Source: Cyanophyceae cyanobacterium
GTDB taxonomy: Bacteria; Cyanobacteriota; Cyanobacteriia; Cyanobacteriales; JBHJGN01
Assembly (NCBI GenBank): GCA_050331735.1
Contig: JBHJGN010000031.1
Span: 64,001 to 128,000, forward strand
Length of the DNA stretch: 64,000 nucleotides
Direction: 5' to 3'
In this document: positions 1-64,000 of the stretch, piece after piece
How the letters are laid out: each line of letters starts with the position of its first letter
Position numbering within the stretch: position 1 is the stretch's first letter
Program-made: the position numbers and the translations under genes
The notes under the pieces: generated by a model
Told to the model about the DNA's origin: nothing
What the model saw: the letters and a program-made list of their open reading frames with translations, nothing else
Databases searched by the model: none

Positions 1-408
1 AACAACCCGGCGAAACGAAACTCGTCGCTCGAGCTGCTGAGCAATGTACTCGGCGATTAGGGCAGCATCTGCATCAACCTGCGAGACTTCAATCACGTTA
101 ATCCGAATCTGGCGGTTGCCTCCTAGGGCTTCTTGCAGTCCGGTTCGTAGTGATTCAATGCCGCTGCCGCCGCGACCAACGACGACTCCCGGTCGAGCGG
201 TATGGATTTCGAGATCGACCTGATCGGCTTTTCGCTCGATCTGAATTCGAGAAATACCGGCATTGCTCAGGTTCTTCTCGATGTACTGACGAATAAAATA
301 GTCTTCTTGTAAGAGCTCTGGATAGCGTTTGCTATCAGCATACCAGCGAGATTGATGCTCTTTAGTAATTCCCAAGCGGAACCCGATTGGATGGATTTTT
401 TGTCCCAC
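1..408 (-). CDS. rpsC: 30S ribosomal protein S3 (N-terminal part, runs off window)
   Basis: Minus strand from GTG at 408 reads (M)[35 protein letters not shown]...; follows rplV as in the S10 operon. Confidence 0.97.
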
Positions 409-460
409 AAATTTTTCCTCTAGCAAGCGTGCTGTGTCTACAATTGACTGTCAGTTGCAA

Positions 461-823
461 TCAAGCTTCCGGTGTCTCAGGAGCAACAGCAACGGTAATA
501 TGACAGGTTGGTTTACGAATTTGATAAGCTCGGCCTTGGGCTCTAGGTCGGTAGCGCTTCAGGGTTGGGCCGCCGTCGGCATAAGCCTGACTAACGACGA
601 GCTCAGCAGGATTAAGACCCGCGTTGTGTTCGGCATTAGCGGCTGCCGACCGCAACACTTTCAAAACCGGACCGCAGGCTCGGTAAGGCATAAACTCGAG
701 AACAATTAAAGCTTCTCGGTAAGTACGACCGCGAATCTGGTCTAAGACGCGCCGGACTTTAAACGGTGACATCCGCACGTAGCGAGCCACCGCTTTCACC
801 TGTGCTGAAGTATCTACTACCAT
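461..823 (-). CDS. rplV: 50S ribosomal protein L22
   Basis: [32 protein letters not shown]...[20 protein letters not shown]; likely start ATG at 823, not the ORF-track start. Confidence 0.97.
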
Positions 824-860
824 AAGTTTCTCCGAATTTGATCGTAAATAACTGCCGTGA

Positions 861-1142
861 CTATCTCCGACCGGCTTTTTTATCACCTTTGGCGTGCCCT
901 TTAAAAGTGCGAGTCGGGGCAAATTCTCCCAGTTTGTGGCCAACCATTTGCTCAGAGACAAAGACCGGGACGTGTTGACGACCATTGTGAACGGCGATAG
1001 TATGCCCAACCATCTGAGGCAAGACTGTCGAAGCTCTCGACCAGGTTTTAATGACCTGCTTCTCTCCTTTAGAGTTGAGCTTTTCAATTTTTGACAGTAG
1101 GCTATCGGCGACAAACGGACCTTTTTTTAATGAACGACCCAT
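861..1142 (-). CDS. rpsS: 30S ribosomal protein S19
   Basis: [11 protein letters not shown]...[29 protein letters not shown]...[11 protein letters not shown]. Confidence 0.98.
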
Positions 1143-1179
1143 AGTATTTGCGATATATAAGTAATAACGACTACTAAAG

Positions 1180-2025
1180 CTAATCTTTTCCTTTCCCGGT
1201 ACGCCGACGGCGAACGATCAGAGCATTACTGCGCTTTTTCGCTTTGCGGGTTTTAGCTCCCAGGGCTGGTTTCCCCCAGGGGGAAACGGGCCCTGATCTG
1301 CCGATAGGCGCTCTGCCCTCACCACCGCCGTGGGGATGGTCTACCGGGTTCATCGCACTGCCTCTCACTTTGGGCCGCCGACCGAGGTGACGAGAACGAC
1401 CCGCTTTACCAAGGCTCAGGTTTCTGTCGTCAGGATTGCCTACTCGACCGATGGTGGCGTAGCATTCCTTGCGCACCATTCGCACTTCTTTAGAGGGAAG
1501 CCGTAACGTGATATAGTTTCCTTCTTTAGCGACAACCTGGGCAGACGTTCCGGCCCCGCGAACAATCTGTCCGCCTCGACCGGGATTAAGTTCTACATTG
1601 TGAACCTCAGTTCCCAGAGGGATACGACTCAAGGGGAGGGCGTTCCCGACCTCAAAGGGGGCATCGTGGCCAGCAATAATAGTTGCTCCGACTTCAATTC
1701 CTAGTGGGGCCAAGATGTAGCGCTTTTCTCCGTCTTGATAAAAGACGAGAGCAATGCGGGCATTCCGGTTAGGATCGTACTCGATCGCCTCTACCTTGGC
1801 TGGAATGTTGCGCTTGTCGCGACGGAAGTCAATAGTGCGATAGCGTTTTTTGTGTCCGCCTCCCCGGCGGCGTGAGGTGATCACACCGCGATTGTTGCGT
1901 CCCTTTGCGCTATGTTTGAACTTAGTAAGGGACTTTTCAGGAGTTGATTTTGTAATCTCGGAGAAGTCTGATGTTGTTGCCTGGCGAGTGCCTGGTGTAT
2001 ATGGTCGATAGGAGCGGGTACCCAT
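1180..2025 (-). CDS. rplB: 50S ribosomal protein L2
   Basis: [22 protein letters not shown] and [17 protein letters not shown] motifs. Confidence 0.99.
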
Positions 2026-2078
2026 AGCTGATCGAGAGTAAAGGACAGATATTCAAAAGGCGATCGCGCTTGTGATGC

Positions 2079-2381
2079 TTAAACCTCGGGGAAGAGCGCA
2101 ATAGAATCTCCGGCTTGCAGAGTGACAATCGCTCTTTTATAGAGGGGCTTATAGCCAACAAATCTTCCTAGTCTTTTCTGCTTGCGTGGCGGACGGATCG
2201 TGTTGACTTTGATCACCGTCACGTCAAAGAGGCTTTCGATGGCAGCCTTGATCTGTGGCTTGGTCGCTTTCGGCAGCACATCAAACACGTACTTGTTCTG
2301 CTCGAGGAGCAAAGTCGCTTTTTCCGTGACCACGGGCTGTCGGACGAGATCCGCTAGGGTGCGAGGGTCATATTTATTCAC
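2079..2381 (-). CDS. rplW: 50S ribosomal protein L23
   Basis: PVVTEKAT...KYVFDV...[16 protein letters not shown]...KRAIVTL; GTG start at 2381 overlaps the rplD stop. Confidence 0.96.
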
Positions 2382-3003
2382 CGTATACCTCCTGAATATG
2401 AGCGATCGCGTCCGTCGTAGCCACAATCTTATCGGCCAACAGCAGATCGTAAACGTTAATGTTGTTCGCTTTGATGATCTTCAAGTTGCTGATGTTGCGA
2501 GCCGAAAGATAAACATTGTCAACGATCTCTGGCAGAATCAATAGCACTTTGACATCCTCAACCCCCCATCGCCGGAGAGCTGAAACTAACTCCTTAGTCT
2601 TCGGTCTGGAGAGCTGTTGAGCAAAATCTTCGACGACAACCATATCTGCTGCTCGGGAGCTAAATGCGGTCCTGAGAGCCAATTGTCGCTCTTTGCGGTT
2701 CATTTTGATGTGGTACTCTTTCGGCTTCGGACCGAAAATAACTCCACCACCGCGCCACAGGGGAGAGCGAATTGAACCGGCGCGAGCTCGCCCGGTTCCT
2801 TTTTGCCGCCACGGTTTGCGACCGCCGCCTCGGACTTCGGCTCTCGTTTTAGTAGAGGCCGTACCCTGACGGGAGTTTGTGCGCTGCCGTACCAGAGCGC
2901 GATGCACAATATGAGCAGCATTTTTCTCTTTCGCTACTCGCAAGTTGAAAGAAGTTTTTCCAACCTCTTCTCCTTGCCAGTTTTTTACAACACAATTAAC
3001 CAT
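2374..3003 (-). CDS. rplD: 50S ribosomal protein L4
   Basis: [43 protein letters not shown]. Confidence 0.99.
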
Positions 3004-3070
3004 GTTCTCTGTCCTTAAGTGACATTCGGCAAACCAAGCACTTCAACCAGGGGGCTAACGAGCGACTGGC

Positions 3071-3709
3071 CTACTTTCCTACTTTGTTTGTAGGAGTAAT
3101 ATTGAGTAGGGTTCCGGGTTTACCAGGAACGGCCCCTTTGATGATGAGCAAGTTGCGCTCAGCATCGACGTTAACGACAGTGAGCTTGCGAATCGTTACT
3201 TTTGTGTTGCCGTACTGACCCGCCATTCTTTTCCCAGGATAGACACGACCTGGAGTCGTCCCTGCTCCTGTCGAACCAGGCAGGCGGTGGTTTTTAGAGC
3301 CGTGGGACATCGAGCCACGCTTGAAATTATGGCGCTTTTGATAACCAGCAAAGCCACGACCAATGCTGGTGCCAGAGACATCTACAATATCTCCAACACT
3401 AAACTGATCGACTTTAAGAGGTTGCCCCAGTTCAAATTGACTAGCGTCTTCAACGCGATACTCTTTAAGGTGACGCACCGGAGGCGAAGCAGATTTACCG
3501 AGATGACCCAGGAGGGGTTTGTTGAGGGCCTTCGGCTTGACCTCCTTGAAGCCAACCTGAATGGAGGTATAGCCGTCAGTTTCTTGGGTTTTGATTTGGG
3601 TAACGGGGCACGGACCAGCCTGAACGACCGTTACAGGAATGGCAATTCCTGATTCTTGATCGAAGATCTGGGTCATACCGAGTTTGGTACCGAGGATGCC
3701 TACAGACAC
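3071..3709 (-). CDS. rplC: 50S ribosomal protein L3
   Basis: [38 protein letters not shown]. Confidence 0.99.
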
Positions 3710-4130
3710 GGGAGATACAGCCTCTACTTGCTTGACACAACATGAAAGGAGCTGGAACTAGCCAGACTCAAAAACGCTGAAGCGAGCGCTCGCTTCAGGA
3801 CTCCACACGACTGCTCCTAAACGAGGAAGGATAGATTCCCCGCTAGAACTTGTAAGAGTGGACGAGTTTATACAACCTACTACTAGTGGTTGACTGAAGT
3901 TGCCTGTTTCCTAAAGACTTGAAGATTTTTTCCTTCAGTATCTCTCGGGGGCAATGCTGACAAAAGCTAAGGCATGCCAGCAGTAACCAACGGAGCAAAG
4001 TACTGCCTGATACGGTCAACGATTTTGCACTGCTTTTGACTCAATAGTTATCGTCCTTACTAGACCGACTAGCCTTTTGCAGTTGCTGTTGACGGGAGAT
4101 CAATATGGTTCCGTATGGCCACAATCGTTT

Positions 4131-4159
4131 ACTATAAACTATTATTTGGCCAGGGTCAA
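4131..4159 (-). promoter_or_regulatory. sigma70-type promoter of the rplC operon
   Basis: Minus strand TTGACC (4159-4154) - 17 nt - TATAGT (4136-4131); implies a leader of about 410 nt. Confidence 0.65.
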
Positions 4160-4241
4160 GTCAATCAACAAAATATTTTCGATTAACTCGTTGAACTATA
4201 ATCATGACAGTAATTTTACTAATAAAAGTTTAACTAGATAT

Positions 4242-4715
4242 ATGGCGCTGATTACCACTGGTAAATCGTTTATTCGCGATTTAGAGAAGTCGGGGGCTTT
4301 AGGAGTCTATGTTCCTCTGGAAGGAGGCTTTGAGGGTCGCTACCAGCGGCGCTTACGGACAATGCACTACGCTACTTTTCATCTGAGCGCGAGGGGACTA
4401 GGAGATCCGGCTGCCTACTTAACAGGCTTGCATGGCATACGACCGCCTCATTTGGGCAAGAAGAACATTGGTCAAGATGCAGCAGTCGGTCCGATTTACT
4501 ATGTGCTCCCGATTGCTAGCTACCAGCTAGAGACGCTACCAGCCAACGCCAAGGGTTTAGTGTTGTGGATTATTGAAGGACACATTTTGTCTCGTGAGGA
4601 GAAAGAGTACTTAATTAATCTCCCGCAGCTAGAACCGCGAATTAAGGTGGTTTTAGAAGTGGGAGGCGATCGCCGTTTCCGCTGGCAGCCGTTGTCAGAA
4701 ACCCTCGCTTCTTAG
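4242..4715 (+). CDS. ndhN: NDH-1 complex subunit N
   Basis: MALITTGKSFIRDLEKSGALGVYVPLEGGFEGRYQRRLR...GIRPPHLGKK; divergent from rplC as typical in cyanobacteria. Confidence 0.95.
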   Translation: MALITTGKSFIRDLEKSGALGVYVPLEGGFEGRYQRRLRTMHYATFHLSARGLGDPAAYLTGLHGIRPPHLGKKNIGQDAAVGPIYYVLPIASYQLETLPANAKGLVLWIIEGHILSREEKEYLINLPQLEPRIKVVLEVGGDRRFRWQPLSETLAS

Positions 4716-4838
4716 TTGGTCCAAGAAACTCTGCTGGTGAGCATCGTCTGTCATCAGCTCGGGGGATTGGAAGGGATAGTTGCCCAAAAAAGATGAAATT
4801 GTGTTAATGTTATACATGCTAGAGAAATACGCTTAGCT

Positions 4839-4909
4839 GCGGGTGTAGTTTAGTGGTAAAACCTCAGCCTTCCAAGCTGATGATGGGGGTTCGATTCCCC
4901 CTACCCGCT
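4839..4909 (+). tRNA. tRNA-Gly (anticodon TCC)
   Basis: Acceptor GCGGGTG/TACCCGC, D-arm AGTTTAGTGGTAAAAC, anticodon arm TCAGC-CTTCCAA-GCTGA, T-arm GGGGG-TTCGATT-CCCCC; CCA not encoded. Confidence 0.96.
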
Positions 4910-4946
4910 TTCTGTACATAATAAATTTCAAAGATATTGGTGGAGT

Positions 4947-6164
4947 TTAGTTTGGCTCTACGACCGACAAAACGGCTTTTGGTGACAGCTTATCCTTAAA
5001 CCAGATAACCTGAGCGGGCACATCTGTGCTTCTGACCCCGGCTTTGGCTAAATTCAGTCGTTCAGAAATCGCCAAAATAAGATTGTCTGCTTCAGCACGC
5101 CGGACCTGAGAAAACTTCTTTTGCAGATATTCCGGTCGCCAGTAGCCCACAATTTCTAGCAAAAAGTCTCGCCCGTCGGGATGCACGAGGCGAAAGTCTG
5201 GAATCATCACGCTCCCGGGAAGCGGCACTAAATCGACCTCTCGTTCTAAGCGCCACTCGGTTTTCAGGCTCGACCACCGCTGAGCAAACGAAGCCTCCAG
5301 CATACTATCGTAGGGTTTGCCGGGGGGATAGTGACTGACCAAATCACAGTGATCGCTGAGCCTGAAGTATCCTGTTCTGATCTCTTTGCTGTAGGAATCG
5401 CGGTTGTGCAATCGTGCGGTTAGACTCCATTTGCTGACATGCAGCAAGGCCGGAATCATTTTTGCCAAGGACAAGCCATAGCGAGTGCTAGGCTTAAACA
5501 AACTGGCCGGACCGTCTAACGTAATTGTAAATCCGGTATCGGCATCTCCTTCAATGTAAGCCATCAAGCTAAACAGCTTCAGATAGCGAAACAGCAGCTT
5601 ATACTCGCCAGGATCGTTGCGATGAGCATTAATAATGATTTCGCTGGCTCGATAAAAAATTCCCTGAACCTGCGCCAGGTTATAGCGGTGGAGCAGCGCT
5701 TCTGGGGTTGGTGGCTCAAACTGAGTCAGCAGGCGATTCTCTGGCAGATCGGCATACAAACCTGTTTCAATTTCGTTAGGGAGGACTTCTCGGTTAAGCT
5801 CGTGGGTGAGGCTGCTTGCTAACGCCTCTAAAATCTGAGAACGATGAGCCGGAACAGGAATGCTGCGATTAGCTTGGGCAAATACGCGCTGTCTGAGCAG
5901 GAGTGGTTCTAGGGGACTGACAATTTCAAAAGTAGAAAAGCTACTTTTCAACAGATGAGCCAGTCCCCTCTTAATACGGTAGTTTGGACTGTCCCCTTCG
6001 AGGGCCAACAGTTTTTTGTTAAGTTCTTTCTGAGGACTTCCCAGACAGTCTTGAAAGCAGTTAATCTGTTCAGTAGCAAGGGCCAGGTTTTGCTCGATGG
6101 ATAATCGTTTAGGGACAATGGTTTCACCATTGTGTCGGTGAATGAGCAAATTGCTAGGAAGCAT
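4947..6164 (-). CDS. DUF790 family putative PD-(D/E)XK nuclease (Bax1-like)
   Basis: LYADL, RYNLAQVQG, DGPASLF..STRYG, YDSMLE, IPDF...LEIVGYWRPEYL. Confidence 0.85.
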   Translation of the reverse strand: MLPSNLLIHRHNGETIVPKRLSIEQNLALATEQINCFQDCLGSPQKELNKKLLALEGDSPNYRIKRGLAHLLKSSFSTFEIVSPLEPLLLRQRVFAQANRSIPVPAHRSQILEALASSLTHELNREVLPNEIETGLYADLPENRLLTQFEPPTPEALLHRYNLAQVQGIFYRASEIIINAHRNDPGEYKLLFRYLKLFSLMAYIEGDADTGFTITLDGPASLFKPSTRYGLSLAKMIPALLHVSKWSLTARLHNRDSYSKEIRTGYFRLSDHCDLVSHYPPGKPYDSMLEASFAQRWSSLKTEWRLEREVDLVPLPGSVMIPDFRLVHPDGRDFLLEIVGYWRPEYLQKKFSQVRRAEADNLILAISERLNLAKAGVRSTDVPAQVIWFKDKLSPKAVLSVVEPN

Positions 6165-6211
6165 GTGGGGAAATATTAGCGAGCGACGTACTGCAATTAA
6201 CGGAAGAATTC

Positions 6212-7060
6212 ATGCTTAATCATACCGTCTATAGACCGCTAGAGTGCCGCCCTGATAGTTATCAAGGGTGGTATCAACAGGGAAATTTACTGCGGGAACG
6301 ACAGCAGTATGATGAGGCTCTATTCAGCTACGAAAAGGCTCTAGAATATTATCCGAACGACTACTGGGCTTGGTATTGGCGAGGCAAAGTCCTCGAAGCT
6401 CTCGGAGAGCTTAACGAAGCGACTCATAGCTATGCTAACGCTGCCAAGCTTCAGCCAGAGAATTACTGGGCGTGGTACGACCAGGGGTGCTTGTGGAGCA
6501 TTCAGTCGCAGTACGAGCGGGCAATCGCCTGTTTTGAACGAGCTTTACGATGCCATCCTCGCGATTACTGGTGTTTCTATCGCCAAGGAGAAGCATGGCG
6601 GTTCTTAGGGAAGTATGACCGGGCCATTGACTGTTTTGACGAGGCTCTTGCGGTGAGAGACAGAGACTACTGGGCGTGGTATCGTCGGGGTGATAGCCTC
6701 AGACTCAGCGGACAACTAGAAGCGGCTTTAGAAAACTATCAGCAAGCCTTGTCCACCAAACCGGGTGACTATTGGGCTTGGTTTGAGCAAGGGGAAATCC
6801 TTCAGCAAACAGAACAGTGTTCTCAAGCTATTCACTGTTATCAGCAAGCGCTTCTGGCTGCACCAGAAGATGACTGTGCCCGGTATGCTTTAGCGTGCTG
6901 CTATGCTCAATTGAATGAGAGCGAAGAGGCCATGAATAGTTTAGAGTTGATCGCAGCTCCTCACTACTTAGAACTAGCTCAATCCGAGTCTGCCTTCGTT
7001 TATCTGCACCAACATCAGCGGTTTCACAATTGGCTCTCTAGTCAAGAACTGGCGAGTTGA
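6212..7060 (+). CDS. Tetratricopeptide repeat protein
   Basis: About six 34-aa repeats of type DYWAWY.RG..L..LG....A...Y..AL. Confidence 0.9.
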   Translation: MLNHTVYRPLECRPDSYQGWYQQGNLLRERQQYDEALFSYEKALEYYPNDYWAWYWRGKVLEALGELNEATHSYANAAKLQPENYWAWYDQGCLWSIQSQYERAIACFERALRCHPRDYWCFYRQGEAWRFLGKYDRAIDCFDEALAVRDRDYWAWYRRGDSLRLSGQLEAALENYQQALSTKPGDYWAWFEQGEILQQTEQCSQAIHCYQQALLAAPEDDCARYALACCYAQLNESEEAMNSLELIAAPHYLELAQSESAFVYLHQHQRFHNWLSSQELAS

Positions 7061-7083
7061 AGCAGATTAGTTGAGCGCTCGTG

Positions 7084-7236
7084 ATGCCAATTACCACCAG
7101 GCGCTTTTCACTCCCTGAATATCATCGTCTCGTTGAGTCAGGGGTTCTCAGCGAAGATGAGCGCGTCGAGTTAATTCGCGGAGAACTCGTAGAGATGGCG
7201 GCAAAAGGAACTCGTCATTCTGGCCGAACTCCCAAT
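7084..7236 (+). pseudogene. Truncated Uma2-family endonuclease (N-terminal fragment)
   Basis: MPITTRRFSLPEYHRLVESGVLSEDERVELIRGELVEMAAKGTRHS matches the N-terminus of the intact copy at 48912, then the frame runs into the sufR antisense strand. Confidence 0.75.
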
Positions 7237-7890
7237 CTATTTTGTTTGGATCAGGTAGCCGCAGCGATGCTCGCCGTTGTTGAGCCAGTGGGTGCGTTCT
7301 ACGGTGCAGTCGGGGAGCACATCGGCAAACATTTCCAGTTCGTGACCGCAAACGCTTGGATAGGATTCGGCCACTTCAGAAATAGCACAGTTGTGTTCTG
7401 CGAGGATATAGTTTTCTTTGGTACTGTTTGTCTGAGAGGGAATATACAGCTCTGCCATATAGCCTTCTTCCTGACGCAGCTTGACCAGCTTGGCTACTCG
7501 CTCTTTAAGTAATCCAGAACCGATGCGATCGCGGTAAACTTTCGCTTTACGTTGCCACTGCTTGCGTAAGACTTGCCCGAACTGTTCTTCTCCGACCGTC
7601 TCTACTAAAGTATCGAAAAAAGAGACGGTAAATTCTCCGTAGCGCTGCGGAAAGCGATGGCGCCCCTCACGGCTAAGCTGATAGACGTTCTGCGGTCTGC
7701 CCATGCCCTGCTGGATTGACCGATATTCTACTAACTTCTCAGCTTCTAAATCTTTGAGATGCCGACGCACTGCTTGAGGACTGATTCCTAAACTATCGGC
7801 AAGCTGCTGCGCCGTTGCTTGACGCTTGAGTAAATGCTGTAGAATGTCGTCTTTAGTATTCGTAGTAGAGGTAGAGTGAGTGCTAGTCAT
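7237..7890 (-). CDS. sufR: Iron-sulfur cluster biosynthesis transcriptional regulator SufR
   Basis: HTH (LGISPQAVRRHLKDLE), GMGRPQ, C-terminal EHNCAI...CGHELEMF...HRCGY Fe-S ligands; divergent from sufB. Confidence 0.96.
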   Translation of the reverse strand: MTSTHSTSTTNTKDDILQHLLKRQATAQQLADSLGISPQAVRRHLKDLEAEKLVEYRSIQQGMGRPQNVYQLSREGRHRFPQRYGEFTVSFFDTLVETVGEEQFGQVLRKQWQRKAKVYRDRIGSGLLKERVAKLVKLRQEEGYMAELYIPSQTNSTKENYILAEHNCAISEVAESYPSVCGHELEMFADVLPDCTVERTHWLNNGEHRCGYLIQTK

Positions 7891-7940
7891 TTTGCTCAAT
7901 CGCTGGCCTTAAATCGCTTCAGCCTTTTGTGAAGCTTTGA

Positions 7941-8002
7941 CAACAATCTGGTTGTTAATCTATTCTAATCTAAGATAGAATTAAACAACAAATTTGTTGT
8001 TT
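7941..8002. promoter_or_regulatory. Two SufR operators (CAAC-N6-GTTG)
   Basis: CAACaatctgGTTG at 7941-7954 and CAACaaatttGTTG at 7986-7999, the latter inside a perfect 20-bp palindrome at 7983-8002; located between sufR and sufB. Confidence 0.85.
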
Positions 8003-8089
8003 TAATTGGCAGCTCAGCTAAGCGCTGCTGTAGCGATCGCCATCTCCTCCCCGATTTAGACAAATATATTAACCGTTAAGAGCTAACTA

Positions 8090-9532
8090 ATGAGTGCCAC
8101 TTCAGTCAAAAATCTAGTCAATCAGCCCTACAAGTACGGTTTCGTCACTGATATTGAGGCAGATACCCTGCCGCGTGGTTTGAGTGAAGACATCATTCGC
8201 TTAATTTCTGCCAAGAAGAATGAACCGGAATTTATGCTTCAGTTCCGCCTCAAAGCCTATCGGCAGTGGCAGAAAATGACTGAGCCGACTTGGCCTCACG
8301 TTACCTACGCTCCTATAGATTATCAGCAAATCGTTTACTACTCAGCACCAAAGCAGAAGAAAGCCAAGCTAGATAGCTTAGAAGAAGTCGATCCGGCCCT
8401 ATTAGAAACCTTCGAGAAGCTTGGCATTCCTCTCTCTGAGCAGAAGCGACTCTCCAACGTTGCCGTTGATGCCATTTTCGATAGCGTCTCCGTCGCCACC
8501 ACCTTTAAAGAGAAGCTTGCCGAAGAGGGAGTGGTATTTTGCTCGATCTCAGAAGCGGTTCAGGAACACCCGGAACTGGTAGAAAAGTATATTGGCTCCG
8601 TCGTTCCCGTTGGCGACAACTACTTTGCAGCCCTCAACTCGGCGGTGTTTAGCGATGGCTCCTTTGTGTACGTTCCCAAAGGCGTTCAATGTCCGATGGA
8701 GCTGTCGAGCTACTTCCGCATCAACTCCGGCGATACTGGGCAGTTCGAGCGCACGTTAATTATTGCCGAAGAAAGCGCATCCGTGAGCTACCTCGAAGGC
8801 TGTACGGCTCCGATGTACGATACCAACCAGCTTCATGCAGCGGTGGTAGAGCTGGTGGCTCTTGACAACGCCGACATTAAGTACTCAACGGTACAAAACT
8901 GGTACGCCGGAAATGAAGAGGGCAAAGGCGGCATCTACAACTTTGTCACTAAGCGCGGGTTGTGTAAAGGAATCAATTCCAAGATTTCCTGGACGCAGGT
9001 AGAAACAGGCTCTGCCATTACCTGGAAATACCCAAGCTGTGTGTTAGCTGGAGATAACTCCGTGGGAGAATTCTACTCCATTGCGCTTACTAATCATAGG
9101 CAGCAAGCCGACACCGGCACCAAAATGGTTCACATCGGCAAGAACACCCGCAGCACGATTATTTCTAAGGGAATTTCTGCTGGGAAATCGAAAAACAGCT
9201 ACCGAGGCTTGGTTAAGATGGGACCGAAAGCCCAAGGAGCGAGGAACTATTCCCAGTGCGACTCGATGCTGTTGGGAGACAACGCCGAAGCTAACACCTA
9301 CCCCTACATTCAGGTAGAGAACAACACGGCCAAAGTCGAGCACGAAGCCTCCACCTCCAAGATTGGGGAGGATCAACTATTTTATTTTGCCCAGCGCGGC
9401 ATCTCTGAGGAAAACGCCGTCTCTATGCTAGTAGCGGGCTTTTGCAAGGATGTCCTCAACGAGCTACCCATGGAGTTTGCTGCTGAAGCCGATAAGCTAT
9501 TAAGTCTTAAGCTAGAAGGAACCGTCGGCTAA
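8090..9532 (+). CDS. sufB: Fe-S cluster assembly protein SufB
   Basis: [45 protein letters not shown]. Confidence 0.98.
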
Positions 9533-9544
9533 AACAATTAACAC

Positions 9545-9583
9545 TCAACAATGAACCGTAATTCGATAACTGTTCATTGTTGA
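9545..9583. repeat. Perfect 12-bp inverted repeat within heptamer-like repeats between sufB and sufC
   Basis: TCAACAATGAAC (9545-9556) / GTTCATTGTTGA (9572-9583). Confidence 0.7.
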
Positions 9584-9627
9584 TTGCTAATTGATCAATA
9601 ATCTATTTTCAATGCATAGACCATCAA

Positions 9628-10413
9628 ATGATTCAAGAAAAGAGCCAAGTTATTTTGTCTGTTCGTAATTTGACGGCAACCGTTGAAGGACAGCCAATTT
9701 TAAAGGGTGTGAACCTAGAAGTCAAAGCGGGAGAAATTCACGCCATTATGGGGCGTAATGGTTCTGGCAAGAGTACCTTTTCCAAAATCTTAGCCGGACA
9801 CCCAAGTTACGAAGTGACTGGGGGAGAAATTGTCTATCAGGGGGAGAACATTCTAGCAAAAGAGCCGGACGAACGCGCCTTAGAAGGCATGTTTTTAGCA
9901 TTTCAGTACCCAATCGAAATTCCCGGTGTGAGCAATCTAGAGTTTCTGCGAACAGCCTACAACGCTCGTCGCCAGCACCAGGGACTAGAGGAAATGGATG
10001 CGTTTGATTTTGAAGACTTAGTGGCAGACAAGCTGGACGTTGTGAAAATGAATCCCAGTTTTCTAGAGCGCAGCCTCAATGAAGGGTTTTCCGGTGGCGA
10101 GAAAAAGCGCAACGAAATCTTGCAGATGGCTCTGCTGGAGCCGACATTAGCAATTCTAGATGAAACGGATTCTGGCTTAGATATTGACGCGCTTAAAATT
10201 GTTGCGGGCGGAGTGAATCAATTAACGACAGCCGACAACGCCACGATTCTGATAACGCACTACCAGCGCTTGCTGAACTATATAGAGCCAGACTTCGTTC
10301 ACGTGATGCAGGACGGACGTATTGCTACTAGTGGTGGTAAAGAACTCGCGCTAGAGTTGGAGAATCGAGGCTACGAATTTTTAGATGAAATTTCGGAGGT
10401 GGGCGTATCGTGA
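9628..10413 (+). CDS. sufC: Fe-S cluster assembly ATPase SufC
   Basis: Walker [36 protein letters not shown]. Confidence 0.98.
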
Positions 10414-11726
10414 CGACGGCTGCTGATGTTAACGCTCAAAAACCAAAAAATCTTTACCTCGAAGGCTTATTAAAGCAGTGGGAAGTGCCAGGGGGAAACG
10501 CGGAAGCGGAGTGGTTAGGAAAACTACGGCAAACGGCTGCGAATCAAGTATTGCAATCTCAGTTACCTAATCGCAGAGAGGAGGCGTGGCGCTTTACAGA
10601 TTTGTCGGAACTGTCGCAGACTGATTTTCGCGTTGCTCAGGCGGCAGCAGATATTTCAGATATTGAAGCTTGGGCACTGCCAGAAACCGCCAACAGCCGT
10701 TTGGTGTTTGTCAACGGCAGGTACAACGCTGAGCTATCCGATGTATCGGGACTACCCGCAGGAGCTTATGTTGGTTCCTTGGCTCAGTTGCCATCACCAC
10801 AGAGTGGTGAAGTTGTCAAGTATCTAGCGCGACAAGCAGGAGCGACAGAAGTTTTTACCGCTCTCAATACCTCAGCCTTAGCAGATGGGGCCGTGATTTG
10901 GGTTGAGGCGAACGTTACTGTTGAAATTCCGATCCAGCTTTTGTTTCTGTCTATTGCTTCAGACCCCACCATTTCCCAACCGCGGACGTTAGTAGTAGCG
11001 AAACGAGGAGCCAGTTTACAGCTTGTTGAGCAGTACGCTACGGTTGAGCCTGCTACCTACTTCACCAATGGAGTCACGGAAATTTGGGTAGAGGACAACG
11101 CCGAGGTGAACCACATGCGCGTTCAGCAGGAATCGACCCAGGCATATCATATTGCGAAAAGCGCGATCGCCCAAGCCCGCGACAGTCGCTATACCTGTAC
11201 CGATATCAACCTCGGGGGCAAGCTCTCCCGACACAACCTAGAAATCTACCAAACCGGAGAACAGACGGAAACGCAGCTTAACGGGCTGACGGTGGTCAGC
11301 GGCAAACAGCTTGCAGATACCCACAGCCTGATTTCCCTGACAAAGCCTTACGGCAGTACCGCTCAGCTTCATAAATGTATCGTGGGCGATCGCGCTCACA
11401 CCGTTTTCAATGGTAAGGTGCTGGTTCCCCAGGCAGCTCAGTTGACCAACGCTGCCCAGCTCAATCAAAACCTGCTGCTGTCGCCGAAGGCTCGCGTTGA
11501 TACGAAGCCAGAGCTGCAAATTACCGCCGATAATGTTAAATGCTCTCATGGCGCTACGGTTAGTCAGCTCGAGCCGGACGAACTGTTTTATCTCCAGAGC
11601 CGAGGCTTGAGTGAATCAGCCGCCCGGACGCTGCTGGTTGATGCCTTCGCTGCCGAAATTTTAGAGCGCATTCCCCTTCAATCTCTTCGCACTAAGCTCA
11701 CTCTTGCCGTTGGCTCTGCACAGTAG
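10410..11726 (+). CDS. sufD: Fe-S cluster assembly protein SufD
   Basis: [45 protein letters not shown]. Confidence 0.97.
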
Positions 11727-11747
11727 TTACTTAGCCTTTATTCAATT

Positions 11748-13004
11748 ATGTTTACTCAAGAAAAAGCGCTCGCCGAGCAAGTCCGCTCCGACTTTCCCAT
11801 TCTGCACCAAGATGTGCAGGAGAAGCCCCTAATTTACCTAGACAACGCGGCAACTTCCCAGAAGCCCCAAGCCGTTCTCGATGCTTTGTGTCACTACTAC
11901 GAGGCGGATAACGCCAACGTCCATCGGGGAGCGCATACTCTCAGCGTCAGAGCTACCGAGGCGTATGAACAAGCCAGAGATAAGGTAGCCAAGTTTGTCA
12001 ATGCAGCTTCGCGCAACGAAATTGTGTTTACCCGCAACGCCACCGAAGCGATTAATTTAGTGGCCTATAGCTGGGCGCTCAATCATTTACAGCCCGGAGA
12101 TGAAATCATCCTCACGGTGATGGAACACCACAGCAACATGGTTCCCTGGCAGATTATTGCCCAGAAAACCGGAGCCACAATCAAATATGTGGGCTTAACC
12201 GAGACAGAAGAGTTCGATCTAGAACACTATCGCTCCCTGCTGTCTGAGCGGACCAAGCTGGTGGCGGTGGTCCACGTTTCTAATACCCTAGGCTGCATTA
12301 ACCCCGTTGAGGAGATTGTCGCCTTGGCCCATCAACACGGCGCGAAAATTCTCGTCGATGCCTGCCAGAGCGTTCCCCACATGAGCGTTGACGTGCAGGC
12401 AATCGGCTGCGACTGGCTGGTAGCCAGCGGACATAAGATGTGCGCCCCGACAGGCATTGGCTTCCTATACGGGAAGCAAGACGTTTTAGAAGCAATGCCC
12501 CCGTTTCTGGGCGGCGGTGAAATGATTTCCGAAGTTTCTCTCGACGGCTTCACCACGGGCGAACTGCCCCACAAATTTGAAGCCGGGACTCCCGCCATTG
12601 CGGAGGCGATCGCTCTTGGCGCGGCGGTAGACTACTTGAGCCGTATCGGCATGGAGCAAATCCATGCCTACGAAGAAGAATTAACGGCTTATCTATTCGA
12701 TCAGCTCAAACAAGTGCCGAAGCTAAGAATTTATGGTCCTCAACCAACGGCTGACGGCAAGGGGAGAGTGGCTTTGGCCTCGTTTAACGTCGAGGGACTG
12801 CACGCCAGCGATGTGTCTACGCTCCTCGATCATGAAGGAGTTGCCGTTCGCTCTGGGCATCACTGCACCCAACCCCTGCATCACCTCCTGGGAGCTTCCG
12901 GTAGCGCGAGAGCCAGCCTCTACCTTTACAACACCCGCGCAGATATTGACGCGTTTGTGGCAGCGCTGACAGAAACGATCAACTTCTTTAGCGGGATGAT
13001 GTAG
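11748..13004 (+). CDS. sufS: SufS-family cysteine desulfurase
   Basis: [28 protein letters not shown] (PLP Lys), RSGHHC. Confidence 0.97.
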
Positions 13005-13067
13005 CAGGGGCCTTGCTGGAGTGGTAATGGTTAGGGCGAATGTATGTTAGTTGTTAATCTTTAACTG

Positions 13068-14996
13068 TTATCTTTCTGTAGGCCAAGCGGTCTGAAGCTG
13101 AAGATAATGCTCAAATCGCTCCTGGAGCTGTTCGTTAGTAAGGTCTTGGGTCCAGTATTCCACTAATGCACGACCAAACGCCCAGGCATTGTGGTCTGGT
13201 GCGCCTGAATTGAATCGCAGCAAAGACCAAAGCGAGAGCAAATCGAAGCTTTGAGATGATTCTAGAGTGGCCTCATCGTTGGTGAGAGTGGAGTCTTTAG
13301 CGAGCAGCGAGAAGAGCTCGTAAGCCATCTGTAGCTTGCCGATCACGAGCGGTAGCTGTTCGACGGGAATCTGTTCGGCTAGCAGACGGGCCAGAGCAGG
13401 CGATCCGGTGGAAAAGGTAGCAATGAATTGTAGAACTGGGCTTTTGAGGAGGGTGGCAACTCCTTGAGTGGTCGTCATCTGGAAGGTGTAGCGGTCAATA
13501 ATTTCAGTAGCGGCAACGGTGCGGGCTTCGCGATCGCTCAAAAAGCGAGCTAGCCGAAGCTGTTTTGCCGGGTCAATTTGCTCCATGAGGGCTAACGATA
13601 AGGCATCAATGCCCCAGGCGGAGCGCGAGTGGAAATCGCTCGTCACTACGGGCAACACCTGCTCGCAAAACTCGCCCAATTGCTCAGTGCGGTACTGCAC
13701 CGCTTCCCGAATCGCCACCTCTTTGCGGCGATCGCCTCCTTGCCAATTGTAGGGAGGCTCCCACTCGCGCACAGGACGCAAACGATCAACCTGAGTGACA
13801 ACGGCGATCGCCCGACAGTCCGTTGCCGAACGCATATCTTTAAGGAAATCCACATCCATTTGCAGGGCCGGATCGAGAGCCGGAGTCACGAGGAGCAGCA
13901 GATCGGCGTGTCTGCCATAGTCGAGCACTAGCTCTCGGAGTTCAGGACGATTGACCTGTTCGTATCCCGGCGTATCCCACAAAGAAAGAGCTTCCTGCGT
14001 TTGGGTTTCCCAGCGATAGTGTCGCAGGCGATCGGTACTAGGCAAAACGTCCACTTCAGCTTGCTCTGCCTGAAAGAGACTGTTAATTAGACTACTTTTT
14101 CCCGCTCCCGTTCGCCCTACTAGCAAAATCCGCACCGGCTGCTGCTCCACCACCTCAACAGGTTCCGCTTGCTCCAGCAGCTCGCGAATAGTTTGAGTTT
14201 TGGCTTTCGGGACGGGGGAGGAAGCCTCTAGCGCGGGAGCCGTCGTGCCGCTGTAAAGAGCGATCGCCTGTTGAGCGAGGTTCCTTAAAGCCGCTTCCCG
14301 CAGCAGTTGACTAAAGTTGGCTAGGAGCTGCTGATTCGCTTGCTGACTGTAGCCAAGGCTTACCTGTTTCGCCACCGCCGCCGCTGGATTAACGAGCCAC
14401 TGCGCCCAGTTCCAGACCCGCAGAAGCGTCCGCGCCGATGGCTCTAGCTTGCGGTAAACTTCGTAGGCTTGATACGCTTGCCCCACCGTGACCTGATTGA
14501 GCGCGGGAGAAAGCTGCTGCATCCAGCGATCAAGGTCGTCCACTGTGCCCCTAATCAGCACGTAGGCTTGGGGAATATGAATATTCAGCAGCGGATATTT
14601 CACTTCCGGATGGTACAAGTGAGCGATCGTCCCCACTAGCTCTTGACAGCGCTGCCAAAACGTGGGCCAGTCTTCCCAGAACGGCAAATCGTTTCTCGTT
14701 GCTTCTATAACCTGCTGAAGCACTGCTTCTGCCTGCTGAGAGTGCTCTGCTGGGAAGGACGATACCGCTTGTTGATTGACACCTGCCATGACCGCTTCCA
14801 TTTCCTCCACGGCAGGGCGAGTCCAGCGCACCAGCAGCCAGCGCCAGCCCACAAAAATCAGAACCACAACTGCCCAGATCCAGTTGATCCCCCACTCGTG
14901 AATTTGCCATCCTGCTGCCACCAGTAAAAAACCGACAACGGAGGCGAGTGGTAAAGCTAATACAACCCACTGCCAAGGCTTAAATCGCACCATCAC
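13068..14996 (-). CDS. Membrane-anchored Era/YcjF-like GTPase family protein
   Basis: Two N-terminal hydrophobic helices; G1 GRTGAGKSS, G3 DTPG, G4-like TQVD. Confidence 0.85.
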   Translation of the reverse strand: MMVRFKPWQWVVLALPLASVVGFLLVAAGWQIHEWGINWIWAVVVLIFVGWRWLLVRWTRPAVEEMEAVMAGVNQQAVSSFPAEHSQQAEAVLQQVIEATRNDLPFWEDWPTFWQRCQELVGTIAHLYHPEVKYPLLNIHIPQAYVLIRGTVDDLDRWMQQLSPALNQVTVGQAYQAYEVYRKLEPSARTLLRVWNWAQWLVNPAAAVAKQVSLGYSQQANQQLLANFSQLLREAALRNLAQQAIALYSGTTAPALEASSPVPKAKTQTIRELLEQAEPVEVVEQQPVRILLVGRTGAGKSSLINSLFQAEQAEVDVLPSTDRLRHYRWETQTQEALSLWDTPGYEQVNRPELRELVLDYGRHADLLLLVTPALDPALQMDVDFLKDMRSATDCRAIAVVTQVDRLRPVREWEPPYNWQGGDRRKEVAIREAVQYRTEQLGEFCEQVLPVVTSDFHSRSAWGIDALSLALMEQIDPAKQLRLARFLSDREARTVAATEIIDRYTFQMTTTQGVATLLKSPVLQFIATFSTGSPALARLLAEQIPVEQLPLVIGKLQMAYELFSLLAKDSTLTNDEATLESSQSFDLLSLWSLLRFNSGAPDHNAWAFGRALVEYWTQDLTNEQLQERFEHYLQLQTAWPTER

Positions 14997-15115
14997 AGCT
15001 TCAGAACCTCGCCACGGTTAACCAGCAAAAAGTTTTTTGGGTGATGTTGAGCGAGACCGGACTTAACCCTTTTCCCTTTCCCCTTTGCTCGTTACTCAAT
15101 CTCACACCAGTCAAT

Positions 15116-15844
15116 TTAGTCTTCATCTCCATTAATTCCTAATGCGCGTAGGCGCTCTGCCAGACGATCTGCCCGCGCCCTCTCTTGGTTAGCTCTAGAT
15201 TCTTCCTGAATAGCTCTTTCGGCTCCAGTCGGAATGACCTGACCGTTCTGACGACACCAGCGTAACCATTCTCCTGGTTGCTGCTCAAACTCTCCCTCCC
15301 AAACCGTCAATCCTAATCCAACTCTTTCTAACCAAAATGGCAACGATAGCGGTACGTATTGACCACCGGACAACTCCCACACTAGAAGAATTTCGCCATT
15401 CATCTGCTCAACTTCCTGAAGCTGCCGCAGTGGATCAAAGACAGCGTAGTAAGCGATGCCAATCTGGGCATATAGCGCCTTCTTTTCGCCTAATTCCTCG
15501 CCTTTGCGGTTCGAGACAATTTCGATGCAGACTTCAGGGACTTTCCCCAATTCCCAGACAAAATAAGAGCGGTTTTTCTTCTGGCTCCAGTCTTGGGGCA
15601 TCTGCACTCCCAAGCTCAGCATGGCATCGGGAACAATGGGGTCTTCTTTAAGGGCATAGAACAAGCCTACGTTAGCAGCGGCGATAAAAGAGGAATCTGG
15701 TGTCCAAGAGCTATAGAGGGGTTCAACAAGGAGCCGCTGCTGTTTTTCAGATTGAAAATTATCCACTGGGGTATCGTCTTCAGTGACGATGTGGCTAATG
15801 TCGGGGTTTATGAGTGCGTCTGAATCAATGAGGGGCTGAGACAT
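15116..15844 (-). CDS. Uma2-family (DUF820) endonuclease
   Basis: TEDDTPVDN, IVPDAML, PEVCIEIVS, YYAVFDP, C-terminal RADRLAERLRALGI tail. Confidence 0.9.
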   Translation of the reverse strand: MSQPLIDSDALINPDISHIVTEDDTPVDNFQSEKQQRLLVEPLYSSWTPDSSFIAAANVGLFYALKEDPIVPDAMLSLGVQMPQDWSQKKNRSYFVWELGKVPEVCIEIVSNRKGEELGEKKALYAQIGIAYYAVFDPLRQLQEVEQMNGEILLVWELSGGQYVPLSLPFWLERVGLGLTVWEGEFEQQPGEWLRWCRQNGQVIPTGAERAIQEESRANQERARADRLAERLRALGINGDED

Positions 15845-15889
15845 TGGGAGATACGGGCGCTCTTTTTTTTATGCTACTGCAAAAGATTA

Positions 15890-16040
15890 GTCGCTCCGGG
15901 ACGGGGAAAGGGTCAAGGGAAATCTGTCCGGTGCGGGATGGGGAAAAGAACACAGAAGCGAGGAATAGGCTGAGTCCGCCTCCCCTTCCCCTTTTCCCTG
16001 CGCCGGTGGCGCTTCCCCTTTTCCCGCGCCCTAGGCGCTA
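15890..16040. repeat. Dispersed purine/pyrimidine-tract repeat, family A, copy 1
   Basis: Shares TGTCC..GGA(C/T)GGG, AAAGAACACAG and TTCCC(C/T)GCGCC...GGCGCTA blocks with the copies at about 32.9 kb and 59.8 kb. Confidence 0.8.
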
Positions 16041-16397
16041 CTCCTCAATTAATACCGTCACCGCCGCCACCGCTATGAGCATTTCGTCGTTCTTATCGTT
16101 GAGCTGAGGAATGGCTCGTCCCTGAACGACCATTCCCCCGGATTCTACTTGGAGGGTTTTGCGACCGAAAGGCAGGACGGCTAATACTTCTGCTTCGTTA
16201 ACCTTCTCTGGATAGGGAACCGCTACCTGTACCTCTACAATCATGGCATCGGGATCGCTTAATCCGGCGACTTCCCATACTCCCGGCAAGGCGTTGTGGG
16301 CGATCGCATTTCTGACTGCCCTCGCCGCTGCCACGGTGGGTTCCTGTCCGTGCTGATCGACTCCCATCCCCATTTCAATAATTAAGCGCTTGCGCAT
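16038..16397 (-). CDS. Lin0512 family protein
   Basis: RLIIEMGMGVDQHGQEPTVAAARAVRNAI...VLPFG...SGGM. Confidence 0.88.
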   Translation of the reverse strand: MRKRLIIEMGMGVDQHGQEPTVAAARAVRNAIAHNALPGVWEVAGLSDPDAMIVEVQVAVPYPEKVNEAEVLAVLPFGRKTLQVESGGMVVQGRAIPQLNDKNDEMLIAVAAVTVLIEE

Positions 16398-16602
16398 AAG
16401 CTGATTAGCGAGTGTTTAAATAACTAGCAGATAAGCAGAATCCTGTTGAAAAGACAACAAGAGAAATAGTTGGCAGCCAACTTCTATTCATGGCCTTGCT
16501 GCCCATCGTCATGATTACCTAGACCAAACCCGTTCAAAAATGACAATCAACCGTCAACCATCAACAATTATCCCACCCAATGATCACCGCTCCAGCAACG
16601 CC

Positions 16603-17466
16603 CTATTCATCAACGCTGAGCTGAAGCAGCGCAATCTGTTTGCAGATACTTTCTACGGCTAGGGTGAGCGATCGCATTAATTCTGACTCTTCACCGTATT
16701 CAGCCGGGGCTAGATTAACCACGCGCTGGTTCGCGCTGACCTTTTCCTGATATTCCCACTCCTGGGCTTTCCCATCTTTGTAAACCCCGATAGCGATTCC
16801 TTGATGTTCGTTCAGGATCGAGAAACAGGGAATATCCGAGGCTCCGTCCCCAACGTAGATCATCTGCGTTAAGGGAACGTGCAGCTCCTCAGCGGGAAGA
16901 TTGCGGTACACAAACAGCAAACCTTCTTCATCCTGTCCTTCAATGCCTTTAGAAATGGAGAAAAGATAGCGGGTTTTCTCTGTATGAGTGACAAATTTTT
17001 TTAAAAACTTAATTTCTCCGTCTTCAGCGTAATGAAAATCGCAGCCCCAAATCTTTTTGAAGTGGTGAGCAATCGACGTATGACGGGCAATTTCGGCAAT
17101 ACCGCCAGTAATTAAGTAAAAATCAACTTCGACCTCTGGAACTAACTGACAAGCATGCTGCCGCAGGCGTTCAAACATCTCCGGTACGCCAGCAAAGGGC
17201 TGTAAGTTCCTGCCGAGGTTAGCAAGACTTGCTTGAGTAATTTTGTCTTGGTCGCGCTGCTGCGATTCTTCGATTAGGCAATAAAATCTGGCCGGAATTT
17301 TGTCCCAGCCGTCTTCGAGGAGAGGCTTCACTCGTTCAGAACGAAACGCCGCCGCATCCAAACCGTGATGTTCTAGCAGCGTATCGAAAGTATCGGGGAC
17401 CAAAGTATCATCGAAGTCGAAGACGATGGCAATGCGGTTAGAAAGGGGTTTAGTGGCTGTTGTCAT
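16603..17466 (-). CDS. HAD-superfamily hydrolase
   Basis: Motif I FDFDDTL, motif II ITGG, motif III K (TEKT), motif IV YVGDGASDIP. Confidence 0.88.
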   Translation of the reverse strand: MTTATKPLSNRIAIVFDFDDTLVPDTFDTLLEHHGLDAAAFRSERVKPLLEDGWDKIPARFYCLIEESQQRDQDKITQASLANLGRNLQPFAGVPEMFERLRQHACQLVPEVEVDFYLITGGIAEIARHTSIAHHFKKIWGCDFHYAEDGEIKFLKKFVTHTEKTRYLFSISKGIEGQDEEGLLFVYRNLPAEELHVPLTQMIYVGDGASDIPCFSILNEHQGIAIGVYKDGKAQEWEYQEKVSANQRVVNLAPAEYGEESELMRSLTLAVESICKQIALLQLSVDE

Positions 17467-17495
17467 ATCACAAGTGAGCGAGATTCAAAATACCG

Positions 17496-18212
17496 TTATA
17501 GACGCTGAAAGTCGTTGAAGTCTAATCGAATATCAGCCGTTGGCTTGTCCGCGGGGTTGCCCTTATCGGTATAGCGGATCTCGCGGGAAGAGAGAATGTA
17601 GTAGCGACTAACTTTTTGATGATCGTCTCTAACGTCCTCAATTTGCAGAACCTCACCTTTTGGGGTGCGGTAAGTCGTTTGGAAGTGTAATACCAGGTAG
17701 CCTTGAGGTGTTTTTGTAGTGCCCAGAGTATCAACCGTCACGGAAACATCTCCGAAAGTGCGGTTCACCTGGGTAATGGTGTTGTTGTCAACCTCATAAA
17801 CGTCTACGCTATTGCCGACTTCTCGAATTCGGCTGCCGCTATTGCTGCTTCCGACTAGCTCAAAGCGATTCTGTCCGTGAATCTGCTCAAAGGCCAGGCG
17901 GCGGCGGTGAATGGCTTCCATTTTCAGTTGGTTCTCAACTAGTTGGCGGGTGTCGTCGTCGCTAATGTTGAATACCTCTACGCTGAGATCGGGCTTGACT
18001 TCTACAATTCCCTGAGCGAGATTTCCTTCATGATTAACAGAAACCTCCGCTCGATAGCCGGGAAACTGTTCGTCCCAGGTATAGCGGTTTTCGTAAGCCG
18101 TTTGAAAGAGGGTTTGAGCAGATTGAGCTAGTGCAACAGGAATCGGGGTGAAGCAGGCGATCGCCAGCAGCAAGCTTAACCCCCAAAAAATTCGACGCGA
18201 TCGTTTCATCAT
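17496..18212 (-). CDS. DUF3386-like exported protein
   Basis: Signal peptide, then AQTLFQTAYENRYTWDEQFPGY..IHRRR..FEQIHG. Confidence 0.75.
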   Translation of the reverse strand: MMKRSRRIFWGLSLLLAIACFTPIPVALAQSAQTLFQTAYENRYTWDEQFPGYRAEVSVNHEGNLAQGIVEVKPDLSVEVFNISDDDTRQLVENQLKMEAIHRRRLAFEQIHGQNRFELVGSSNSGSRIREVGNSVDVYEVDNNTITQVNRTFGDVSVTVDTLGTTKTPQGYLVLHFQTTYRTPKGEVLQIEDVRDDHQKVSRYYILSSREIRYTDKGNPADKPTADIRLDFNDFQRL

Positions 18213-18305
18213 TTATCTTTACAAGCAAAATACTGTAAGGTAGGCAGTACCCATCCAGGCACAGACAAGTCACCCTACTCCTTATTATCTACCACAATAC
18301 TCGCC

Positions 18306-20030
18306 TTGAAATCCCGTAGCTACTGGCAGCTTCTTCCCTATATCCGCCCCCAAAGAGCCACCATTGCTCAGGCACTTGCCTGTACGTTAGCTTTTACCAG
18401 CTTCTGGCCCATCCTAGCCCGGATGGCAGGACGGATGGCCGCGTATATTGGGCAGGGAAACGTAGATAAACTGGCTCAGTTAGCCGGAGTCGCGGTAGCG
18501 GTCTTTTTGATGCGAGGGGTTGCCCAGTACGGGCAGGATTCCCTGATGGCCAAGGCGGCTTTAAACATTGCTTTAGAGCTGCGCACGACCGTTTATGCTC
18601 ATCTTCAAAAGCTCAGCCTCAACTATTTTGAAGGAGCTAAAACGGGCGATCTTTCCTATCGCTTAACCGAAGATGTGGATCGGGTTGGGGAAGTCATTAA
18701 CAAGTTTTTCCACGATTTTACTCCCTGTATTCTCCAGTTTGTGGTCGTGCTGGGGTATATGGTGTATCTCAACTGGCAGCTTACGATTGCCGTTTTTATT
18801 GTTGCCCCGTTGATGGCGCTGCTGATTGGAGCCTTTGGGGAACAATTGTTGAAGTTTTCTCGCCGCAGCCAACGTCGGATCTCCAACCTGTCTTCTCTCC
18901 TAACCGAAGTTTTTAGCGGCATTCGCTTGATCCAGGCGTTTGCCGCCGAGGACTATGAGATGAGTCGCTTTGTTCGCGAAGCCGAACAGAATCGACAGGC
19001 CAAGTATTTAGCTGAGAAGGTGAAAGCGCTTCAGTTTGTCGTGGTTGGTTTCTTCTACGCGATGAGCGTGGTGTTTCTTTTTCTGCTGGGGGGATGGCAA
19101 ATCTCTCAAGACAACCTGACGGGCATTGAGTTTATTAGCTATGTCGTTGCCGTCGCCATGCTCATCGATCCCATCGCCCACATCACCGATAACTACAATC
19201 AGTTTAAGCAGGGAGAAGCGTCGGTCGAGCGAGTCTTTGAACTAATGGCGCTCAAGCCCACGATTGAAGAACGCAAGGATGCGATCGCTCTTCCTCCGAC
19301 GACGGGCAAAGTAGAATATCGCTCTGTCCGTTTTTCCTATCAGCCAGGGCAACCAGTGCTCAAAGACATCAGCTTTCTGGCTTACCCAGGAGACACCATT
19401 GCTTTAGTCGGGGCATCTGGGGCAGGCAAAACAACAATTGTGAATCTACTGCCGCGTTTCTACAATCTTGACAGCGGTCAAATTTTGCTCGATAGCGTAG
19501 CGATTGAGGACGTGACTTTAAAGAGTTTGCGTCGCCAGATTGGGATTGTCCCTCAGGAAACGGTTCTGTTTTCAGGAACGATCGCCCAAAATATCGCTTT
19601 TGGTCAGGAGCGCTTTGCTATCGAGGACGTTGAAGAGGCGGCCCGGGTCGCTAACGCCCATCAGTTCATCGTGGAGTTTCCTCAAGGCTATCACACCTAC
19701 GTTGGCGAGCGAGGAGTGAAACTATCAGGCGGACAGAGACAGCGGATTGCCATTGCCCGTGCCGTGTTGCTCAACCCCAAAATTCTCATTCTTGATGAAG
19801 CGACTTCGGCGTTAGATTCTGAGTCGGAAACTCTAGTGCAGCAGGCCCTAGAACGGGTAATGAAAGAGCGCACCGTCTTTGTCATTGCTCACCGCTTGGC
19901 GACAGTCCGCCGCGCCAGCCGCATCCTCGTCCTCGAACACGGGCAAATTATTGAATCCGGTACCCACCAGCAATTGATGACGCAGGGGGGACGCTATGCT
20001 CGCTTCCACGCCCAGCAGTTCTCTGGATAG
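18306..20030 (+). CDS. MsbA-like ABC exporter (fused TMD + NBD)
   Basis: Six-TM domain; GASGAGKT, LSGGQRQRIAIAR, ILDEATSALD, IAHRL. Confidence 0.95.
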   Translation: MKSRSYWQLLPYIRPQRATIAQALACTLAFTSFWPILARMAGRMAAYIGQGNVDKLAQLAGVAVAVFLMRGVAQYGQDSLMAKAALNIALELRTTVYAHLQKLSLNYFEGAKTGDLSYRLTEDVDRVGEVINKFFHDFTPCILQFVVVLGYMVYLNWQLTIAVFIVAPLMALLIGAFGEQLLKFSRRSQRRISNLSSLLTEVFSGIRLIQAFAAEDYEMSRFVREAEQNRQAKYLAEKVKALQFVVVGFFYAMSVVFLFLLGGWQISQDNLTGIEFISYVVAVAMLIDPIAHITDNYNQFKQGEASVERVFELMALKPTIEERKDAIALPPTTGKVEYRSVRFSYQPGQPVLKDISFLAYPGDTIALVGASGAGKTTIVNLLPRFYNLDSGQILLDSVAIEDVTLKSLRRQIGIVPQETVLFSGTIAQNIAFGQERFAIEDVEEAARVANAHQFIVEFPQGYHTYVGERGVKLSGGQRQRIAIARAVLLNPKILILDEATSALDSESETLVQQALERVMKERTVFVIAHRLATVRRASRILVLEHGQIIESGTHQQLMTQGGRYARFHAQQFSG

Positions 20031-20844
20031 AGCGATCGCCTTTCTTGGTGCAAAACTCTTAGGAAATAGCGATCGAGTTAATAGGCAGAAAAGATGCTGG
20101 CTTCTTCCAATTACCGTTTTTCGTTGCTTTCCCAAAGGGGGCACCTCGACTAACGTCTTCACCATCGTTGCATCGTTCACTTATGATAGTCAAGGAGATG
20201 AGCGAGAAAACGCTGAAAAAATAGGTCGGTTGTTTTCTGTGTTCTTGTTTTGGGAACTATGAGGCTGTAGCTTGATAAATCCGTACACGATGCTCGAAGC
20301 TTTACCAGTATCCCAACTGCTTGATGGAATTGTTGCTGTTAAAATTCAAGGGTTTGGCTTTCTTCCCTCTGCTCAACCAGTAGCTGAAGATTATAGAAGG
20401 CACTGTAACTTTGCAGACGAAGCCATACTCTTTATTATTGCCTGCAACACCGCTTATCCTACTAGAACAGGTTTTATGACCGGGTTAAATGGTGTAGCTG
20501 CTTTACCATTCGCAAATCTTTCCTCCTTCAAAAAGTAATTATTAAAATTAGTTACTTTTTCTCCATTAAAGTGACCTTTGAGCATTGAAGACTACTTCTG
20601 TATGACGACATCGGTGATTTGCATCAAAAACATACTATTTTTTATTTTTTAAATTACCGTTTTGTTCGTGCTCCTAAAAAAGGAGTATATAAGAGTGAAT
20701 AATGCTTGAAGCTTCCATAAACTTTTATTCAAGAATCTGTAAACTAGATAAAAATGTACAGGTAATTACCTAAAATTATTGTTATTCTAAATATTGAAAA
20801 ACTGAGAAAGTCAGTCTCAGCTTAGTTCCTACTTGTTTTAATTA

Positions 20845-21060
20845 ATGACTAATTCTCCTAAAAATCAGCCAGAACTAGAAAGTGGTTTGCTAAAGTTAAC
20901 CAAGCAAGAGTTCTTTGCTGGTCTGGCGTTAGCTGGATTAGCAAGTAACCCTTTAGCCTTTGAGTATAGTTCTGGAGACTATGCAGCCAGAGCCATAGAA
21001 ATGGCCAATGAAATGTTGAAACAGCTCAGTAACCAAGACTCAAAAGAAAAATACGAATGA
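20845..21060 (+). CDS. Small hypothetical protein with phage-like LT(K/L)RxxFA motif
   Basis: LTKQEFFAGLALAGLASNP...AARAIEMANEMLKQL, ATG start, in an AT-rich stretch. Confidence 0.65.
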   Translation: MTNSPKNQPELESGLLKLTKQEFFAGLALAGLASNPLAFEYSSGDYAARAIEMANEMLKQLSNQDSKEKYE

Positions 21061-21326
21061 TGGCTGAGCATTATTCTGACAAACAGTCAAAGTTAGCAAA
21101 GCTTGCTCGACAGTCTAGTTTTTTAGACTTGACAACAAAAATTTTTTTCAACCGAATATGAGTAGAAAAAGCGAACAGCAGACCTAGTTTGCCTATATTA
21201 ACGTAAGTTTGGGTTAAGGCTCCCTTGCCACCTATTCCCCGAAGGAAGAAGAGGGACAGACAACGAGAGAAAAAGGGGGTCCGCTACTCCCGAACTCAGA
21301 AGTAGAACGCGCTCAAGCTATTGAGA

Positions 21327-22526
21327 TCAACGACAGTATTTTTCTACACACCGCACAAACATTTCTACCCCCATGCCGAGGGCCGTTTCGTCAAAGTCGA
21401 AGCGGGGATGATGATGGGGATAGTCTAAACCTCTTTCGGGATTAGCCGCTCCAACGAAGAAATAACAGCCCGGAACTTTCTGAAGAAAGAAAGACATATC
21501 TTCCCCTCCCATTGTCTGGCACTCTGGGACTACTCCCGCCGGAGTTTCGACGACTTCATCCGCCACAGAACGAACCAAGTCGGCCATGCGAGCATCATTA
21601 ATGGTGGGGGGATACAGTTGCCAGTAGTCTAACTCGTACTTGGCCCCGTGACTTTGACAAACTCCAGCGATAATTTGCTCAATGCGATCGCTAAAATATC
21701 CCGCTAATTCTGGCTTGAAATAGCGCACAGTTCCGCTCATTCTCGCAGTATCGGCAATGACGTTGAGTGCCGTTCCGGCATGGAGTTCTCCGACTGTCAC
21801 CACCGCCGAGTCAATCGGGTTAACGTTGCGAGCGACAACGGTTTGCAGAGCGTTAACCACCTGAGCACTCAACACCACAGAATCGATGGTCTGGTGGGGC
21901 ATCGCCCCGTGCCCTCCCTTGCCCAACAGCGTACAGCGAAAACACTCCACCGCCGCCATCAACGCTCCACTCCGAACGCCCACTGTCCCAAGGGGCAGAT
22001 TATTCCATAGGTGCAATCCAATAATAGCATCAACATCAGGATGGCTCAGCACCCCGGCTTCAATCATCGGTTTGGCCCCGCCCGGCCCTTCTTCGGCTGG
22101 TTGAAAAATGATTTTAACGGTGCCATGAAAATCTTGCCGATGCTGGGAAAGGTAGTAAGCTGTTCCGAGAGCGATCGCTGTATGGCCATCGTGCCCGCAG
22201 GCGTGCATCACGCCATCGTGCTGGGAGCGGTAAGAAACCTCGTTTTCTTCTTGAATGGGCAGGGCATCCATATCAGCGCGAATTGCCAATACTGGACCTG
22301 GCCCCCCACAGATGACGGCAGTGATTCCGGTTTTAGCAATGCCTGACTGATGCTCAATGCCCCATTCCTGTAGCTTCTCGGCGACAAACTGCGCCGTTTG
22401 GTGTTCTTGAAATCCCAATTCTGGACGCTGGTGCAGCCGTCGTCGCCAGACTACGAGTTGAGATTGTAAGGCCTGTACTTCTGCTCGGACGTGAGCATTG
22501 ATGTTCGCTATGGGAGTAGAAAGCAT
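21327..22526 (-). CDS. M20D amidohydrolase (N-acyl-L-amino acid amidohydrolase-like)
   Basis: LHQRPELGFQE, RADMDALP, MHACGHDGH, QPAEE, GGEDM, HHHPRFDFDE. Confidence 0.93.
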   Translation of the reverse strand: MLSTPIANINAHVRAEVQALQSQLVVWRRRLHQRPELGFQEHQTAQFVAEKLQEWGIEHQSGIAKTGITAVICGGPGPVLAIRADMDALPIQEENEVSYRSQHDGVMHACGHDGHTAIALGTAYYLSQHRQDFHGTVKIIFQPAEEGPGGAKPMIEAGVLSHPDVDAIIGLHLWNNLPLGTVGVRSGALMAAVECFRCTLLGKGGHGAMPHQTIDSVVLSAQVVNALQTVVARNVNPIDSAVVTVGELHAGTALNVIADTARMSGTVRYFKPELAGYFSDRIEQIIAGVCQSHGAKYELDYWQLYPPTINDARMADLVRSVADEVVETPAGVVPECQTMGGEDMSFFLQKVPGCYFFVGAANPERGLDYPHHHPRFDFDETALGMGVEMFVRCVEKYCR

Positions 22527-22812
22527 GTTGGCTAATGGAGCTAATTGTTGATTTAACCGTTGATGTCTTGAGAGTGCTTACTCCCCTAAACTACAGATGG
22601 GCTCTGTCTAGAGAGAGAGCAGACTTCCAGCATCGGATCGCAAAACTTGACCCGCTGCTGTTACTTTTAGGCAAATTTAGGGAACGCTACAACTGTATTC
22701 CAGTTTATCGAAAGATCGTGGCGCTCTGCTGTTTGGGCCATAATTGGGCTTCATCGCGAGCCCAATACCGTTTGTCAGCGCCGGAGATCGCGTTTCCCCC
22801 AAGAGCTAAACC

Positions 22813-24159
22813 GTGAATTTTATCCAATCGCAGCAACTGCAGATCAACAACGTTAAGCTACCAAATCGGTTAGCTTTACCGGGTCATTTCGAGCACATTC
22901 TACAGAAAACCAAGACGAGAGAGGCCAAAAAAAGCACTTTAGCGCTGATCCCGGTTTTCTACATTAACTTAGACCGCTTTAGCCGGATTAACAACACGTT
23001 TGGCAACCGGGTTGGGGATGATGTGCTGCGGACTCTGGCGCAACGGTTGCTTACCGGCCTTCGTCCTCACGAAACCCTGGCTTATCTAAGCGCCAACGAG
23101 TTTGCTGTTGTTTGCGCCGCTGCCCCTCACGTACAAGCCGTCACTAAACGAGCGCAAACTTTTCTTGACTGTATCAGCCAACCCATCGAGATTGAGCAAC
23201 AAGACCTGTTTATCACCGCTAGTGTTGGTGTTGCCCTCTATCCGAGCGATGGTTTAACGATCGAGCGGCTTTTACAGCAGGCGAATAAAGCCATGCTCTC
23301 TGCCAAACAGCAAGGAGGCAATCAGTATCGCTTCTATACCAGTGCTGATAAAATTACCCTGATTAGCTCCAACAGCCTGACCTTAGAAGCAGATTTACGA
23401 CACGCCTTAGAAAGGGAAGAATTTGAGCTTTACTACCAGCCCCAGATCAATTTGAGAACAGAAAAAATTACCGGGGCCGAAGCCCTGTTGCGGTGGAATC
23501 ATCCTCAGCGAGAAAACATTTCTCCCGCGACCTTTATTCCCATTGCTGAAGAGAGTGGTTTAGTAGAACCGATTGGAGAATGGACTTTGCACCGGGCTTG
23601 TCAGCAAACGTTCCGGTGGCATCAGGCCGGATTTAACGACTTTCACATGGCGGTTAATCTGTCAGGACGGCAATTTAAGCAGCTTAATTTACATCAGAAT
23701 TTGATTAAAATTCTCATGCAGGCTCGCCTCAATCCCCGATTTTTGAAACTAGAGTTGACCGAAAGCATTTTGATTGAGAACGCCACCGAAAATTTGCATA
23801 AGCTTAATTTACTGAAGTCCCTCGGCTTCCAGATTGCTATCGATGATTTTGGCACCGGGTATTCTTCTTTTAGCTATCTCAAGCAGTTTCCTTTTGATAT
23901 TTTGAAAATCGACCGCTGCTTTATTCAAAATATTCATCAAGATGCGGTTAATGCCGCGATTACGACAGCCATTATTTCAATGGCCCATCAGCTTGACCTC
24001 AAGGTAATTGCTGAAGGAGTCGAAAACCAAGCAGAACTGGAATTTTTGCAGCAGCAGCAATGCGATGAAGTACAGGGCTACTTTGTTGGCCCTCCGTTAC
24101 CCCAGGAGGAGTTTGAAGAGCTGTTGGCCAACAACCTCAAATCGCCAGTGGAGCCGTAA
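22813..24159 (+). CDS. Degenerate-GGDEF + EAL protein (probable c-di-GMP phosphodiesterase)
   Basis: GGDEF site reads SANEF; EAL domain has YQPQ, EAL, ELTES, DDFGTGYSS, KIDR, EGVE, QGY. Confidence 0.9.
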   Translation: MNFIQSQQLQINNVKLPNRLALPGHFEHILQKTKTREAKKSTLALIPVFYINLDRFSRINNTFGNRVGDDVLRTLAQRLLTGLRPHETLAYLSANEFAVVCAAAPHVQAVTKRAQTFLDCISQPIEIEQQDLFITASVGVALYPSDGLTIERLLQQANKAMLSAKQQGGNQYRFYTSADKITLISSNSLTLEADLRHALEREEFELYYQPQINLRTEKITGAEALLRWNHPQRENISPATFIPIAEESGLVEPIGEWTLHRACQQTFRWHQAGFNDFHMAVNLSGRQFKQLNLHQNLIKILMQARLNPRFLKLELTESILIENATENLHKLNLLKSLGFQIAIDDFGTGYSSFSYLKQFPFDILKIDRCFIQNIHQDAVNAAITTAIISMAHQLDLKVIAEGVENQAELEFLQQQQCDEVQGYFVGPPLPQEEFEELLANNLKSPVEP

Positions 24160-27100
24160 TGATGTCGCAGCCCCCTAGCTGTTGCCCGCTTCAGGCACAG
24201 TGGCAGCAGCGCATTATTCAACTAGAGCAGGAGAACCACCAGCAGCAGGAGCGCGATCGCCTGTTGACGACGATAACAGCAACAATTCGTCGCTCTGCAA
24301 CGCTCGCTTCTGTCTTCCAGCAGGCGTTGCAGGTACAGCCACTCCTTCAGGTTGACCAAGCGATGCTGATTCAGCGACACCCCACTGGCAGCAGCGTTGT
24401 GGCAGCATCGGGTCGCACTTTGGCAGGGTCAGACGTTGGCGAAGTGTTTTGTCGAGGCGACTGGAAGCCGTTTACGGTCGATGTCGATACCGACGCTGGC
24501 GATTCCCGAGACAGAGTGCAGCAGTGGCAGGTACAGACCCTGCTGGCGGTACCGATCGTTTCTTGGGGATGGCTCGCCGTTCTTCATCAGCAGCCGCGGC
24601 AGTGGTCGGCAGACATTGACCTGCTTGAACGGGTCGCAACCCTCCTAGAGATCGCCGTTGAACAGAGCCGCGCTCGACGCTCATATCCAGGAGGGCTGGA
24701 CTGTCATCTGCCCCCCCAATGGCCTCTAGAACTCCAGTGCTCCACCAGTGGAGGCTTCGAGTTGCTTCAGGCTCAGGCCCGACAAGCTGAGCTTCAAGAA
24801 GTGCGCCAGCTTTTGTACAAGGAAATTGAGCTGCGCCAGCAGGCAGAGGAAGCTCTGATGCAGGAGCGAAAGCTCACCCAGGCCGTTTTAGAGATCGCTG
24901 CTCTGTGCGTGATGGTTCTTGATACTCAAGGTCGGATTCTCTATTTTAATCCAGCCTGCGAACGCATTACCGGCTACTGCTTGAGGGAAGTTGAGGGACA
25001 ACCCTGGTGGGAATTTGTGCTCCCTGAAGAAGTAGCGGCGAGTCGAGCTGCATTTCGGCGGTTCGATACCGAGCAGTACCGCACCTGCTGGGTTGCTAAG
25101 GACGGTAGCCATCGTCAGATTTTGTGGTCTAACACGGTGGTGTTGAACCACGGAGAGAGCGAGCACGTCATCAGCACCGGCATTGACGTAACTGAATATC
25201 AACAGGTAGAAGCCGAACTGAGAGTGCGGGCCAGCCAACAAGCCGCCATCGCTCAACTCGGTCAGCAGGCCCTCGCCGAACCCAACTTAGAGGGGTTCAT
25301 GGCTGACGCGACCGCTTTGGTCGCTCGGACCCTAGACATTCAGTATGCGCGTATCTTAGAACTGCTGCCCCATCAAGGTGAACTCCGTGCAGCAGCCACC
25401 TATGGGTGGGAAGAGGACGTGCCGACGGTTCGTGCCGATCGAGAATCTCAGGCAGGCTATGCTTTCATGCTGTCTGAAACCGTGGTAATTGAGGATCTGC
25501 GCCGGGAAACCCGATTTTATAAATCACCTTTTTTGCGGAAAAAAGGGGCCATCAGCGGCATGAGCGTCGTTATTAGAGGAAAAGATGAACCCTACGGCAT
25601 CTTAGATGCCTACTCTACCCGTCAGCGGCAGTTTAGCCAAGATGACGCGAATTTCATTCAGGCGATCGCCAATGTTATTGCCACCGCTGTTGAGCGGCAA
25701 CGGACTGAAGCAGAACTCAACCGCTTCTTCAATTTGTCCTTAGATATGTTCTGCATTGCCGGAACGGATGGTTATTTTAAGCGAATCAACCCGCGTTTTG
25801 AAGACCTTGGCTATAGCGAGATAGAATTGTTATCCACCTCGTTTCTCGATTTTGTTCACCTCGAAGACATTCAGGCTACCCTAGAGCAACTCGAAACCCT
25901 TGCCCTCGGTCAGGCAGTCCCCAAGTTTGAGAATCGCTACCGCTGTCGAGATGGATCTTACCGCTGGCTTTCCTGGACTAGTATTCCCTATAGCGATCGC
26001 CTCTTCTGCGCTGTAGCGCGAGACGTGACCGAATCAAAACGCCTCGAAGATGCCCTGAGAAATTTGGCAGCCGGGATTCCTGCGACCGATGGAGAAGCGT
26101 TCTTTCAGTCGCTGGTGCAGTATTTGGCCCAATCTCTAAACACAGAGTACGCTTTTGTCGGAGAACTCGCTCAGCCAGACCAGATTCGGACCGTCGCTGT
26201 GTGTGCCGATGGGGCAATGGTCACCAACTTTGCCTACGACCTACCCGATACTCCCTGCCAAGGAGTTGTGCGAGGACAAATATGCCTATACCCCAACCGC
26301 GTCCAGCAACGGTTTCCGCAAGACGAGCTGCTCGCGGCGATGCAGGCAGAAAGCTATGTGGGGGCTCCCCTCACTGGCTCGACGGGAAAAGTTCTCGGCT
26401 TAATTGCGGTGCTGAGTCGCAAGCCCCTGCGCGATCTGGCTTTGATCGAGGAAATTCTGCATCTGTTTGCTGTCCGGGCGGGGGCAGAACTAGAGCGGCG
26501 ACAGGCAGAGACAGCGCTGCGCAACAGTGAAGAAAAGTTTCGCCAGCTTGCCGAACACATTCGCGAAGTTTTCTTTATTATCTCCACCGAGACTGATCAA
26601 TTTCTCTATATCAGCCCGACCTTCAAGCAAATTTGGGGGGTTCCTTGCGAAATTCTCTATCAGCAGCCTCACCTGTGGTACGAGTGCGTTTATCCAGAAG
26701 ACCGCGATCGCCTTGCAGCCATCCTTACAGGACAACCCGAAAGCGCGAGTTTAGAGTACCGCATCTACCGAACCAACGGGGAAACGGGCTGGATTAGCAT
26801 GCGCACTTTTCCGGTGGCTGACGAGTCAGGACACATTTACCGCCTAGTGGGCATTGCTGAAGATATTACCGAACGCAAGCGCTCCGCTTCGGCTCTCATT
26901 AAGCGGGAACGCTACTTAGCTGCGCTGGTAGAAATCCAGAACTGCTTACTAGGGGGCGATCCGACCAACTTCTACAGCGATATTCTCGAGATTTTAGGAC
27001 AGTGTGCTGAGGTAAGCTGCGTTTACTGGTTTGAAAATTATCGAGATTTGCGAGGCCAGTGTGTCTCTAGTCAAAAAGCGGAATGGTGTGCGCCCGAAGT

Positions 27101-29738
27101 TACTTGCCGTCTAAGGACTCAAAAATTAACCAATCTGCCTTTAGAAGAAGAGCTCGCGCCTCTCTATCAGCAGTTGTCTCACGGAAAGACGGTCGCCGGT
27201 TTGGTCCCAGATACGCCAGCCACACAAAGCTTGCAAAAACTCCAGCCTGATACAGTTTCTGTCCTTGTCTTACCCATTTCAATCAAAGGAGAATTCTGCG
27301 GCTGGATTGGCTTCGATGAATGTCGAGAGGAGCGCACCTGGGATTCACTAGATATCGATCTGCTCAGTTCCGCCGCTTCGGCGATCGCCCTTCAGCAGGA
27401 ACGCCAGCGCTCAGAGGTGCTGACCCGCCAGAGTGAAGAACGGTTTCGCAGTACGTTTGAGCAAGCCGCCGTGGGCATTGCTCACGTCGGGGTTAACGGT
27501 CGCTGGCTGCGGGTCAATCAGAAGCTGTGCGATATTCTGGGCTACGATCGAGAGGAATTATTAACGCTCACGTTCCAAGACCTGACCCATGCAGACGATC
27601 TGGTAGAAGACCTCCACCTCCACCAGCAGATCCTGACTGGCACAATCACCACCTACTCTCTCGAAAAACGCTATATCCACAAGGATGACTACTCCGTGTG
27701 GATTAATCTCACGGTGTCTCTGGTGCGGGAGGAAACTGGCGAGCCAAAGTACTTTATCGCTGTTGTTGAAGAAATCAGCGATCGCAAGCAAGCTGAAACC
27801 GCCCTCCAAGCCAGCGAACGACGCTACGCAACCTTGGTTCAGGCGGTGCCAGTGGGTATTTTTCGCACCGATGCTCAGGGAAATTGCATCTATGTCAACG
27901 AACAAGCCAGAGAAATTGCTGGCTGTCACCAAATCAATCGGCGGGATAGCTGGGGAATCACGTGCGACCAGCCAGTGCATCCCAACGATCAAGAGCGAGT
28001 GCTGTCCCAATGGTCCCAATCGTTACACAATCAACTCCCGTTTAGCTGCGAGTATCGCTTGCTCCAGGCCGATAACTCTACTGTCTGGGTGTATGTGCAG
28101 GCTCTGCCAGAAATTAGCGATGCCGGGTTAGTCGGCTACGTGGGCACCATTACCGACGTGAGCCCGCGCAAACAGGCAGAACAAGGCCTTCAGCAGCTTA
28201 ACGAACAGCTAGAGGTCCGCGTCGAGCAGCGCACAGCAGAACTCCAGGCCGCAACCACGCGTCTGGCTTCTCTTATTGAAGCGCTTCAGGTAGGAGTTGT
28301 GGTTCAGGACGAACACGAACTCGTCGTCTTAATTAACCAGGCTTTTTGCGACATCTTTAAGTTTCCGGTCGTGTCTCCAGCGCTGATTGGAGCCGATTTT
28401 GCCGATTTTGCTCAAGACTACCAGCATTACTTTGCCGCTCCGGCTCAGTTTCAGCAACGCTATTGTGAAATTCGCGATCACCAGCAGCCAGTGAGCAGTG
28501 AGGAAATCCAGACCGTAGATGGACGCATCTTTGAACGAGATTACGTCCCCATCTTTATTAACCAGCGTTTCTCCGGCAACCTCTGGATGTACCGAGATGT
28601 CACCGAACGGAAACAGGCTGAAAAAGCCATCCGTAAAAGCGAAGCTCGGTTTCGAGCCATGTTTGAACAGGCGGCGGTGGGGATTGTACAGTTCCAATTA
28701 GATGGTCGCATTAGCAGGCTCAATCAGAAGTTCTGCGAAATTGTCGGCTATTCAGAAGCAGAATTGGTGGCGAAAACCTGTACAGAGATTATCTATCAAG
28801 CGGATGTTGAGCAGTATCAGCGCCAAATCCAATATTTACTGGCAGGTGAGCGAGAAACCTTTTCCCTAGAACAGCGCTACGTTTGTAAGGCTCACAAGCT
28901 CGTTTGGGTGAACCTCACGGCTTCCTTGGTTTATGAAAATTCCCAGGCCGATTATTTTTTGGGGGTCGTTGAAGACATTAGCGATCGCAAACGGGCCGAA
29001 GCGGAAGTCCTTAAGACGCTGCAAAAGGAAAAAGAACTCGGCGAACTTAAATCCCGCTTTGTGTCGATGACCTCCCACGAATTTCGCACTCCTCTGGCCG
29101 TCATTTCCTCATCAGCCGGTCTGTTGCAGGACTATGGCGATCGCCTCCAGCCCCACAAAAGACAGAAACATCTCAACCGCATTCAAACATCTGTTCAGCA
29201 CATGACCCAGCTTCTCAACGATGTCCTCACAGTTAATCAGGCAGAAGTTAATCAGTTAGAAATTGAACCGACTCCGGTTGAGCTAGTCGAGTTTTGCCAG
29301 AACCTCACCGAGGAACTACAATCGAGCTTCTCAAGCCATACTCTACTCTTCACGGCTCATGTCGACTCCGCTAGCCACAACCAAATTCAGGCGTACGTGG
29401 ATCGCAAACTGCTGCGGCAAATTTTGAACAATCTTCTGTCCAACGCCGCCAAATACTCCCCCAACAGCGACAAAATCTATTTTGACATTTTTGCCCAAGA
29501 GCAGGTTGTTCTTAAAATTCGCGACCAAGGCATTGGCATTCCGCTTGAAGACCAGCAGCACTTGTTTGAATCTTTTCACCGAGCCAAGAATGTCGGCAAC
29601 ATTTCTGGGACTGGTCTGGGCCTCGTCATTGTCAAAAAATGCGTAGAGCTCCACCGAGGTAAAATCACCATAGACAGCCAGGTAGACATCGGTACAACTG
29701 TCACCGTTACCTTACCCCTAAACTCAAATACCTGTTAA
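24159..29738 (+). CDS. Multi-sensor histidine kinase (several GAF and PAS/PAC domains, HisKA, HATPase)
   Basis: Repeated PAS/PAC ends (DITERKR, DISDRK), GAF segments, SHEFRTPL, NLLSNAAKYS, DQGIGI, GTGLGL. Confidence 0.95.
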   Translation: MMSQPPSCCPLQAQWQQRIIQLEQENHQQQERDRLLTTITATIRRSATLASVFQQALQVQPLLQVDQAMLIQRHPTGSSVVAASGRTLAGSDVGEVFCRGDWKPFTVDVDTDAGDSRDRVQQWQVQTLLAVPIVSWGWLAVLHQQPRQWSADIDLLERVATLLEIAVEQSRARRSYPGGLDCHLPPQWPLELQCSTSGGFELLQAQARQAELQEVRQLLYKEIELRQQAEEALMQERKLTQAVLEIAALCVMVLDTQGRILYFNPACERITGYCLREVEGQPWWEFVLPEEVAASRAAFRRFDTEQYRTCWVAKDGSHRQILWSNTVVLNHGESEHVISTGIDVTEYQQVEAELRVRASQQAAIAQLGQQALAEPNLEGFMADATALVARTLDIQYARILELLPHQGELRAAATYGWEEDVPTVRADRESQAGYAFMLSETVVIEDLRRETRFYKSPFLRKKGAISGMSVVIRGKDEPYGILDAYSTRQRQFSQDDANFIQAIANVIATAVERQRTEAELNRFFNLSLDMFCIAGTDGYFKRINPRFEDLGYSEIELLSTSFLDFVHLEDIQATLEQLETLALGQAVPKFENRYRCRDGSYRWLSWTSIPYSDRLFCAVARDVTESKRLEDALRNLAAGIPATDGEAFFQSLVQYLAQSLNTEYAFVGELAQPDQIRTVAVCADGAMVTNFAYDLPDTPCQGVVRGQICLYPNRVQQRFPQDELLAAMQAESYVGAPLTGSTGKVLGLIAVLSRKPLRDLALIEEILHLFAVRAGAELERRQAETALRNSEEKFRQLAEHIREVFFIISTETDQFLYISPTFKQIWGVPCEILYQQPHLWYECVYPEDRDRLAAILTGQPESASLEYRIYRTNGETGWISMRTFPVADESGHIYRLVGIAEDITERKRSASALIKRERYLAALVEIQNCLLGGDPTNFYSDILEILGQCAEVSCVYWFENYRDLRGQCVSSQKAEWCAPEVTCRLRTQKLTNLPLEEELAPLYQQLSHGKTVAGLVPDTPATQSLQKLQPDTVSVLVLPISIKGEFCGWIGFDECREERTWDSLDIDLLSSAASAIALQQERQRSEVLTRQSEERFRSTFEQAAVGIAHVGVNGRWLRVNQKLCDILGYDREELLTLTFQDLTHADDLVEDLHLHQQILTGTITTYSLEKRYIHKDDYSVWINLTVSLVREETGEPKYFIAVVEEISDRKQAETALQASERRYATLVQAVPVGIFRTDAQGNCIYVNEQAREIAGCHQINRRDSWGITCDQPVHPNDQERVLSQWSQSLHNQLPFSCEYRLLQADNSTVWVYVQALPEISDAGLVGYVGTITDVSPRKQAEQGLQQLNEQLEVRVEQRTAELQAATTRLASLIEALQVGVVVQDEHELVVLINQAFCDIFKFPVVSPALIGADFADFAQDYQHYFAAPAQFQQRYCEIRDHQQPVSSEEIQTVDGRIFERDYVPIFINQRFSGNLWMYRDVTERKQAEKAIRKSEARFRAMFEQAAVGIVQFQLDGRISRLNQKFCEIVGYSEAELVAKTCTEIIYQADVEQYQRQIQYLLAGERETFSLEQRYVCKAHKLVWVNLTASLVYENSQADYFLGVVEDISDRKRAEAEVLKTLQKEKELGELKSRFVSMTSHEFRTPLAVISSSAGLLQDYGDRLQPHKRQKHLNRIQTSVQHMTQLLNDVLTVNQAEVNQLEIEPTPVELVEFCQNLTEELQSSFSSHTLLFTAHVDSASHNQIQAYVDRKLLRQILNNLLSNAAKYSPNSDKIYFDIFAQEQVVLKIRDQGIGIPLEDQQHLFESFHRAKNVGNISGTGLGLVIVKKCVELHRGKITIDSQVDIGTTVTVTLPLNSNTC

Positions 29739-30010
29739 TGCCGTTCTAAATTGAGCGGAGAAGGCAAAAAGACTGTTTTCCCTGACAGTCAACTGACGAC
29801 CGCTCCCCCCATTTTCTCCTTAATTCCCCCTAGCTACTTAACGGCTCCCTGCTCCCATTCCTCAAAAAAAATCATCTCCCTTGTTAAATTCAGCCAAATT
29901 TTGGGAACGATTAGTTTGTCTGTCTTGCCCAAAGACTTGCGTAACGACAAGCTCCAGAGGTGAAAGGTTTGCATCGTTCAGTCGTCACTTCCTTTGCTCA
30001 TGAAACCAAA

Positions 30011-31732
30011 ATGAAGAGAATTTTAGTTATTGAGGACGATACTCAAGTGCGAGAAAACATTGAAGAACTTCTCGAGCTTGAGAATTTTGAGCCGATTACA
30101 GCAGAAAATGGTCTCATTGGTTTAGTATTGGCGGCTGAGCAATTGCCTGACCTAATTATTTGCGATGTCATGATGCCGAAACTGGATGGCTATAGTGTCC
30201 TCCAGGCTTTGAGACAGAACCCGTCAACGGCTGCTATTCCCTTCGTTTTTTTGACGGCCAAAGCCGAACGCAGCGATCTGCGCCAGGGAATGAATCTAGG
30301 AGCTGATGACTACCTCACCAAACCTTTTACGCCTGATGAGCTGCGTCAGGTGGTGACGATGCGCCTGTCAAGGCAAGCAACCATTACTCACAATTATCAA
30401 CAGCAGCTTCAGCAGCTTACAGCCGGACTCGATCGCGTCGCTCGCACCGATCAGTTAACGGGTTTACCCAATCAACTTCATCTACACGAGCGTTTTCAAA
30501 AGCTCCGTCTGAACGACAGTCACAGTTACTCTATTCTTGTCATTAGTCTCGATCAGTTTCACTGGCTGCGCAGTACGATCGGACACTGTTTTATCGAATC
30601 TTTGTTAAAGAGCGTTGGTGAACGATTGAAGCACTACAGTCAACATACTTTATTGATTGATACTCTCGCCTATGATGGTGCCGATCAGTTTAGTATTCTG
30701 CTCAATCCCGTCGAGAAGGAAGGGACCATTCAAATAGCTCAGGCCATTAATCAGCTTTGCCTAGAGCCATTTTTCCTTCAGGAGAGGGAAGTTTTTATTA
30801 CCGTCAGCATCGGGATTGTCTGGAACTGTCACAGTCCCTTTCTCGACCGAGGCATTGCAAATGCCGAAATTGCTATGCACCACATTAAGCGGCAGGGGGG
30901 CAATGGGTATCGGGTCTACACCGATCAGATGAAAATTAATGCTTCTGAGCGCCTGACTTTAGAAGCCGGACTACGTCACGCCCTAGAGTCTGAGCAGCTC
31001 CAGGTATACTATCAGCCTCAAGTGGAGCTGCTGTCTGGAACCGTCATTGGGGCAGAGGCTTTAGCGCGCTGGCAGCATCCAGAATTAGGATTTGTTTCCC
31101 CCGGTAAATTTATTCCCATTGCTGAAGAAACGGGTTTAATCGTTCCTCTTGGAGAGTGGATTTTACAGACTGCCTGCCATCAAGTCAAGGCCTGGCAAGA
31201 GCTTAATGGTCTACAGCTAGCCGTTAACTTGTCTGCTCGCCAGTTCAATCAAGCCAATCTGATTCAACGGTTAATTGCGATTCTGACAACAACTAACTTC
31301 CCGCCAAGCCGCCTGGAATTAGAAATTACCGAAAGTATTCTCATGCAGGATAAAAAAACAGCGCTTGAGATTCTGCTTCAGCTTAGAGAGCTGAAAGTTA
31401 ATATTTCTATTGATGATTTTGGCACTGGCTACTCTTCGCTGAGCTATCTGCAACATTTTCCCTGCAACCGCTTGAAAATCGATCAGTCTTTTGTTCGTAA
31501 CATTGTCAATAACAAAAATAACATGGCCATTATCACCGCAGTTATTTCTATGGCTCATAACTTAAACCTGCAAGTGACGGGAGAAGGCGTTGAAACTGAA
31601 GACGAACTAGCGTTTCTACGTCAGCAAAAATGTAACTCCTTTCAAGGCTATCTTTTCAGCAAGCCGCTACCAGCCGACGAGTTTGAAGTGCTCATTCGGC
31701 AAGAAGCAAGCAAAAAGCATTCCGAAAGCTAG
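30011..31732 (+). CDS. Response regulator with REC, degenerate GGDEF and EAL domains
   Basis: ILVIEDD...DLIICDVMMP; DQLTGLPN; GGDEF site reads GADQF; EAL, DDFGTGYSS, EGVE. Confidence 0.92.
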   Translation: MKRILVIEDDTQVRENIEELLELENFEPITAENGLIGLVLAAEQLPDLIICDVMMPKLDGYSVLQALRQNPSTAAIPFVFLTAKAERSDLRQGMNLGADDYLTKPFTPDELRQVVTMRLSRQATITHNYQQQLQQLTAGLDRVARTDQLTGLPNQLHLHERFQKLRLNDSHSYSILVISLDQFHWLRSTIGHCFIESLLKSVGERLKHYSQHTLLIDTLAYDGADQFSILLNPVEKEGTIQIAQAINQLCLEPFFLQEREVFITVSIGIVWNCHSPFLDRGIANAEIAMHHIKRQGGNGYRVYTDQMKINASERLTLEAGLRHALESEQLQVYYQPQVELLSGTVIGAEALARWQHPELGFVSPGKFIPIAEETGLIVPLGEWILQTACHQVKAWQELNGLQLAVNLSARQFNQANLIQRLIAILTTTNFPPSRLELEITESILMQDKKTALEILLQLRELKVNISIDDFGTGYSSLSYLQHFPCNRLKIDQSFVRNIVNNKNNMAIITAVISMAHNLNLQVTGEGVETEDELAFLRQQKCNSFQGYLFSKPLPADEFEVLIRQEASKKHSES

Positions 31733-31776
31733 GAAATTATTTGCTAAGACAAACAGCCAAAAAAGAGAGACTTACT

Positions 31777-32931
31777 ATGCGTAAAATTATCTTGATCATC
31801 GAAGATGATGAACAAGTTCGGGACAATATTGAAGATATTCTCTTGTTAGAAGATTTTGAGGTTGTGACAGCAGAAAATGGAGCAGTTGGCCTGCGGTTGG
31901 TCAAAGAAACCAGGCCCGATTTGATTCTTTGTGATGTCATGATGCCAGAGCTAGACGGATTTGGTGTTTTAGCACAGCTACAGCAGGATGAAGACATTGC
32001 TACCATTCCGCTCATTTTTTTAACCGCTAAAGCCGATCGCCTGGATATTCGCCAAGGCATGGAGCTTGGAGCAGACGATTATATTACCAAGCCCTTTACT
32101 CATAAAGATCTGCTGAAGGCGATCACCACTCGGTTAGAGAAACGGGCTACTATCGTCAAAAAGAATCAGCAGCAGCTCAGCGAGTTACGATTTAGCATCA
32201 CTCATTCTCTTCCCCACGAACTCCGTACGCCGCTCAATGGAATTATGGGGTTCACAGAACTGCTGCTTTATGAGGACGAGCTAGAGCGCGAAGAGATTCA
32301 GGAAATGGCGCAGTCGATTAAAGCTTCCGCCGCTCGCCTGTACAGACTGATTCAGAACTTTCTGCTGTACGCTAACCTAGAAATCATCGCTGCCGCTCCC
32401 GAGCAACTAGCTCAGCTCCGTCAGGCCAGCACTAATTCTGTGCTCGAGCTCCTGAGCGAGCCAGCCTACCAACTGACTCAGGACCATCATCGAGAAGCCG
32501 ATCTCCAGCTCGAGCTTCAGGATGCCGCTATTCAAATGAGTGCCGACCATCTCCAAAAAGTGATGCAAGAATTGCTCGATAACGCTATTAAATTTTCGCA
32601 ACCAGGAACGCCGATTAGGGTTGCCAGCTACCTTGATACGCAATATACCCTCAGCATCAGCGATCACGGCAAGGGGATGCGGCCCGAGCAAATTGCTCAA
32701 GTCGGAGCATATATGCAGTTCGAGCGGAAAATTTACGAGCAGCAAGGCTCTGGATTAGGCTTAGCGATCGCTCAGCGCCTAGTCGAACTCTACAAGGGTC
32801 AATTGACCATCAACAGTACTCCCGACCAGGGAACAACGGTAGCAGTGACTCTCCCCCTCAAAAAGAATTGTTCCTCCGCAAGAGGAAAGGGACACCTGTC
32901 CCTCCAGGACGGGAAAAGAACACAGGGTTAG
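31777..32931 (+). CDS. Hybrid REC-histidine kinase
   Basis: REC (IIEDD, DLILCDVMMP), PHELRTPL, ELLDNAIKFS, DHGKG, GSGLGL; the last ~20 codons lie in a family A repeat. Confidence 0.92.
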   Translation: MRKIILIIEDDEQVRDNIEDILLLEDFEVVTAENGAVGLRLVKETRPDLILCDVMMPELDGFGVLAQLQQDEDIATIPLIFLTAKADRLDIRQGMELGADDYITKPFTHKDLLKAITTRLEKRATIVKKNQQQLSELRFSITHSLPHELRTPLNGIMGFTELLLYEDELEREEIQEMAQSIKASAARLYRLIQNFLLYANLEIIAAAPEQLAQLRQASTNSVLELLSEPAYQLTQDHHREADLQLELQDAAIQMSADHLQKVMQELLDNAIKFSQPGTPIRVASYLDTQYTLSISDHGKGMRPEQIAQVGAYMQFERKIYEQQGSGLGLAIAQRLVELYKGQLTINSTPDQGTTVAVTLPLKKNCSSARGKGHLSLQDGKRTQG

Positions 32932-33003
32932 GGAATAAGCTAGTTCATTTTCCCCCTTTCCCTTTCCCCGCAGCTTCGCTGCCTTCCCCGCGCCTGCGGC
33001 ACT
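32867..33003. repeat. Family A repeat, copy 2
   Basis: TGTCCCTCCAGGACGGGAAAAGAACACAG...TTCCCCGCAGCTTCGCTGCCTTCCCCGCGCCTGCGGCAC. Confidence 0.78.
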
Positions 33004-33008
33004 GACTC

Positions 33009-33052
33009 TGTTACATTAGTTACATACACTCATCGGCTTTTCCCGTTACTCT
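33009..33052 (+). promoter_or_regulatory. NtcA-type activated promoter
   Basis: TGTT-N8-TACA (tGTTacattagtTACa, 33009-33024), then 23 nt after the TAC a TAN3T -10 box (TACTCT, 33047-33052). Confidence 0.6.
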
Positions 33053-33058
33053 TAGGAA

Positions 33059-33166
33059 CAGAATAGTAGCGACTTCCAGAACCGGAAGCTGGCAGAGATC
33101 CCTTGATCGTGCTGCTTAGTTACTATCCTCCGATTGCTGAATAGGTCGCCCAACTGGGCGGCTTTT
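33059..33166 (+). ncRNA. nsiR4: Probable nitrogen-stress-induced sRNA NsiR4 (long form)
   Basis: Contains CCTCCGATTGC followed by terminator GGTCGCCC-AACT-GGGCGGC-TTTT, matching the NsiR4 core as I recall it; NtcA-like promoter upstream; 5' end estimated. Confidence 0.7.
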
Positions 33167-33428
33167 CGTGTTCGCAGTCTATCCCTACAGCAGAAGACAG
33201 AAGTTACCGGATTCCTGAGACCTTACCCTTGCCAACGGTTACCAAGGCAGCCGAAGACCAGAAGCTCCGGATTTCGGTCTCTTCAGTGCCAAGGTTTGCT
33301 GCTAGCCTAAAAAAGTGGCCGAAAGTACAGTTTGCTGTAAATAAACTGCTACAATAAAAGTGAGGTATATTTTATCTGGTTTCGTTTTTTCAGACTACCT
33401 CTCTATTGAGTTCATCGCTTAAATATTT

Positions 33429-33611
33429 ATGGAATCAAGTGCCCCGTCAGGCAATGCTGCTGAACCTCCGAGTCATAGATGGGCAAGCATACTGGGAACC
33501 ATCATTGCAGTAATGACGCTCACGTTGCCAATGCTAGCCATTGCAAATTACTCGGATAGCAACGTCGATTCTCTGCCGCGAACTCCATATTCTTTATCCA
33601 GGAGAAATTGA
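33429..33611 (+). CDS. Small single-TM hypothetical protein
   Basis: ATG start; one hydrophobic helix ILGTIIAVMTLTLPMLAIANYS; TACAAT -10-like box upstream. Confidence 0.65.
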   Translation: MESSAPSGNAAEPPSHRWASILGTIIAVMTLTLPMLAIANYSDSNVDSLPRTPYSLSRRN

Positions 33612-33883
33612 AGCACTCAAGCAGCATTCTGCCCAGTAATGGGGAAAAGAAACCGAGAACGGATACTTGAGCTGTTAGCTGTGCTCGAGCCTTGGCATCA
33701 CCATCTTGGTATTGCGAGTAGTCAGGGCTTTGAGCAAAAACACTTGACTCCTAGCCAAGATCGGCTAGATAGTAGTAAAGTCTGTTTGAGCTTGACGAAC
33801 GTCAGACTGCACGGTTGCAGAAACTACTTTCGGCACACCGCTCAGTAAGCTCAATCTCACTCAACTACTGATGGAGGAACTTC

Positions 33884-34396
33884 GTGGATTTATCGAGCAT
33901 TCCGGCTCAACCCAAGCCCGGTCTCGTCAACCTGCTGATCGAAATTCCAGCAGGCAGCAAAAACAAGTATGAGTTTGACAAAGACCTCAACGCCTTTGCC
34001 CTGGATCGGGTTCTCTATGCGTCTGTCAAATATCCGTATGATTATGGGTTTATTCCTAACACGTTAGCTGACGATGGCGATCCTTTAGACGGGATGGTAA
34101 TCATGGATCAGCCAACGTTCCCCGGATGCGTGATTACCGCACGACCCATCGGCATGCTCGAAATGATCGATGGTGGTGATCGCGATGAAAAGTTACTGTG
34201 TGTTCCCGACAAAGACCCCCGCTATGTGCAGGTTAAAACCCTAGAAGATGTTGCTCAACACAGACTAGACGAGATTGCCGAATTTTTCAGAACCTATAAA
34301 AATCTGGAAAAGAAGGTTACAGAAATCCTAGGCTGGAAAGACATTGATAGCGTTAATCCTCTCGTTGAGGAATGCATTGAAGCCTTTAACAAGTAA
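33884..34396 (+). CDS. ppa: Inorganic pyrophosphatase (family I)
   Basis: [53 protein letters not shown] before GTG. Confidence 0.97.
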
Positions 34397-34436
34397 ATAA
34401 TAGGCCAAGGATGCTTGGTTTCGATCGCGGCTAGTT

Positions 34437-34488
34437 GGTCAACCACAAGCCCTGTCTCACAACAGGGTAGTAGGTGACCTTTTTTTTT
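34437..34488 (+). terminator. Probable intrinsic terminator after ppa
   Basis: CCCTGT/ACAGGG inner stem, GGTCA/TGACC outer pairing, then a T9 run. Confidence 0.55.
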
Positions 34489-34557
34489 CGTCAGGTTAAG
34501 TGGGAAGGCTCAGCCAAGATAATGTCACAATAGAGGAGCGTTTATACTATCTAGACT

Positions 34558-34920
34558 ATGCTAGTTAAATCTACTACTCGTCATATTCGTCTTTACACCG
34601 CCGAGGTTAAAAATAACGAACTCGTCCCCAGCGACAACATTCTGACGTTGGATGTCGATCCCGACAATGAATTTAACTGGAGCGAAGAAGCCCTGCAAAA
34701 AGTTTACCGCCAGTTTGATGACTTAGTGGAATCCTACAGCGGTCAGGATTTGACAGACTATAACCTCCGCCGGATTGGCTCGGACTTAGAACACCTCATT
34801 CGGGGGCTATTGCAGAGCGGGCAAATTAGCTACAATCTTAGTGGTAGAGTCTTAAACTACAGCATGGGCCTACCGCGAGTTGAAAGCCCAGAGACCGAAG
34901 GAAAATACGAAATTAAGTAA
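34558..34920 (+). CDS. ndhM: NDH-1 complex subunit M
   Basis: [15 protein letters not shown]...[13 protein letters not shown]...[11 protein letters not shown]...LNYSMGLP. Confidence 0.95.
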
Positions 34921-34940
34921 ACCTTATTACCTGTTGAACC

Positions 34941-35171
34941 TTGCCACAGTCAAGTCCTTGGAGCTATAAACCCTGGTGGTGTCAGCCTTGGTCCATTTTG
35001 CTGACTGGCACGACTATCATTGGCGGTACTTGGATAGTGACCCAGACTCTATGGGCAACTATCCTCGTGGCTTTTCCAGTTTTAGCCTGGTGGAGCTACT
35101 TTTTAATTCTCTGGCCACGACAGTTCAAGGCGTTATCCCCGTTTCCTGAACCGTCTTCATCAGATTCATAG
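34941..35171 (+). CDS. Small conserved cyanobacterial membrane protein (DUF6737-like)
   Basis: SPWSYKPWWCQPWSILLTG followed by two hydrophobic segments. Confidence 0.75.
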   Translation: MPQSSPWSYKPWWCQPWSILLTGTTIIGGTWIVTQTLWATILVAFPVLAWWSYFLILWPRQFKALSPFPEPSSSDS

Positions 35172-35297
35172 ATCAAGAGGCGTTGTGCTAAAACTAAACA
35201 ACATTGATGGGTCTTTATGGAGAGAAGTTAAGCAGTGCGCCCGACGTTTCGAGAAGAAATCGGCGACAACGCAGGGTCCGGTTGGAGTTAGGTTGGC

Positions 35298-37106
35298 ATG
35301 CAGAAAGCGGCAACAATTCAATGTTCAAATGTTCACTGTCAGGCTGCCAACCTCCTGAGTCACCAATTGTGCCATCGATGCAATACGCCGATTGTGAAAC
35401 GGTATTTATGGGCTATTGAGGTGGCGGAGGAAAAGCCTGTCGGAGAGCTGATTAGCGATCGCTATTTGCTCAAGCAGACTCAACTGGTTCTCGATACTAA
35501 ACCCGGTTTAACGCCTCAGCTCCCGTCTGAGATTCCAGAAAGCTTAGTCCCCTATCTACGGCTGTTTCCCTACCGTCTTCACGTTCCGACCGTTTACGGA
35601 GCGCTCGGTGCTGAAGCCAATTCTGGTTGGCTGTTAACCTATCGGTCTACCGTCACCGACTTAGACGAGCTGCTGCTGCCCCCCTTGGCTCAGGCATGGC
35701 CAGAAGCCGCAGCGCTTCGGCAGCTTAACTGGCTGTGGCAGATGGCAGCCCTGTGGCAGCCGCTTCACAGCGAAGGGGTAGCCTCCAGCTTATTAGCGCC
35801 TGCCTTAATCAGAGCCAATCGCGGCATTGTGCAGCTCCTTCAGCTTCGGCAAGATGAGCAGCCACCCACACTCAAGCAGCTTGGTCAACTTTGGTTAAAG
35901 TGGCTTGACGATACCGCCACTGCCCTGCAACCGTTTCTACAGAAGCTTTGCCAGCATCTCATCAGTAAAGCTATTCAGCAGCCGGAGCAACTGCTGGCGA
36001 CCTTAGAGCAGGGACTGCGGCAGGGCGATCGCCCTCAACGCACCTATTGTATTTTTACCGCAACAGAAACGGGACCAAGCCGCGACCACAACGAGGATGC
36101 CTGCTTTCCTCTCGCTGGTCAGACGATTCATCCGGCTCGTGAGGACGAGACTTTAACGATTGTGTGTGACGGACTGGGAGGACAAGAAGGCGGGGAAATA
36201 GCGGCTCAACTGGCCGTCGAGGATTTAGTTGAGCAGATAGCAATTAGTCCCGAGGATGACTCGAACAAGCTTATTGCCGCGATCGAACGCGCGATCGTCA
36301 GCGCCAACAACGTTATCGCTCAGCGCAATGACCGAGAACAGCGTCATGAGAGCCAGCGTATGGGCACAACCCTCACCCTGGCGATCGCCCATTCTCCGTA
36401 TTTATATTTTTCCCACGTTGGCGATTCGCGGATTTATTTTATCCATGCGGGGGGGTGTCATCAAGTGACGGTAGATGACGATGTGGCCTCTAGAGAAGTG
36501 AGGCGTGGCTACGCGATCTACCAAGACGCTGTGCAGTCTCTCAACGCCGGCGCTCTCTACCAGGCACTGGGAATTTACCCTTCAGATTTCCTCCAGCCGA
36601 TGGTCCAGCGCTTGGTGTTAGACGAAGACTGCGTGTTTCTGCTCTGTTCCGATGGCTTAAGCGACAACGAGCTTGTCGAGCAATACTGGGAGGAAATGCT
36701 TCCCATTGTGCAACAGCAGGCCTCGGTAGAGCAAGTCGGCGAGCGGCTTGTAAAAATTGCCAATCAGCTTAACGGTCACGATAATATTACCGTGGCTCTG
36801 CTCTATTGTCAGGTAGCTCCCGCTGCTGGACCAGCCACTCCCATTAAATTTTCTCTGGTTTCTCCGCCCCCTGCCGCTCAAGACTCAGCTTTACCTGAGC
36901 CAGCGACAGAAGCTGATAGCACGACTCTAGCCGCTTCTCTGCCTCCCCAACGGCCTTTCCGTTACTGGTTACTCTTAATGGTCGTTGCTGTCCTAGGACT
37001 AGGAGCCGTTGCTTACTGGTTGTTTTCAGAGCCACTGCGAGAACGGTTCGATCAGCGCCAAGAAAGGCTTTCTCAGTCAACAATCGCAACTCGTACAAAG
37101 GTTTGA
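35298..37106 (+). CDS. PP2C-family Ser/Thr phosphatase with N-terminal Zn-ribbon and degenerate kinase-like region, C-terminal TM
   Basis: CSNVHC..CHRC; RDHNEDA, VCDGLGG, MGTT, HVGDSR, LCSDGL, GHDNIT. Confidence 0.92.
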   Translation: MQKAATIQCSNVHCQAANLLSHQLCHRCNTPIVKRYLWAIEVAEEKPVGELISDRYLLKQTQLVLDTKPGLTPQLPSEIPESLVPYLRLFPYRLHVPTVYGALGAEANSGWLLTYRSTVTDLDELLLPPLAQAWPEAAALRQLNWLWQMAALWQPLHSEGVASSLLAPALIRANRGIVQLLQLRQDEQPPTLKQLGQLWLKWLDDTATALQPFLQKLCQHLISKAIQQPEQLLATLEQGLRQGDRPQRTYCIFTATETGPSRDHNEDACFPLAGQTIHPAREDETLTIVCDGLGGQEGGEIAAQLAVEDLVEQIAISPEDDSNKLIAAIERAIVSANNVIAQRNDREQRHESQRMGTTLTLAIAHSPYLYFSHVGDSRIYFIHAGGCHQVTVDDDVASREVRRGYAIYQDAVQSLNAGALYQALGIYPSDFLQPMVQRLVLDEDCVFLLCSDGLSDNELVEQYWEEMLPIVQQQASVEQVGERLVKIANQLNGHDNITVALLYCQVAPAAGPATPIKFSLVSPPPAAQDSALPEPATEADSTTLAASLPPQRPFRYWLLLMVVAVLGLGAVAYWLFSEPLRERFDQRQERLSQSTIATRTKV

Positions 37107-37286
37107 CGAATTCCGTTGATAGATTGTGGTAATAAAGCTTTCTTGATCTTGGCGCTCAAAAGCTAACCGTAGCCCCAAATCCATTAGAACAATGCCACTA
37201 GTTCGGTGCATCTAGATTAGTGCCCAGCGACGGGAGCGTAACCACACAGGCAGATGTACTGGAGTCATTGTTCATTTTTTACGGGT

Positions 37287-39038
37287 CTAAAGCAATCCCT
37301 CGGATTTAAGCTGATTGAGAGAAAAGCTGAGTTTCTTCTCGGTCTGCTGTAGGGGTAAACACTGACGGGCTGCTTCCTGTCGCTGGAGCAAATCACCCTC
37401 CGTTGGCTGAGTCTGACAACCACGCTGGACGAGGCGCTGATGAACTTTTTCTTGCCAGAGTCTCTCTCCATCCTTCATCGCTGCAATATCGGCGGTTGGC
37501 ACTTTTACCCGCAGCTTCAGCGGGATGCCTGCCTCCTGCTTATTCTGATAGCCCGGATTAATCAGAAGACACTGACCTGTCGGAAACTTGAGTAAATCTT
37601 CCGGCGCACACAGCTTACGGATCTTTTCCTGTTCGGCCATACTAGTGTTGCTTTTTCCGGCACTTCTGCCTTTGGTTTTCTGATGCGTCTGCAACTCTTC
37701 ATCTCCTAAAAAATCAGAAAATAGCTTTGCTGACTCGTATTCTTGGGGATTAAAAATGGCTTTGCTACCGCAGCCGCCTAAAATCGCACGAGCGATTTCT
37801 CTACCGTAGGTTTTTTCTAGCTGGTTAAGATTCTGAAACCCTAGAATACTGACTAAGCCATCTTCTCGATTTTCATTGAGCCACTGAACGAGGGCAGGCA
37901 GATACAGAGTCGGTAACTCATCAAGCGCTAGCACCAGCGGGTCTTGGCGCGGCTGGCTCACGTTGCGGTTAACGAGCATGTGCAGAATACTGGCGCACAG
38001 CGGACCAACTACATCCCGCCGCTGTCGGTCCATGCCTACAATGAGTAGCTGCTTGCCTGCTAAATCTAGGGGCAGGGTGGTCTCCCCACAAAAGGCTCCC
38101 AGAATGCTTGGCTTAGCGAAGCGGGTAAAGGCGTTGTTCGCCGTAGCAATGATGCTGGCAACGGTTTTTTCAGAATCGGCAACCGACAGCAGTTGACCAA
38201 AGCTAGCCAGCACCCAAGGATTTAGTTCGCCAAGCTTTTCTGCGTTGCGCAAGCGCGCTGTCAGACTATCTAAAGACAGCAGCGCCTGACACATTAAGAT
38301 ATCGGGGTAGGGAGTGCTTTTTGCCAACAGAAACACGGCTTCAGTAAGCTGATCTCCGGCCATTGTAAAGAACGGATCGTCACTGCCTTGGGTCATCAGC
38401 TTGAAATTTTGATTGAGCACTTCGGCAATCTGACGGGCCATCTCGGCATCGGTCGGACTGCGGAGAAAATCGAGTGGGTTGCAGACGGCAGATTCCGGAA
38501 AGCCAGGAGCAAAGATGTGCAGTTTGTATCCGGCTTTAAGGGCGTAAGCGGCTAAACGCGAAGTTTGGGTCGGGTATTTGAAGTCATAGAGAATAATCGG
38601 AAAGCCGCGATCGACAGCAGAACGCAGCACGGGATCGATGATGCTAAAGGTTTTACCAGACCCAGGACCACCGCAGACGGCTAAACCTCGCTGCAAATCC
38701 GGTAAATAAAGGGTTTGCTTTGATGGCGATGTCTGCGGACGGCCAACATAGAGAGAGACAGCGTTGCGGCGATTTTCCCGAATTTGAGCGCAAGCCAAAC
38801 GGCGAGCCGCCGCTGTTTCCGGCTTGCCGCCAAAATGAGCGTTGGCCTGCTTTTGGCGACGACGGCGATCGCCAAGGACAGAGAGACTCCCCAAACCAAT
38901 CAGACAGGCTAGCAGAATCAGACTATTGCTATTCAATAGCTCTTGGAAATTATCGGGGACTGGCAGCTCAACAGCTTGAGCTAAATGCCCACTGTTGGGC
39001 ATCTCTATTCTCGAGTTCTCCTCGACATTTCTAACCAT
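37287..39038 (-). CDS. virD4: Type IV coupling protein (VirD4/TraG/TraD-like)
   Basis: N-terminal TM; Walker A GGPGSGKT, YDFK, Walker B LDELP, GFQNLNQLEKTYG, FSDFLGDEE. Confidence 0.9.
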   Translation of the reverse strand: MVRNVEENSRIEMPNSGHLAQAVELPVPDNFQELLNSNSLILLACLIGLGSLSVLGDRRRRQKQANAHFGGKPETAAARRLACAQIRENRRNAVSLYVGRPQTSPSKQTLYLPDLQRGLAVCGGPGSGKTFSIIDPVLRSAVDRGFPIILYDFKYPTQTSRLAAYALKAGYKLHIFAPGFPESAVCNPLDFLRSPTDAEMARQIAEVLNQNFKLMTQGSDDPFFTMAGDQLTEAVFLLAKSTPYPDILMCQALLSLDSLTARLRNAEKLGELNPWVLASFGQLLSVADSEKTVASIIATANNAFTRFAKPSILGAFCGETTLPLDLAGKQLLIVGMDRQRRDVVGPLCASILHMLVNRNVSQPRQDPLVLALDELPTLYLPALVQWLNENREDGLVSILGFQNLNQLEKTYGREIARAILGGCGSKAIFNPQEYESAKLFSDFLGDEELQTHQKTKGRSAGKSNTSMAEQEKIRKLCAPEDLLKFPTGQCLLINPGYQNKQEAGIPLKLRVKVPTADIAAMKDGERLWQEKVHQRLVQRGCQTQPTEGDLLQRQEAARQCLPLQQTEKKLSFSLNQLKSEGLL

Positions 39039-39547
39039 GCAATTATGCGATCGCTTTCAACAAAGAGTTGTTTCTGCAAGCAAGTAATACCAAGCTATCT
39101 AGTGCTTGATCTTATTAATCGTTGTTGAAGACTATTTGGCTCATCTTCATAGTAAGTTTACGTCTGGCAACAATCTTTACGTACTCTTCAAACTATTCAT
39201 CAAACAGTACAGTAAACATTATTTAGTGGCAATGCTCAACTTTTTTCTAACACAGCAAGCCAAAATTGCCAATTTACAATAACTTTAAAAAATTGCGGAA
39301 ACCACGGAAATCTATAGATTCAGCATGGTTAATCTGCCTTGTTTAAGTAAAAACCAGCAGAAAAGTGTATAGCTAGCTGGCAGAATCGTTTTTTATGGAT
39401 TAATATTGACCTGCAAATAAAAGTTGTCTGTCCTGCTCGACTCCTCAAAAATGTTGTATTAGACAACAAAACTAACAGATTTTTATTAACAGCAAGCTTG
39501 ATTTAATTCAAGCGGCAAAAACTGCCTAGCCGTTTATCAACAGAACA

Positions 39548-40147
39548 ATGAAAAAAATCTCAAATGCACTCAGTAAATTCAAACAGCTTCGACTGACCAA
39601 ATACCAGCTTTGGCTCTGTGCGGCTCTTGTCGCCTGTGTCTATCTGTTAATTAACCACGCTACTGCCTTTACCTATTTAGGAGTTCCGCTCGCGTTAGGA
39701 ATTTTGATGTGGAAAGACCTGTGGCGGCAGACCGCTAAAGCCGTTGGTCCGGGGGGTAAATATATCCCAGAAATCGTTGCAGCCGTTGCGGCGATCGCTC
39801 TAATTTGGGGAGTGGGGATCGCTGAACCAGTGGGAGCGCAATTTTACCAGGATGCTCAAAACTTCTTTTGTGAGGAGCTAGTGGCTGGTACAGGTTCAGA
39901 CACCGAGAACGTGAAACGAGGCATTTCTGTCACCTTCAATGCGCTACGAGCCTTCTTCCTGATTTACATTGCCGTCTCCCTGATTCGAGTTGTCAATGCG
40001 GTGCGAGAAGATGAAGATTGGCAGACGATGGCGAGAACGCCAATTCTGGCCACTCTCATTGTCACAGTCGGAGATTTGCTCACCAACTTCTTTATCTCTG
40101 GCGACCCCAGCGACGGTGCCTGTGACACGGGCGGTAGTGGAGGATAA
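39548..40147 (+). CDS. T4SS pilin-like membrane protein (VirB2-like, cyanobacterial type)
   Basis: Leader ending AEPVGA-QF, then two hydrophobic helices around FNALRAFFLIYIAVSLIRVVNAVREDEDWQTMARTP; first gene of the operon. Confidence 0.65.
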   Translation: MKKISNALSKFKQLRLTKYQLWLCAALVACVYLLINHATAFTYLGVPLALGILMWKDLWRQTAKAVGPGGKYIPEIVAAVAAIALIWGVGIAEPVGAQFYQDAQNFFCEELVAGTGSDTENVKRGISVTFNALRAFFLIYIAVSLIRVVNAVREDEDWQTMARTPILATLIVTVGDLLTNFFISGDPSDGACDTGGSGG

Positions 40148-40162
40148 GCTTTAGTCACTGCT

Positions 40163-40531
40163 ATGCCTTCAGAGCGCTCTCAACCGATTAAAGTTAACCG
40201 CATTCTTGGAACTCAACCTCGTCTCGGACCTCTCCCTGCCGATCAAGTTCTGCCTTGGTCTCTATTCACTCTATTTTCCTACTTCATCTGTCAGGGATAC
40301 TACGACTTCGGCTGGCTGCCCATGGTGTTGCTAGATGGATGGCTCATTTCCACCTGGTGGATTCTCACTGGAGAGAGAAGCTGGCGTTTCCTGTCTAAGA
40401 TCTATCCTCCGGTTCCTCGGTGGGAGCGAGGTTGCCCCAAATACCACAGTTTTTTAGAAGATCACCGCTCATGGCACAAACCAAGAAGAAACTCGGCAAA
40501 AAGAGGGTCGGTTTCAAGAAGAACAAAGTAA
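40163..40531 (+). CDS. T4SS VirB3-like small membrane protein
   Basis: VNRILGTQPRLGPLPADQVLPW, two TMs, TWWILTGERSWRFLSK; directly precedes and overlaps the VirB4-like gene. Confidence 0.65.
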   Translation: MPSERSQPIKVNRILGTQPRLGPLPADQVLPWSLFTLFSYFICQGYYDFGWLPMVLLDGWLISTWWILTGERSWRFLSKIYPPVPRWERGCPKYHSFLEDHRSWHKPRRNSAKRGSVSRRTK

Positions 40532-43278
40532 CCCTCTCCCCGTTTGAAGATTTTCTGCATCTTGCTGCTCTCGTTCGGATTGCTTTAAGAGGTCGCCGAG
40601 TCGGAGCCTATCTACTGACCAAGGGACAAGGCAAAAGCCTGCGCTTTGTCTTTGGGTTTGAGTGTCAGGGCATTCACGCCACGCCTCGCTCCTCAGAAAC
40701 CGTGGAGACTGTCTTTAGTAACTTAGAGTCTGGCTTAAAAGAACTGCCCGGCGGCGAACTCCTCACGATCCACATGGGGTCATTCCGCGAGGAACGTCAG
40801 CGACAGGCTGAACTCGCTTCTCTGGTCCGCCACGCGCCCAACCTGGAGTCAAAATTTTTGCTAACCGGAGAACGCGCGCGAGTCCAGGAATTGACTCGAC
40901 TCGGCGTTCGCAAAGAGAAGTTCATTCGCATCTATGTAACCTACACTATTGAAACGGGTAACGTCGGCGCTCAAGATGCGGTAGAGAAGATCCTGGCACA
41001 GATGCAGGGAGTGTGGCATCGGTACACGGGTCAAAGAGAAGAAATGAAACAACGCCAGCTTCAGGAAAGTTTCACCCTAGCTTTTACTGACGGCTTTTGC
41101 CGCTGGGAGCAGATTCTCACCAATAAAATGGGGCTACCGCTGCGCCCCCTCGACGAGCAAGAACTGTGGGATGGTCTTTGGTCGCGATTCAACAGCAGCG
41201 AACCGACGCCGATTCCGCAACTGATTACGCTTGATAGTCGGGGCATAGCAGAAGAAATCAGAACAAAAACTCATGCAACCACGCTACTGCTCAGAGATCA
41301 TCTGCCGCAGGCAAGCGAATCTTGGCTAAAAGTTAAAGATCGCTACGTCGGCGCACTGACGTTTTTAGAAAAGCCAAGCGGTTGGGCCAATCGGTTAGCT
41401 CAGCTTCGCTATGTCTGGAACGTCATGGCCCGCGAACAGGTGCAGGATACCGAAGTATTTTGTCAATTGGCTCCAGCCAATCCTAAATTAGTGCAAATTG
41501 CCGTACAGCGGCTCCTCAAGCAATCTATCGTCACGGCTGACCTTGCCGAAGAGAAACAGTCGGCGGATGTGGCAGCGAAAGTTAAAGCCGAGCGCTCCTA
41601 CGAAGCGCAAAAGCAGATGTACGAAGGGGCGACTCCTCTCTACACGGGCATGACTATTTTAGTTCACCGCGATCGCCTCAGCGACCTCGATGAAGCCTGT
41701 CGCTTTCTCGAATCCTGCTTTCAACGTCCGGCTTGGGTGACGCGCGAGCTGAACTACACCTGGAAGATTTGGCTCCAAACTTTACCGATAGTGTGGGAGC
41801 GCCTGCTGGCCGTTCCCTATGACCGTCGCCAGCTCTACCTCAGCGATGAAGCCCCCGCTTTCATGCCGTTGGTGACAACGCAATCGCTCGATAAGCAGGG
41901 CTTTCAGCTCATTGCCGATGAGGGAGGAGCACCTATTTATATTGACTTATTCACGCAGCACCGCAACCTGGCTCTGTTTGCCACTACTCGTGCCGGCAAA
42001 TCGGTGCTTGTTGCCGATATCCTCAAGCAAGCATTAGCTCACCAGATGCCCATCGTGGCCATCGACTTCCCAAAGCCAGACGGCAGCAGTACTTTTACCG
42101 ACTTTACCCACTTTATGGCTCACAACGGAGCCTACTTCGATATTTCCCGCGAGTTCAACAATCTCTTTGAGAAACCCGACTTGCGGGTTTTAGAGCCTGA
42201 CGAACAGGAGTCCCGCTTTCTCGACTACCGCGACTTCCTAGAAGGAGCGCTGATGACAATGGTAGGCGGGAATAGTCGAGACCCGTTACTGGGTCAAACA
42301 ATTCGGTCTTTACTCAATTTGGCCCTCAACGCCTTCTTTGCCGATTCCCACATTGACCAGCGATATCAAGCCGCTCTAGAAGCGGGAATCGGCTCACCCG
42401 CGTGGCACAATATTCCCACTCTTCGAGACTTCCTTGAATTCTGTTCTCCGCAGCATCTCAATTTAGAATCAATTTCCGGCAACGTCAACGAAGCTCTTCA
42501 GCAAATTATCCTGCGCCTTCAGTTTTGGCTCGGCAGTCGCGTCGGTCGAGCGATTTCGCGTCCTTCGAGCTTTCCGACTAATGCTCAACTGATCGTCTTT
42601 GCGCTAACGAATCTATCCAACGAAGAAGATGCGGCGATTTTAGCGCTGTCGGCGTACTCAGCCGCGTTGCGTCGCGCCCTTGCTGCCCCTGCGTCTATCT
42701 TTTTCATTGATGAAGCCCCCATTCTCTTTGAATTTGAGGAAATTGCTAGCTTGGTGGGGAGGCTGTGCGCAAACGGTGCTAAAGCCGGAGTTCGAGTCAT
42801 TCTCAGCGCTCAAGACCCCGATACCATTGCTAAATCGCAACATTCATCGAAGATCTTCCAAAACCTCAGCACCAGATTAATTGGTCGCATTCAACCAGCA
42901 GCGGTGGAGAGCTTCGAGCGCATTCTTAAGTATCCGCGCGAGATCGTTGCCAAAAATGCTGGCGAAAGCTTCTTTCCGTCTCGCTCAGGAATCTACAGTC
43001 AGTGGCTGCTTGATATTGATGGTCTTTACACCTACTGTCGCTTCTATCCCGCTTACGTCCTGCTGGCAGCAGTGGCGAACAACCCAGATGAGCAGATTGT
43101 GCGTCGCTGGTTCTTGCAGCACTACGAGGATAAGTTTATTGCGCTGACAGAGTTTGCCAAACATTTAGTCAACTCGATTCGCAACGGTCAACCCCTGCGT
43201 ATTCCTCAGCAAGCACCGCAACCTCTTCTTGACGTTTCATCTGAACTGAAAAGCTTGAACGGAGCTGGTTCTAAATAG
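40471..43278 (+). CDS. virB4: VirB4-like T4SS ATPase
   Basis: About 935 aa; Walker A ATTRAGKS, Walker B FFIDEAP, GAKAGVRVILSAQD; start MAQTKKK at 40471. Confidence 0.85.
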   Translation: MAQTKKKLGKKRVGFKKNKVTLSPFEDFLHLAALVRIALRGRRVGAYLLTKGQGKSLRFVFGFECQGIHATPRSSETVETVFSNLESGLKELPGGELLTIHMGSFREERQRQAELASLVRHAPNLESKFLLTGERARVQELTRLGVRKEKFIRIYVTYTIETGNVGAQDAVEKILAQMQGVWHRYTGQREEMKQRQLQESFTLAFTDGFCRWEQILTNKMGLPLRPLDEQELWDGLWSRFNSSEPTPIPQLITLDSRGIAEEIRTKTHATTLLLRDHLPQASESWLKVKDRYVGALTFLEKPSGWANRLAQLRYVWNVMAREQVQDTEVFCQLAPANPKLVQIAVQRLLKQSIVTADLAEEKQSADVAAKVKAERSYEAQKQMYEGATPLYTGMTILVHRDRLSDLDEACRFLESCFQRPAWVTRELNYTWKIWLQTLPIVWERLLAVPYDRRQLYLSDEAPAFMPLVTTQSLDKQGFQLIADEGGAPIYIDLFTQHRNLALFATTRAGKSVLVADILKQALAHQMPIVAIDFPKPDGSSTFTDFTHFMAHNGAYFDISREFNNLFEKPDLRVLEPDEQESRFLDYRDFLEGALMTMVGGNSRDPLLGQTIRSLLNLALNAFFADSHIDQRYQAALEAGIGSPAWHNIPTLRDFLEFCSPQHLNLESISGNVNEALQQIILRLQFWLGSRVGRAISRPSSFPTNAQLIVFALTNLSNEEDAAILALSAYSAALRRALAAPASIFFIDEAPILFEFEEIASLVGRLCANGAKAGVRVILSAQDPDTIAKSQHSSKIFQNLSTRLIGRIQPAAVESFERILKYPREIVAKNAGESFFPSRSGIYSQWLLDIDGLYTYCRFYPAYVLLAAVANNPDEQIVRRWFLQHYEDKFIALTEFAKHLVNSIRNGQPLRIPQQAPQPLLDVSSELKSLNGAGSK

Positions 43279-43324
43279 GTAGGGATCGCCCGCTCAACAA
43301 GCTGGATAACTCAGGAGTATAGCG

Positions 43325-43777
43325 ATGTTTCAACAATTTAAAAGCCTACGCCGAATAGCCGTCGCCTTCCTCTTGCTGGCTGCTGCGACGGTAATTTTAG
43401 AGCGCCATTGGGCGATCGCTAATTCACCCTCAACCCTTCCACCACACGAGGAAACTATGTTTCGGTTTGAAAATTTCGATCGCGCCGGCAACGACCGAGA
43501 AATTGAGCAGGCAATCAAGAAACGGCTGCTTGACATGCATCCCATTGGTTCTGATCCTGATGAGCTAATCGAAAGTCTAGAAGCTGCTGAAGCTTACTGT
43601 CGCGATGAGTCATCCCAGGACCAAGAATTTTCTACGCATCTGTGTCGGTATCGATACCCTCTTGGCATTCCCGTCAGCAACCCTCGGTTTACGGCAGAAG
43701 CGTTTCGGTCAGTCACAATTTACTACGACGAAACTGGCATTGTTGATATTGAAGTGAGCGTTGCTCATACTGCATAG
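43325..43777 (+). CDS. Exported hypothetical protein (candidate immunity protein)
   Basis: AGGAG RBS; signal-peptide-like N-terminus; FRFENF...LLDMHPIGSDPDELIESLE..A.C...C.Y core with two Cys. Confidence 0.8.
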   Translation: MFQQFKSLRRIAVAFLLLAAATVILERHWAIANSPSTLPPHEETMFRFENFDRAGNDREIEQAIKKRLLDMHPIGSDPDELIESLEAAEAYCRDESSQDQEFSTHLCRYRYPLGIPVSNPRFTAEAFRSVTIYYDETGIVDIEVSVAHTA

Positions 43778-43822
43778 CTTTCATAGCTAAGAACATCCAG
43801 GATTGGAATAGGAGTGCGCTAA

Positions 43823-44698
43823 ATGGGACATAAAATCGAGGTCAGATCCTACGAAATTGACCAGCTAGACGAAACAGAGAACAATAATTGGTTTAATCGC
43901 GCTGTTGATGCAAGTCATGCTTTTATTGTGTATGCAGATGACCAAGGCAATGAGCAAATTCTGCGAGGCGGACCGAATCCAGAGACGGGCAACATTTTAG
44001 CGAATTACGGAGAATACAGTCAAAACGGTGTAGATGGAACGAACCCCGTTAGTTGGAGAGGCGAACCGCTGCGAGAAACACCAAGAGAAATTCGCTCTGT
44101 TGTGGTTGCTGAGGGAGGAGCAGAACTCGCCGCCGTTTTTGCCGCGATGAAGGAGCAGGCAGACGCAATTAATAAGGCACGAATTCCCTACATTGCTTGG
44201 GGACACAACGTCCAAAACAGTAACTCGGTTGTCGCTACGGTACTAGAAGAAGTTGGACTAGAGCCGAATTTTCCTCCGGGTTGGCACCCTGGGAGGAACG
44301 TCAATCTACTGGAGGAACATTTTCGGCAAGGAAATTCCAAACCAAGCAGCGCTCCTGCCTCTAGCCCATCACCAAAGGGTGAATCTAAGCCCACTGCTCA
44401 GCTACCTGCTAATGCTTACGAACAGGTTGCTGCTTACGTGCGTAATGCTTTAGCTAGTCCCAATTTAGCTGGATTAGCACTGGACAACCGCATTGCCCAA
44501 GCACTGATCAATGGCGAGACTGATCAAGCTGCTGCCAAAATTTTGAGCCAAAGTCCTAACGCACAGCAGGCAATGCAAGCAGGAAAACAGCCGGAAGCCT
44601 TTAGCTACATTCAAGCCAGACTAGAGCAGGGAACACAGTTAAATAATCAAACAGCTCAGGTGCAGTCGAACCGCGAACCAGAAATGAGGCTAGAGTAG
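43823..44698 (+). CDS. Hypothetical protein, candidate T4SS effector
   Basis: AGGAG RBS; no signal peptide; N-terminal domain SHAFIVY..ILRGGP..PY...QNSNSVVATVL..PG, Pro/Ser linker, helical Gln-rich C-terminal domain. Confidence 0.8.
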   Translation: MGHKIEVRSYEIDQLDETENNNWFNRAVDASHAFIVYADDQGNEQILRGGPNPETGNILANYGEYSQNGVDGTNPVSWRGEPLRETPREIRSVVVAEGGAELAAVFAAMKEQADAINKARIPYIAWGHNVQNSNSVVATVLEEVGLEPNFPPGWHPGRNVNLLEEHFRQGNSKPSSAPASSPSPKGESKPTAQLPANAYEQVAAYVRNALASPNLAGLALDNRIAQALINGETDQAAAKILSQSPNAQQAMQAGKQPEAFSYIQARLEQGTQLNNQTAQVQSNREPEMRLE

Positions 44699-44935
44699 GG
44701 CTTGCATCAAGCTTTTGAAGGGTTTTTGCTCTGAAAGACAAGGAAATTTCACAAAATCTATAACTAAGATAGATTAATTAAAGCTTTTATGAATATTGCT
44801 GCTATTGGCACCAATATTCTTTAACAAACAATATCAGAAAGCTATATTTGTAGACAAGAACCAGCGACATCAGCAGTTGTACGAGTTGACAATTGCTTTC
44901 ATATTTCCTCACTCAATTTCTTTAGGAGCCTGTAA

Positions 44936-45829
44936 ATGTCCAACCAACCAAAAGCTATCAGCATTAGGAGAACTCGTCGGGTGGCGATCGCTGGTAGCCT
45001 ATCGTTAATCTTACTAGCCTGGAGCGCTAAACCTGCTAAAGCCGGAATCTTTGGTGGTTTGTTTGGCTACTTTACTAACTATATTGAAAATTTTGTCAAC
45101 GAAGTCGCATCTTACTACATCGATTATGTAGACGATTTTATTGATTACGTCGAACTGGGTGCGGATGTTTTAATGGGCAAATTAGAAGAGCGTTTACCGA
45201 GCATGATTGCAACGACAGTATTAGGCGATGACAAATGGATCGATCCAGAAACCTACAGCCCAGGAGCACTGGGATTGCCTAGCCCCATTGAGTTGACAAC
45301 ACAGATTAAAAAAGATATCTACGAAGGCAATGCAGCTTCTTTAGGTCTCGAAACCACTGCTGGCGGACGAGCCGAAGAAGAAGCAAGACGCAGCGAACGA
45401 GCGTTATCTAAAGAGATTAGTGATGCTGTATATCTAAGTCAGGAAGCTCAGGAACAGCATCAGATTAATATTGAAGAGACTCAAGCTTTGGTAGAGAGAA
45501 CTAACGAAGTTTCTAAAGCCTCAGCAGGGCTATCGGAGAAGGCGGATGCTGCCAACTCTAGTCAAGAGGTGTTGAAGCTGTTATCGCAACAAATTGCCCT
45601 TGATTCTCGGCAAAATGCCGAACTAACCTCGCTTGTCGGCAGCTTGAAAACGCAGCATTTGATGGCAACGATGGTTGAGCAAAGTCAAGTGGCGGCAGTA
45701 ATCCAGCAGTCTGAGTATTTAGCTGGACTTTACAGAAGCGAGGGTCTGAAAAAACAGATTAGCGGTGCTAATACAATTAGAGCCGGAAAAAATCTTCAGG
45801 GCTACGCGACGTTTGTCGGAGGACTGTAG
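44936..45829 (+). CDS. Exported helical T4SS component (VirB5-like)
   Basis: Signal peptide ending PAKA; GALGLP, then Gln-rich coiled coil with SSQEVLK; lies between VirB4-like and VirB6-like genes. Confidence 0.6.
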   Translation: MSNQPKAISIRRTRRVAIAGSLSLILLAWSAKPAKAGIFGGLFGYFTNYIENFVNEVASYYIDYVDDFIDYVELGADVLMGKLEERLPSMIATTVLGDDKWIDPETYSPGALGLPSPIELTTQIKKDIYEGNAASLGLETTAGGRAEEEARRSERALSKEISDAVYLSQEAQEQHQINIEETQALVERTNEVSKASAGLSEKADAANSSQEVLKLLSQQIALDSRQNAELTSLVGSLKTQHLMATMVEQSQVAAVIQQSEYLAGLYRSEGLKKQISGANTIRAGKNLQGYATFVGGL

Positions 45830-45831
45830 GC

Positions 45832-45950
45832 GCTGGCGAATAAATTTGCGGCTACAAAAACCAAGTTTGTCTTCATAGATTCTAGACAATCAAGAGTTTA
45901 AGCAACCTGCGCGGCAGGTTCTGTTAGGGTGACAGCGGTTTTAGCCGCTA
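45832..45950. repeat. Degenerate MITE-like palindromic element
   Basis: GGCGAATAAATTTGCGGCTAC left end, internal hairpin AACCTGC-GCG-GCAGGTT (45904-45920), GCGGTTTTAGCCGC right end. Confidence 0.5.
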
Positions 45951-46059
45951 ATAACCTCAAAGTTAATGCAGATTTTCTGCCGTAGAAGCGTTAGTTTCTT
46001 GGCCAAGATGGGAACGATAAAAATGTAGCTGGTTCATAGTTGCTAGTGCCCTTGGACCA

Positions 46060-46785
46060 TTGATAATGATGAGATTTTTTTCTGTACGCCTAATCAGCAT
46101 AGCTGTTGTTCTGTTTCACCTTTCCCTACTAGGAGGAACGATGAGGCTGCCATCAGCACAGGCTCAATCTAACCCTCCTCTAAACTTTGACCCGACTGCC
46201 CCAACTCCTGCGCCAACTCCAACAACTTCCAATAACCAGGACTTCTTCTGCGGTCAGGGATGGGAATTTAATGGCTTTCCCTATGACTTGTTTGCCTGGG
46301 AGGAGATTCCTTGGGGTATGCCGGGAGATGAGTTTTTAAGAAGATACAAACAGCGAGTAGAGGAGTGTTCGTCAACAGTTTTTAGTGGTGAGCGAGGAAT
46401 AAATGCTACCCATTCATTTGAGAATAAGAGTCAGAAAGATCATACAACTGTATATTTTAGATTTCATGGAGAAAACAATACTCTTTCCGAAATTTATCTA
46501 AATCGTGTTCCCAGTTACATGAGAGATTATCTCTTGCAGCATTATGGAGTGCCTGCTCAAGCCAACTACACGCCAGTCAAAGTTCGTGTTGGTTGTGTTC
46601 GTGAAGGGATTGTCTGTCCTCCTGTCTTTGAATACCGAGGAGAGGAACTCTGGAGTGGAATCTGGCGGCTGTCAGAGACCTTCATTCAGTTAGGCACGCC
46701 CAATAGCATAACTATTAAACCCGTTGACTCTGACCTACAAAGTCGTCCTGTGTGCGATGAGTTTCTGATCTTCAAATTTTGTTAG
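46060..46785 (+). CDS. Exported hypothetical protein
   Basis: Signal peptide ending SAQA, Pro/Thr linker PTAPTPAPTPTT, Cys-containing globular domain; exact start uncertain. Confidence 0.7.
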   Translation: MIMMRFFSVRLISIAVVLFHLSLLGGTMRLPSAQAQSNPPLNFDPTAPTPAPTPTTSNNQDFFCGQGWEFNGFPYDLFAWEEIPWGMPGDEFLRRYKQRVEECSSTVFSGERGINATHSFENKSQKDHTTVYFRFHGENNTLSEIYLNRVPSYMRDYLLQHYGVPAQANYTPVKVRVGCVREGIVCPPVFEYRGEELWSGIWRLSETFIQLGTPNSITIKPVDSDLQSRPVCDEFLIFKFC

Positions 46786-48035
46786 CCATGCTTCCAGGAG
46801 TAGTAAAGTTTACTCATTTATCATTCTGGCTGCTGGTGCAAGCTGGAGATACTTGTGATGGCGCTGGTAATTTTGACCTAGATCTCTCGGATCAGTTTGC
46901 TGAGGATGTCACGGTAGCAGAAAAAGTCAAGGAGAGTTTTGATGGACTGTGGGATGTGGCGCTATCTCCTACCAGTTTTGTTTATAGTTCTCTCTCTGAT
47001 ATTGGTCTACTGTTAGCAGTAGTTACCGTTACTGTGTTTATAGTACGTTGGGGGCGGGAGTTATTAGAGTCTGGAATTTCCAGTAAATCGTTTGGAGAAA
47101 TTATTTGGCCCTTAGTTGTAGCAGTTTTCTTAAGTAACAATGGACAAATTCTCGCTAGCACGACTCGCGCTATGCAGAACTACGTTCAAGAGCAGGAGGA
47201 AACAATTGTCAACGGAGCGTTTCTGGATGTGTTTATTGGAGAAACTCTTGAATCGGCTTTTCGGCAGTTAGTTGGTATCACGACAGTTCCTTTGGGCATT
47301 GGCTCGATTTTAGCTCAGTGTACTAGTCACGAAAATCCAGCGTTTTGCTTATCAGGACCACCAGTATATGAAGGAGAGGAAATTGAGAGATTTGAGTCTG
47401 GGGCGCTTCAACAGGCAATTTGTGCTTTGAATCCTTATGTAGAATCAGGAGAAAATCCTAAATTAGCTCAGCTCAGCAAAGAACTCGAAAAAGAACAAGA
47501 GAAGTTACATTCAATCCTTAAAAACGAAGTGCCAGGTTCTTCTGATGAAGAAGATACTTTCACTGTAGGCATTCCGCCTGAAATATACAAACTTATGTCT
47601 GCGAGTGAGGATTCTGGGTTGATGCAGTTCTTTATGGGGTCTGGAGCCGCATTTGTGTGGTTGACTGAACTCGCACTATTTATTACTGCCCTACTTGGAC
47701 CTCTCGCTCTTGGCTTGAGCCTGCTGCCTGTTGGCGGAAAAGCAGTCTTCGCTTGGCTGACAGGCTTCCTCTCTGTTGCTTTTGCAAAGCTGTTTTATTT
47801 CATTTTGACGGGGCTATCTTCGATTGTGGTGCTCGATGCTATTCAGGATGTGTCCCTAACAGACTTTGTGGACTCGATTCTGGTGGGAATCTTTGTCGGA
47901 GCACTGGCACCGCTGCTTTCCTTGGCAGTGTGCGTGAGCGGCGGTCGAGCGGTATTTCAAAGTTTAGTCGGCTACGTAGTTCCGGCGGTTGATTCGACGG
48001 TGCGGCGGCGGCAGATTTATCGAGCAGGAAAGTAA
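46779..48035 (+). CDS. VirB6-like polytopic T4SS membrane protein
   Basis: IIWPLVVAVFLSNNG; C-terminal TMs ELALFITALLGPLALGLSLLPVGGKAVFAWLTGF...APLLSLAV..GG. Confidence 0.75.
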   Translation: MLAMLPGVVKFTHLSFWLLVQAGDTCDGAGNFDLDLSDQFAEDVTVAEKVKESFDGLWDVALSPTSFVYSSLSDIGLLLAVVTVTVFIVRWGRELLESGISSKSFGEIIWPLVVAVFLSNNGQILASTTRAMQNYVQEQEETIVNGAFLDVFIGETLESAFRQLVGITTVPLGIGSILAQCTSHENPAFCLSGPPVYEGEEIERFESGALQQAICALNPYVESGENPKLAQLSKELEKEQEKLHSILKNEVPGSSDEEDTFTVGIPPEIYKLMSASEDSGLMQFFMGSGAAFVWLTELALFITALLGPLALGLSLLPVGGKAVFAWLTGFLSVAFAKLFYFILTGLSSIVVLDAIQDVSLTDFVDSILVGIFVGALAPLLSLAVCVSGGRAVFQSLVGYVVPAVDSTVRRRQIYRAGK

Positions 48036-48059
48036 ACAGATAAGCATTTTTGTAAGGGA

Positions 48060-48818
48060 TTGAGGGCTGTGGTGCAGATACTTCCAGAGAAAAAATCGAG
48101 AAACTACCTAGCGCTGTTTGTGCTGCTTACCGTGATTATGCAGGGGGCGAGTGTGCTGCTGCTGCTCTTTCAGGGGGCAATTATCAATCGCCTGAGCAAA
48201 AACCCGCCCACTCTGGTACAGCTTGTGGATGGAGAATCGATTCGCGTCGAGCCGATGGATTACCTAGAGCGTACGCCCCAAACAATCCGCGAGTTTGTTG
48301 AAGATACCATGACCATGCTAATGACCTGGTCGGGGGAACTTCCGGTCGAGTCGGCGCAGGATGAAAAGGTGCCGAGGCGCGACCCAGGAGTGACGATAGC
48401 GACGGAATCGGGTCGCTCTCAAAGGATTGCCACCTCTACCTGGCAAGCAGGATTTGCTCTTTCTGAAGACTTTCGGGTTGAGTTTTTGCAGGAACTGACT
48501 CGCCTCACTCCTCAGCGAATCTTTAGCAGAAATCAGGATACGCAGGTTGTTTTGGTGATACTCGATTTGTCTGAACCGAAGAAGATTGAAGAGGGTAAAT
48601 GGAAGCTGGCAATGGTCGCTAACTTACTGTTTTTTAGGGACGGTAGTTCCCTCGGAGAGGGAGTCCCGTTTAACAAAGAAGTTTATGTGCATACTGTCGT
48701 TGCGCCAGAAGTGCCTGATGATGCGACTCCTCTAGCTCGGAAAATTTATCAGGTGCGACAAGCTGGCTTGGAAATCTACGCCATGCGTGATTTAGAGGCG
48801 GAGGAAATTTTGGAGTAG
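48060..48818 (+). CDS. VirB8-like bitopic T4SS protein
   Basis: One N-terminal TM, PPTLVQLVDG, RTPQTIREFV...MTWSG, ALSEDFR, FNKEVYV. Confidence 0.65.
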   Translation: MRAVVQILPEKKSRNYLALFVLLTVIMQGASVLLLLFQGAIINRLSKNPPTLVQLVDGESIRVEPMDYLERTPQTIREFVEDTMTMLMTWSGELPVESAQDEKVPRRDPGVTIATESGRSQRIATSTWQAGFALSEDFRVEFLQELTRLTPQRIFSRNQDTQVVLVILDLSEPKKIEEGKWKLAMVANLLFFRDGSSLGEGVPFNKEVYVHTVVAPEVPDDATPLARKIYQVRQAGLEIYAMRDLEAEEILE

Positions 48819-48911
48819 ATATACCTCTATAGAATGGGGGAAAAGAGTAAGGGAGAAAGGAAACTCAAAATTCGATAAAGTGGGGATACATAAAGTGACA
48901 GGGATCAAACT

Positions 48912-49478
48912 GTGACAACGCTGGTTAAGTGGACGGTTGAAGACTATCACCGGATGATTGAGGCAGGTATCCTCTCCGAACGACGCTGCGAGTTAATCGG
49001 AGGAAAAATCGTTGAGATGGCGCCGGAAGGACCGCTGCATCGGTTTATCAATGAAACGGTCGGTGACTATTTACGCCAGCAATTGGGAACTGCGGCTCTC
49101 GTTTCAGAAGCTCATCCCATTACTCTCGTAGATTCAGAACCAGAACCAGATATTGCCATTATTCAACCTCCTCGGAGTCGATACAGGAATCGCCATCCTG
49201 CCCCCCAGGATATTTACTGGCTAATCGAAGTTGCCGATACGACCCTTGCTGAAGATACAGGGGAAAAATTGACAGCGTATGCTAAAGCAGGTATCCCTGA
49301 GTATTGGGTCATCGACGTTCAGCGATCGCAAGTCAAAGTCTTTCGCCAGCCCCTCGAAGAGCAATACCGAAGCGAGACAACTGTGACGGCGGGAACAGTT
49401 TCGCCACTAGCCTTTGCTGATGTTGCCATTTCTGTAGAACGATTGTTGGGGGTAAGGAATAGCGAGACTCAGCTTTAG
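48912..49478 (+). CDS. Uma2-family endonuclease
   Basis: WTVEDYHRMIEAG, SEPEPDIAI, LIEVADTT, YAKAGIPEYWVID. Confidence 0.92.
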   Translation: MTTLVKWTVEDYHRMIEAGILSERRCELIGGKIVEMAPEGPLHRFINETVGDYLRQQLGTAALVSEAHPITLVDSEPEPDIAIIQPPRSRYRNRHPAPQDIYWLIEVADTTLAEDTGEKLTAYAKAGIPEYWVIDVQRSQVKVFRQPLEEQYRSETTVTAGTVSPLAFADVAISVERLLGVRNSETQL

Positions 49479-49573
49479 CCTTGGCGAGCGATCGCACCGA
49501 TGCCAAGTTGCCATTTGAGACAATCTTCTATTCACAATACTCACTAGACGAGTAGTTGTTTCATGGTTTCGAC

Positions 49574-50500
49574 TCAGCGCGGAACGTTTAACGCTCCGTT
49601 GTTTCTCAGCCAAAGTTTCTGGTCTTCAGTGAATCCTTCTGCGTTTGTAAAAGTCGCGCCTGCTACAGTACACTCCGTTAAATCAACGTCGTCCCATACT
49701 GTATCTTCCACATTAGCATCTCGCAAATCAGCGTTTCTTAAACTAACCTGCGTTAATATTGACCCTTCTAAGCTGGCGGAAAACAAGGAAGCTTGAGTAA
49801 GATCTGAGGACTTAATTTGAGTATTTTGTAAACTAGCACGATTTAAATCTGCCTGTCGCAGAATAACAGTTTCGATTTCTGCTGCTCTGAGGTTAACACC
49901 AATTAGATCAGCTCCCGTAAAATCGGCTCTGGTGATACAGGCGCGGCTCAAATTAGCTTTTTCCAGATTTGCCTGCTGCCAAATTGTTCCCTGAAGATTA
50001 GCCGCTTCTAACGAAGCTTGACGAAGATTGGCCCCGCTAAAATTGCTATTAAGAAAAGTAGCCGCTCCCAAATTTGCTGCCTCTAAATTTGCCCGACAAA
50101 AGTTAGTGTTTTCTCCTTTGGCTTCTCTAAAATCCACTCTCTTTAAAACTGCTGCATAAGCCTCAGCATTATGAAGAGTGGCTCCATAAAATTTGGCATT
50201 TTCGGCCTTGGCCTCTCTAAGGTTGGCTCGTTCCAGGGAGGCACTGTTGAGCATAGCGTAGGCAAGATTGGCCCGAATTAGTTCTGTGCCTGTTAAAGTA
50301 GCAAACATCAGCGTTGCTTCCGAAAAGTTTGTGTCTCGGCAAGATGCTGCGGAAAGATTAGCGCCACGAAGATACGCTGCGGTAAAGTCTCCTCCATCTA
50401 GCTTGGTTTGCTGTAGATCGATGTGGCTTAGCTCCGCTTCATAAAAAGATTGTCCCAGTCTCAGTCTCATTAAGACTTCATCGGGAGAAAATAGCGACAT
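49574..50500 (-). CDS. Pentapeptide repeat protein
   Basis: Long run of A(N/D)Lxx repeats. Confidence 0.92.
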   Translation of the reverse strand: MSLFSPDEVLMRLRLGQSFYEAELSHIDLQQTKLDGGDFTAAYLRGANLSAASCRDTNFSEATLMFATLTGTELIRANLAYAMLNSASLERANLREAKAENAKFYGATLHNAEAYAAVLKRVDFREAKGENTNFCRANLEAANLGAATFLNSNFSGANLRQASLEAANLQGTIWQQANLEKANLSRACITRADFTGADLIGVNLRAAEIETVILRQADLNRASLQNTQIKSSDLTQASLFSASLEGSILTQVSLRNADLRDANVEDTVWDDVDLTECTVAGATFTNAEGFTEDQKLWLRNNGALNVPR

Positions 50501-50821
50501 CTGTAGGTTGAGCCTCCGTATAGATGAATTAATCAATTGGTTCGAGCGGCACTGCTAAGTGTAATTACGCAAACTGACCGTAAATTGCTCCAAAATTAAT
50601 CATTTTCTCACTCAGCAGTCTACACCATTTATAAGTCAAGCAGAAGGCTATTGAGTCATGCTCACCAACTAAAGAGCTGCCCTCAATTTAGTCTTGATCG
50701 GGTATAGTTGATTGCACTCTGGACGTTTTTATTTCCTGGGCTATCTTATAAGAATGAATGATGCAAAGCTCATTAGCCGGCTCAAACTAGGAAAGAATTC
50801 TGACACTATTTAAAGCCCCTC

Positions 50822-51754
50822 ATGTTTCAGCTCAAACACGGATTATTTAAATATAACGTTAGTGATTATTATGCTGTTCTCGGAATTCCTGTGGATGCAG
50901 ACGCTAAACAGATTCGACAGCGATATTTGAAAATTGCTCAAAAACTGCATCCAGATACCTGTAAAGCCAAAGATAAAGCTCAACTTCAGCAGGCTAGCCA
51001 GCTATTGTCAAAGTTAGTCAATCCGGCTTACGAACAGCTCAGCAAGGAACGCTCGCGCTCAGAGTACCGGTTAATCATTGCCCGCCTTGGGGAGCAGTTG
51101 GCCCGAGAACCAGCAACGGTAGAATCCGAGGCGGCTCAAGAGCTGTCGCAGTCTGGCGATCGCCTAGAGACAACCTACCACAAGCTGCTGCAATCTTTAG
51201 CAGACGACTGTTATCAAGATCTTAGCCGAGTCATACCTACTGTGGCTCAGCTCAGCGAGCTGAACTTAATCTACCTCAAGTTCAAACAAACACACAAGCA
51301 GCGACCGGTTCCTGCGATAGCGGTCGGGGCGAGTGCTGCCAAAGGAGCGAGCAGTTCCCCATCAGCTAAAACTACTGCGCTAGGAAACAAAGAGCCAGAA
51401 CTTTCTCCTGTTGAGCTTTACATCCGACGCGCCCAAGAGAATCTTAATCGCCGTCAGTATGACCGGGCCGTTTTAGACCTACGCGATGCTCTCAAACTGG
51501 AGCCAAAGAACAGCACCTGTCACGGCTTGATGGGAATAGCCTATCTGCGTCAGAAACAGCTAGGCATGGCCAAAGTTCACATCAATAAAGCCTGGGCAGC
51601 TAATTCCAAAGATCCGATTGTCATCCAAGGCAAGCAAGAACTGGACAAACTCAACTCCACATCAGGAGGAGCGAAATCTAATCGCTCAGCAGATGCTAAT
51701 TCTAAACAGGCAGGCGGTATTTTCGGCGGTCTATTTGGTGGTAAAAAGAAGTAA
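50822..51754 (+). CDS. J-domain protein with C-terminal TPR
   Basis: DYYAVLG...LHPD...VNPAYEQL; TPR segment AVLDLRDALKLEPKN. Confidence 0.9.
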   Translation: MFQLKHGLFKYNVSDYYAVLGIPVDADAKQIRQRYLKIAQKLHPDTCKAKDKAQLQQASQLLSKLVNPAYEQLSKERSRSEYRLIIARLGEQLAREPATVESEAAQELSQSGDRLETTYHKLLQSLADDCYQDLSRVIPTVAQLSELNLIYLKFKQTHKQRPVPAIAVGASAAKGASSSPSAKTTALGNKEPELSPVELYIRRAQENLNRRQYDRAVLDLRDALKLEPKNSTCHGLMGIAYLRQKQLGMAKVHINKAWAANSKDPIVIQGKQELDKLNSTSGGAKSNRSADANSKQAGGIFGGLFGGKKK

Positions 51755-51808
51755 GAGACAGGGGTTTTGAGGCCGCTGTTTTTGAGTTGCCCACCAAAAT
51801 AGTTTGTC

Positions 51809-53023
51809 ATGATTCATCAGCCACCAGCCGGTGCGAGAGATTTACTGCCCCTAGAAGTTGTTCAAAAGAGCTGGATTAACGATCGCCTCCAGCAGGTGTT
51901 TGCTCAGTGGGGATACCAGCGCATCGTCACGTCTACCTTAGAGTGGCTTGATACCCTGATGGCAGGAGGAGCGATCGAGCGCTCAACAGTAGTTCAGCTT
52001 CAAGATAATTCGGAGGGAACTTTAGGGCTGCGTCCAGAATTAACCGCTTCTATTGCGCGAGCAGCGGTGACGCGCATGGAAGCAAAAACCTACCCTCAGC
52101 GCCTCTGTTACCGCGCTAACGTATTTCGTCAACCCCCCGCCGGACATCACGGGCGGCAGATGGAATTTTATCAAGCTGGCGTAGAGCTGCTGTTTGCCGG
52201 GGGAGTGGTGGCAGATGCCGAAGTGTTGCTGCTGTTGGTGGACTGTTTGCATCAGCTTGGCTTGCAGCAGTGGCAGTTACTGTTAGGAGAAGTGGGCTTA
52301 ACGCGATCGCTGCTTTCCCCGTTTCCAGAGCCGTTGAAGCAGGAAATCCGACACTGCTTAGCTCATCTCGACCGCGTTGCCCTAGAAAACCTGGAACTGA
52401 CTTCAGAGCAGCAGGAGCGGGCGCTGTTGCTGTTTGACCTACGGGGACGACCAGAGGACGTGCTTCAGCAGGTGGCTCAGCTCGAACTTGACGAGACGGG
52501 ACAGCAAATTGTCCAAAACTTGAAAACGTTAGTCGAGTTACTCAACAGCAGTCGCCCCGAACCGCTGCCGCTGATTCTAGATTTGAGCCTACTGCAAACC
52601 TTTGATTACTACACAGGCATTGTGTTTGACGTCGTAAGCCGAGGCGATCGCTCTTCCCGTATCGTCGGGCAGGGAGGACGCTACGACAGGCTTTTAGGGC
52701 TGTATCATCCGCACAAGCAAGATTCTCCCGGCATTGGCTTTTCGTTCTATTTGGAAGATCTGTATACCTGTCTACTGGCTAGCAACGCGCTACCGACAGA
52801 AGCTCCTATGAGCCATTGGCTGGTGATTCCTGACTCTTCGCAAGCGGACGCGGCAGCTTTCGCCTATGCTCAAACCTTGAGAGCCGAGGGAGTCGTGCGA
52901 GTCGAGATGGAATTGAAGAGGCGATCGCCGGAGCAGATTCGAGAGTATGCGCGCCAGCGCCGCATTAAGTACTTGGCTTGGGTAAAGGGTGACGGGATTC
53001 CGAAAATTGAAGCAGTCAGCTAG
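51809..53023 (+). CDS. hisZ: ATP phosphoribosyltransferase regulatory subunit
   Basis: PAGARDLLP, LRPELTASIAR, RLCYRANVFR, EFYQAGVEL, DYYTGIVF, GGRYDRL. Confidence 0.93.
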   Translation: MIHQPPAGARDLLPLEVVQKSWINDRLQQVFAQWGYQRIVTSTLEWLDTLMAGGAIERSTVVQLQDNSEGTLGLRPELTASIARAAVTRMEAKTYPQRLCYRANVFRQPPAGHHGRQMEFYQAGVELLFAGGVVADAEVLLLLVDCLHQLGLQQWQLLLGEVGLTRSLLSPFPEPLKQEIRHCLAHLDRVALENLELTSEQQERALLLFDLRGRPEDVLQQVAQLELDETGQQIVQNLKTLVELLNSSRPEPLPLILDLSLLQTFDYYTGIVFDVVSRGDRSSRIVGQGGRYDRLLGLYHPHKQDSPGIGFSFYLEDLYTCLLASNALPTEAPMSHWLVIPDSSQADAAAFAYAQTLRAEGVVRVEMELKRRSPEQIREYARQRRIKYLAWVKGDGIPKIEAVS

Positions 53024-53076
53024 CGCCGTAGGCCCGGGAAAAAAGTTCCTACGGAACGGGGAAAAGGGGAAGGAGA
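53021..53076. repeat. Family A repeat, partial copy in opposite orientation
   Basis: TAGCGCCGTAGGCCCGGGAA...GTTCCTACGGAACGGGGAAAAGGGGAAGG is the reverse complement of the family A right half. Confidence 0.7.
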
Positions 53077-53081
53077 AAAAT

Positions 53082-53666
53082 ATGACGACTGTTACAATTC
53101 CCAAAGGATTTATAGTGACGCCGGGACAGTTTGATGAACTTGCTGATGCCAATACCGGCATTCGCCTGGAGTTAACCGCTCAAGGAGTATTGCTAGTTAT
53201 GTCGCCAACAGGGGGAACAGCAGGAAGAAGAAATTTTCGCCTTTGTCAGCAATTGGCCAATTGGGCAGAGCGAGATGAAACCGGAGTTGGCTTTGACTCA
53301 TCAACCATTTTTGTTCTGCCTAACGGCGCAAGACGTTCCCCCGATGCTGCCTGGATTCAGTTGAAACGCTGGAATACTCTCACTCAAGAAGAGCAAGACG
53401 GCTTTCCTCCGATTGCTCCTGATTTTGTGATTGAGTTAGTCAGTCCGAGCGATTTAGCAAACCAGCGCTATGAAGACTTACAGCAGAAAATGCCGGAATA
53501 TCTGGACAATGGAGTGCGCCTCGGTTGGCTCATCGAGCCGAAGACACAAACTGTTGAGATTTACCGTATGGGGCAGCCTGTTGAAGCTTTACAGAATCCG
53601 AAATCTCTTAGTGGTGAGGTGGTTTTGCCGGGATTGCTCCTCGATTTGGAGCCGATTTGGGGTTAA
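53082..53666 (+). CDS. Uma2-family endonuclease
   Basis: RLELTAQG.L.VMSPTG, FDSSTIFVLPNGARRSPDAAW, PDFVIELVSPSD, NGVRLGWLIEP; AAGGAG RBS before ATG 53082. Confidence 0.92.
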   Translation: MTTVTIPKGFIVTPGQFDELADANTGIRLELTAQGVLLVMSPTGGTAGRRNFRLCQQLANWAERDETGVGFDSSTIFVLPNGARRSPDAAWIQLKRWNTLTQEEQDGFPPIAPDFVIELVSPSDLANQRYEDLQQKMPEYLDNGVRLGWLIEPKTQTVEIYRMGQPVEALQNPKSLSGEVVLPGLLLDLEPIWG

Positions 53667-53710
53667 ATCAGAGCTAGTGAGAAACTTAATGAGTTGGAAA
53701 AAGGGAAGGG

Positions 53711-53803
53711 GGAAAGGTCAGCACAGCAAGTTTTTCCCTTTGCACCCCCAACTCTTGGTTTGTTTGGAGAACTATCTAACTACTTTCGGTCAATGGTATT
53801 AGC
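53711..53803. repeat. Family B repeat, copy 1
   Basis: Ungapped 93-nt match to 57484-57576 (77/93 by hand count; last 35 nt 34/35). Confidence 0.85.
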
Positions 53804-54069
53804 CCTTGCGATCAACAACTAGTGACTGTTGACTCAATACGAGCCTAATCTATTTTTGGTCAGTCAGCAGTAATACTGAGGGCAATTGTGTTGGGAATTG
53901 TCAAACTAGGCTTATTCCACTGTCAAATCATCTTTAGTCTTTCTGCTTCTGAAACATTAAAAGCAAGCAGGAAAAATTAGGGACAGCTCATTTTATGGGT
54001 GGAAGTTTTAGCAATCTGCAATAAATATAAACGCTTAATATTTAAAATTGCGAAATTGAGGCGGTAGAG

Positions 54070-57000
54070 ATGAAAACAGACTTATCTTCCCTGAAACCTT
54101 CTAACCCTGTTGCCACCCTCGTTTTTATCGATGCTGGAGTTAAAAATTATCAACAGTTAGTTGATGGTGTTATTCCTAAAGCGGAAGTATTTGTCTTAGA
54201 TGCAGCGGCTGATGGTGTTGAGCAAATTAGCCATGTTTTACAGCAGCGGCAGAATGTCGGAGCTGTTCATATCGTTTCTCACGGTGCGCCAGGTGGCTTG
54301 TACTTGGGTAACACCCGATTAAGTCTTGATACTTTCAGGCACTATGCCACTCAGCTACAGAAGTGGAAGGTAGTCAATCTCTTTCTCTACGGCTGTAACG
54401 TGGCTGCTGGGGACGCAGGTGAAGAGTTTATCGAGAAGCTGCACCAGCAGACAGGAGCAAGTATAGCAGCGTCGCGTCGAGTAATCGGTGACGGGTACTG
54501 GTTCCTAGATGTTAACCCTACAGGGACGACAGCACAGACCCCATTTGATGAAGCAGTTCTAGAAAGCTGGACAGGACGACTAGCGCTAAACATCAGCAAT
54601 CTCAGTAACTCATCGTATACTGAGCAAGACCCCGCTATTATCCTAGACAGTGATATCAGCTTCTCAGGTGGGACAAACTACAGCAGCGGCTATCTTGAGT
54701 TTAGTTTAAGCACCGCTACTGCGTCTGATTTTTTAAGTTTAGTTGCTGATGACAACATTTCTACCGCTAACAACCAGATTTCTATTGTTGCTAATACAGT
54801 TTATCTCGGCGATGGCAGCGAGGCAGCAGTAGTCGGTACCGTAGATTCAACATTCGACGGTCAGAATGGAAAAAATCTACGGATTAACTTATCCACTAGT
54901 TTTCCAAACGGTAATTTCAACATTGGCTCGCCTGAAGACACAACCATCACGAGTTGGACAACGGTAAACCAGCAGGTCAAATTTGGAAACGATACAATTG
55001 CTAACTTAACTACGCCCACCGACAGCACCATTCCCTCAGACTCTAATGGGGACCAAAACACTCCTTCTAGCCCAGGGACGATGACGACAGTCCTTGATGC
55101 TACACAGAACGACGGAGGCGGAAATTCTCTTCGGCTCGCCTCTACAGGAATTACTACTGCCGAAGGATATGATATCGTTCGCGGTCCATACGTTTACAGT
55201 GATACGGCTATATCCTTGTCATCTGGCGACCAGGTGTCCTTTGAATGGCAAGCTCAAGGGGGGGGAGATGCCTATGATATTTATGGCTACATTGTTGATA
55301 TTAACAACAATCACATCGAAACTATTCTAGATGAAACAGGCAGTAGTGAATCTGCTGCTACTACTTGGGCAACGGAGACAATTACTGTTTCCCAAGCTGG
55401 TGAGTACAAATTTGTCTTTGTTGCCGGTACTTACGACTATTCTGGCGGTAAAGCTGCAGGAGCACAGCTCTACATTGACGATGTAACAGTTACTCAATCG
55501 GTCCCGTCCGCAGTTTTCGACGATACTCATGTATCTGCGCTCGCTCAGAGAGTGCAGTACAACAATACCTCAGATAGTCCTGAAACCTCAAAAACTCTCA
55601 CTGTCTCCGTTCAAAACAGCGCTGATGAGATAGTAAGCGATACGGCAACCATTGATATTACGTTAGTAAACGATGCCCCCACTGCGCTTAGCCTCAGCAG
55701 CACCAGTATTAATGAGAACAGTGCGGCGGGAAGTGCAATCGGTACTTTCAGCAGCACTGACCCTGACGCGAGCGAGACCTTCACCTATACTCTAGTGGCT
55801 GGCACTGGAGATACGGATAACAGTGCCTTTACCATTGACAGCGACCAGCTTAAAATCATCGACTCCCCCGACTACGAAGCTAAGGATAGCTATAGCATTC
55901 ACGTCCGCACCACAGATAGTGAGAACGAAATCTATGAAGAAGCGTTTACTATCAATGTCAACGATTTTAATAAAACACCCACTGCTATTGCTCTTGATAA
56001 CAACCGGGTTAACGAGAATCAAAATAGCCGCACTCTCGTCGGTACTCTTTCTACCATTGATGCCGATGACGGCGACACTCATATTTACCAGCTCGTGGGT
56101 GGGGAGGAAGATACAGATAACAGTGCCTTTACCATCGATGGTAATCAACTGAAAACTAACACTCGGCTTAACTACGAAGCTAAATCCAGCTACAGCATTC
56201 GTATCCAAACCACAGATAGCGAGAGCGAAACCTACGAAAAAACCTTTACTATCAGCGTCAACAATCTCAACGAAATCCCCAGACTCAGTTTAATCAACAC
56301 TAATACCTCCTTAGCTGAAGACATCGATACCAGCACTAGGATTAAGGTAGCAGACATCCGCATCTATGATGATGGTTTAGGAGCAGAAACCATTGCCCTG
56401 AGCGGCCCTAATGCCGACCTCTTCGAGCTGGATGGGAGAAAACTCTTTCTCAAAGCCGATACTCCTCTCAACCATGAAACCGAAGCTGAGTTAAACGTGC
56501 AGGTCTCGGTCAACGACTCCACCATCGGCTCCACACCAGACGATACTGAATCCTTGGCAATCGCCATCAGCGATGTCAATGAAGCCCCCAGCCTCAGCTT
56601 CACTAACTCTACCGCTTCATTAGCCGAAGACACCGACACCAGCACTAGGATTAAGGTAGCTGATATTGTCATTAGTGATGATGCCCTCGGCAACAACACC
56701 TTAAGCCTCAGCGGGGAAGATGCTGAGAGCTTTGAAATTGACGACAGCGCTCTGTTCCTCAAAGCCAATACCCCCCTCGACTTTGAAACCCATCCTGAGC
56801 TATCGGTCTCGCTTAGCATCGATGATGCTACCTTGGGAGATGGAGCGGAAGCAACAGAATCCTACACCCTGAATCTGATTGATATGCCAGATGACGGCCT
56901 TGAAGGGGATATTAGCTTATTCTGGTCTAACCGCGCCACCGGAGAGAACCAGCTCTGGCTCTTCACGGGACTCCAGAGGCAGTCTGTGGTATTGCCCCTT

Positions 57001-57330
57001 ACCGATACAGATTGGCAACTGCGAGACGTCGGAGACTTTAACGGAGATGACCAGTACGACCTGCTCTGGCGACACTCGGCTACCGGAGAAAACGCTGTTT
57101 GGCTGATGAACGGCACTGACTTTATTCAAAGAAGTAGTTTGCGCTCTGCTTCCAACCTCGATTGGTCCCTGGTGGGCGCGGCAGACTTCAACGGAGATGA
57201 CAAAGACGACCTACTCTGGCGACACGCGGCTACCGGGAAAAATGCTGTCTGGCTGATGGACGGCACGACTTTTATGAGCAGCAGTTCTCTGCCAGAATTC
57301 TCTGGGGCTGACTGGTCTGCGGTTGTTTAA
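54070..57330 (+). CDS. Large extracellular protein: DUF4347 + beta-sandwich + cadherin-like repeats + FG-GAP repeats
   Basis: LVFIDAGV..HIVSHGAPG..LYGCNVAAG (DUF4347); NDAPT...DPD...DYEAK cadherin repeats; GDFNGDD..DLLWRH..TG.NAVWLM repeats. Confidence 0.9.
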   Translation: MKTDLSSLKPSNPVATLVFIDAGVKNYQQLVDGVIPKAEVFVLDAAADGVEQISHVLQQRQNVGAVHIVSHGAPGGLYLGNTRLSLDTFRHYATQLQKWKVVNLFLYGCNVAAGDAGEEFIEKLHQQTGASIAASRRVIGDGYWFLDVNPTGTTAQTPFDEAVLESWTGRLALNISNLSNSSYTEQDPAIILDSDISFSGGTNYSSGYLEFSLSTATASDFLSLVADDNISTANNQISIVANTVYLGDGSEAAVVGTVDSTFDGQNGKNLRINLSTSFPNGNFNIGSPEDTTITSWTTVNQQVKFGNDTIANLTTPTDSTIPSDSNGDQNTPSSPGTMTTVLDATQNDGGGNSLRLASTGITTAEGYDIVRGPYVYSDTAISLSSGDQVSFEWQAQGGGDAYDIYGYIVDINNNHIETILDETGSSESAATTWATETITVSQAGEYKFVFVAGTYDYSGGKAAGAQLYIDDVTVTQSVPSAVFDDTHVSALAQRVQYNNTSDSPETSKTLTVSVQNSADEIVSDTATIDITLVNDAPTALSLSSTSINENSAAGSAIGTFSSTDPDASETFTYTLVAGTGDTDNSAFTIDSDQLKIIDSPDYEAKDSYSIHVRTTDSENEIYEEAFTINVNDFNKTPTAIALDNNRVNENQNSRTLVGTLSTIDADDGDTHIYQLVGGEEDTDNSAFTIDGNQLKTNTRLNYEAKSSYSIRIQTTDSESETYEKTFTISVNNLNEIPRLSLINTNTSLAEDIDTSTRIKVADIRIYDDGLGAETIALSGPNADLFELDGRKLFLKADTPLNHETEAELNVQVSVNDSTIGSTPDDTESLAIAISDVNEAPSLSFTNSTASLAEDTDTSTRIKVADIVISDDALGNNTLSLSGEDAESFEIDDSALFLKANTPLDFETHPELSVSLSIDDATLGDGAEATESYTLNLIDMPDDGLEGDISLFWSNRATGENQLWLFTGLQRQSVVLPLTDTDWQLRDVGDFNGDDQYDLLWRHSATGENAVWLMNGTDFIQRSSLRSASNLDWSLVGAADFNGDDKDDLLWRHAATGKNAVWLMDGTTFMSSSSLPEFSGADWSAVV

Positions 57331-57430
57331 TCGGCTCCATCACGGAGCACCCATTGAATAGCGAGAAGAGGGAATTTTCCCTTTCCCCCAATCTATAAAT
57401 GAGTGCATCCACAACCAGGAACCGTCGTCT

Positions 57431-57576
57431 TATGCCAATTAGAAAAAGTCATCGGAGATGGGGGAAAGGGTCAGGGGGAAAGAGGAAAGGTAAGCACCGC
57501 AGCTCTTTCTCCTTGAACTTCCAATGCTTGGTTAGTTCGGGGAACTATCTGACTACTTTCGGTCAATGGTATTAGC
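57431..57576. repeat. Family B repeat, copy 2 (MITE-like, imperfect terminal inverted repeats)
   Basis: Matches 53711-53803; left end TATGCCAATTAGAAAAAGTCATCGGAGA resembles the reverse complement of the right end (about 18/28). Confidence 0.75.
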
Positions 57577-58759
57577 TAAAAGAATCAAAAAACTTTTCAA
57601 TGATTCTTTCATAAACACAGCAAAGCTCATACACATGAGCAATAGGAATATGCTCCCCCACCTGATGCATCGTATTATCCAACGGGCCATATTCAACCGT
57701 AACGCAGTGGGGCACAAGAAAACGGGCATCGGTAATTCCGCCATCGGTACTGAGACGGGGGCGACGGCCAGAAACCTCTGCCACCGCATCCTGCACAAGG
57801 CTGACAAAAGGATCTTCAGGATTCGTCCGAAATGCTTCCCCACTGACGCGGAAGCGAACATCGTACTCAACGCCATAGGACCGAGCAAGGGGTTCAATCG
57901 TGTCCCGAATGAGCTGTTGTAACCCATTCCCCGTTTGCTCGTCGTTAAAGCGGATGTTGAAGCGCAGATTAACGGCGGCAGGAATGACGTTTTCCGCACA
58001 GGGAGCTGTTTCAAACTTAGTAAATTCTAGATTAGACGGTTCAAACCACTCATTACCCTCGTCGAGAGGTAAATTTTGCAGCGCTGCTGCCATTGCCACC
58101 GCCGCCGGAACTGGATTGAGCACATTGCGCTGGTAGGCGACGTGTCCCTGCTTGCCTTTGATGGTAATAAAGGTATTGATGCTGCCGCGACGACCAATAT
58201 GAACGCAGTCGCCCATCTCTAGCGGGTTCGTCGGTTCACCCACTACGCAGGCATCAATCTTCTCGCCTCGCTGCTGTAGCCATTCCATCACGGGTTTCGT
58301 GCCGTTAATCGCTTCGTGCTCCTCGTCGCCCGTGATAATGAAGCTGAAAGACCCCTGGAAATCCTTCCTCTTCGCAAGCCACGCCGATACAGCAGCAATA
58401 AAGCAGCCAATTCCGGCTTTCATATCCACCGTGCCCCGTCCCCAGAGAATGCCGTCGCGGATTTCAGCCTTGTAGGGGTCGATATCACCCCAGCGCAGGC
58501 GATCGCCTTCTGGCACCACATCGGTATGTCCGGCAAAGGCGAGGTTTGGTTCGGCTGTTCCCAATCGGGCATAGAGATTATCCACTTCGTAGCTGCCGGG
58601 TTCGTTGTAAAATTTGAGGCGCTGGCAGGTAAAGCCGAGTAATTCCAGATGACGCTGCACCACATCCAACCCCCCGTGTCGATCCGGCGTGACGCTCGGT
58701 CTGCGGATCAGTTCTTGGGTTAACTTAACAGGATCGAAAACAGGAACATTGACAAGCAT
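57572..58759 (-). CDS. dapE: Succinyl-diaminopimelate desuccinylase
   Basis: LIRRPSVTP, NLYARLG, FAGHTDVVP, GRGTVDMK, TGDEE, VGEPT, GRRGS, GKQGHVAY, NVIP, FNIRFN, DARF. Confidence 0.9.
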   Translation of the reverse strand: MLVNVPVFDPVKLTQELIRRPSVTPDRHGGLDVVQRHLELLGFTCQRLKFYNEPGSYEVDNLYARLGTAEPNLAFAGHTDVVPEGDRLRWGDIDPYKAEIRDGILWGRGTVDMKAGIGCFIAAVSAWLAKRKDFQGSFSFIITGDEEHEAINGTKPVMEWLQQRGEKIDACVVGEPTNPLEMGDCVHIGRRGSINTFITIKGKQGHVAYQRNVLNPVPAAVAMAAALQNLPLDEGNEWFEPSNLEFTKFETAPCAENVIPAAVNLRFNIRFNDEQTGNGLQQLIRDTIEPLARSYGVEYDVRFRVSGEAFRTNPEDPFVSLVQDAVAEVSGRRPRLSTDGGITDARFLVPHCVTVEYGPLDNTMHQVGEHIPIAHVYELCCVYERIIEKFFDSFS

Positions 58760-58774
58760 GGCATCTCCTCAGAT

Positions 58775-59677
58775 TTAGACTGTAGACGGAGCAGTAGTTT
58801 GCTCAGTTACAAATTGCTTGTAAGCATCAATTAAACGAGTGGTGACAGGACCGAAAGGTTCAAAACGATACTCGTCAATCTCACTTACCGACTCAATCTC
58901 GCAGGTAGTCCCAGTGAGAAAGACTTCCTGCGCTTGGGCGAGTTCTTCTAGCTTGATGTGGCGTTCAATAACAGAAATCTCTAATTTCTCCGCCAATTTC
59001 ATAATAGTTTGCCGGGTAATGCCATTCAAAAAGCAATCCGGTATCGGCGTTAGCAAACTCCCATCGCGTACCAGAAATACGTTGGATGTGGTCGATTCAG
59101 CAATCAGCCCTCGATAGTCTAACATGAGAGCATCATCAAAGCCTTGTTGGACGGCTTCATCTTTGCTCATGGTGCAGATGGGGTAGAGACAAGCTGCCTT
59201 GCTCACCGTTGGTGCGGTCGTCGGATCGGGCTTGCGCCAGGGTACGTGGCGAGTCAGCTTCAGTGGCTTCTTGGTGTCAATATCAAATAGCGTCGTCGGG
59301 AATGACCAGGCAGCAATGCCAACGCAGATTGAGGTATCGGGGGCATATACCCGCAATCTTTCACTGCCGCGCCAAGCAAAATGGCGGATGTAGCCCACTT
59401 TAATATTTTCTCGCTCCAGCAGATTATTAGTGGCTTCGACAAGAGCATCCAGCGCATAGGAAATGGTAAAACCAAGAATTTCAGCCGATTGATACAGGCG
59501 CTCCAGATGTTCAGCTAACAAAAACGGCTTGCCGTTATAGATGCGCACTCCTTCAAATACACTACTAGCGTAATGCAGTCCGTGGGTGAGCGGGTGAATC
59601 GTGGCTTCTTTCCAAACAACTATGTTGCCATTCAGCCACAAAAACCCTTCCTTTTGATCGAACGGAAACAGAGACAT
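58775..59677 (-). CDS. Fold-type IV PLP aminotransferase (IlvE/BCAT-like; substrate uncertain)
   Basis: HGLHYASSVFEGVRIY, HLERL, SKAA (PLP Lys), LNGITRQT, EVFLTGT. Confidence 0.9.
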   Translation of the reverse strand: MSLFPFDQKEGFLWLNGNIVVWKEATIHPLTHGLHYASSVFEGVRIYNGKPFLLAEHLERLYQSAEILGFTISYALDALVEATNNLLERENIKVGYIRHFAWRGSERLRVYAPDTSICVGIAAWSFPTTLFDIDTKKPLKLTRHVPWRKPDPTTAPTVSKAACLYPICTMSKDEAVQQGFDDALMLDYRGLIAESTTSNVFLVRDGSLLTPIPDCFLNGITRQTIMKLAEKLEISVIERHIKLEELAQAQEVFLTGTTCEIESVSEIDEYRFEPFGPVTTRLIDAYKQFVTEQTTAPSTV

Positions 59678-59726
59678 AGAGAATCTTCTTTGGAGTGAAT
59701 TGTTCGACGTGATCGCTATTAATAAA

Positions 59727-59890
59727 CAGAGGGAACAGGAGTTTGCGTCGAACGGGGAAATTGTCCGGTGCGGGACGGGTAAGGGTTAAAGAACACAGAG
59801 TTAAGAAAACTAATTTATTCACCCTTTCCCCCTTCCCCTTTCCCCTTTCCCCGTCGCGGAGCGACTTCTTTCCCTGCGCCTGCGGCGCTA
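59727..59890. repeat. Family A repeat, copy 3
   Basis: TGTCCGGTGCGGGACGGG...AAAGAACACAG...TTCCCCGTCGCGGAGCGAC...TTCCCTGCGCCTGCGGCGCTA. Confidence 0.8.
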
Positions 59891-60742
59891 ATTCCGCAAC
59901 AGTTCGTTAATCGATGTTTTAGAACGGGTTTTGTCATCAACCGTTTTGACAATCACGTTGCAGTACAGGCTTGGACCCGGTGAGCCATCGGGAAGCGGTT
60001 TGCCGGGTAGGGTGCCGGGAACAACAACTGCATAGGGAGGAATTTCCCCGTAGAAAATCTTGCCAGTGGTGCGATCGACGATTTTAGTAGACTGACTGAG
60101 ATGAACGCCGATCCCCAAAACGGCTCCTTCGCGGACAATCACACCCTCAGCCACTTCGCTTTGACCGCCAACAAACACATTATCTTCGATAATTACTGGA
60201 TTGGCCTGAAGCGGTTCGAGAACGCCACCAATGACGACTCCAGAGGACAAATGGCATCCTTGGCCGATTTGGGCGCAGGAACCGACAGTGACGTAGCTAT
60301 CCACCATCGTTCCGGTATCAATATAGGCCCCGATGTTGACAAAGCTAGGCATTAGCACAACATCTCTCGCGACATAGGAACCGCGACGGACGACGCAATT
60401 GGGAACGGCTCGAAATCCAGCGCGAGTAAAGTCATCCTGAGTCCAGCCGGAAAACTTGGACGGCACTTTATCAAACCAGGGCGCTTCTTTGAGAGCCTGA
60501 GATTGCAGACCACTGGCGATGACGGCAGATTGATTCAAACGGAAAGACAGCAGCACAGCCTTTTTAAGCCACTGATTTACTACCCAGTCATTCCCGGATT
60601 TTTCAGCAACACGATATTGACCGCTATCTAATCCTGCTATGGCGTGTTCGACAGCCTCGCGTATTTCCCCTGACGTTTCTGCGTTAACGCTACTGCGGTT
60701 TTCCCAAGCCGTATCGATCGTTGTTGTCTGTGTTGTGTCCAT
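59888..60742 (-). CDS. dapD: Tetrahydrodipicolinate N-succinyltransferase
   Basis: [86 protein letters not shown]; start MDTTQ at 60742. Confidence 0.94.
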
Positions 60743-60837
60743 CTCGTCTTTACTTAAATCCACTACTGCTAATCTGAGAGTCAATTCTTCAAATGGTATC
60801 GCTAACGGGGAAAGGGGGGAAGGGGAGCGATCGCCGA

Positions 60838-62916
60838 TTACTGCTTCAGCGGTTGACCGTTGCTCCGTAACAGCTCTAACCCAGCGGCTACTACCGTTTC
60901 TGGCGCTATGTCTAAACACTCTAAACTGTAGGGACAGGTAAAGGCATAGCAGGGACTACAGACAGTCGGACGACGCAATAACTTTACGTCTGTTGCTCTC
61001 GGTTGCCACTGACACTCTAATTCAGTTCCGGCAAACAGAATCACGGCAGGGGTGCGTGTGGCATCGGCAATGTGCATGGTGGAGGTGTTATTAGTCAGCA
61101 CCAGACGCGCCTGAGCAATCAAAGCTGTGAGTTCGCTTAAAGTCGTTTTCCCAATTGAGTCAACGGCGCGATCGCCCAAAAATTCTAGCAGAGGACGAGA
61201 GCGATCGCGGTCTTTGGCTACGCCGGTGACGACCACTGGCCACCCTGTCTGTTCACTGAGTTGCCGTGCCGCTTCCGCAAAGCGCATCCCCTCATAGTTG
61301 CGAGACTGGCAGCTTGTCCAGGGGTTGAGCAAGATGTAGGAACCCGATACGCCGTTAGAGGTGGGGACATGCAGAGAGAGGTGGCGATCGCAAACCCTAA
61401 ACCCGACAGACTCGATCAGGCGAAGGTTGCGCTCAACTTGATGGGTGCAATCGGGGGCTGATGCCACCTCATGAGTGAGAATTCCCAAACCCCGCTCCTT
61501 TGATTCTCCTAGGCGAAGAGGAATTCCGGCCAGATAACAAATTAAGGCAGGCGGATGAGGACTCTGACTGAAGCTAGTGAAGATAATTGCCGCATCAAAT
61601 TGACGAGCAGCTAATGTATCAATCAGTTGCCATTCTCGTTCCGGGTCAAAATCTAATCGTCCTAAGTCTTGCCAGAGAACGCGCCAGGGCAGCACCTCAT
61701 CTACCCAAGGTAGGAGAGAAGCCGTGAGCGCACCGCCGGGACTCGCCATTAACGTTAGCTGAGCGTGAGGCAAATTTTCTTGAATCGCCCGCAAAGCTGG
61801 ACTAGTCATAATCACATCTCCAATGTTGTCCAGCCGCATCACCAGGATGTTACGAGCACTAGACCACTCTGAGAGCAACGATTGAGGAGGAAACTCTCTC
61901 TGACTCTCTACCCCCTGACGACTAACCACTAATCCCGTCCCTCTCAACACCCTCTCCGCCTCAGCCACGACTGCTTGAGGAGACACCGCTTCGGTGCAGG
62001 TCTCCCACTCAAAGGGACAAACCCCACTGTACCAGCAGGACTGTTGCGTAAAATTGCTAATGATGCGTTCCGGACATTCGGGATATCCCTGCAAATTAAT
62101 GTGAGGGGTGGGGTGCCCGTAGCGTTCGTGCCAGGAGGGACCAAACAGAGTAATCGTCGGTACATCAAGGGCGACGGCAATTCTCACCGGTCCTGTATCA
62201 GCGCCAATCACTAAATCGGCGTTGGCCATCGCTGCCGCTAGCTTTCGCAGGGTTCCTCGCGGCCAGACGTAGGCATCACCTCCAATGGCAGAGGCAATCG
62301 CTTGGGCTTGTTTATCTTCGCTTTCCACCACAAAGATGGTGCCGCCCTGCTGCTGAAGTGCTTTGCCGAGGGCAACAAACTTATCTGGGGACCAGCGCTT
62401 AATTGACATTCCGGCATCGGGAATGAGGAAAATGAGGGGACGGTATGCTGCTCCCAAAGCTTGTTCTGCCTGCGCCTTTTCTGTCCGAGAGAGTTCGATC
62501 AGCGGATGTTGGTTTTGAACACTATCGGGGGTAATTAACCCCTCTTCAAGCAGAATTTGGAGAAAGCGATCACCCACTCGCTGGTGCGCAGGAGGATTAC
62601 GCCAGAGATTGGTAACGGTTCTCTTGGCTGCCTTTGCAACAACGTCAGCAATGCCTTCGTAGTTGGTATCAGAAACAATTAAATCAAACCCTTGCTGAAC
62701 CAGTTCCTCAACGGCTTGACGAGCTTGGCCTTTTTGAGCAACGACAATTTGAGCGATTAGACTATTTTTCTGCAATAAGTCCGCAGCGGGGGAGAAAGTC
62801 AGCACCGTGAGGCGAGCTTGAGGATGACTGAGGGCCAAGGCTTTGATAGCAGGAAGGGCAATGAGTCCGTCTCCAATTCCGCCCAATAACTCTATAAATA
62901 GAATCTTCTGGATCAA
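60838..62916 (-). CDS. Tandem (two-domain) GT9 ADP-heptose-type glycosyltransferase
   Basis: Two GT9 units: GGIGDG...[13 protein letters not shown] and DNIGDV...[13 protein letters not shown], each ending in a Cys-rich tail. Confidence 0.88.
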
Positions 62917-62919
62917 GCT

Positions 62920-63201
62920 TTAATTCCGACTGACTAACTTACAGAAACGACTTTCTTCACCGCTTTTCAGCTTCTCTTGATAGAGAAAAGCGAGTTTGCT
63001 CTCTTCAAATTTTTCAAAGAACTCTTCCCATTCAATTCTCTCCAAGGAGTCTTGCCCACTGTAGCCCGGAAAATCGATGCGCAGCAGCCCCGGTCCATTT
63101 TCTTTGGTCCTTTTTACCGTTGCGGGGTAACCGCCTCGCTCTTCAACCCAGCGCTTGATCTCGTCGCGATCTGTCGTTTTTTTAGATTCTGCTTCAGACA
63201 T
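62920..63201 (-). CDS. Conserved small hypothetical protein
   Basis: TTDRDEIKRWVEERGGYPATV...LRIDFPG...IEWEEFFEKFEESKLAFLYQ; 3 nt upstream of the GT9 gene. Confidence 0.8.
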   Translation of the reverse strand: MSEAESKKTTDRDEIKRWVEERGGYPATVKRTKENGPGLLRIDFPGYSGQDSLERIEWEEFFEKFEESKLAFLYQEKLKSGEESRFCKLVSRN

Positions 63202-63616
63202 AAATAATTTCTCAACGCTGCTATCGAAGAGCATATATCGCTGAAGATAACAGTTCCCAATTGAGCGCTGCTTCTGCCTTTAGAATGAAGATAGCCTTCC
63301 TCCTATTTAGCTAAGCTTCAAGTCCACCATTCTGTTTGGAACTGTGTGCTATCGCTGAGCACACCTAGCTTTTCTTCCCGCTCATAAAAGCCCATTCTCA
63401 GCAACAACTGCGCTTAGCTAGTTCTTGATTATGCTCTTGGCTCTTTAGATTTCACTCCGCTGATAGAGACAAAATCTAGTGTTTTACTTTTAGATAAAGT
63501 ATAAGACTAAACAGACATACATGCATAAATATGCATTTCAACCGCCGTTGAGCTGAACTAGTTTCGGTTGCTGTCTTAGCGAGAGTTAGCTTTTAGAACA
63601 AAGGAATACGATTACT

Positions 63617-64000
63617 ATGGTTAAAAGTCACAACAATAGTTTGACAAAACAAACAGCAGTCCGTATGGGAGCGATCGCCCTTGGGATGGCGGCCCTCCTG
63701 CTTCCTGGCTGCAACAACCCCCAAGAAATTGCGGAAGAAGAAACAAACGTCACAACTGAAGACGTTGCCGAAGATCCAGTAGAAGCTGATGATGCCAACG
63801 CTAGCGGATTGGTGACGGTTCGGGGCGAAGTGTCGCAAGAACTTGATGAGCAAGGCTTTGAGCTTCAGTCTGAGGGCGAATCAATTTTAGTCATCAATGC
63901 CTCTGGAACACCTTTAACTCTCCCCACAGATGACGTGCCAGTGCAGGTAACAGGAGACTCGGTACAGTTTGTGACTGCCGACGTTGAGAGCGAGTACGGT
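63617..64000 (+). CDS. Lipoprotein (runs off window)
   Basis: MVKSHNNSLTKQTAVRMGAIALGMAALLLPGC lipobox, then an acidic domain VTVRGEV...ILVINASG; frame stays open to the window end. Confidence 0.8.
   Translation, partial: MVKSHNNSLTKQTAVRMGAIALGMAALLLPGCNNPQEIAEEETNVTTEDVAEDPVEADDANASGLVTVRGEVSQELDEQGFELQSEGESILVINASGTPLTLPTDDVPVQVTGDSVQFVTADVESEYG

Follow-up and report, generated by a model that had tools for sequence, protein, structure and literature searches.

A chromosomal MPF_C-type T4SS without a recognized relaxase in a cyanobacterium and its probable role in toxin export

Introduction

Two kinds of described T4SS come closest to the system analyzed here. In the bacteria-killing T4SS of Xanthomonas (X-T4SS), the vir locus encodes one effector, the remaining ones being dispersed, the effectors share a C-terminal domain of ∼120 aa with a Gln-rich tail, and the immunity proteins are lipoproteins, as described by Sgro et al. 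2019 (PMC6536674). Guglielmini et al. 2013/2014 (PMC3548315, PMC4027160) defined the MPF_C class and name “compact genetic loci” among its properties.

Here we describe an MPF_C-type T4SS in a cyanobacterial draft genome. Its gene content points to a complete plasmid-type transfer machine that appears to be housed in the chromosome and split over two places. If the reading that we favor is correct, this cyanobacterium injects toxins into neighboring bacteria by means of a plasmid-type transfer machine kept in its chromosome.

Layout and surroundings of the cluster

The window, i.e., the whole 64,000-nucleotide stretch of DNA that was analyzed, carries at 37287-48818 the gene for a VirD4-type coupling protein (T4CP) divergent from an MPF_C-type operon, and all 10 frames are open. 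The cluster lies on a 176-kb contig (C31); its flanks and the remainder of the window consist of housekeeping genes, indicating a chromosomal location. The window's 54 ORFs include neither a relaxase nor an integrase, rep, or par gene, the sole tRNA is 32 kb distant from the cluster, and neither a direct repeat flanking the cluster nor an att repeat was found. Read depth is even over cluster and flanks (∼50×), and the three contigs considered here (C31, C8, and C83) have tetranucleotide profiles typical of the bin, a draft of 99 contigs that is 99.98% complete. The sequence-only reading of this DNA had reported intact frames, a position between ordinary chromosomal genes with no integrase, rep or par gene, flanking tRNA, or att site, and the presence of HIP1 sites, and the present data agree with it on each of these points.

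Six HIP1 sites fall within the cluster, none of them after position 44984, and their density is 0.52 per kb versus a genome mean of 0.87 per kb. GC3 is lower in the middle of the operon, from g150 to g418 (0.39-0.44 versus 0.47-0.62). The 509 bp between the divergent T4CP gene and operon (39039..39547, intergenic) are presumed from the ORF layout to be the promoter region; a consensus promoter scan of this interval gave matches at chance level.

Coupling protein, VirB4, and other structural genes

The T4CP (37287..39038, minus strand; 583 aa) matches PF10412, PF02534, and PF12696 (TrwB_AAD_bind, T4SS-DNA_transf, and TraG-D_C) at E values of 2e-27 to 6e-22. It has a single, N-terminal membrane segment, a Walker A motif (GGPGSGKT) at residue 123, and a Walker B motif (LVLALDE) at residue 368, and it is 49% identical to the T4CP of pCC7120beta.

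The VirB4-like ATPase (40420..43278, plus strand) occupies a 952-aa frame, to which homologs align from approximately residue 37. Curated models recognize it weakly (TIGR00929, E 1.3e-9, far under the cut-off), and its assignment draws also on plasmid homologs and a tree. It is 49 to 60% identical, over 93 to 95% of its length, to proteins of 133 cyanobacterial plasmid records; all matches of 49 to 63% identity over >90% of the length are to VirB4-like proteins from cyanobacteria, encoded on plasmids or in genomes. In a 21-sequence tree it nests among these proteins, placing it in the cyanobacteria-specific VirB4 clade, on a terminal branch (0.44) inside the range of the other branches. Its Walker A and B motifs are at residues 521 and 760, so that both ATPases keep these motifs, as had been read from the sequence. 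VirB4 and T4CP are each present in a single copy, a further T4SS ATPase gene or a second TrbI gene is absent from the genome, and the closest relatives of both proteins (63% identity) are in genome G042.

Upstream of VirB4 are g199 and g122. The first (39548..40147, plus strand) encodes a polytopic membrane protein that MPF_C loci conserve in its C-terminal half: residues 93-189 are 40 to 53% identical (tblastn) to the protein that related loci encode upstream of VirB3/VirB4. Because a Pfam search gave no match, its VirB2 (pilin) label follows from position only. The g122 gene (40163..40531, plus strand), for a small VirB3-like protein, runs into the beginning of the VirB4 frame, and its homologs are directly upstream of VirB4. 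In 6 of the 19 loci with a g122 match the two are fused in ORFs of 1048-1084 aa, which supports the VirB3 label.

The VirB5 position is taken by g297 (44936..45829, plus strand), an exported coiled-coil protein with a signal-like N terminus. It is a divergent member of an MPF_C family (p243) encoded directly after VirB4, a link that exists at profile level only (hhalign probability 96%, E 3.9e-9, 105 columns). At the VirB6 position, g418 (46779..48035, plus strand) encodes a polytopic inner-membrane protein with several hydrophobic segments; it is 23 to 31% identical to the product of the corresponding gene in 14 loci, and its profile matches are faint (TrbL/VirB6, E 0.75; CD3337/EF1877, E 0.027). 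The last gene of the operon, g252 at the VirB8 position (48060..48818, plus strand), encodes a bitopic membrane protein with one transmembrane segment, 25 to 50% identical to its counterpart in 16 loci and with no sequence match in the PDB. The order of g199, g122, g418, and g252 is collinear with that of the homologs flanking VirB4 on pCC7120beta and related loci.

Of the VirD4/VirB labels given in the sequence-only reading, VirD4, VirB3, and VirB4 stand by homology and fusions. The VirB2, VirB5, VirB6, and VirB8 identities were not retrieved when Pfam and PDB profiles were searched, and these labels are best regarded as putative, based on position, membrane topology, and the HHsearch links published for MPF_C (PMC4027160). 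The assignment of the system to the MPF_C class itself is upheld: the accessory families adjoining VirB4 were found by tblastn, which showed synteny with pCC7120beta and with 22 further loci, and, for the p243 family, by hhalign.

These 22 loci contain no counterpart of the three genes starting at 43325, 43823, and 46060 (0/22), precisely those that had been singled out as nonstructural. The third, g241 (46060..46785, plus strand), encodes an orphan exported Cys-rich protein with no match in the 22 MPF_C loci or in 400 cyanobacterial genomes. An Atlas search was uninformative, and its start codon is uncertain because the Atlas record begins at residue 28.

An outer-membrane core at a second locus

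The cluster as delimited contains no VirB9/VirB10 core, which the sequence-only reading overlooked. Pfam, fold, and synteny evidence places it on another contig (G000:C8:51370-54843), with genes for VirB10, for a protein resembling VirB9, and for a further secreted protein that is conserved. The VirB10/TrbI gene is the only one in the genome (TrbI Pfam model, 42.4 bits, above the cut-off) and the two genes that come after it are homologous to the pair found behind VirB10 on pCC7120beta. For the first of these, a structural model (pLDDT 80) has N-terminal domains of VirB9 proteins as its best PDB matches (TrwF, E 1.6e-6; DotH; X. citri VirB9; and CagX). The VirB9- and VirB10-type core proteins of the class are therefore present, on C8 instead of beside VirB4. 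No family match to VirB11, VirB1, or VirB7 was obtained among the ORFs of either locus.

The C8 locus, like that on C31, is flanked by housekeeping genes, so that the genes do not form the one compact locus of the class. In related loci, VirB10 comes directly after the gene at the VirB8 position in 12 of 22 cases, and the split arrangement is probably derived.

All 13 genes of the two loci are open. Columns conserved in each family are kept in VirB4 (81/82), T4CP (31/34), VirB10 (12/12), the VirB9-like protein (10/10), g252 (9/10), and g418 (11/15), and family-invariant residues of the core genes are kept as well as in plasmid copies. In relatives such as G020 and G036, truncated or stop-containing copies occur. 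The core genes thus appear free of decay. The two housekeeping loci, intact ORFs with conserved residues, even depth, and lack of a second T4SS ATPase or TrbI gene favor the earlier suggestion that the system is domesticated.

A candidate toxin-immunity pair and its C-terminal domain

Between VirB4 and the next structural gene lie g150 and g291, which look like an immunity/toxin pair. The small exported protein g150 (43325..43777, plus strand) has an N-terminal signal or anchor and two conserved Cys residues. Only 2 homologs were found in 5.8 billion proteins, and conserved residues are seen among them. Its position and export signal make it a candidate immunity protein for g291.

The candidate secreted toxin g291 (43823..44698, plus strand) has no signal peptide and consists of an N-domain (43823-44317, plus strand), a P/S-rich linker, and, as its C-terminal domain (CTD), a stretch of ∼105 aa rich in glutamine (44381-44695, plus strand). 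For the N-domain, a profile search returned 492 relatives. Among 150 listed matches, 33 were examined for architecture: 4 are RHS proteins with the domain near the C terminus (P0084, P0109, P0116, and P0153, at residues 1019-1568), and 13 are RTX proteins with the domain at the N terminus. It thus occurs at RHS tips and carrier-protein ends, as do polymorphic-toxin-type domains.

The N-domain is predicted to be a TseH-like permuted NlpC/P60-type hydrolase. Its top structural match among 48,161 chains is TseH (PDB 6v98; Z 8.4 over 132 residues, a level reachable by unrelated models), and the six best matches all belong to the permuted NlpC-P60 papain-like superfamily; the underlying model is weak (pLDDT 46). 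Atlas leads were TseH, DUF3750, and Lnb_N, and there is no sequence match to the Pfam TseH family. Family residues H32, D39, RGGP, Y123, and NSNS are kept in g291. His32 is conserved in 144 of 154 family members; at the nucleophile position, 140 of the 154 have Ser and 6 have Cys.

Searched against the genome, a CTD profile found two proteins only: g291 (E 2e-47) and a hydrolase encoded on contig C83 (E 2e-36), the next match having an E value of 0.67. The C83 protein combines SLT, M23, and PG_binding_1 domains with the CTD and lacks a signal peptide; its gene is preceded, at a distance of 110 bp, by one for a lipobox protein. The CTD is common to g291, P0085, and P0031. An AHH nuclease toxin of another organism ends in it. 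In the databases searched it is rare, known in five proteins only, with 21 invariant columns across the five sequences. It has no sequence match in the PDB and was found in none of the other cyanobacterial genomes searched (0/40, 0/400, and 0/4); genome G042 contains neither the CTD nor a g291 homolog.

Proposed function and alternatives

We propose, with reasonable but qualified confidence, that this is a chromosomally fixed MPF_C T4SS that has lost DNA transfer and most likely exports antibacterial toxins, a view that supports the effector-delivery role suggested in the sequence-only reading. A DNA-transfer machine without a relaxase occurs together with putative cell-wall-attacking toxins bearing a private C-terminal tag, and injection of toxins into neighbors is therefore the most likely function. 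The coupling protein is encoded in the window, along with the components of the inner membrane and the pilus side, and the outer-membrane core is encoded at the C8 locus. By analogy with the X-T4SS, the coupling protein may recognize the Gln-rich CTD on cytoplasmic, signal-less toxins and pass them on to the channel, which would deliver them in a contact-dependent manner into neighboring cells, where peptidoglycan would be attacked. The two predicted substrates are g291 (TseH-like hydrolase plus CTD) and the C83 protein (SLT, M23, PG-binding domain, and CTD), and the exported g150 and the lipoprotein encoded upstream of the C83 gene would probably confer immunity in the periplasm. A link of the CTD to the coupling protein is suggested by the place of g291 in the operon and by this analogy. 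Against the proposal weigh the rarity of the CTD, its absence from G042, the low confidence of the g291 model, the Ser at the nucleophile position, and, in mid-operon, the lower GC3 and the lack of HIP1 sites after position 44984.

Loss of DNA transfer is suggested by the genome as a whole. In the 99.98%-complete bin, none of six relaxase families gave a match (PF03432, PF08751, PF03389, PF01076, PF07514, and PF02486), the best E value with the pCC7120beta relaxase as a tblastn query was 0.5, and no match was obtained with the 829-aa protein whose gene follows that of the T4CP on pCC7120beta. The relaxase-less state first noted for the cluster thus holds for the bin. The machine could still transfer DNA, mobilizing relaxase-bearing plasmids or islands in trans or using an unrecognized relaxase, with g150/g291 being a toxin-immunity cassette that happened to insert there, but we consider this unlikely. 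The close homologs are all on plasmids, and of the 133 plasmids with such a VirB4, MOB-suite types 70 as conjugative and 40 as “non-mobilizable,” i.e., without a detectable relaxase, which may mean that cyanobacterial relaxases are underdetected. Moreover, the relaxase of pCC7120beta is ∼110 kb from the transfer operon, and such a distance is therefore normal for this class; the coupling protein is retained, and a relaxase-bearing plasmid could have been left out of the draft bin. Against this, besides the relaxase searches, stand the location of the T4SS genes in two housekeeping loci without element borders and the CTD common to an operon toxin, a signal-less peptidoglycan hydrolase, and a nuclease toxin, which continued DNA transfer leaves unexplained.

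It is rather improbable that the CTD is unrelated to the T4SS, serving as a type I ABC exporter signal or a docking or regulatory module, while the T4SS functions in DNA release or uptake or in adhesion. The N-domain family is often found on RTX proteins, which are type I cargo; type I signals are likewise C-terminal; and no co-occurrence of CTD and T4SS was found beyond the present genome in the genomes searched. However, RTX repeats are absent from both g291 and the C83 hydrolase, g291 is embedded among structural genes of the T4SS operon, and no exporter gene adjoins either CTD gene. Type I signals are short and degenerate, whereas the CTD is a conserved, folded-looking domain.

Both CTD proteins are predicted peptidoglycan enzymes, and Gram-positive conjugation systems use multidomain SLT, LytM, and NlpC/P60 hydrolases. 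The two proteins might accordingly be the machine's own cell-wall hydrolases in the role of VirB1, docked to the apparatus by the CTD to open the thick cyanobacterial peptidoglycan while it assembles, rather than toxins for injection. We judge this very unlikely: ordinary MPF_C systems manage without them (the CTD is in 0/13 relatives with an MPF_C VirB4), an AHH nuclease ends in the same CTD, the N-domain family occurs in the RHS toxin position, and the adjoining exported and lipoprotein genes fit immunity.

That the genes are functionless, scattered remains of an integrated conjugative plasmid is hardly credible, for although the canonical order is broken (VirB10-VirB9-p423 removed and T4CP inverted), HIP1 density is below the genome mean, and relatives carry obviously broken copies, all 13 genes here are open, conserved residues are at plasmid-copy level with Walker motifs intact, and the VirB4 branch is of ordinary length.

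Comparison with known systems

The toxin-exporting MPF_C system proposed here would mirror the bacteria-killing T4SS of Xanthomonas but belongs to a different T4SS class and has a tag unrelated to that of the latter. The X-T4SS of Xanthomonas citri and Stenotrophomonas maltophilia and the present system are alike in that (i) they are chromosomal and relaxase-less and retain VirD4; (ii) one effector/immunity pair, here a candidate pair, is within the T4SS locus and others are dispersed; (iii) the effectors, here candidates, lack a signal and combine variable toxin domains (peptidoglycan hydrolases and AHH nuclease) with a shared Gln-rich-ended C terminus of ∼100 to 120 aa; and (iv) the immunity proteins, here candidates, have lipoprotein or export signals. 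They differ in class (MPF_C here and MPF_T there) and host (here a cyanobacterium). Of the twelve class A subunits (VirB1-11 and VirD4) of the X-T4SS, VirB11, VirB1, and VirB7-N0 were not recognized here, and the genes are split over two loci. In place of the C-terminal XVIPCD there is an analogous, unrelated CTD: PF20410 matches neither the CTD proteins nor the genome, in a comparison whose control genomes contain no positive.

As modeled, the N-domain of g291 would resemble TseH of the TseH/TsiH pair (a peptidoglycan-targeting T6SS effector of Vibrio cholerae) in a permuted papain-like arrangement in which the His precedes the nucleophile. Unlike TseH, most of the g291 family has Ser rather than Cys at the nucleophile position, and delivery would be by a T4SS instead of a T6SS.

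On Gloeothece verrucosa PCC 7822, the 880-kb replicon Cy782201 encodes the closest named VirB4 (60% identity). It is typed as non-mobilizable, has no PF03432 relaxase, and carries its T4CP homolog ∼600 kb from VirB4, and it is therefore another dispersed, relaxase-less MPF_C set. Unlike here, VirB10 still adjoins the VirB2/3/4 genes on Cy782201, in a different order, and no CTD protein is encoded on the replicon.

With pCC7120beta of Nostoc sp. PCC 7120, the present system shares a 49% identical VirB4 in addition to the equally similar T4CP, homologous proteins at the VirB3, VirB6, and VirB8 positions, VirB10, the VirB9-like protein, a p484 homolog, and an unchanged gene order inside each block. 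In contrast to the MPF_C plasmid operons, it is chromosomal, divided between two loci, with the T4CP gene inverted, no relaxase in the bin, and three extra genes after VirB4.

Identity of the secretion machinery

All ten reading frames that the sequence-only reading had described as intact are open. The minus-strand gene at 37287 to 39038 was rightly taken to encode a VirD4-like coupling protein (T4CP), as its product matches the Pfam families TrwB_AAD_bind, T4SS-DNA_transf, and TraG-D_C (E values of 2e-27 to 6e-22) and keeps Walker A (residue 123) and Walker B (residue 368) motifs. In the divergent operon, curated models reach the VirB4-like frame (40420 to 43278; 952 amino acids) weakly (TIGR00929, E = 1.3e-9, 37 bits, the cut-off being 643). 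The remaining eight proteins belong to no Pfam family, and Pfam searches at an E value of ≤10 on unannotated proteins gave nothing usable. With tblastn, VirB4 matched 133 plasmid records, all listed ones being cyanobacterial and 119 being matched over at least 80% of its length; identity was highest for Cy782201 of Gloeothece verrucosa PCC 7822 (60%) and was 49% for pCC7120beta, an MPF_C plasmid of Nostoc sp. PCC 7120. VirB4 scans for relatives returned one locus from metagenomes, a near-copy of the fetched locus L020, and three from genome contigs.

MPF_C was defined by Guglielmini et al. from such cyanobacterial loci (PMC4027160). The gene order on pCC7120beta is two small genes, a VirB4-like gene, genes for 243-, 383-, and 258-amino-acid proteins, TrbI/VirB10, genes for 283- and 484-amino-acid proteins, the coupling protein, and an 829-amino-acid protein. 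The window proteins g199, g122, VirB4, g418, g252, and T4CP match the corresponding pCC7120beta genes, and a synteny comparison, which bears out the assignment to MPF_C, found this order again in loci from relatives, e.g., L023. The g297 protein (44936) has no BLAST-level match; hhalign aligns it to the family encoded after VirB4 (probability of 96%, E = 3.9e-9), and it is therefore a structural gene. In 6 of 19 loci, the g122 homolog is fused to VirB4, and fusion to VirB4 is a known behavior of VirB3. These fusions, single ORFs of 1,048 to 1,084 amino acids, occur in one subclade of cyanobacterial MPF_C (L030, L031, L032, L033, L034, and L036).

The VirB gene labels of the sequence-only reading stand insofar as the proteins have counterparts by family or position in the MPF_C order; the links to VirB5, VirB6, and VirB8 were not recovered, as profile searches of the families at these positions against PDB sequences gave nothing significant. 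The labels VirB2, VirB5, VirB6, and VirB8 are used here on the basis of position and topology. HHsearch links published for MPF_C, in the available part of that paper, are to VirB3, VirB6, VirB8, VirB9, and VirB10, with none to VirB2 (PMC4027160). Homology places the machine in MPF_C, from which it departs in not forming one compact locus. A different MPF_C order is found on NC_014533.1, the 880-kb Gloeothece PCC 7822 replicon (L014 and L041), where VirB6, VirB8, VirB8′, and VirB10 lie ahead of VirB2, VirB3, and VirB4; a T4CP homolog is ∼600 kb away and a PF03432 relaxase is absent, and this set may be another non-conjugative MPF_C system.

Outer-membrane core on a second contig

As delimited (37287 to 48818), the cluster is incomplete: VirB10 and the two genes that follow it have no counterpart in the window, and the operon, which stops at 48818, is succeeded by a Uma2 gene. 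In whole-genome tblastn, these three pCC7120beta proteins map side by side at 52192 to 54774 of C8, another contig of the same genome (E values of 3e-22, 2e-30, and 3e-24), which also carries the single Pfam TrbI match in the genome (42.4 bits, above the cut-off). Overlapping ORFs at G000:C8:51370-54843 (L017:9371-12844) encode VirB10/TrbI, a VirB9-like protein, and a Cys-rich secreted protein. The first has the layout of VirB10, i.e., a cytoplasmic N terminus, one membrane segment, a proline-rich region, and the TrbI domain. The best PDB matches to the predicted fold of the second (11 sequences, pLDDT of 80) are VirB9 N-terminal domains, namely, those of TrwF (E = 1.6e-6, TM of 0.67 to 0.70 by target), DotH, Xanthomonas citri VirB9, CagX, and the F-plasmid core. 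On one side of the block is a xanthine/uracil permease gene and on the other a GNAT gene; hisF and a gene for phosphofructokinase are close by. The block makes up the outer-membrane core of the T4SS whose inner-membrane and pilus-side genes and coupling protein lie in the window. VirB10 directly follows the VirB8-position gene in 12 of 22 related loci, the other 10 being truncated at contig ends or too divergent for this to be judged; given this adjacency in relatives, the split into two loci and the inversion of the T4CP gene to the operon head are derived.

Search for a relaxase

The proposal that the system lacks a relaxase withstood a search of the whole genome: PF03432, PF08751, PF03389, PF01076, PF07514, and PF02486 had no match, and the 515-amino-acid relaxase frame of pCC7120beta found nothing better than an E value of 0.5. 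The genome is a 99-contig draft, 99.98% complete and 0.52% contaminated, from which plasmids may be missing. The 829-amino-acid protein encoded after the pCC7120beta T4CP also has no homolog in it. On pCC7120beta, the PF03432 relaxase lies ∼110 kb from the transfer operon, and 40 of the 133 plasmids with a VirB4 of the window type are typed as “non-mobilizable,” from which it may be that unrecognized relaxases exist in the cyanobacterial phylum. Mobilization of DNA in trans by a relaxase that went unseen is unlikely, when these observations are set beside the absence of all six families from the genome. PLSDB/MOB-suite types these cyanobacterial MPF_C systems as “MPF_T,” and automatic typing of cyanobacterial plasmids looks unreliable.

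Inserted genes and a putative toxin domain

Three genes, for g150 (43325), g291 (43823), and g241 (46060), had been read as non-structural insertions, and none of them has a counterpart in 22 related loci. The g241 protein had no match in 400 cyanobacterial genomes, and an Atlas search with it was uninformative. A search of 5.8 billion proteins turned up two full-length homologs of g291 (78% and 37%) and two homologs of g150 (83% and 52%), each of the four encoded on a short contig from a metagenome; one homolog of each is on a contig of equal size (1,786 bp), a hint, though not proof, that the pair travels together. No g291 homolog was present in genomes G041 to G043, and an alignment scan of metagenomes with g291 found no relative.

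A profile built from g291 and its two homologs retrieved 492 proteins from 1.84 billion representatives at an E value of ≤0.001, and nearly all of the 150 listed matches align to the N-terminal ∼130 residues. Thirty-three of the 150 (the best matches, the long proteins, and the two matching the C-terminal part) were scanned with Pfam. The domain forms the C-terminal tip of RHS-repeat proteins in four of these, which is the position of polymorphic toxin domains; it is at the N terminus of RTX proteins in 13 and precedes a HINT domain in one, and no Pfam family covers the domain itself in the 33 proteins. The invariant core of 154 aligned domains consists of H32, D39, R48-G-G-P51, Y123, and N132-S133-N134-S/T135, position 133 being Ser in 140 and Cys in 6; all core residues are retained in g291. 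This H...RGGP...Y...NSN(S/T) family (P0007 to P0154), found on RHS, RTX, HINT, and VWA proteins, mostly of Pseudomonadota by Atlas labels, probably represents a toxin or hydrolase domain that has not yet been described.

An AF2 model of g291 (3 sequences, pLDDT of 46) was used solely for a wide structural search. Among 48,161 PDB representatives, this poor model was closest to the Vibrio cholerae T6SS effector TseH (Z of 8.4 over 132 residues), followed by five permuted NlpC/P60-type hydrolases (Z of 5.6 to 6.4); an independent Atlas feature search gave TseH, DUF3750, and Lnb_N clusters. These matches point to a His-Ser/Cys hydrolase of the permuted papain-like superfamily, the fold being a lead and not proof, and the predicted hydrolase probably acts on the cell wall. 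The g291 protein has no signal peptide; g150, the product of the gene immediately upstream, begins with a signal or anchor segment and contains two conserved cysteines.

A C-terminal domain shared with a second candidate effector

Two of the 150 listed matches align not to the N-terminal domain but to the last ∼105 residues of g291, termed here the CTD. P0085 is 100% identical to the product of G000:C83:17036-19252, on a further contig of the same genome, a 738-amino-acid protein that has no signal peptide and combines SLT lytic transglycosylase, M23 peptidase, and PG_binding_1 domains with the CTD. An ORF of 247 amino acids at L046:6182-6925, 110 bp upstream, starts with a lipoprotein-type signal (…LLSSC), and the two (G000:C83:16181-19252; L046:6182-9253) form a second candidate immunity/effector pair. 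P0031, from a different assembly, belongs to the AHH-family nuclease toxins and likewise ends in the CTD. Five aligned CTDs share 21 invariant columns, become rich in glutamine toward their end, and terminate in PE(L/M)xL(G/E); PEP-CTERM was rejected for this ending, as neither a hydrophobic nor a basic tail follows the motif. The CTD has no Pfam match and no significant PDB sequence match, and PF20410, the model for XVIPCD (the Xanthomonas effector C-terminal domain), matched nothing in the genome. Over the six frames of the genome, the CTD profile found g291 (E = 2e-47) and the C83 protein (E = 2e-36), the next match having an E value of 0.67; in the collection of 5.8 billion proteins, it found those five proteins only.

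Proposed function

Three toxin-type heads, i.e., the TseH-like hydrolase, the two-enzyme peptidoglycan hydrolase, and the AHH nuclease, carry one and the same CTD, all without a Sec signal. One of these proteins, g291, is encoded inside a relaxase-less T4SS operon that retains its coupling protein, and both CTD genes of the genome adjoin a gene for an exported protein or lipoprotein. Because this architecture of CTD, neighbor, and operon matches that of the bacteria-killing T4SS of Xanthomonadales (X-T4SS), we rate toxin export by the MPF_C T4SS as the best explanation and regard it as reasonably probable. The coupling protein would recognize the CTD, the T4SS would secrete the CTD toxins, and the delivered toxins would kill, with the neighboring gene products conferring immunity.

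The CTD might instead serve another export route, with the T4SS having a different job. The CTD was absent from 40 relatives, 400 phylum-wide genomes, and four records with the closest VirB4, and comparative support for the CTD-T4SS link does not extend beyond one genome; with g291 encoded in the T4SS operon, we nevertheless give this reading rather little credence. It is improbable that the two hydrolases are the wall-opening enzymes of the machine itself: although both have peptidoglycan-type or TseH-like heads, the same CTD is also found on a nuclease. Toxin export remains the preferred explanation.

Chromosomal setting and intactness

All 54 ORFs of at least 70 amino acids in the window were scanned. 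As had been claimed for the flanks, the genes outside the cluster are ordinary chromosomal ones (ribosomal proteins, suf, ndhN/ndhM, ppa, hisZ, and signaling proteins); integrase, relaxase, rep, and par genes are absent among the 54, the sole tRNA gene of the window is at 4839, and no flanking direct repeat was found. In independent assembly contigs of run X1, a DNA metagenome run that is the only one listed as containing the locus and is possibly its source sample, depth is even (∼50) from 34500 to 51500. No RNA run is listed as containing the locus. One 7.7-kb contig of that assembly bridges the PP2C/T4CP junction; at the right junction, the listed piece overlaps the operon by 29 bases only. 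VirB4 and T4CP are single copy, and tblastn found no paralog of any cluster gene in the genome. HIP1 sites do occur, as reported, with six in the cluster (0.52 per kb versus 0.87 genome-wide), and GC3 is lower in the middle operon genes. Promoter and terminator scans were at chance level (13 found versus 11.1 expected and 12 versus 12.5). Three Uma2-family (putative restriction endonuclease-like) genes lie in the window, at 15116-15844 (minus strand), 48912-49478 (plus strand; directly downstream of the operon), and 52989-53666 (plus strand). Encoded 5 kb downstream of the operon (54070-57330, plus strand), a 1,086-amino-acid protein with DUF4347, cadherin, and FG-GAP domains probably serves as a large surface or adhesion protein.

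In a tree of 21 sequences, VirB4 falls in a group that also contains copies of a Gloeobacterales MAG, of two Nostocales, and of the Gloeothece replicon, and its terminal branch (0.44) is inside the spread of the others. This grouping crosses cyanobacterial orders, and 13 of 40 relatives from the same order carry the family, often in multiple copies, some truncated or stop-containing; such a pattern is that of a mobile family from which the window copy was captured. Truncated or stop-containing VirB4 genes split over contigs, in genomes G020 (C38 and C74) and G036 (C210 and C76), are decaying MPF_C remnants, unlike the intact window copy. Synonymous sites are saturated, since the closest available DNA is ∼60% identical at the protein level. 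Of the columns conserved in at least 90% of other family members, VirB4 keeps 81 of 82, T4CP 31 of 34, VirB10 12 of 12, the VirB9-like protein 10 of 10, and the VirB8- and VirB6-position proteins 9 of 10 and 11 of 15, all within the range of plasmid copies. Decay to a relic, as seen in some relatives, is very improbable for a locus with these values and open frames.

Comparison with known systems

Protein-secreting T4SSs are known from two of eight classes, MPF_T and MPF_I (Abby et al. 2016, in the part available; PMC4793230), and nothing was known experimentally of MPF_C in 2012 (Guglielmini et al., likewise in part; PMC3548315). The earlier statement that no effector-secreting MPF_C system has been characterized agrees with our literature search, which found no report of an effector-secreting or antibacterial one. 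The nearest item among those listed concerns Vampirovibrio chlorellavorus, a non-photosynthetic predator, and its T4SS (PMC4451040); a 2026 GBE paper on “T4SS and HIP1” (PMC13756078) is irrelevant, as T4SS in the available text denotes type IV pili.

The chances are about even that this is a third case in which a conjugation machine was independently exapted as a weapon that injects proteins, the first protein-secreting MPF_C T4SS, and the first bacteria-killing T4SS in an oxygenic cyanobacterium, with structural genes dispersed like those of a housekeeping organelle and an undescribed CTD convergent with the Xanthomonas XVIPCD. If this is confirmed, T4SS contact-dependent killing would have arisen from conjugation systems more than once, and the system would be a kind of weapon not yet described for cyanobacteria, used in dense mats. 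It would also supply a new secretion tag for effector discovery and engineered protein delivery and a functional context for the unannotated H...RGGP...Y...NSNS family (492 proteins) on RHS/RTX proteins. Two toxin/immunity candidates and one domain-protein interaction are directly testable.

In the X-T4SS, as described in the available part of one account (PMC6536674), one effector gene is located in the vir locus, the others being scattered; effectors share the ∼120-residue XVIPCD, which has a Gln-rich end and binds VirD4, their heads include AHH and peptidoglycan hydrolases, and the immunity proteins are periplasmic lipoproteins. The same source predicts other killing T4SSs with different recognition signals. 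The present system resembles the X-T4SS in having an operon effector and a dispersed one, a common Gln-rich C-terminal domain, signal-less effectors, and exported or lipoprotein neighbors. It differs in its class, MPF_C, in that VirB11, VirB1, and VirB7 were not recognized, and in having no XVIPCD. On this comparison, the system lies outside the X-T4SS family yet appears to work like one.

Follow-up and report, generated by a model that had tools for sequence, protein, structure and literature searches.

A candidate effector–immunity gene pair with a Ser-type permuted papain-like domain in a cyanobacterial type IV secretion locus

Introduction

The closest described counterparts of the locus reported here are the X-Tfe/X-Tfi pairs of the bacteria-killing X-T4SSs of Xanthomonas, Stenotrophomonas and Lysobacter. 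X-Tfe proteins carry no signal peptide and combine a variable N-terminal enzymatic head with a shared Gln-rich C-terminal domain of about 100-120 aa; the gene immediately upstream encodes an exported protein, often a lipoprotein, and one pair lies within the chromosomal T4SS locus with others dispersed (PMC6536674, excerpt). The XVIPCD fold is alpha-alpha-beta-beta-beta, and in Bartonella effectors and relaxases the recognition by the T4SS resides in C-terminal helical-bundle BID domains, with a tail needed for transfer (PMC8740702, excerpt). A 2019 review predicted bactericidal T4SSs with recognition signals other than XVIPCD (PMC6536674, excerpt).

Cyanobacterial T4SSs constitute MPF_C, one of eight classes defined in a survey of 2014, whose authors report having found neither experiments nor computational work on conjugative systems of cyanobacteria (PMC4027160, excerpt). 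A literature search at the level of titles and the beginnings of abstracts found nothing published on the killing of other bacteria by means of a cyanobacterial T4SS. The words effector, relaxase and VirB4 are absent from a paper on the cyanobacterial T4SS and HIP1 (PMC13756078).

On the enzymatic side, TseH, a Vibrio cholerae T6SS effector (PDB 6V98), and Tox-Act1, a Salmonella T6SS phospholipase, are effectors that act between bacteria and have immunity genes of their own, and what is published on permuted NlpC/P60 enzymes suggests lipid ester or acyl substrates no less than peptidoglycan (PMC12994826, excerpt).

The present analysis concerns two adjacent genes, ORF150 and ORF291, of a cyanobacterium (Cyanophyceae cyanobacterium, assembly GCA_050331735.1). 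The window is the whole stretch of DNA that was analysed, 64,000 nt long (positions 64,001 to 128,000 of contig JBHJGN010000031.1), and all coordinates refer to it. Like X-Tfe, ORF291 is signal-less and joins an enzymatic head to a Gln-rich C-terminal domain of similar length (the C-module), which is found on three head types. One gene pair lies within the chromosomal T4SS locus and one elsewhere, and an exported gene is immediately upstream of both genomic copies of the C-module, which is the layout of X-Tfe/X-Tfi (PMC6536674, excerpt). The machine itself is of the cyanobacterial MPF_C class, whereas the X-T4SS is of the VirB/MPF_T class, and this genome yielded only two candidate effectors. 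The chances appear about even that ORF291 is a T4SS-delivered effector and ORF150 its periplasmic immunity protein.

Results

Layout of the gene pair

ORF150 and ORF291 lie directly 3' of a VirB4-like gene, inside a T4SS gene cluster (Table 1). A sequence-only reading of this DNA had described a 150-aa protein with an export signal and two Cys residues, followed 45 nt later by a signal-less 291-aa protein, each with its own AGGAG site; the ORF listing, which gives the same gap, and the ribosome-binding sites bear this out. Its placing of the pair after virB4 is right as to position; the upstream gene is only weakly VirB4 by profile, but a coupling-protein gene adjoins.

Promoter-like and terminator-like sites between 39000 and 49600 number 13 and 10, respectively, as against shuffled expectations of 11.3 and 10.9, and counts at the shuffled level neither demonstrate nor exclude co-transcription of the pair with VirB4. 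GC3 is low from ORF150 up to and including the core 418-aa gene, and composition therefore gives no sign that the pair is an insert.

Table 1. Features of the T4SS locus and of the gene pair (window coordinates)
Feature	Position	Strand	Remarks
Type IV coupling protein (VirD4/TraG-like)	37287..39038	-	TrwB_AAD_bind 2.1e-27, T4SS-DNA_transf 4.9e-24, TraG-D_C 6.3e-22
Two genes for small membrane proteins (199 and 122 aa)	39548..40531	+	Precede VirB4 in related clusters
VirB4-like ATPase, cyanobacterial T4SS class	40420..43278	+	952 aa; weak TIGR00929 and TraC matches
AGGAG ribosome-binding site of ORF150	43313..43317	+	7 nt ahead of ATG at 43325
ORF150	43325..43777	+	150 aa, ATG start; candidate periplasmic immunity protein, exported or membrane-anchored
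AGGAG ribosome-binding site of ORF291	43810..43814	+	8 nt ahead of ATG at 43823
ORF291	43823..44698	+	291 aa, ATG start
Permuted papain-like (NlpC/P60-type) N-domain	43823..44332	+	ORF291 aa 1-170; AF2 model, structural matches, conservation
Start of Ser/Pro-rich linker, predicted disordered	44333..44374	+	ORF291 aa 171-184
Gln-rich helical C-module, candidate secretion/recognition signal	44375..44695	+	ORF291 aa 185-291, ~107 aa
Exported coiled protein, 297 aa	44936..45829	+	Type of gene directly after VirB4 in related clusters
Exported 6-Cys protein, 241 aa (second non-core insert)	46060..46785	+	In 0/20 related loci
Genes for a polytopic (418 aa) and a bitopic (252 aa) membrane protein	46779..48818	+	Each in 18/20 related loci

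The T4SS machine and the status of the pair

The VirB4-like protein scores 36.9 bits (E 1.3e-9) with TIGR00929, for which the cut-off is 643. Of 201 genomes of the order, 59 have a syntenic homologue of its gene, and so do all 20 related loci that were fetched. The two small genes ahead of it both encode hydrophobic segments, and are present in 18 (122 aa) or most (199 aa) of these loci. Farther downstream, the 418-aa and 252-aa proteins may be VirB6-like and VirB8-like, respectively, to judge from their topology and from the survey of the class (PMC4027160, excerpt). The 297-aa gene has weak matches in 3 of the 20 loci. An exported gene for ~235-250 aa stands directly after VirB4 in L046, L052 and L056, and L056_235 matches the 297-aa protein at E 2e-4. 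No family was found for the 241-aa 6-Cys protein in profile searches that included Pfam, NCBIfam, PADLOC and PHROG. The remaining core T4SS genes are on another contig. A scan for four relaxase families, distinct from the MOB_H, MOB_T and MOB_C types, found none of the four in the genome (99.98% complete). An ABC exporter gene is also located within the window, at 18306-20030.

The pair is not part of the conserved machinery. ORF150 and ORF291 are each missing from all 20 related T4SS loci (tblastn, E<=1e-3), where the gene next after VirB4 is of the 297-aa type. Core status is judged here by presence and position in these loci; on this basis the pair is cargo, and the sequence-only reading is spared the outcome that would have undone it, namely that both genes prove to be conserved MPF_C components.

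Fold and putative active site of the N-domain

ORF291 includes neither a hydrophobic 19-mer nor any Cys, and hence neither a signal nor a substitute Cys nucleophile. An AF2 model based on a 63-sequence alignment is confident in the N-domain (core pLDDT ~95). In this model, Ser133 opens a helix (133-143), and His32 and Glu44 are located on adjacent strands (30-38 and 44-51, respectively). The top three Foldseek matches are TseH, CLN5 and PPPDE1. In a Foldseek-independent structural scan, TseH is again the best match, with a Z of 8.6 (123 aa aligned, rmsd 3.2), which is barely above the range that the scan rates as common. Matches of the same coverage (aa 1-158) are CLN5 (Z 7.3), a DUF862 deSUMOylase (6.8), Aichivirus 2A (6.8), the cysteine peptidase 3kw0 (6.0), YiiX (5.2) and PLAAT4 (4.7). 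Overall, the model and the structural matches reveal a papain-like alpha+beta fold in its circularly permuted form, in which the His32 strand precedes residue 133 at a helix N-terminus and both residues are conserved. This supports the permuted papain-like arrangement, with His ahead of the nucleophile, that had been proposed from the letters of the DNA.

Conservation points in the same direction. Among 63 aligned relatives, His32 is retained in 62, and Tyr123, Asn132 and Asn134 are retained in all. The motifs singled out in the sequence-only reading, SHAFIVY (aa 31-37), RGGP (48-51), PY (122-123), QNSNSVVATVL (131-141) and PG (156-157), are conserved columns of a genuine family, beyond chance. 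Its suggestion that Ser takes the place of the catalytic Cys is likewise sustained, as position 133 is Ser in 56 relatives, Cys in six and Ala in one. Across the family, position 133 behaves as a nucleophile, probably with Ser-type chemistry. The putative catalytic centre is His32/Glu44/Ser133; the model makes Glu44 a likely third residue, and position 44 is Glu in 52 and Gln in 7 of the 63 relatives. Glu44 lies 12 positions past His32, a spacing of the LRAT type. A near-invariant Asp (60/63) pairs with Ser77 of ORF291 in alignment A1 and with Asp71 in alignment A4; the pairing is ambiguous, but the ORF291 enzyme could be impaired.

The domain matches no family of Pfam or NCBIfam at E<=0.1, and the NLPC_P60, LRAT, TseH, DUF3750 and Lnb_N-type profiles give nothing above threshold for ORF291. 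No family was found for its closest relatives (P0003, P0004 and P0009), and a profile search of PDB sequences returned chance matches only. In the atlas, a resemblance to clusters of TseH, DUF3750 and Lnb_N is a lead only. ORF291 has the permuted NlpC/P60 core, with His ahead of the nucleophile, in common with TseH; unlike TseH and Tox-Act1, to which it has no detectable sequence relationship, it contains Ser instead of Cys and is located in a T4SS operon, not with a T6SS. PPPDE/DUF862, CLN5, LRAT/PLAAT, YiiX and the picornavirus 2A H-box/NC proteins resemble ORF291 in fold and in the order of catalytic elements, but these enzymes use Cys for cellular or viral housekeeping, and their Z scores to ORF291 are only 4.7-7.3. 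If the present reading is right, the N-domain would be an unannotated Ser-nucleophile branch of the permuted NlpC/P60 enzymes.

Relatives of the N-domain on other carriers

The N-domain is present at the N-terminus of RTX proteins in 26 of the 63 relatives and behind eCIS_core in three; a fusion to other secretion carriers had been suggested as a check on the sequence-only reading, and this is what was found. Carrier-fused homologues, among them a protein of Methylomonas labelled 'calcium-binding protein' and a hypothetical protein of Anthocerotibacter, match with E values down to 4.5e-9. At the sequence level they share with ORF291 the domain and its invariant residues, but they bear RTX repeats or the eCIS core in place of the C-module, and have no T4SS operon around them, as viewed in genomic context for G034 only. 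ORF291 has no HemolysinCabind match and thus lacks the RTX repeats of a T1SS substrate. Atlas leads for the N-domain also point to YD-shell clusters.

The occurrence of the domain in the phylum is sporadic, with profile matches in two of 401 sampled cyanobacterial genomes (G000 and G034). A search for N-domain loci gave seven non-self matches, of which only G034 is credible (E 1.7e-9), and this relative stands alone among ordinary genes without T4SS context. L006 was rejected as a histidine kinase; L004 (E 3.9e-4) and L005, L007, L008 and L009 (E 0.004-0.01, similar ORF sizes) were taken as probable chance matches, because the domain profile matched only G000 and G034 in the 401-genome sample. 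A tblastn search of plasmids with the N-domain found nothing.

The C-terminal module of ORF291

The strongest argument for an effector is the C-module, which the sequence-only reading had missed and which is newly described here. Its start overlaps a region of low model confidence (aa 172-213, pLDDT <50). It contains 14% Gln compared with 4% in the N-domain, and is modelled as five helices (aa 196-282) without strands at pLDDT 50-83. Its alignment (A2) has 20 invariant columns and a conserved ...PE(L/M)xL(E/G) end.

The module was found in five proteins only: ORF291, two metagenomic relatives, a metagenomic AHH nuclease (PF14412, E 8.5e-13) and a signal-less SLT+M23+PG_binding_1 protein. It is thus carried by three unrelated enzymatic head types. 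Three of the five come from short contigs. The SLT+M23+PG_binding_1 protein is encoded in the same genome as ORF291, away from T4SS genes, and a predicted lipoprotein gene lies immediately upstream of it. A profile search, taken to E 10, of the ORFs in all six frames of the genome recovered no copies but these two. Pattern scans with A2 gave 32 matches in genome contigs and 138 in metagenome contigs, none of which was confirmed, and hhalign found no C-module in P0009. The A2 profile matches two of 401 genomes in the phylum sample, G000 and, as a candidate, G480 (E 6.5e-5), and two of 41 among the relatives, where G024 is a weak candidate (E 0.0065).

Against Pfam at E<=1, the five C-modules yield only three unrelated weak matches and no XVIPCD, a model of which is presumably in the library. 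The all-helical prediction, at the pLDDT values given above, also differs from the mixed fold of XVIPCD. Like BID domains, the C-module is helical and has a conserved tail, but the resemblance is one of topology only; there is no sequence match, and the tail is not positively charged (net charge -1 over the last 30 aa of ORF291).

ORF150, the candidate immunity protein

ORF150 contains a single hydrophobic stretch (aa 7-31), preceded by K6, R9 and R10 and followed by a putative cleavage site, A-I-A|N, that was read by eye. Only two homologues were found (84% and 55% identity), and both Cys residues, C92 and C107, are invariant in them. Searches of Pfam, NCBIfam, PADLOC and PHROG assigned ORF150 to no family. 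An AF2 model, confident in one of five cases, shows two helices and a 4-stranded sheet over aa 48-149. The best fold matches to it, 2pww (Z 6.1) and the T6SS immunity protein BtiO (Z 5.3), are in the noise range; weak matches (Foldseek, VIA) are mixed, with NTF2-like/cystatin-like and BamE/OsmE-like folds, a T6SS immunity protein and an anti-CRISPR among them.

Homologues of ORF150 and ORF291 were retrieved from Logan contigs both stated as 1786 bp, and the two genes appear to be linked in a second organism. There, the mature part of ORF150 has diverged more (53% identity) than the N-domain of ORF291 (84%). Comparison of ORF150 with the exported 129-aa ORF beside the G034 relative gave nothing by BLASTP and a probability of 0.5% by hhalign, and ORF150, ORF241, the C83 lipoprotein and the exported ORF of G034 do not resemble one another.

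Discussion

A model for ORF291 and ORF150

ORF291 would be a secreted antibacterial effector in two parts, a hydrolase head and the C-module. In the head, Ser133 at the helix start would act as a nucleophile with His32, probably with Glu44 as the third residue, and, to go by the proteins nearest to it in structure, the head would cleave an ester or amide bond of the target-cell envelope. This bond is most likely to be that of a membrane phospholipid acyl chain, and less likely to be in a peptidoglycan peptide. The hydrolase of the sequence-only reading has the support of the fold and may act in the periplasm; its substrate needs amending towards lipid esters and acyl groups in view of what is described for permuted NlpC/P60 enzymes (PMC12994826, excerpt). 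The C-module might serve as an address label read by the coupling protein of the adjoining cyanobacterial-class T4SS, and ORF150, in the periplasm of the producer, would bind and block any ORF291 that escapes into this compartment or that a sister cell injects, protecting against its toxicity.

A broader proposal is more tentative and somewhat less likely than not: the MPF_C T4SS here would be a non-conjugative, contact-dependent antibacterial weapon that uses a new helical Gln-rich signal of ~105 aa, with each periplasm-acting effector accompanied by an upstream exported immunity protein. In this proposal the T4SS would be chromosomal and split over two loci, with no relaxase detected, and the signal would be borne by at least three warheads, a Ser-type permuted NlpC/P60 hydrolase, an SLT+M23 wall enzyme and an AHH nuclease.

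Other explanations

The position of ORF291 inside the T4SS operon, straight after VirB4, would also suit an envelope-remodelling enzyme analogous to VirB1/CwlT, which makes a local opening in the thick cyanobacterial wall or envelope for assembly of the T4SS, the C-module serving for docking and ORF150 as a periplasmic partner or regulator. The other C-module protein of the genome, with SLT, M23 and PG-binding domains, would fit this explanation, as VirB1-like hydrolases of monoderm T4SSs combine domains in a similar way. The role might moreover be vacant, because the survey, in the part drawn on, reports no VirB1 homologue for MPF_C (PMC4027160, excerpt). The explanation is nevertheless unlikely: all 20 related clusters lack the pair but retain the rest of the operon, 31 non-core ORFs of these loci include no hydrolase family, the same C-module occurs on an AHH nuclease, which has no role in assembly, and the N-domain family is otherwise found on RTX and eCIS carriers. 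ORF291 also shows no SLT match and no hydrophobic N-terminus of the VirB1 type, and without a signal peptide it would not enter the periplasm unaided. Export by another route, with an accidental position beside the T4SS, is about equally improbable. RTX proteins, which are exported by T1SSs via C-terminal signals, make up 26 of the 63 relatives, so the C-module could serve a non-T4SS route; its extreme C-terminus is conserved, its second gene is away from T4SS genes, and the window includes the ABC exporter gene. ORF291 would then be an effector or exoenzyme carrying, for example, a T1SS-type C-terminal signal, and ORF150 might still be its immunity protein. However, ORF291 lacks RTX repeats and the ABC gene is 23 kb off in an unrelated context. 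In addition, a pair in the T4SS locus together with dispersed pairs, with exported genes upstream, fits the T4SS paradigm (PMC6536674, excerpt), and a module of ~107 aa on three head types is nearer to XVIPCD and BID than to short T1SS signals (PMC8740702, excerpt).

Least probable, and very unlikely, is that ORF291 is inactive as a toxin, either as a Ser-variant pseudoenzyme or as a housekeeping cytoplasmic acyl-hydrolase acting on lipids or proteins, with ORF150 an unrelated neighbour. The replacement of Cys by Ser, the near-invariant Asp that may be lost in ORF291, the housekeeping enzymes among the structural relatives (CLN5, PPPDE, PLAAT and YiiX) and the solitary G034 relative would all agree with this. 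So would the lack of an RNA run listed for the sequence, the sole run being a metagenome and possibly the source of the assembly. But Ser is the family norm (56/63), and its N-S-N, His and Tyr surroundings are kept, which suggests selection on catalysis; RTX and eCIS_core carriers put the family outside the cell; and an ORF150 homologue appears to accompany an ORF291 homologue in the second organism.

Significance

With ORF291 as an effector and ORF150 as its immunity protein, the locus is a concrete candidate for the predicted non-XVIPCD bactericidal T4SS. If this is true, the MPF_C class would gain a testable role in protein secretion, and the C-module would be a new effector address module, usable to mine further effectors. 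An unannotated Ser-nucleophile branch, also present on RTX and eCIS proteins in other phyla, would join the permuted NlpC/P60 enzymes. Should the reading of the MPF_C machine as a weapon be true as well, it would give this class its first function and provide the first bactericidal T4SS outside Proteobacteria. A poorly understood secretion machine of cyanobacteria would thus become a candidate weapon against neighbouring bacteria.

An Effector-Immunity Candidate Inserted in a T4SS Locus

The T4SS gene cluster at 37.3–48.8 kb lies in a cyanobacterial chromosome segment, with genes for NdhM and inorganic pyrophosphatase at 33.9–34.9 kb. Of 201 genomes sampled from the order, 59 encode a homologue of the VirB4-like protein. 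In tblastn comparisons of the window genes with 20 related T4SS loci, VirB4 was present in all 20 and the conserved 122-, 252- and 418-aa membrane genes in 18 each; ORF150, ORF291 and a 241-aa ORF were present in none. The condition that the sequence-only reading named for its own refutation, that the first two prove to be conserved components of MPF_C, the cyanobacterial T4SS class, is therefore not borne out in these loci, and by gene content both are predicted cargo rather than T4SS machinery. The gene order of the related loci places an exported gene (~240 aa) of the type of ORF297, the 297-aa exported protein of the window, no more than ~1 kb behind VirB4, with the 418-aa gene next. The ORF150/ORF291 insert is particular to this lineage, because the 31 non-core ORFs of the related loci include no hydrolase, toxin or relaxase family. 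The 241-aa ORF, which has no family match, is a second lineage-specific insert. GC3 is 0.39–0.44 over 43325–48035 (ORF150 through the 418-aa core gene) versus 0.55 in VirB4 and the 252-aa gene; since this block includes core genes, it does not mark ORF150 and ORF291 as a recent insert.

Features of the T4SS locus and of related loci (nucleotide positions in the window unless a contig is named)
Feature	Position	Strand	Remarks
Coupling protein	37287–39038	minus	TrwB_AAD_bind, E 2e-27
Small membrane genes (n = 2)			T4SS cluster; listed between coupling protein and VirB4-like gene
VirB4-like ATPase, 952 aa	40420–43278		weak TIGR00929 match
ORF150	43325–43777	plus	directly after VirB4; AGGAG 7 nt before ATG
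ORF291	43823–44698	plus	45 nt after ORF150; AGGAG 8 nt before ATG
Further genes (n = 6)		plus	T4SS cluster; after VirB4-like gene, ORF150 and ORF291 included
Exported protein, 241 aa, six Cys	46060–46785	plus	between ORF297-type gene and 418-aa membrane gene
Uma2-family putative endonuclease	48912–49478	plus	PF05685, E 3e-35; directly after last T4SS gene of locus
738-aa protein and 247-aa gene	contig C83:16181–19252 (L064:4182–7253)		second candidate pair, same genome (G000)
VirB10-like (494 aa, Pro-rich), VirB9-like (248 aa, exported) and 423-aa exported genes	contig C8:51.4–54.8 kb (L067:7371–10844)		same genome
N-domain relative in cyanobacterial genome G034 (L003/L068)	G034:C4:442–1421		standalone, 158 aa

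The VirB4-like ORF, as listed with a GTG start, shares 112 nt (40420–40531) with the end of the 122-aa gene. As alignments of VirB4-like homologues begin only at about residue 20, translation probably starts downstream of this GTG. The position held by the Uma2-family gene is occupied in related loci by a VirB10-like gene. In these relatives the 252-aa gene is separated from the coupling protein by the VirB10-like, VirB9-like and following genes; in G000, all of these genes are on a contig other than that of the window, flanked by housekeeping genes. The system is therefore complete, but its genes are divided between two chromosomal loci. No relaxase of families PF03432, PF01076, PF08751 or PF03389 was found in G000 (99.98% complete); a chromosomal T4SS in which these four families were not found fits protein secretion better than conjugation, which is suggestive only.

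The sequence-only reading of an exported protein followed by a signal-less one, each with its own AGGAG, is borne out by the ORFs, ribosome-binding sites and hydrophobicity. ORF150 has a single hydrophobic segment (aa 7–31) with basic residues before it and A-I-A|N, a cleavage site read by eye, after it; its two Cys are both invariant among homologues. Only one of five ORF150 models is confident, with fold matches in the noise range. ORF291 contains neither a hydrophobic segment nor Cys, and matches no model in Pfam, NCBIfam, PADLOC or PHROG.

A Predicted Ser-Type Permuted Papain-Like Domain

With ORF291 as query, HMMER run exhaustively over 1.84 billion representatives yielded 63 proteins at E ≤ 0.001, of which only ORF291 itself and P0003 reach E ≤ 1e-10. 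The matches cover approximately aa 27–155, except that of the metagenomic protein P0014, which is to the C-terminus only and was excluded from the N-domain alignment (A1). A1 thus comprises 62 of these proteins and P0002 (78% identical), 63 rows including the window protein. Tyr123, Asn132 and Asn134 are invariant, and His32 (62/63), Gly42 (61), Arg48 (58), Gly49 (62), Gly50 (61), Pro51 (56) and Glu44 (52 Glu, 7 Gln) are conserved. Position 133 is Ser in 56 rows, Cys in six and Ala in one; this Ser/Cys exchange is what would be expected of a nucleophile position.

In circularly permuted papain-like enzymes, His is followed by a polar residue 12 positions on and by a nucleophile at the N-terminal end of a helix. 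With A1 as input, AlphaFold2 gives a model (pLDDT ~95 across the core of aa 1–170) that has His32 in strand 30–38, Glu44 in strand 44–51 and Ser133 in the opening turn of helix 133–143. In a Foldseek search of the PDB, the top ranks go to the T6SS effector TseH, CLN5 and human PPPDE1, in this order, all at E >0.001. A Foldseek-independent scan of 48,161 chains gives moderate Z scores for the model part covering aa 1–158: TseH 8.6 (123 aa aligned, rmsd 3.2), CLN5 7.3, DUF862 deSUMOylase 6.8, Aichivirus 2A 6.8, Bacillus cysteine peptidase 3kw0 6.0, YiiX 5.2 and PLAAT4 4.7; its other matches are to the helical C-terminus of ORF291. All seven are circularly permuted papain-like or NlpC/P60-type enzymes. 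ORF291 aa 1–170 is thus very probably, as predicted from the model, a permuted papain-like Ser/His hydrolase domain, and both the fold and the replacement of the catalytic Cys by Ser proposed from the sequence are upheld. The tie to named families is structural only, because the N-domain profile finds no real match among PDB sequences. Named members of this unannotated family are called 'hypothetical protein' or 'calcium-binding protein'.

At Ser77 of ORF291 (44051–44053), the A1 relatives have Asp in 60 of 63 rows and Glu in two, and P0002 retains Asp. An alternative alignment (A4) puts Asp71, not Ser77, in this near-invariant column. The alignments thus disagree on whether this Asp is lost; if it is, the enzyme could be impaired.

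RTX repeats are found in 26 of the 63 aligned proteins and an eCIS_core domain in three; the N-domain is at the extreme N-terminus in large RTX proteins and C-terminal to eCIS_core in all three cases. Its atlas neighbors, which serve as leads only, include TseH, DUF3750, Lnb_N, eCIS-core and YD-shell clusters. The domain is sporadic in cyanobacteria: among 401 genomes sampled from the phylum, it was found in two, G000 and G034. This patchy distribution and the several export carriers are the behavior of an effector or toxin head, and the N-domain is likely to be a secreted effector-type domain. The G034 relative has all conserved residues and lies outside any T4SS context. Its divergently oriented neighbor is an ORF of 129 aa that has two Cys and a hydrophobic helix at its N-terminus but no detectable similarity to ORF150.

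A C-Terminal Module Shared by Unrelated Enzymes

A C-terminal module, new relative to the sequence-only reading, spans aa 185–291 of ORF291 and matches the C-terminus of the 738-aa protein of G000, in which it follows SLT, Peptidase_M23 and PG_binding_1 domains. Directly upstream of this protein is the gene for a 247-aa predicted lipoprotein (LLSSC lipobox) of no Pfam family. P0014 combines an AHH nuclease domain (PF14412, E 8.5e-13) with the same module. The module is known from five proteins only: its profile retrieves exactly these from a 5.8-billion-cluster index, and scans of genome and metagenome collections added none. In their alignment (A2), 20 columns are invariant and the extreme end, PE(L/M)xL(E/G), is conserved. 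Gln makes up 14% of the module versus 4% of the N-domain, and five helices are predicted with modest confidence. A constant module is thus carried by unrelated enzymatic heads, all without signal peptides, and each genomic copy has an exported gene immediately upstream; of the module-bearing pairs in G000, one is within the T4SS locus and one elsewhere.

XVIPCD, the C-terminal signal domain of Xanthomonas T4SS effectors, was rejected as an identity for the module, which has no Pfam match at E ≤ 1 and is predicted to be helical, whereas PMC8740702 describes the XVIPCD fold as two helices and a three-stranded sheet. In predicted topology, BID-type helical signals would be nearer.

In P0004, an Anthocerotibacter relative of ORF291, the module is replaced at aa 176–292 by a region resembling aa 342–458 of P0075, in the middle of the SLT+M23 protein of G000 (BLASTP E 2e-6, 23% identity over 120 aa). 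The region is a further module that the two share, which points to domain shuffling among these proteins.

Proposed Mechanism

The coupling protein would recognize the C-terminal module and feed ORF291 into the T4SS. In the recipient envelope, the Ser133/His32 center would hydrolyze an acyl ester or amide. ORF150, exported to the producer periplasm, would neutralize leaked or incoming enzyme. A lipid substrate is favored by analogy, partly because TseH had phospholipase activity in a liposome assay (PMC12994826); peptidoglycan is a possible substrate.

The source contigs of an ORF150 homologue and an ORF291 homologue are both stated as 1786 bp. The mature part of ORF150 is more diverged (53% identity) than the N-domain (84%) and the C-terminal module (76%). 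That ORF150 is the immunity protein of ORF291, binding a putative toxin, is about an even call. Delivery of a presumably expressed ORF291 by the adjacent T4SS via the module is a tentative proposal of slightly less than even probability. ORF291 may instead be exported by another route, as most N-domain relatives are T1SS-type proteins. The moderate Z scores, the weak ORF150 model, the small number of module-bearing proteins, the ambiguous Asp column and the G034 relative outside any T4SS context also count against this reading. Overall, a T4SS-delivered effector, ORF291, with a periplasmic immunity protein, ORF150, is the best combined explanation, with chances that we judge to be evenly balanced. 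The pair would be alike in kind to known T4SS effector-immunity pairs, but would involve another T4SS class, another signal module and an enzyme of an unannotated Ser-type family.

Follow-up and report, generated by a model that had tools for sequence, protein, structure and literature searches.

A rare, portable helical module at the C-termini of toxin-like proteins in a cyanobacterium: a possible recognition domain of a chromosomal MPF_C type IV secretion system

The window analyzed here, a stretch of 64,000 nucleotides from one contig of a cyanobacterial genome, includes a type IV secretion system (T4SS) locus. A coupling protein of the VirD4/TraG/TrwB family (37287..39038, minus strand; PF10412 2.1e-27, PF02534 4.9e-24, PF12696 6.3e-22) is encoded by a divergently transcribed gene that occurs once in the genome. 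On the plus strand, two small T4SS genes, o199 (199 aa; 39548-40147) and o122 (122 aa; 40163-40531), together spanning 39548..40531, precede the gene for a VirB4-family ATPase of the cyanobacterial (MPF_C) type (40420..43278; TIGR00929 1.3e-9). The true start of this ATPase is probably near residue 18-22, where the alignment of its relatives begins. Further along the same strand are o297, which encodes a coiled-coil protein with a signal peptide (44936..45829); o241, which encodes another signal-peptide protein (46060..46785); a VirB6/TrbL-like polytopic membrane protein gene (46779-48035; weak TrbL match, E 0.75); and a gene for a conserved 252-aa protein (48060-48818), at which the T4SS locus of the window ends. 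Eight related clusters all contain o122, the VirB6/TrbL-like gene and the 252-aa gene, and six contain o199. We count o297 as a conserved T4SS part, since it is the counterpart (pairwise E 1e-5) of the gene directly after VirB4 in the relatives. ORF o241 matches no family, has no counterpart in the relatives and is the second of two window-specific inserts. A TrbI/VirB10-like gene and two conserved genes are located on a different contig, C8, and from its gene content the T4SS looks complete over these two loci.

A VirB4 of the cyanobacterial clade, with its conserved neighbors and the coupling protein, places this system by sequence in the MPF_C class, an assignment based on homologues in cyanobacterial genomes and on the description of the class in the cited part of PMC4027160. 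Of 400 other cyanobacterial genomes, 55 have a VirB4 homologue, at up to 63% identity. As described in the cited sections of Guglielmini et al. 2014 (PMC4027160), MPF_C is a presumed conjugation system carried on plasmids and has no VirB1 homologue; the cyanobacterial systems had, by the account in those sections, been the subject of no experimental or computational study in 2014 and had no known protein substrate. The system in the window resembles them in its VirB4, coupling protein, VirB6- and VirB10-like parts and compact, shared gene order. Unlike the described MPF_C systems, however, it is chromosomal and split over two loci, bears a toxin-immunity-like insert, and has no relaxase of the four families searched. 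In the 99-contig assembly, which is 99.98% complete, there was no match to PF03432, PF01076, PF08751 or PF03389 at E ≤ 0.01, and neither a relaxase nor an integrase was present among the scanned ORFs of the window. A T6SS sheath was not found in the genome. Top-ranked matches of a full-text literature search included none that described effectors of cyanobacterial T4SSs; in PMC13756078 the term T4SS refers to type IV pilus machinery.

The first insert lies between VirB4 and o297 and consists of two genes. The upstream gene, o150sp (43325..43777, plus strand), codes for a protein of 150 aa whose N-terminus reads, by eye, as a Sec-type signal, and tox291 (43823..44698, plus strand) lies 45 nt downstream of it. 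Composition across the insert shows no sharp break in GC, and promoter and terminator scans returned only consensus-level sites. Neither gene was found in any of the 8 related clusters. The insert position of tox291, and its rarity as compared with VirB4 in 55 of 400 genomes, argue that it is an accessory cargo and not a core part of the T4SS.

An AGGAG sequence is found 8 nt 5' of the tox291 ATG. The gene encodes a modular, toxin-like protein of 291 aa with an N-terminal domain (aa 1-170; 43823..44332), a Pro/Ser-rich linker, SKPSSAPASSPSPKGESKP (aa 171-189; 44333..44389), a helical module whose conserved core of about 82 aa (aa 194-275; 44402..44647) is common to five proteins, and a Gln-rich, net-acidic tail that ends in PEMRLE (aa 276-291; 44648..44698 with the stop codon), all on the plus strand. 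The linker, helical module and Gln-rich tail had been read from the DNA in the original prediction, and this layout is borne out: the translation in the ORF list includes SKPSSAPASSPSPKGESKP, YEQVAAYV, LDNRIAQALINGETDQAAAKILSQSPNAQQ, AFSYIQARLEQ and the terminal REPEMRLE, and helices are predicted for the module. AlphaFold2 assigned pLDDT values below 50 to residues 169-194, and the linker is not conserved with that of P0003, a metagenomic orthologue (1 of 23 residues identical). No hydrophobic signal was seen at the N-terminus (read by eye). Searches of Pfam and NCBIfam with tox291 gave no family at E ≤ 1, and no RTX repeats were detected (HemolysinCabind, Pfam, E ≤ 1).

The N-terminal domain was modeled with a pLDDT of about 95 (AlphaFold2). 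By its predicted fold it belongs to the NlpC/P60 - PPPDE - LRAT superfamily of permuted papain-like proteins. Structure comparison with VIA matched it best to TseH (6v98; Z 8.5, rmsd 3.1 Å over 122 residues), and also to CLN5 (Z 7.3), PPPDE 2wp7 (7.0), Aichivirus 2A (7.0), 3kw0 (6.1), PLAAT4 (5.7) and YiiX (5.4); these superfamily matches cover residues 1-157 of the tox291 model. TseH was also the top match with Foldseek (E 4.6e-3). Sequence identity to TseH is 15%, and the domain has no Pfam match. Among 124 sequences of the domain, H32, G50, P51, D77, Y123, N132, S133 and N134 are each kept in at least 90%. With respect to the catalytic His and helix-start Cys of the superfamily, His32 is conserved, but the nucleophile position is taken by Ser133, which begins a helix in an NSNS motif; equivalence of Ser133 with the superfamily Cys is judged from secondary structure. 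One close homologue, P0012, has Cys in place of Ser133.

A search of 1.84 billion representative sequences identified 695 homologues, nearly all, among the best 150 listed, to the N-terminal domain. Of 19 homologues scanned with Pfam, the domain forms the C-terminal tip of RHS proteins in two and precedes a PT-HINT domain in one more, and we regard it, from these arrangements, as a toxin domain that is swappable among architectures. TseH, a T6SS effector of Vibrio cholerae, is described in the cited part of PMC4453574 as a protein without a signal that is toxic when in the periplasm, has an immunity gene as partner and has homologues on Rhs tips. The N-terminal domain of tox291 shares the predicted fold, tox291 likewise lacks a signal, and its family also occurs on RHS tips; delivery, however, is proposed here to depend on the C-terminal module, whereas TseH uses a T6SS. 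Relatives of the domain are scarce among cyanobacteria (1 of 400 other genomes, a weak match). No T4SS genes were found beside distant homologues (about 30% identity) in scans of genome and metagenome contigs, and tblastn of tox291 against 72,556 plasmids gave no match.

The module is predicted to be all-helical. AlphaFold2 places five helices and no strands in residues 194-282 (198-210, 217-231, 234-241, 245-252 and 256-281), with pLDDT 70-90 in the first model and lower values in the second. Columns without variation among the five modules are L194, Y199, V206, L210, P213, G217, L220, D221, A225, N230, G231, A238, P245, Q248, A259, Y262, Q264, L267, L273, E287 and L290; against these columns the spaced pattern proposed earlier, D..IA..L..G.....IL..SP...Y, is only roughly right. 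The module of tox291 is 62% identical to that of P0003, 41% to that of P0023 and 39% to that of P0007. Between tox291 and P0003 it is better conserved (62.2%) than the cargo (39.5%). Aligned by Smith-Waterman to each of the other four, the module of tox291 scored 137-363, compared with shuffle means of 30-37 (z 17-49), and none of 1000 shuffles reached any of the four scores. The carriers have 4-6 Q in their last 30 residues, the Q fraction of module plus tail being 0.11-0.17 versus 0.06-0.10 for whole proteins, and the other carriers end in PEMALE, EELALG, PELG and PELGLG. The module is thus a real, portable and very rare domain, beyond what chance low-complexity sequence produces.

The original prediction had also seen in the module a resemblance to the helical RepB-primase-C domains of plasmid relaxases and primases. 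This was not upheld: Pfam gave no match on tox291 (E ≤ 1) or on its last 121 residues (E ≤ 10), neither module of the genome matched RepB_primase_C (PF22448) at E ≤ 10, and when the module profile was aligned with hhalign to a genuine domain of this family from a cyanobacterium (G284), the probability was 0.1%. The only echo is in a partial relative, P0024, at 14.8 bits against a cut-off of 26.1.

Among the matches listed, the module is present on 5 proteins with three unrelated types of cargo. In addition to tox291 these are its metagenomic orthologues P0002 and P0003, with NlpC/P60-like cargo; a protein of the same genome, encoded on contig C83 (P0004/P0007), with SLT (3.5e-6), Peptidase_M23 (5.6e-16) and PG_binding_1 (1.8e-22) domains; and P0023, a metagenomic AHH nuclease (AHH 8.5e-13). 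Its suggested use as a handle for finding effectors was productive: a module-only query gave the second copy in the genome (E 1.4e-9), and a profile built without P0023 then detected P0023 among the representatives at E 3.3e-16. In every carrier the module is C-terminal and follows a low-complexity linker, and none of the carriers has a visible signal peptide (read by eye). The profile search thus returned, as had been anticipated, C-termini of varied toxin-like proteins; it did not return a relaxase bearing the module.

Further searches added no carriers. An hmmsearch with --max of all the genome's 27,286 six-frame ORFs detected only the two known copies (next E 0.26), a profile search for longer proteins with the module gave only the four already known, the module region of P0023 as query returned P0023 itself, and the module profile found nothing in genome and metagenome contigs. 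Module-only matches weaker than about E 1e-8 may be hidden behind those to the N-terminal domain in the representative search. In 400 genomes of the phylum and 60 of relatives there were five weak matches only (E 0.003-0.009), which we count as chance because they are internal to unrelated ORFs and have no linker and no matching tail. The module was found in none of the 55 other VirB4-positive genomes among the 400 sampled, which rules out a general tag of MPF_C-positive genomes and makes a statistic of co-occurrence impossible. Genomic context of the carriers was read in one genome. The second carrier gene has no T4SS genes nearby; its assignment to the same genome rests on binning, since the assembly is in 99 contigs, though contig C83 and the window are alike in GC, HIP1 density and tetranucleotide usage.

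Just upstream of each module gene in the genome lies one that encodes an exported protein. The one upstream of the second carrier, P0005, encodes a lipoprotein with the lipobox LLSSC (read by eye). Pfam assigned o150sp and P0005 to no family and linked neither to known immunity proteins. Each is a candidate immunity protein, periplasmic in the case of o150sp.

The peptidoglycan hydrolase-like character of two of the three cargo types (SLT with M23, and NlpC/P60-like), the position of tox291 within the operon, and the lack of a VirB1 homologue in MPF_C (in the cited sections of PMC4027160) might indicate that the carriers are cell-wall remodeling enzymes of the T4SS itself, analogous to VirB1, with the module docking them in the producer and no attack involved. 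We consider this decidedly unlikely, as the AHH nuclease cargo has no place in assembly of the machine and the carriers have no visible signal peptide that would take them to the producer's periplasm, whereas the products of the genes paired with them are exported, in the arrangement of toxin-immunity pairs. Moreover, tox291 is missing from all 8 related clusters and from all 55 of the VirB4-positive genomes, and hence the machine does not need it.

Structural searches with the module itself gave no functional lead. Foldseek with the first model returned nothing at E ≤ 0.001, and VIA on residues 188-288 matched only generic helical bundles (Z ≤ 5.5). There was no sequence relative in the PDB (best E 0.043), and the ESM Atlas gave no usable match. 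Lack of a homologue with known function would be compatible with a role unrelated to export, such as oligomerization or binding of a chaperone or immunity protein, or with a label for an unrecognized export route. Against this, the strict C-terminal position after a flexible linker, the conserved end and the association with three signal-less toxin cargoes have the look of a delivery domain, and the immunity candidates o150sp and P0005 differ between loci while the module is the same; we find such a role quite improbable.

The closest analogy is to XVIPCD (PF20410), the only recognition domain described for bacteria-killing T4SSs in the cited part of PMC8740702, where it is reported from three proteobacterial orders. 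According to that source, XVIPCD comprises the C-terminal ~100-120 aa of diverse antibacterial proteins without a signal, joined to the cargo by a linker; in its alpha-alpha-beta-beta-beta fold two helices pack against a sheet of three strands, and a disordered, Gln-rich tail follows, in which the last residues matter and one zone is hydrophobic and positively charged (PMC8740702, in the sections cited). T4SS-dependent transfer requires XVIPCD, which the coupling protein binds through its all-alpha domain; the effectors that carry it (X-Tfes) include peptidoglycan hydrolases with PG-binding domains, their partner genes encode exported proteins, and XVIPCD serves as a handle for finding effectors (same sections of PMC8740702). 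The module described here likewise is C-terminal, follows a linker on diverse signal-less cargoes of toxin type (three architectures, five proteins), consists of a folded part and a Gln-rich tail, has genes for exported proteins beside both of its carrier genes in the genome (by eye) and has led to further carriers. X-Tfes also include a nuclease, TfdA, according to the title of PMC11253643. Unlike XVIPCD, however, the module has a predicted fold that is all-helical, its tail is net acidic, and its neighboring T4SS is of the cyanobacterial MPF_C class, in contrast to the VirB/VirD4 MPF_T system that hosts XVIPCD. With PF20410 there was no match to tox291 (E ≤ 1), to its final 121 residues or to anything else in the genome (both E ≤ 10). 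By sequence and predicted fold, module and XVIPCD are not homologues. The proposal of an XVIPCD analogue holds as regards a portable C-terminal module on varied cargoes; the tail is like that of XVIPCD in its Gln content and not in its charge.

It had been proposed further that the module is a tag bound by the VirD4-type protein encoded at 37287-39038. Modeling residues 90-582 of the coupling protein with residues 186-291 of tox291 gave a predicted-complex score of 0.38 (runs 0.23, 0.44 and 0.38) compared with 0.00 for the best of 3 control pairs, a result that passes the mark; among solved complexes 116 of 157 do so, as do 2 of 215 mismatched pairs, counts that hold only roughly because custom alignments were used here. 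At scores of 0.60 or below, the mark was reached by just 18 of the 157 solved complexes and by both passing mismatches, and in the band that includes 0.38 a pass misleads more often than not, unless the pairing was likely beforehand. The runs agree in at least 70% of contacts, and pLDDT of the partners is at least 74. The predicted complex weakly backs binding of the module by the coupling protein.

C-terminal signals are a hallmark of type I secretion (T1SS), and module and tail might instead be a non-RTX T1SS signal, with the carriers exported as diffusible or surface bacteriocins by a HlyB/HlyD/TolC-type exporter and the place of tox291 in a T4SS operon incidental. An N-terminal toxin domain with a putative C-terminal export signal is indeed the design of RTX and other T1SS substrates, and members of the same N-domain family use it: the domain is the N-terminus of RTX proteins in 7 of the 19 homologues scanned with Pfam, and D-hydrophobic, T1SS-type tails end most of the 14 proteobacterial loci of the domain as well as several further distant homologues. 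Carrier ends (E-M/L-x-L-E/G) also combine an acid with hydrophobic residues, and the genome encodes a HlyB-type ABC exporter (772.8 bits, above the curated cut-off). On the other hand, tox291 has no RTX repeat, and its module is a folded domain of ~80 aa, 39-62% conserved across cargoes, whereas T1SS signals as a rule show little sequence conservation. The neighbors of tox291 are T4SS genes and not T1SS genes: the HlyB-type gene adjoins neither carrier gene, and the window's closest ABC exporter-like gene (18306-20030) is ~24 kb away. Plain T1SS export would not reach the target cytoplasm, which the nuclease P0023 needs, and the predicted coupling-protein complex also argues, weakly, against this route. 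We regard T1SS export as unlikely but as a serious competitor of the T4SS reading.

The explanation we favor, to which we give about even chances, is that the module is an effector-recognition domain analogous but not homologous to XVIPCD, and that tox291 is a two-part T4SS effector. The data show that tox291 is modular, that different cargoes share the module, that these cargoes have folds and families of toxin type, and that tox291 is inserted into the T4SS operon; secretion of tox291, its dependence on the T4SS, binding to the coupling protein, toxicity and immunity are all inferred in this scheme. The protein would act as an antibacterial effector, in which the N-terminal domain, a putative NlpC/P60-like hydrolase of a His-Ser variant, probably attacks in the periplasm of the target, and the helical module with its Gln-rich, acidic tail would serve as a recognition and translocation domain independent of cargo. 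The coupling protein of the adjacent chromosomal MPF_C T4SS would bind the module, and the T4SS would export the signal-less protein into neighboring cells. The producer may be protected by the exported proteins encoded upstream, o150sp for tox291 and the lipoprotein P0005 for the second carrier. Such a scheme resembles that of XVIPCD, X-Tfe effectors and their X-Tfi partners in Xanthomonas; the domain, however, is unrelated and the T4SS belongs to another class.

More tentatively, and at somewhat less than even confidence, this may be the first interbacterial toxin-injecting T4SS outside the Proteobacteria: a chromosomal MPF_C system, with no relaxase of the four families searched, that has acquired its own recognition domain and uses it to deliver at least a TseH-like and an SLT-M23 hydrolase into neighbors, and in a relative an AHH nuclease, with periplasmic immunity proteins encoded upstream. 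The N-terminal domain appears to define a large toxin family outside Pfam in which Ser replaces the usual catalytic Cys. If the module is a tag for the coupling protein, T4SS-mediated antagonism would have evolved a second time, in another phylum and with a recognition fold of its own; chromosomal T4SSs of cyanobacteria that lack a relaxase would gain a testable function, and a compact tag of ~100 aa would become available for testing protein export in cyanobacteria.

The open reading frame at 43823-44698 (+), tox291, has AGGAG 8 nt 5' of its ATG and encodes a 291-aa protein. All of the strings quoted in the original prediction, which described a C-terminal helical module, are present in this translation, and that observation is confirmed. 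The protein consists of an N-domain built from strands and helices (residues 1-170), a Pro/Ser linker (171-189), a helical core (194-275) and a Gln-rich tail (276-291) with the last residues PEMRLE; core and tail together form the module. A first AlphaFold2 model placed the module helices at 198-210, 217-231, 234-241, 245-252 and 256-281 (pLDDT 70-90). No match to Pfam or NCBIfam was found for tox291 at E<=1. No independent occurrence of the stretch is known; the sole sequencing run containing it, X1, is labelled as a stromatolite metagenome and may be its source.

A module-only search located a second copy in the same assembly (E 1.4e-9), at the extreme C-terminus of the 738-aa protein P0004 (identical to P0007) on contig C83. 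P0004 carries SLT (3.5e-6), Peptidase_M23 (5.6e-16) and PG_binding_1 (1.8e-22) domains, followed by a Q/P/S linker, the module and a terminal PELG; its stop-to-stop frame exceeds the protein by only 16 codons, which leaves no space for a signal peptide. Contig C83 and the window contig C31 are alike in composition, with GC contents of 0.490 and 0.489, HIP1 frequencies of 0.81 and 0.79 per kb and a tetranucleotide r of 0.968, equal to the median among contigs. A profile searched exhaustively against 1.84 billion representatives had 695 matches. Among the best 150 of these, nearly all lay on the N-domain, and one was a further carrier, P0023 (402 aa, E 3.3e-16), in which an AHH nuclease domain (PF14412, 8.5e-13) precedes the module and a terminal PELGLG. 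Together with the metagenomic tox291 orthologues P0002 (78% identical) and P0003 (37%), this makes five carriers (tox291, P0002, P0003, P0004/P0007 and P0023) with three types of cargo, and profile and homologue searches of proteins, genomes, contigs, plasmids and the assembly itself yielded none beyond these five. Five weak genome matches fall inside unrelated ORFs and were rejected. Module identity is 62.2% between tox291 and P0003, versus 39.5% for the N-domain, and 39-41% between different cargoes. Shuffling controls gave z values of 17-49, with real scores reached by 0 of 1000 shuffles, which excludes a compositional artefact. The module is a portable domain, and its family is very rare.

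A model of the N-domain made from a 124-sequence alignment is confident (pLDDT about 95), and its top Foldseek match is TseH (E 4.6e-3). The model matches the permuted papain-like NlpC/P60 / PPPDE / LRAT superfamily in a separate structural comparison: TseH (Z 8.5, rmsd 3.1 A over 122 residues), CLN5 (Z 7.3), PPPDE (7.0), Aichivirus 2A (7.0), 3kw0 (6.1), PLAAT4 (5.7) and YiiX (5.4). Residues H32, G50, P51, D77, Y123 and N132-S133-N134 are kept in at least 90% of the aligned sequences; in the model S133 is the first residue of helix 133-143, the position of Cys in the papain-like fold, and one close homologue has Cys there. TseH is described in PMC4453574 as a signal-less T6SS effector, toxic in the periplasm and neutralised by an adjacent immunity gene, with Rhs homologues. 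The family shows the behaviour of a polymorphic-toxin domain: among 19 N-domain homologues scanned, two RHS proteins (P0083 and P0104) have the domain as their C-terminal tip, in P0075 it precedes a PT-HINT domain, and in seven it is the N-terminus of an RTX protein.

With 695 representatives at E<=1e-3, the N-domain family is large; on the members scanned no Pfam model matched the domain, and in some it stands at the N-terminus of giant RTX proteins. The close N-domain homologues P0008, P0012, P0016, P0024, P0025 and P0028 have C-terminal regions unlike the module, yet similar short ends as read by eye (EEQMEV, RDQMELA, REQMELA, NREIEA, MDMEYV and DKQLVA), which hints at a shared extreme-C-terminal signal beneath variable helical domains. 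In the middle of P0004 (L003:7037-9253) a small helix-plus-strands unit occurs twice, at residues about 342-458 and at about 470-560 (GNTYSFSQQEGELSV... and GYDYNIEQRGNDLHV...), and it aligns with the C-terminal region (residues 176-292; pairwise E 2e-6) of P0006, an N-domain homologue whose source attributes it to Anthocerotibacter panamensis and which likewise has a Gln-rich tail at its end. This unit, which PF20410 did not match at E<=10, may represent another C-terminal delivery domain, distinct from the module, within the toxin family.

The T4SS genes surrounding tox291 comprise a coupling-protein gene (37287-39038 (-); TrwB_AAD_bind 2.1e-27), VirB4 (40420-43278; TIGR00929 1.3e-9), two small conserved genes, a VirB6/TrbL-like gene and a conserved gene for a 252-aa protein. 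Housekeeping genes flank them, with ppa, ndhM and PP2C to one side and Uma2, pentapeptide, DnaJ and hisS genes to the other. The window ORFs scanned included neither a relaxase nor an integrase, and the 99.98%-complete assembly gave no match for four relaxase families or for a T6SS sheath. Eight related clusters share the gene order o199, o122, VirB4, one signal-peptide coiled-coil gene, the VirB6-like gene and o252. Since o297 (44936-45829) is the window counterpart of that slot gene after VirB4, o150sp (43325-43777) and tox291 constitute a two-gene insert (43325-44698) directly after VirB4. Neither they nor o241 have a counterpart in any of the eight clusters. The o150sp product begins with a basic and then a hydrophobic segment ending AIA, and P0005, encoded upstream of P0004, has an N-terminal hydrophobic segment and an LLSSC lipobox (both read by eye); neither matched a family, and no relatedness was found among o150sp, P0005 and o241. 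Toxins that act in the periplasm are usually encoded in this way, with an exported partner beside the signal-less hydrolase. A second window-specific insert in the operon, o241 (46060-46785), encodes a signal-peptide protein with several Cys and no family, which may serve as a further immunity protein or in an accessory role.

Of 400 other cyanobacterial genomes, 55 have a VirB4 homologue, versus one with an N-domain match (weak and stop-interrupted) and none with the module; tox291 is therefore accessory cargo and not part of the machine. The carriers might instead be VirB1-like T4SS assembly enzymes, a role consistent with two of the cargoes but not with the nuclease cargo, nor with the absence of tox291 from all related clusters.

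In this assembly the T4SS occupies two separate loci: the remainder, a TrbI/VirB10-like gene (PF03743, 7.9e-10) and two conserved genes, lies on contig C8 between housekeeping genes (L100, G000:C8, 7371-10844), and in relatives these genes directly follow o252 (window 48060-48818). None of the 20-kb regions with the five closest VirB4 relatives (L038-L042) shows a coupling-protein gene, and in several other genomes the VirB4 homologue is interrupted in frame by one or two stop codons. Decay, or a different organisation, may apply to some of these chromosomal clusters. Downstream of the locus is a 1086-aa DUF4347-cadherin-FG-GAP protein (54070-57330), and three Uma2-family genes are scattered in the window (15116-15844, 48912-49478 and 52989-53666), one directly after the T4SS locus.

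The main alternative is that the module is a T1SS-type signal. The N-domain family uses RTX/T1SS elsewhere, its proteobacterial members have D-hydrophobic C-termini of the T1SS type, the carriers end in acidic plus hydrophobic residues, and an HlyB-type T1SS ABC gene is present in the genome. However, the module is a conserved folded domain, RTX repeats are absent, the neighbouring genes are those of a T4SS, and one cargo is a nuclease. Complex prediction with coupling-protein residues 90-582 (28-row alignment) and module residues 186-291 (five rows) also speaks, weakly, against a T1SS signal: the score was 0.38 (runs 0.23, 0.44 and 0.38) versus 0.00 for the best of three controls, at least 70% of contacts agreed between runs, and partner pLDDT was at least 74. 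The score mark is reached by 116 of 157 solved complexes and 2 of 215 mismatched pairs, counts that are rough for custom alignments such as ours; at scores of 0.60 or under it is reached by only 18 of the 157 and by both passing mismatches. The prediction thus lends weak support to binding of the coupling protein by the module, raising its odds modestly.

The original prediction saw a RepB-primase-C-like pattern in the module and suggested that it could be a VirD4-binding tag analogous to XVIPCD, the C-terminal domain of Xanthomonadales X-Tfe effectors. The RepB_primase_C resemblance is rejected. Its sole echo, in residues 212-257 of P0024, a partial module relative, is sub-threshold (E 0.027; 14.8 bits against a cut-off of 26.1) and non-significant once the ten proteins scanned are counted. 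According to PMC8740702, XVIPCD spans about 120 aa, packs two helices against a three-stranded sheet, carries a Gln-rich tail, binds the all-alpha domain of VirD4 and loses function without its last 20 residues. Like XVIPCD, the module is C-terminal, combines a folded part with a Gln-rich tail and occurs with antibacterial cargoes of several kinds and with exported partners; unlike it, the module has an unrelated sequence, a different predicted fold and an acidic tail. The module would work like XVIPCD but is not a member of its family. The original interpretation is partly supported: the portable C-terminal module and its value as a handle stand, and the RepB_primase_C resemblance and homology to XVIPCD do not. 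Secretion, binding, toxicity and immunity are all inferred. That the module is a T4SS effector-recognition domain has about an even chance of being correct; the broader reading, a toxin export or delivery domain that does not depend on the cargo, is probable.

Follow-up and report, generated by a model that had tools for sequence, protein, structure and literature searches.

PMC4176475 presents DapL as the way in which cyanobacteria, plants and chlamydiae make diaminopimelate (DAP), and considers it as a narrow-spectrum target. A cyanobacterial-type DapL was found in 52 of the 61 genomes of our order sample, which included the source genome. The locus studied here, in which dapD and dapE of the succinylase branch flank a BCAT-family aminotransferase gene, raises the question of how its host makes LL-DAP and what the aminotransferase does there. 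It lies in a window of 64,000 nucleotides from genome G000, a MAG-type assembly of 99 contigs that is 99.98% complete. The host is a cyanobacterium, and two Photo_RC genes (PsbA/PsbD type) were found in its genome.

The initial annotation described three intact, co-oriented genes, and the ORF listing bore this out with three intact minus-strand ORFs, the last two separated by the 15-nt gap it had reported. The tetrahydrodipicolinate N-succinyltransferase gene, dapD, occupies 59888..60742 (284 aa). The ORF called mechanically reaches back to a GTG at 60919 (59888..60919, 343 aa), which takes it into the upstream GT9 gene. Translation most likely starts at the ATG at 60742, since most of the cyanobacterial orthologues have a length of 285 aa. 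A 210-nt spacer (59678..59887, minus strand), with a G/A-rich dispersed repeat core at approximately 59800-59890, separates dapD from AT4 (58775..59677, 300 aa), which encodes an aminotransferase of fold-type IV (BCAT family) whose substrate pocket is remodelled; this is the proposed N-succinyl-LL-DAP aminotransferase. The third gene, dapE (57572..58759, 395 aa), encodes the predicted N-succinyl-LL-diaminopimelate desuccinylase, and its stop codon is abutted by a MITE-like dispersed repeat copy of approximately 120-145 nt, called D3 (57440..57580, no strand assigned). An Rfam search over 57000-63500 at E<=1 gave only a chance miRNA-like match and no riboswitch or other RNA, and a promoter and terminator scan found no more sites than in shuffled sequence.

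The possibility that the segment is an assembly chimera, or a contaminant in the MAG, had to be considered. The 99-contig assembly and the Logan unitigs of run X1, which are interrupted by repeats to either side of the AT4-dapE segment, would be consistent with such an origin. However, the unitig pieces across the cassette had a uniform depth of 46-52x, one unitig spanned dapD into the neighbouring GT9 gene, and the GC content was even across the window. The cassette spacers also bear the genome's own dispersed repeat family: the core in the dapD-AT4 spacer had approximately 200 BLAST matches across the genome, the spacer 11-mer GGGGAAAGGGG occurred 360 times in the genome compared to approximately 2.7 expected, and D3 had 134 BLAST matches in the genome and a second copy at 53703-53803. 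A further 17 cyanobacterial genomes share this gene order, and contigs of 7.7 and 8.2 Mb are among those that carry it. An assembly chimera, which the initial annotation had named as a finding that would refute its proposal, or a contaminant is thus extremely improbable, and the triplet is conserved elsewhere.

The identity of the two outer genes is clear from family models. DapD passed the equivalog cut-off of TIGR00965 (382.6 bits vs 375.4) and scored 351.4 bits against NF008808 (cut-off 204). It has a THDPS N-terminal domain (PF14805, 90.9 bits) followed by a hexapeptide left-handed beta-helix (PF00132, PF14602), and is predicted to be a succinyl-CoA-dependent acylase of tetrahydrodipicolinate. 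DapE passed the equivalog cut-offs of NF009557 (443.2 bits vs 284) and TIGR01246 (389.0 vs 361.8), and contains the M20 catalytic (PF01546) and dimerisation (PF07687) domains. We take HTD, DMK, DEE, GEP and the C-terminal His to be the metal-binding motifs of DapE. All of these were kept in a full-length alignment to solved DapE structures (8f8o). Both proteins are clear orthologues of the proteobacterial succinylase branch, and dapD precedes dapE in the same orientation as in the alphaproteobacterial pair.

A foreign origin of alphaproteobacterial type had been proposed for the cassette, and the nearest outside relatives of all three genes were indeed alphaproteobacterial. The motifs quoted in favor of this proposal are real, with the pattern HGLHY[AG]S[SC]V common to the cassette protein and its alphaproteobacterial homologues. 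DapD was 78-87% identical to cyanobacterial orthologues and 65-72% identical to alphaproteobacterial ones; identity to alphaproteobacterial proteins was 52-58% for AT4 (to BCAT members) and 47-54% for DapE. The concatenated tree was built with a quick method. While this affinity agrees with a horizontally acquired module, the arrangement itself could not be traced to a donor. In alphaproteobacteria, dapD and dapE were directly adjacent in 29 of 34 loci, without an aminotransferase between them, and none of 80 alphaproteobacterial BCAT loci had a related BCAT near dapD or dapE. The same triplet was found in neither the 34 dapD loci nor the 80 BCAT loci, so the triplet is more than a plain copy of an alphaproteobacterial operon; it differs from the alphaproteobacterial pair in its cyanobacterial host and in the fold-type IV aminotransferase placed between the genes.

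The remaining genes for DAP and lysine synthesis were then compared with known families. DapL1 is absent from the source genome, where the top TIGR03542 score was 140.5 bits compared to a cut-off of 364.7. The top TIGR03540 score (504.3 bits) was under the cut-off of 593.25 and came from a protein of the ubiquitous NF004611 type. No DAP dehydrogenase was found, and no match exceeded the cut-offs of the DapC families TIGR03537, TIGR03538 and TIGR03539, the top TIGR03537 score being 270.7 compared to 453.6. The genes dapA, dapB, dapF and lysA are all present, as is argD (TIGR00707, 531.9 bits), and there is a single dapD-type gene at E<=1e-30. A native IlvE was also found (NF005146, 356.7 bits, above the cut-off of 279), as in genomes G133 and G449. 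AT4 is an extra gene beside the native ilvE and not the sole one, which the initial annotation had left to be settled. Another candidate was the cyanobacterial aminotransferase NF005613 (715.8 bits in the source genome), to which NCBIfam gives the name 'LL-diaminopimelate aminotransferase'. It was rejected as a substitute for DapL because all 12 of the 12 genomes examined had it, with or without DapL, and it, therefore, does not explain the DapL pattern.

The distribution of the cassette genes is complementary to that of DapL. Of the 401 genomes in the class sample, 3 had dapD, and these were also the 3 with the AT4 type. In family f46, 21 of the 121 genomes had dapD and 19 had the AT4 type, all of them within the 21; DapL was found in 87 of the 121, but in none of the 21 with dapD. 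None of the dapD or AT4 carriers in either sample had DapL, and there was no case of AT4 without dapD in the 401 and 121 cyanobacterial genomes. AT4 followed dapD in 18 genomes (17 from f46 and the source genome). Four more dapD loci were cut by contig ends, and no locus had a different gene after dapD. AT4 stays beside dapD even where dapE has relocated. The flanking genes differ between g108, g208, g209 and G000, which places the dapD-AT4 pair in at least four genomic contexts.

AT4 has a fold-type IV domain (PF01063, 173.8 bits), and its family matches were to fold-type IV only, with none to the class I or class III aminotransferases of fold-type I. It scored under the cut-offs of NF005726 (PRK07544 BCAT; 372.7 bits vs 396) and NF005146 (266.5 vs 279) and marginally over that of TIGR01122, the ilvE model (247.2 vs 245.55). 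AT4 shares with the NF005726 BCATs and E. coli IlvE the fold, the catalytic Lys (K160), all ten of the PLP-contact residues checked (the E. coli IlvE list from a review) and Y96, R98 and R45, the counterparts of E. coli Y95, R97 and R40. In contrast to these free-standing enzymes, AT4 is linked to dapD and has 23 fixed, clade-specific substitutions, including W127F, Y130T, A259T, P99H and G109R in E. coli IlvE numbering. According to the review, Y130, W127 and A259 of E. coli IlvE (P0AB80 numbering) stabilise the bound substrate. None of the three is kept in AT4, where they correspond to T129, F126 and T258; across 50 cyanobacterial cassette-type AT4 sequences, at least 92% had these replacements, and of 70 alphaproteobacterial sequences at least 90% kept the original residues. 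The loss of all three had a hypergeometric probability of 0.003 among 150 alpha-conserved sites. AT4 also gains an Arg (Arg109) next to Val109* and a His (His99) next to Arg97, and in IlvE the hydrophilic rim with Arg97 and Val109* binds the distal carboxylate. These pocket roles were transferred from E. coli IlvE by alignment. The AT4 signature has 14 residues, and not one of 150 cluster representatives, drawn from 1.84 billion proteins, shared more than 4 of them.

AT4 is under purifying selection as strong as that on its neighbors, with a median dN/dS of 0.046 compared to 0.040 for dapD and 0.034 for dapE. An acceleration specific to AT4 was also considered and rejected because its stem branch (0.61) falls between those of dapD (0.34) and dapE (0.97).

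These data make AT4 a plausible candidate for the N-succinyl-DAP aminotransferase of the branch. Another possible explanation is that DapD and DapE are all that the cassette contributes to the pathway, and that the resident ArgD or another fold-type I enzyme carries out the transamination, as in E. coli. AT4 would then be a second aminotransferase for branched-chain or other amino acids, a passenger of the cassette kept for an unrelated reason. This could account for its score just above the ilvE cut-off. ArgD of E. coli is bifunctional and performs the DapC reaction, according to a review, and the presence of ArgD in the source genome is a point against the proposal in the initial annotation that a BCAT enzyme acts as a DapC analogue. 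The alphaproteobacterial dapD-dapE pairs also function without a linked aminotransferase, no acceleration is specific to the stem of AT4, and a protein of NF005613, the family named LL-diaminopimelate aminotransferase, is present. In addition, the conserved Glu260 codon of AT4 is replaced by a TAG stop in 1 of the 19 AT4 genomes, G482, which reflects either dispensability or a MAG error. On the other hand, strict co-occurrence with dapD and adjacency to it, purifying selection and a remodelled pocket give that proposal real, if circumstantial, support. A passenger would not be expected to occur only with dapD, to adjoin it in every context, to be constrained like dapD and dapE, and to have lost all three substrate-holding residues in a genome where the native IlvE is still present. 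We consider the passenger explanation a serious rival, although less probable than AT4 as the aminotransferase.

For the source genome only, a class-I aminotransferase encoded directly downstream of dapA (contig C11, 374 aa, PRK07324-like) could serve as a DapC or DapL-like enzyme, and it too counts against AT4. Its mechanical ORF overlaps the dapA stop codon by 4 nt, with an in-frame ATG 6 nt past the stop. However, this protein scored 62 bits to DapL and was under every NCBIfam cut-off, and a test of 16 genomes (6 cassette carriers and 10 non-carriers) turned up a homologue in only one of each group, in neither case beside dapA. It cannot, therefore, explain the whole cassette clade, and its role in the source genome is improbable. 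DapD-like enzymes take part in tabtoxin synthesis, and the initial annotation offered as an alternative that the genes form an acylate-transaminate-deacylate module for an unusual diamino acid of a secondary metabolite, with DapD in a role like that of TabB. An AT4 pocket unlike that of any sampled BCAT would fit such a module. The cut-offs passed by both DapD and DapE argue against it, as do the flanking genes. Those scanned (kinase, HAMP sensor, P450, aldo-keto reductase, nitroreductase, GT9 and a cadherin-like protein) are unrelated and vary with lineage, and the scan of flanking ORFs, which covered the window and two f46 loci, showed no NRPS or beta-lactam-synthetase-like gene. Since the carriers have no other recognisable DAP route, this alternative is very improbable.

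The replacement of DapL by a laterally acquired succinylase branch is well supported and, in our judgment, very probable. The fuller statement, in which AT4 is also the aminotransferase of that branch, is about evenly balanced. In the proposed pathway, DapA and DapB would provide tetrahydrodipicolinate, which DapD would open and N-succinylate to N-succinyl-2-amino-6-oxopimelate. AT4 would transfer the amino group of glutamate to the 6-oxo group, yielding N-succinyl-LL-DAP (the DapC reaction), DapE would strip the succinyl group, and the resident DapF and LysA would complete the pathway. ArgD (class III) and the dedicated DapC enzymes (class I; TIGR03537, TIGR03538 and TIGR03539) occupy the same position and catalyze the reaction proposed for AT4, but are not homologous to it because they are of fold-type I. 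DapL (TIGR03542), another fold-type I enzyme, makes the same product in one step. The recruitment of a BCAT-derived fold-type IV enzyme may have occurred through an opened hydrophobic pocket (W to F and Y to T), with the Arg and His added at its rim for the distal carboxylates. In a clade of filamentous cyanobacteria from marine and benthic habitats, the three-gene cassette would have taken the place of DapL, and it would later have been transferred as a unit between cyanobacterial orders; we put the chances of this entire scenario at about half. The substrate of AT4, the co-transcription of the cassette and the order of its acquisition relative to the loss of DapL are points that we infer. 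In our literature search, no paper was found on dapD or dapE in cyanobacteria or on a fold-type IV DapC, and the main text of the Leptothoe genome paper (PMC8225149) contained none of the terms looked for.

A whole cyanobacterial clade and the source genome manage without DapL, providing a clean natural example of pathway displacement by a transferred module. Automatic annotation would mask the real pathway, since the public names of AT4-type proteins are 'branched-chain-amino-acid transaminase' and the unrelated, ubiquitous NF005613 proteins bear the name LL-diaminopimelate aminotransferase. If AT4 is the aminotransferase, the cassette would be a case of non-homologous enzyme recruitment with readable specificity-changing substitutions, and AT4 would be the first enzyme with the DapC function that is not of fold-type I.

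Three co-oriented, intact genes with a 15-nt gap between the last two had been described in the initial annotation, and this arrangement is real. All lie on the minus strand: dapD (ORF 59888-60919), the gene for a fold-type IV (BCAT-family) aminotransferase, here called AT4 (58775-59677, 300 aa), and dapE (57572-58759, 395 aa). In the ORF listing of the window, the spacers are 210 nt (dapD-AT4) and 15 nt (AT4-dapE). Since cyanobacterial orthologues of DapD are mostly 285 aa, translation most likely begins with the ATG at 60742, which gives 284 aa. NCBIfam and Pfam searches identified DapD by TIGR00965 (382.6 bits, cut-off 375.4) and DapE by the NCBIfam models NF009557 (443.2 bits vs 284) and TIGR01246 (389.0 vs 361.8). 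DapE aligned over its full length with solved DapE structures and keeps the motifs that we take to bind its metals. AT4 matched PF01063 with 173.8 bits, and its closest NCBIfam family is the BCAT family NF005726, yet it fell below the cut-off (372.7 < 396). A riboswitch search around the cassette found none, and a promoter and terminator scan gave no convincing site.

The genome of the window (G000; 99 contigs, 99.98% complete; the window is C31:64001-128000) carries PsbA/PsbD-type genes and, therefore, is a cyanobacterium. It was searched for dapL, dapF, argD and a second ilvE. DapL1 was absent (top TIGR03542 match 140.5 bits vs 364.7), as was DAP dehydrogenase, while dapF, ArgD (TIGR00707, 531.9 bits) and native IlvE (NF005146, 356.7 bits vs 279) were present, together with dapA (TIGR00674, 303.5 bits vs 206), a dapB homologue, lysA and a single dapD-type gene. 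By NCBIfam naming, further aminotransferases are HemL, HisC, CobD, an AspAT-like protein, and NF004611-type and NF005613-type proteins; none of the aminotransferases of G000 reached a DapC cut-off. The NF005613-type protein (G000:C29:24944-26092) is a class-I enzyme that scored 715.8 bits vs 486 with an equivalog named ‘LL-diaminopimelate aminotransferase’. This type was found in 12/12 cyanobacterial genomes tested, regardless of DapL status, and thus cannot explain which genomes can lose DapL. The name is probably misleading for this ubiquitous cyanobacterial enzyme. Elsewhere in the genome (G000:C11:144569-146652; extracted locus L184:5570-7656), dapA is followed without a real gap by a gene for a PRK07324-like class-I aminotransferase of 374 aa, with resemblance to GntC and VioD as well.

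G000 is the sole representative of its family in the genome collection. DapL was over the cut-off in 52 of the 61 genomes of its order, a sample that includes G000, and dapD was found in 0 of the other 60. In the class sample of 401 genomes, dapD and the AT4 type were found in the same three: G000, G133 and G200. In the cyanobacterial family f46, dapD was found in 21/121 sampled genomes (17/22 in genus g108, 3/5 in g209 and 1/2 in g208) and the AT4 type in 19, all within these 21. The two genomes without an AT4 match, G515 (89% complete) and G476 (91%), both have dapD at a contig end. DapL was found in 87 of the 121 f46 genomes, in none of the 22 from g108 and in none of the 21 that bear dapD. 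The closest public proteins are named Leptothoe, Adonisia, Leptolyngbya sp. PCC 7375 and ‘Cyanobacteria bacterium’ MAGs. Four genomes of the order of G000 (G018, G024, G052 and G057) are without both DapL1 and dapD, and each has a third class-I aminotransferase that scored 573-583 bits with the DapL2 family TIGR03540 (cut-off 593), which looks like a second, different replacement of DapL1 in cyanobacteria. G002 (96% complete) also has neither DapL1 nor dapD.

The same triplet was sought elsewhere and was found repeatedly. AT4 is the next gene after dapD in 17 f46 genomes and G000; four more dapD loci stop at a contig edge, and no locus has a different gene after dapD. In G000 and in 14 of the 17 wide f46 loci, AT4 is followed by dapE. 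G479 and G488 have no dapE within ~4.7-4.9 kb past AT4, and in G491 the contig stops 486 nt past AT4; dapE is on a separate contig in all three, so dapD and AT4 stay together more stably than the cassette as a whole. The g108 flanks are conserved: one holds genes for a Tll0287/HAMP protein and a kinase, and the other holds Uma2-like, P450 and aldo-keto reductase genes. The flanking genes in g208, g209 and G000 differ from these; the unit has therefore been kept in at least four genomic contexts. In the window, a 692-aa protein with two tandem GT9 heptosyltransferase modules (60838-62916, minus strand) is encoded directly upstream of dapD; this gene was not found beside the cassette in other genomes. 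Convergent with dapE is a gene (54070-57330, plus strand) whose 1086-aa product has DUF4347, cadherin and FG-GAP repeats. A VirD4-like coupling-protein homologue (37287-39038, minus strand; 94 bits, below cut-off) and the run of ORFs after it (40420-49478, plus strand), which have no NCBIfam match, may be a conjugative-element remnant; the cassette is ~8 kb away, and hisZ lies in between.

The initial annotation had named an assembly chimera as a danger to its reading, and this was not borne out. GC content is even throughout the window, and unitigs of sequencing run X1, which may be the assembly's own source and so is not fully independent, cover the whole cassette region at 46-52x. One unitig runs from dapD into the neighbouring GT9 gene, and the only breaks, near 57.1-57.5 kb and 59.85 kb, fall in dispersed repeats. 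Copies of the dispersed family lie at 57440-57580, 53690-53810 and 59800-59890; it is ~120-145 nt long, has a G/A-rich core and gives 118-200 BLAST matches genome-wide in G000. The 11-mer GGGGAAAGGGG occurs 360 times in the genome vs ~2.7 expected. Since the repeats at the unitig breaks belong to a family of >100 copies in G000, the cassette, repeats in its spacers included, has been colonised by the host's own repeats.

Phylogenies agreed with the alphaproteobacterial look first noted for the three proteins. In quick ML trees, each gene forms one cyanobacterial clade (SH-aLRT 100). By identity, all three proteins show a gap between this clade and the tier below it, whose members are named alphaproteobacterial. 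Identities to the clade and to this tier are 72-83% and 52-58% for AT4, 78-87% and 65-72% for DapD, and 78-88% and 47-54% for DapE. The AT4 stem (0.61) lies between those of DapD (0.34) and DapE (0.97), so the evolution of AT4 as a whole was not unusually fast. A dapD match was found in 162 of 201 alphaproteobacterial genomes, a count that includes G570, flagged as unpublished, and on which no other result depends. Of 34 alphaproteobacterial loci, 29 have dapE directly next to dapD, with no AT4-like gene, and in 80 loci around the related BCAT neither gene was found. The cassette therefore resembles the dapD-dapE pair of alphaproteobacteria with a BCAT paralogue, also of alphaproteobacterial type, placed between the two genes; the insertion would have occurred in an unsampled donor or after transfer. 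LysA of G000 is 63-66% identical to that of f46 carriers of the cassette and 66% to that of its own order. The cassette proteins of G000 share 77-88% identity with their f46 counterparts. A quick tree of concatenated DapD+DapE puts G000 in a group with g208 and g209, next to g108, at weak support (80). A secondary transfer, in which the complete cassette moved from one cyanobacterial order to another, would fit these data.

AT4 is an additional gene beside native IlvE in G000, G133 and G449; neither G469 (76% complete) nor the non-carrier G011 gave a match to the native type at E<=1e-30. Median dN/dS was 0.046 for AT4 (50/91 pairs), 0.040 for dapD (65/91) and 0.034 for dapE (51/91), after pairs with dS outside 0-3 or no estimate were dropped. 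Purifying selection on AT4 is like that on dapD and dapE. The AT4 of G482 (locus L174) has a single in-frame TAG at codon 260, where the TGT-TC-E motif has its conserved Glu. The sequence stays conserved past the TAG, so that either the gene became a pseudogene recently or the MAG is in error here.

Between 50 cyanobacterial and 70 alphaproteobacterial AT4/BCAT sequences, 23 sites are fixed differently. For E. coli IlvE, a passage of PMC9309667 lists the PLP-contact residues and states that Y130, W127 and A259 hold the bound substrate stable. In alignment with the residues of that passage, AT4 keeps 10/10 PLP contacts checked but has T129, F126 and T258 in place of all three substrate residues (P = 0.003 among 150 alpha-conserved sites). 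According to a passage of PMC3907554, the large pocket has a hydrophilic rim made up of Arg97, Tyr31*, Tyr129 and the NH of Val109*, and Pro125-Glu136 is the loop that moves upon substrate binding. Further substitutions in AT4 adjoin key residues: P99H is next to Arg98, G/A109R is next to the Val that, from the adjoining subunit, binds glutamate's distal carboxylate through its backbone NH, Tyr165 has G163C and M/L166P on either side, and AA to TC comes after Thr257. From these substitutions we infer a wider pocket with extra positive rim charge, which would match the needs of a long substrate with two further carboxylates. Among the best 150 cluster representatives from 1.84 billion proteins, none has more than 4/14 residues of the AT4 signature and none has His at position 99.

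The strict co-occurrence and adjacency with dapD, the presence of AT4 in addition to IlvE, the purifying selection and the pocket substitutions make an AT4 that acts as a DapC analogue the best available reading of the sequences, at roughly even chances. The main rival is that ArgD carries out the DapC reaction (N-succinyl-DAP aminotransfer). ArgD is present in G000, E. coli ArgD performs this reaction according to a review passage, and a donor-type alphaproteobacterial dapD-dapE operon needs no linked aminotransferase; the interrupted Glu260 codon in G482 may also count against a role of AT4. A much less likely explanation is that the PRK07324-like enzyme encoded right after dapA supplies the amino group in G000; among 16 genomes tested, homologues turned up in only two (one carrier and one non-carrier), in neither case beside dapA. 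In a literature search of limited reach, no paper turned up that describes a succinylase branch in cyanobacteria or a DapC of fold-type IV. The initial proposal of a BCAT-like DapC in a horizontally acquired module thus stands in part: AT4 as the aminotransferase is the best reading with ArgD as its rival, and it is well supported and very probable that in these cyanobacteria a laterally acquired succinylase module has taken the place of DapL.
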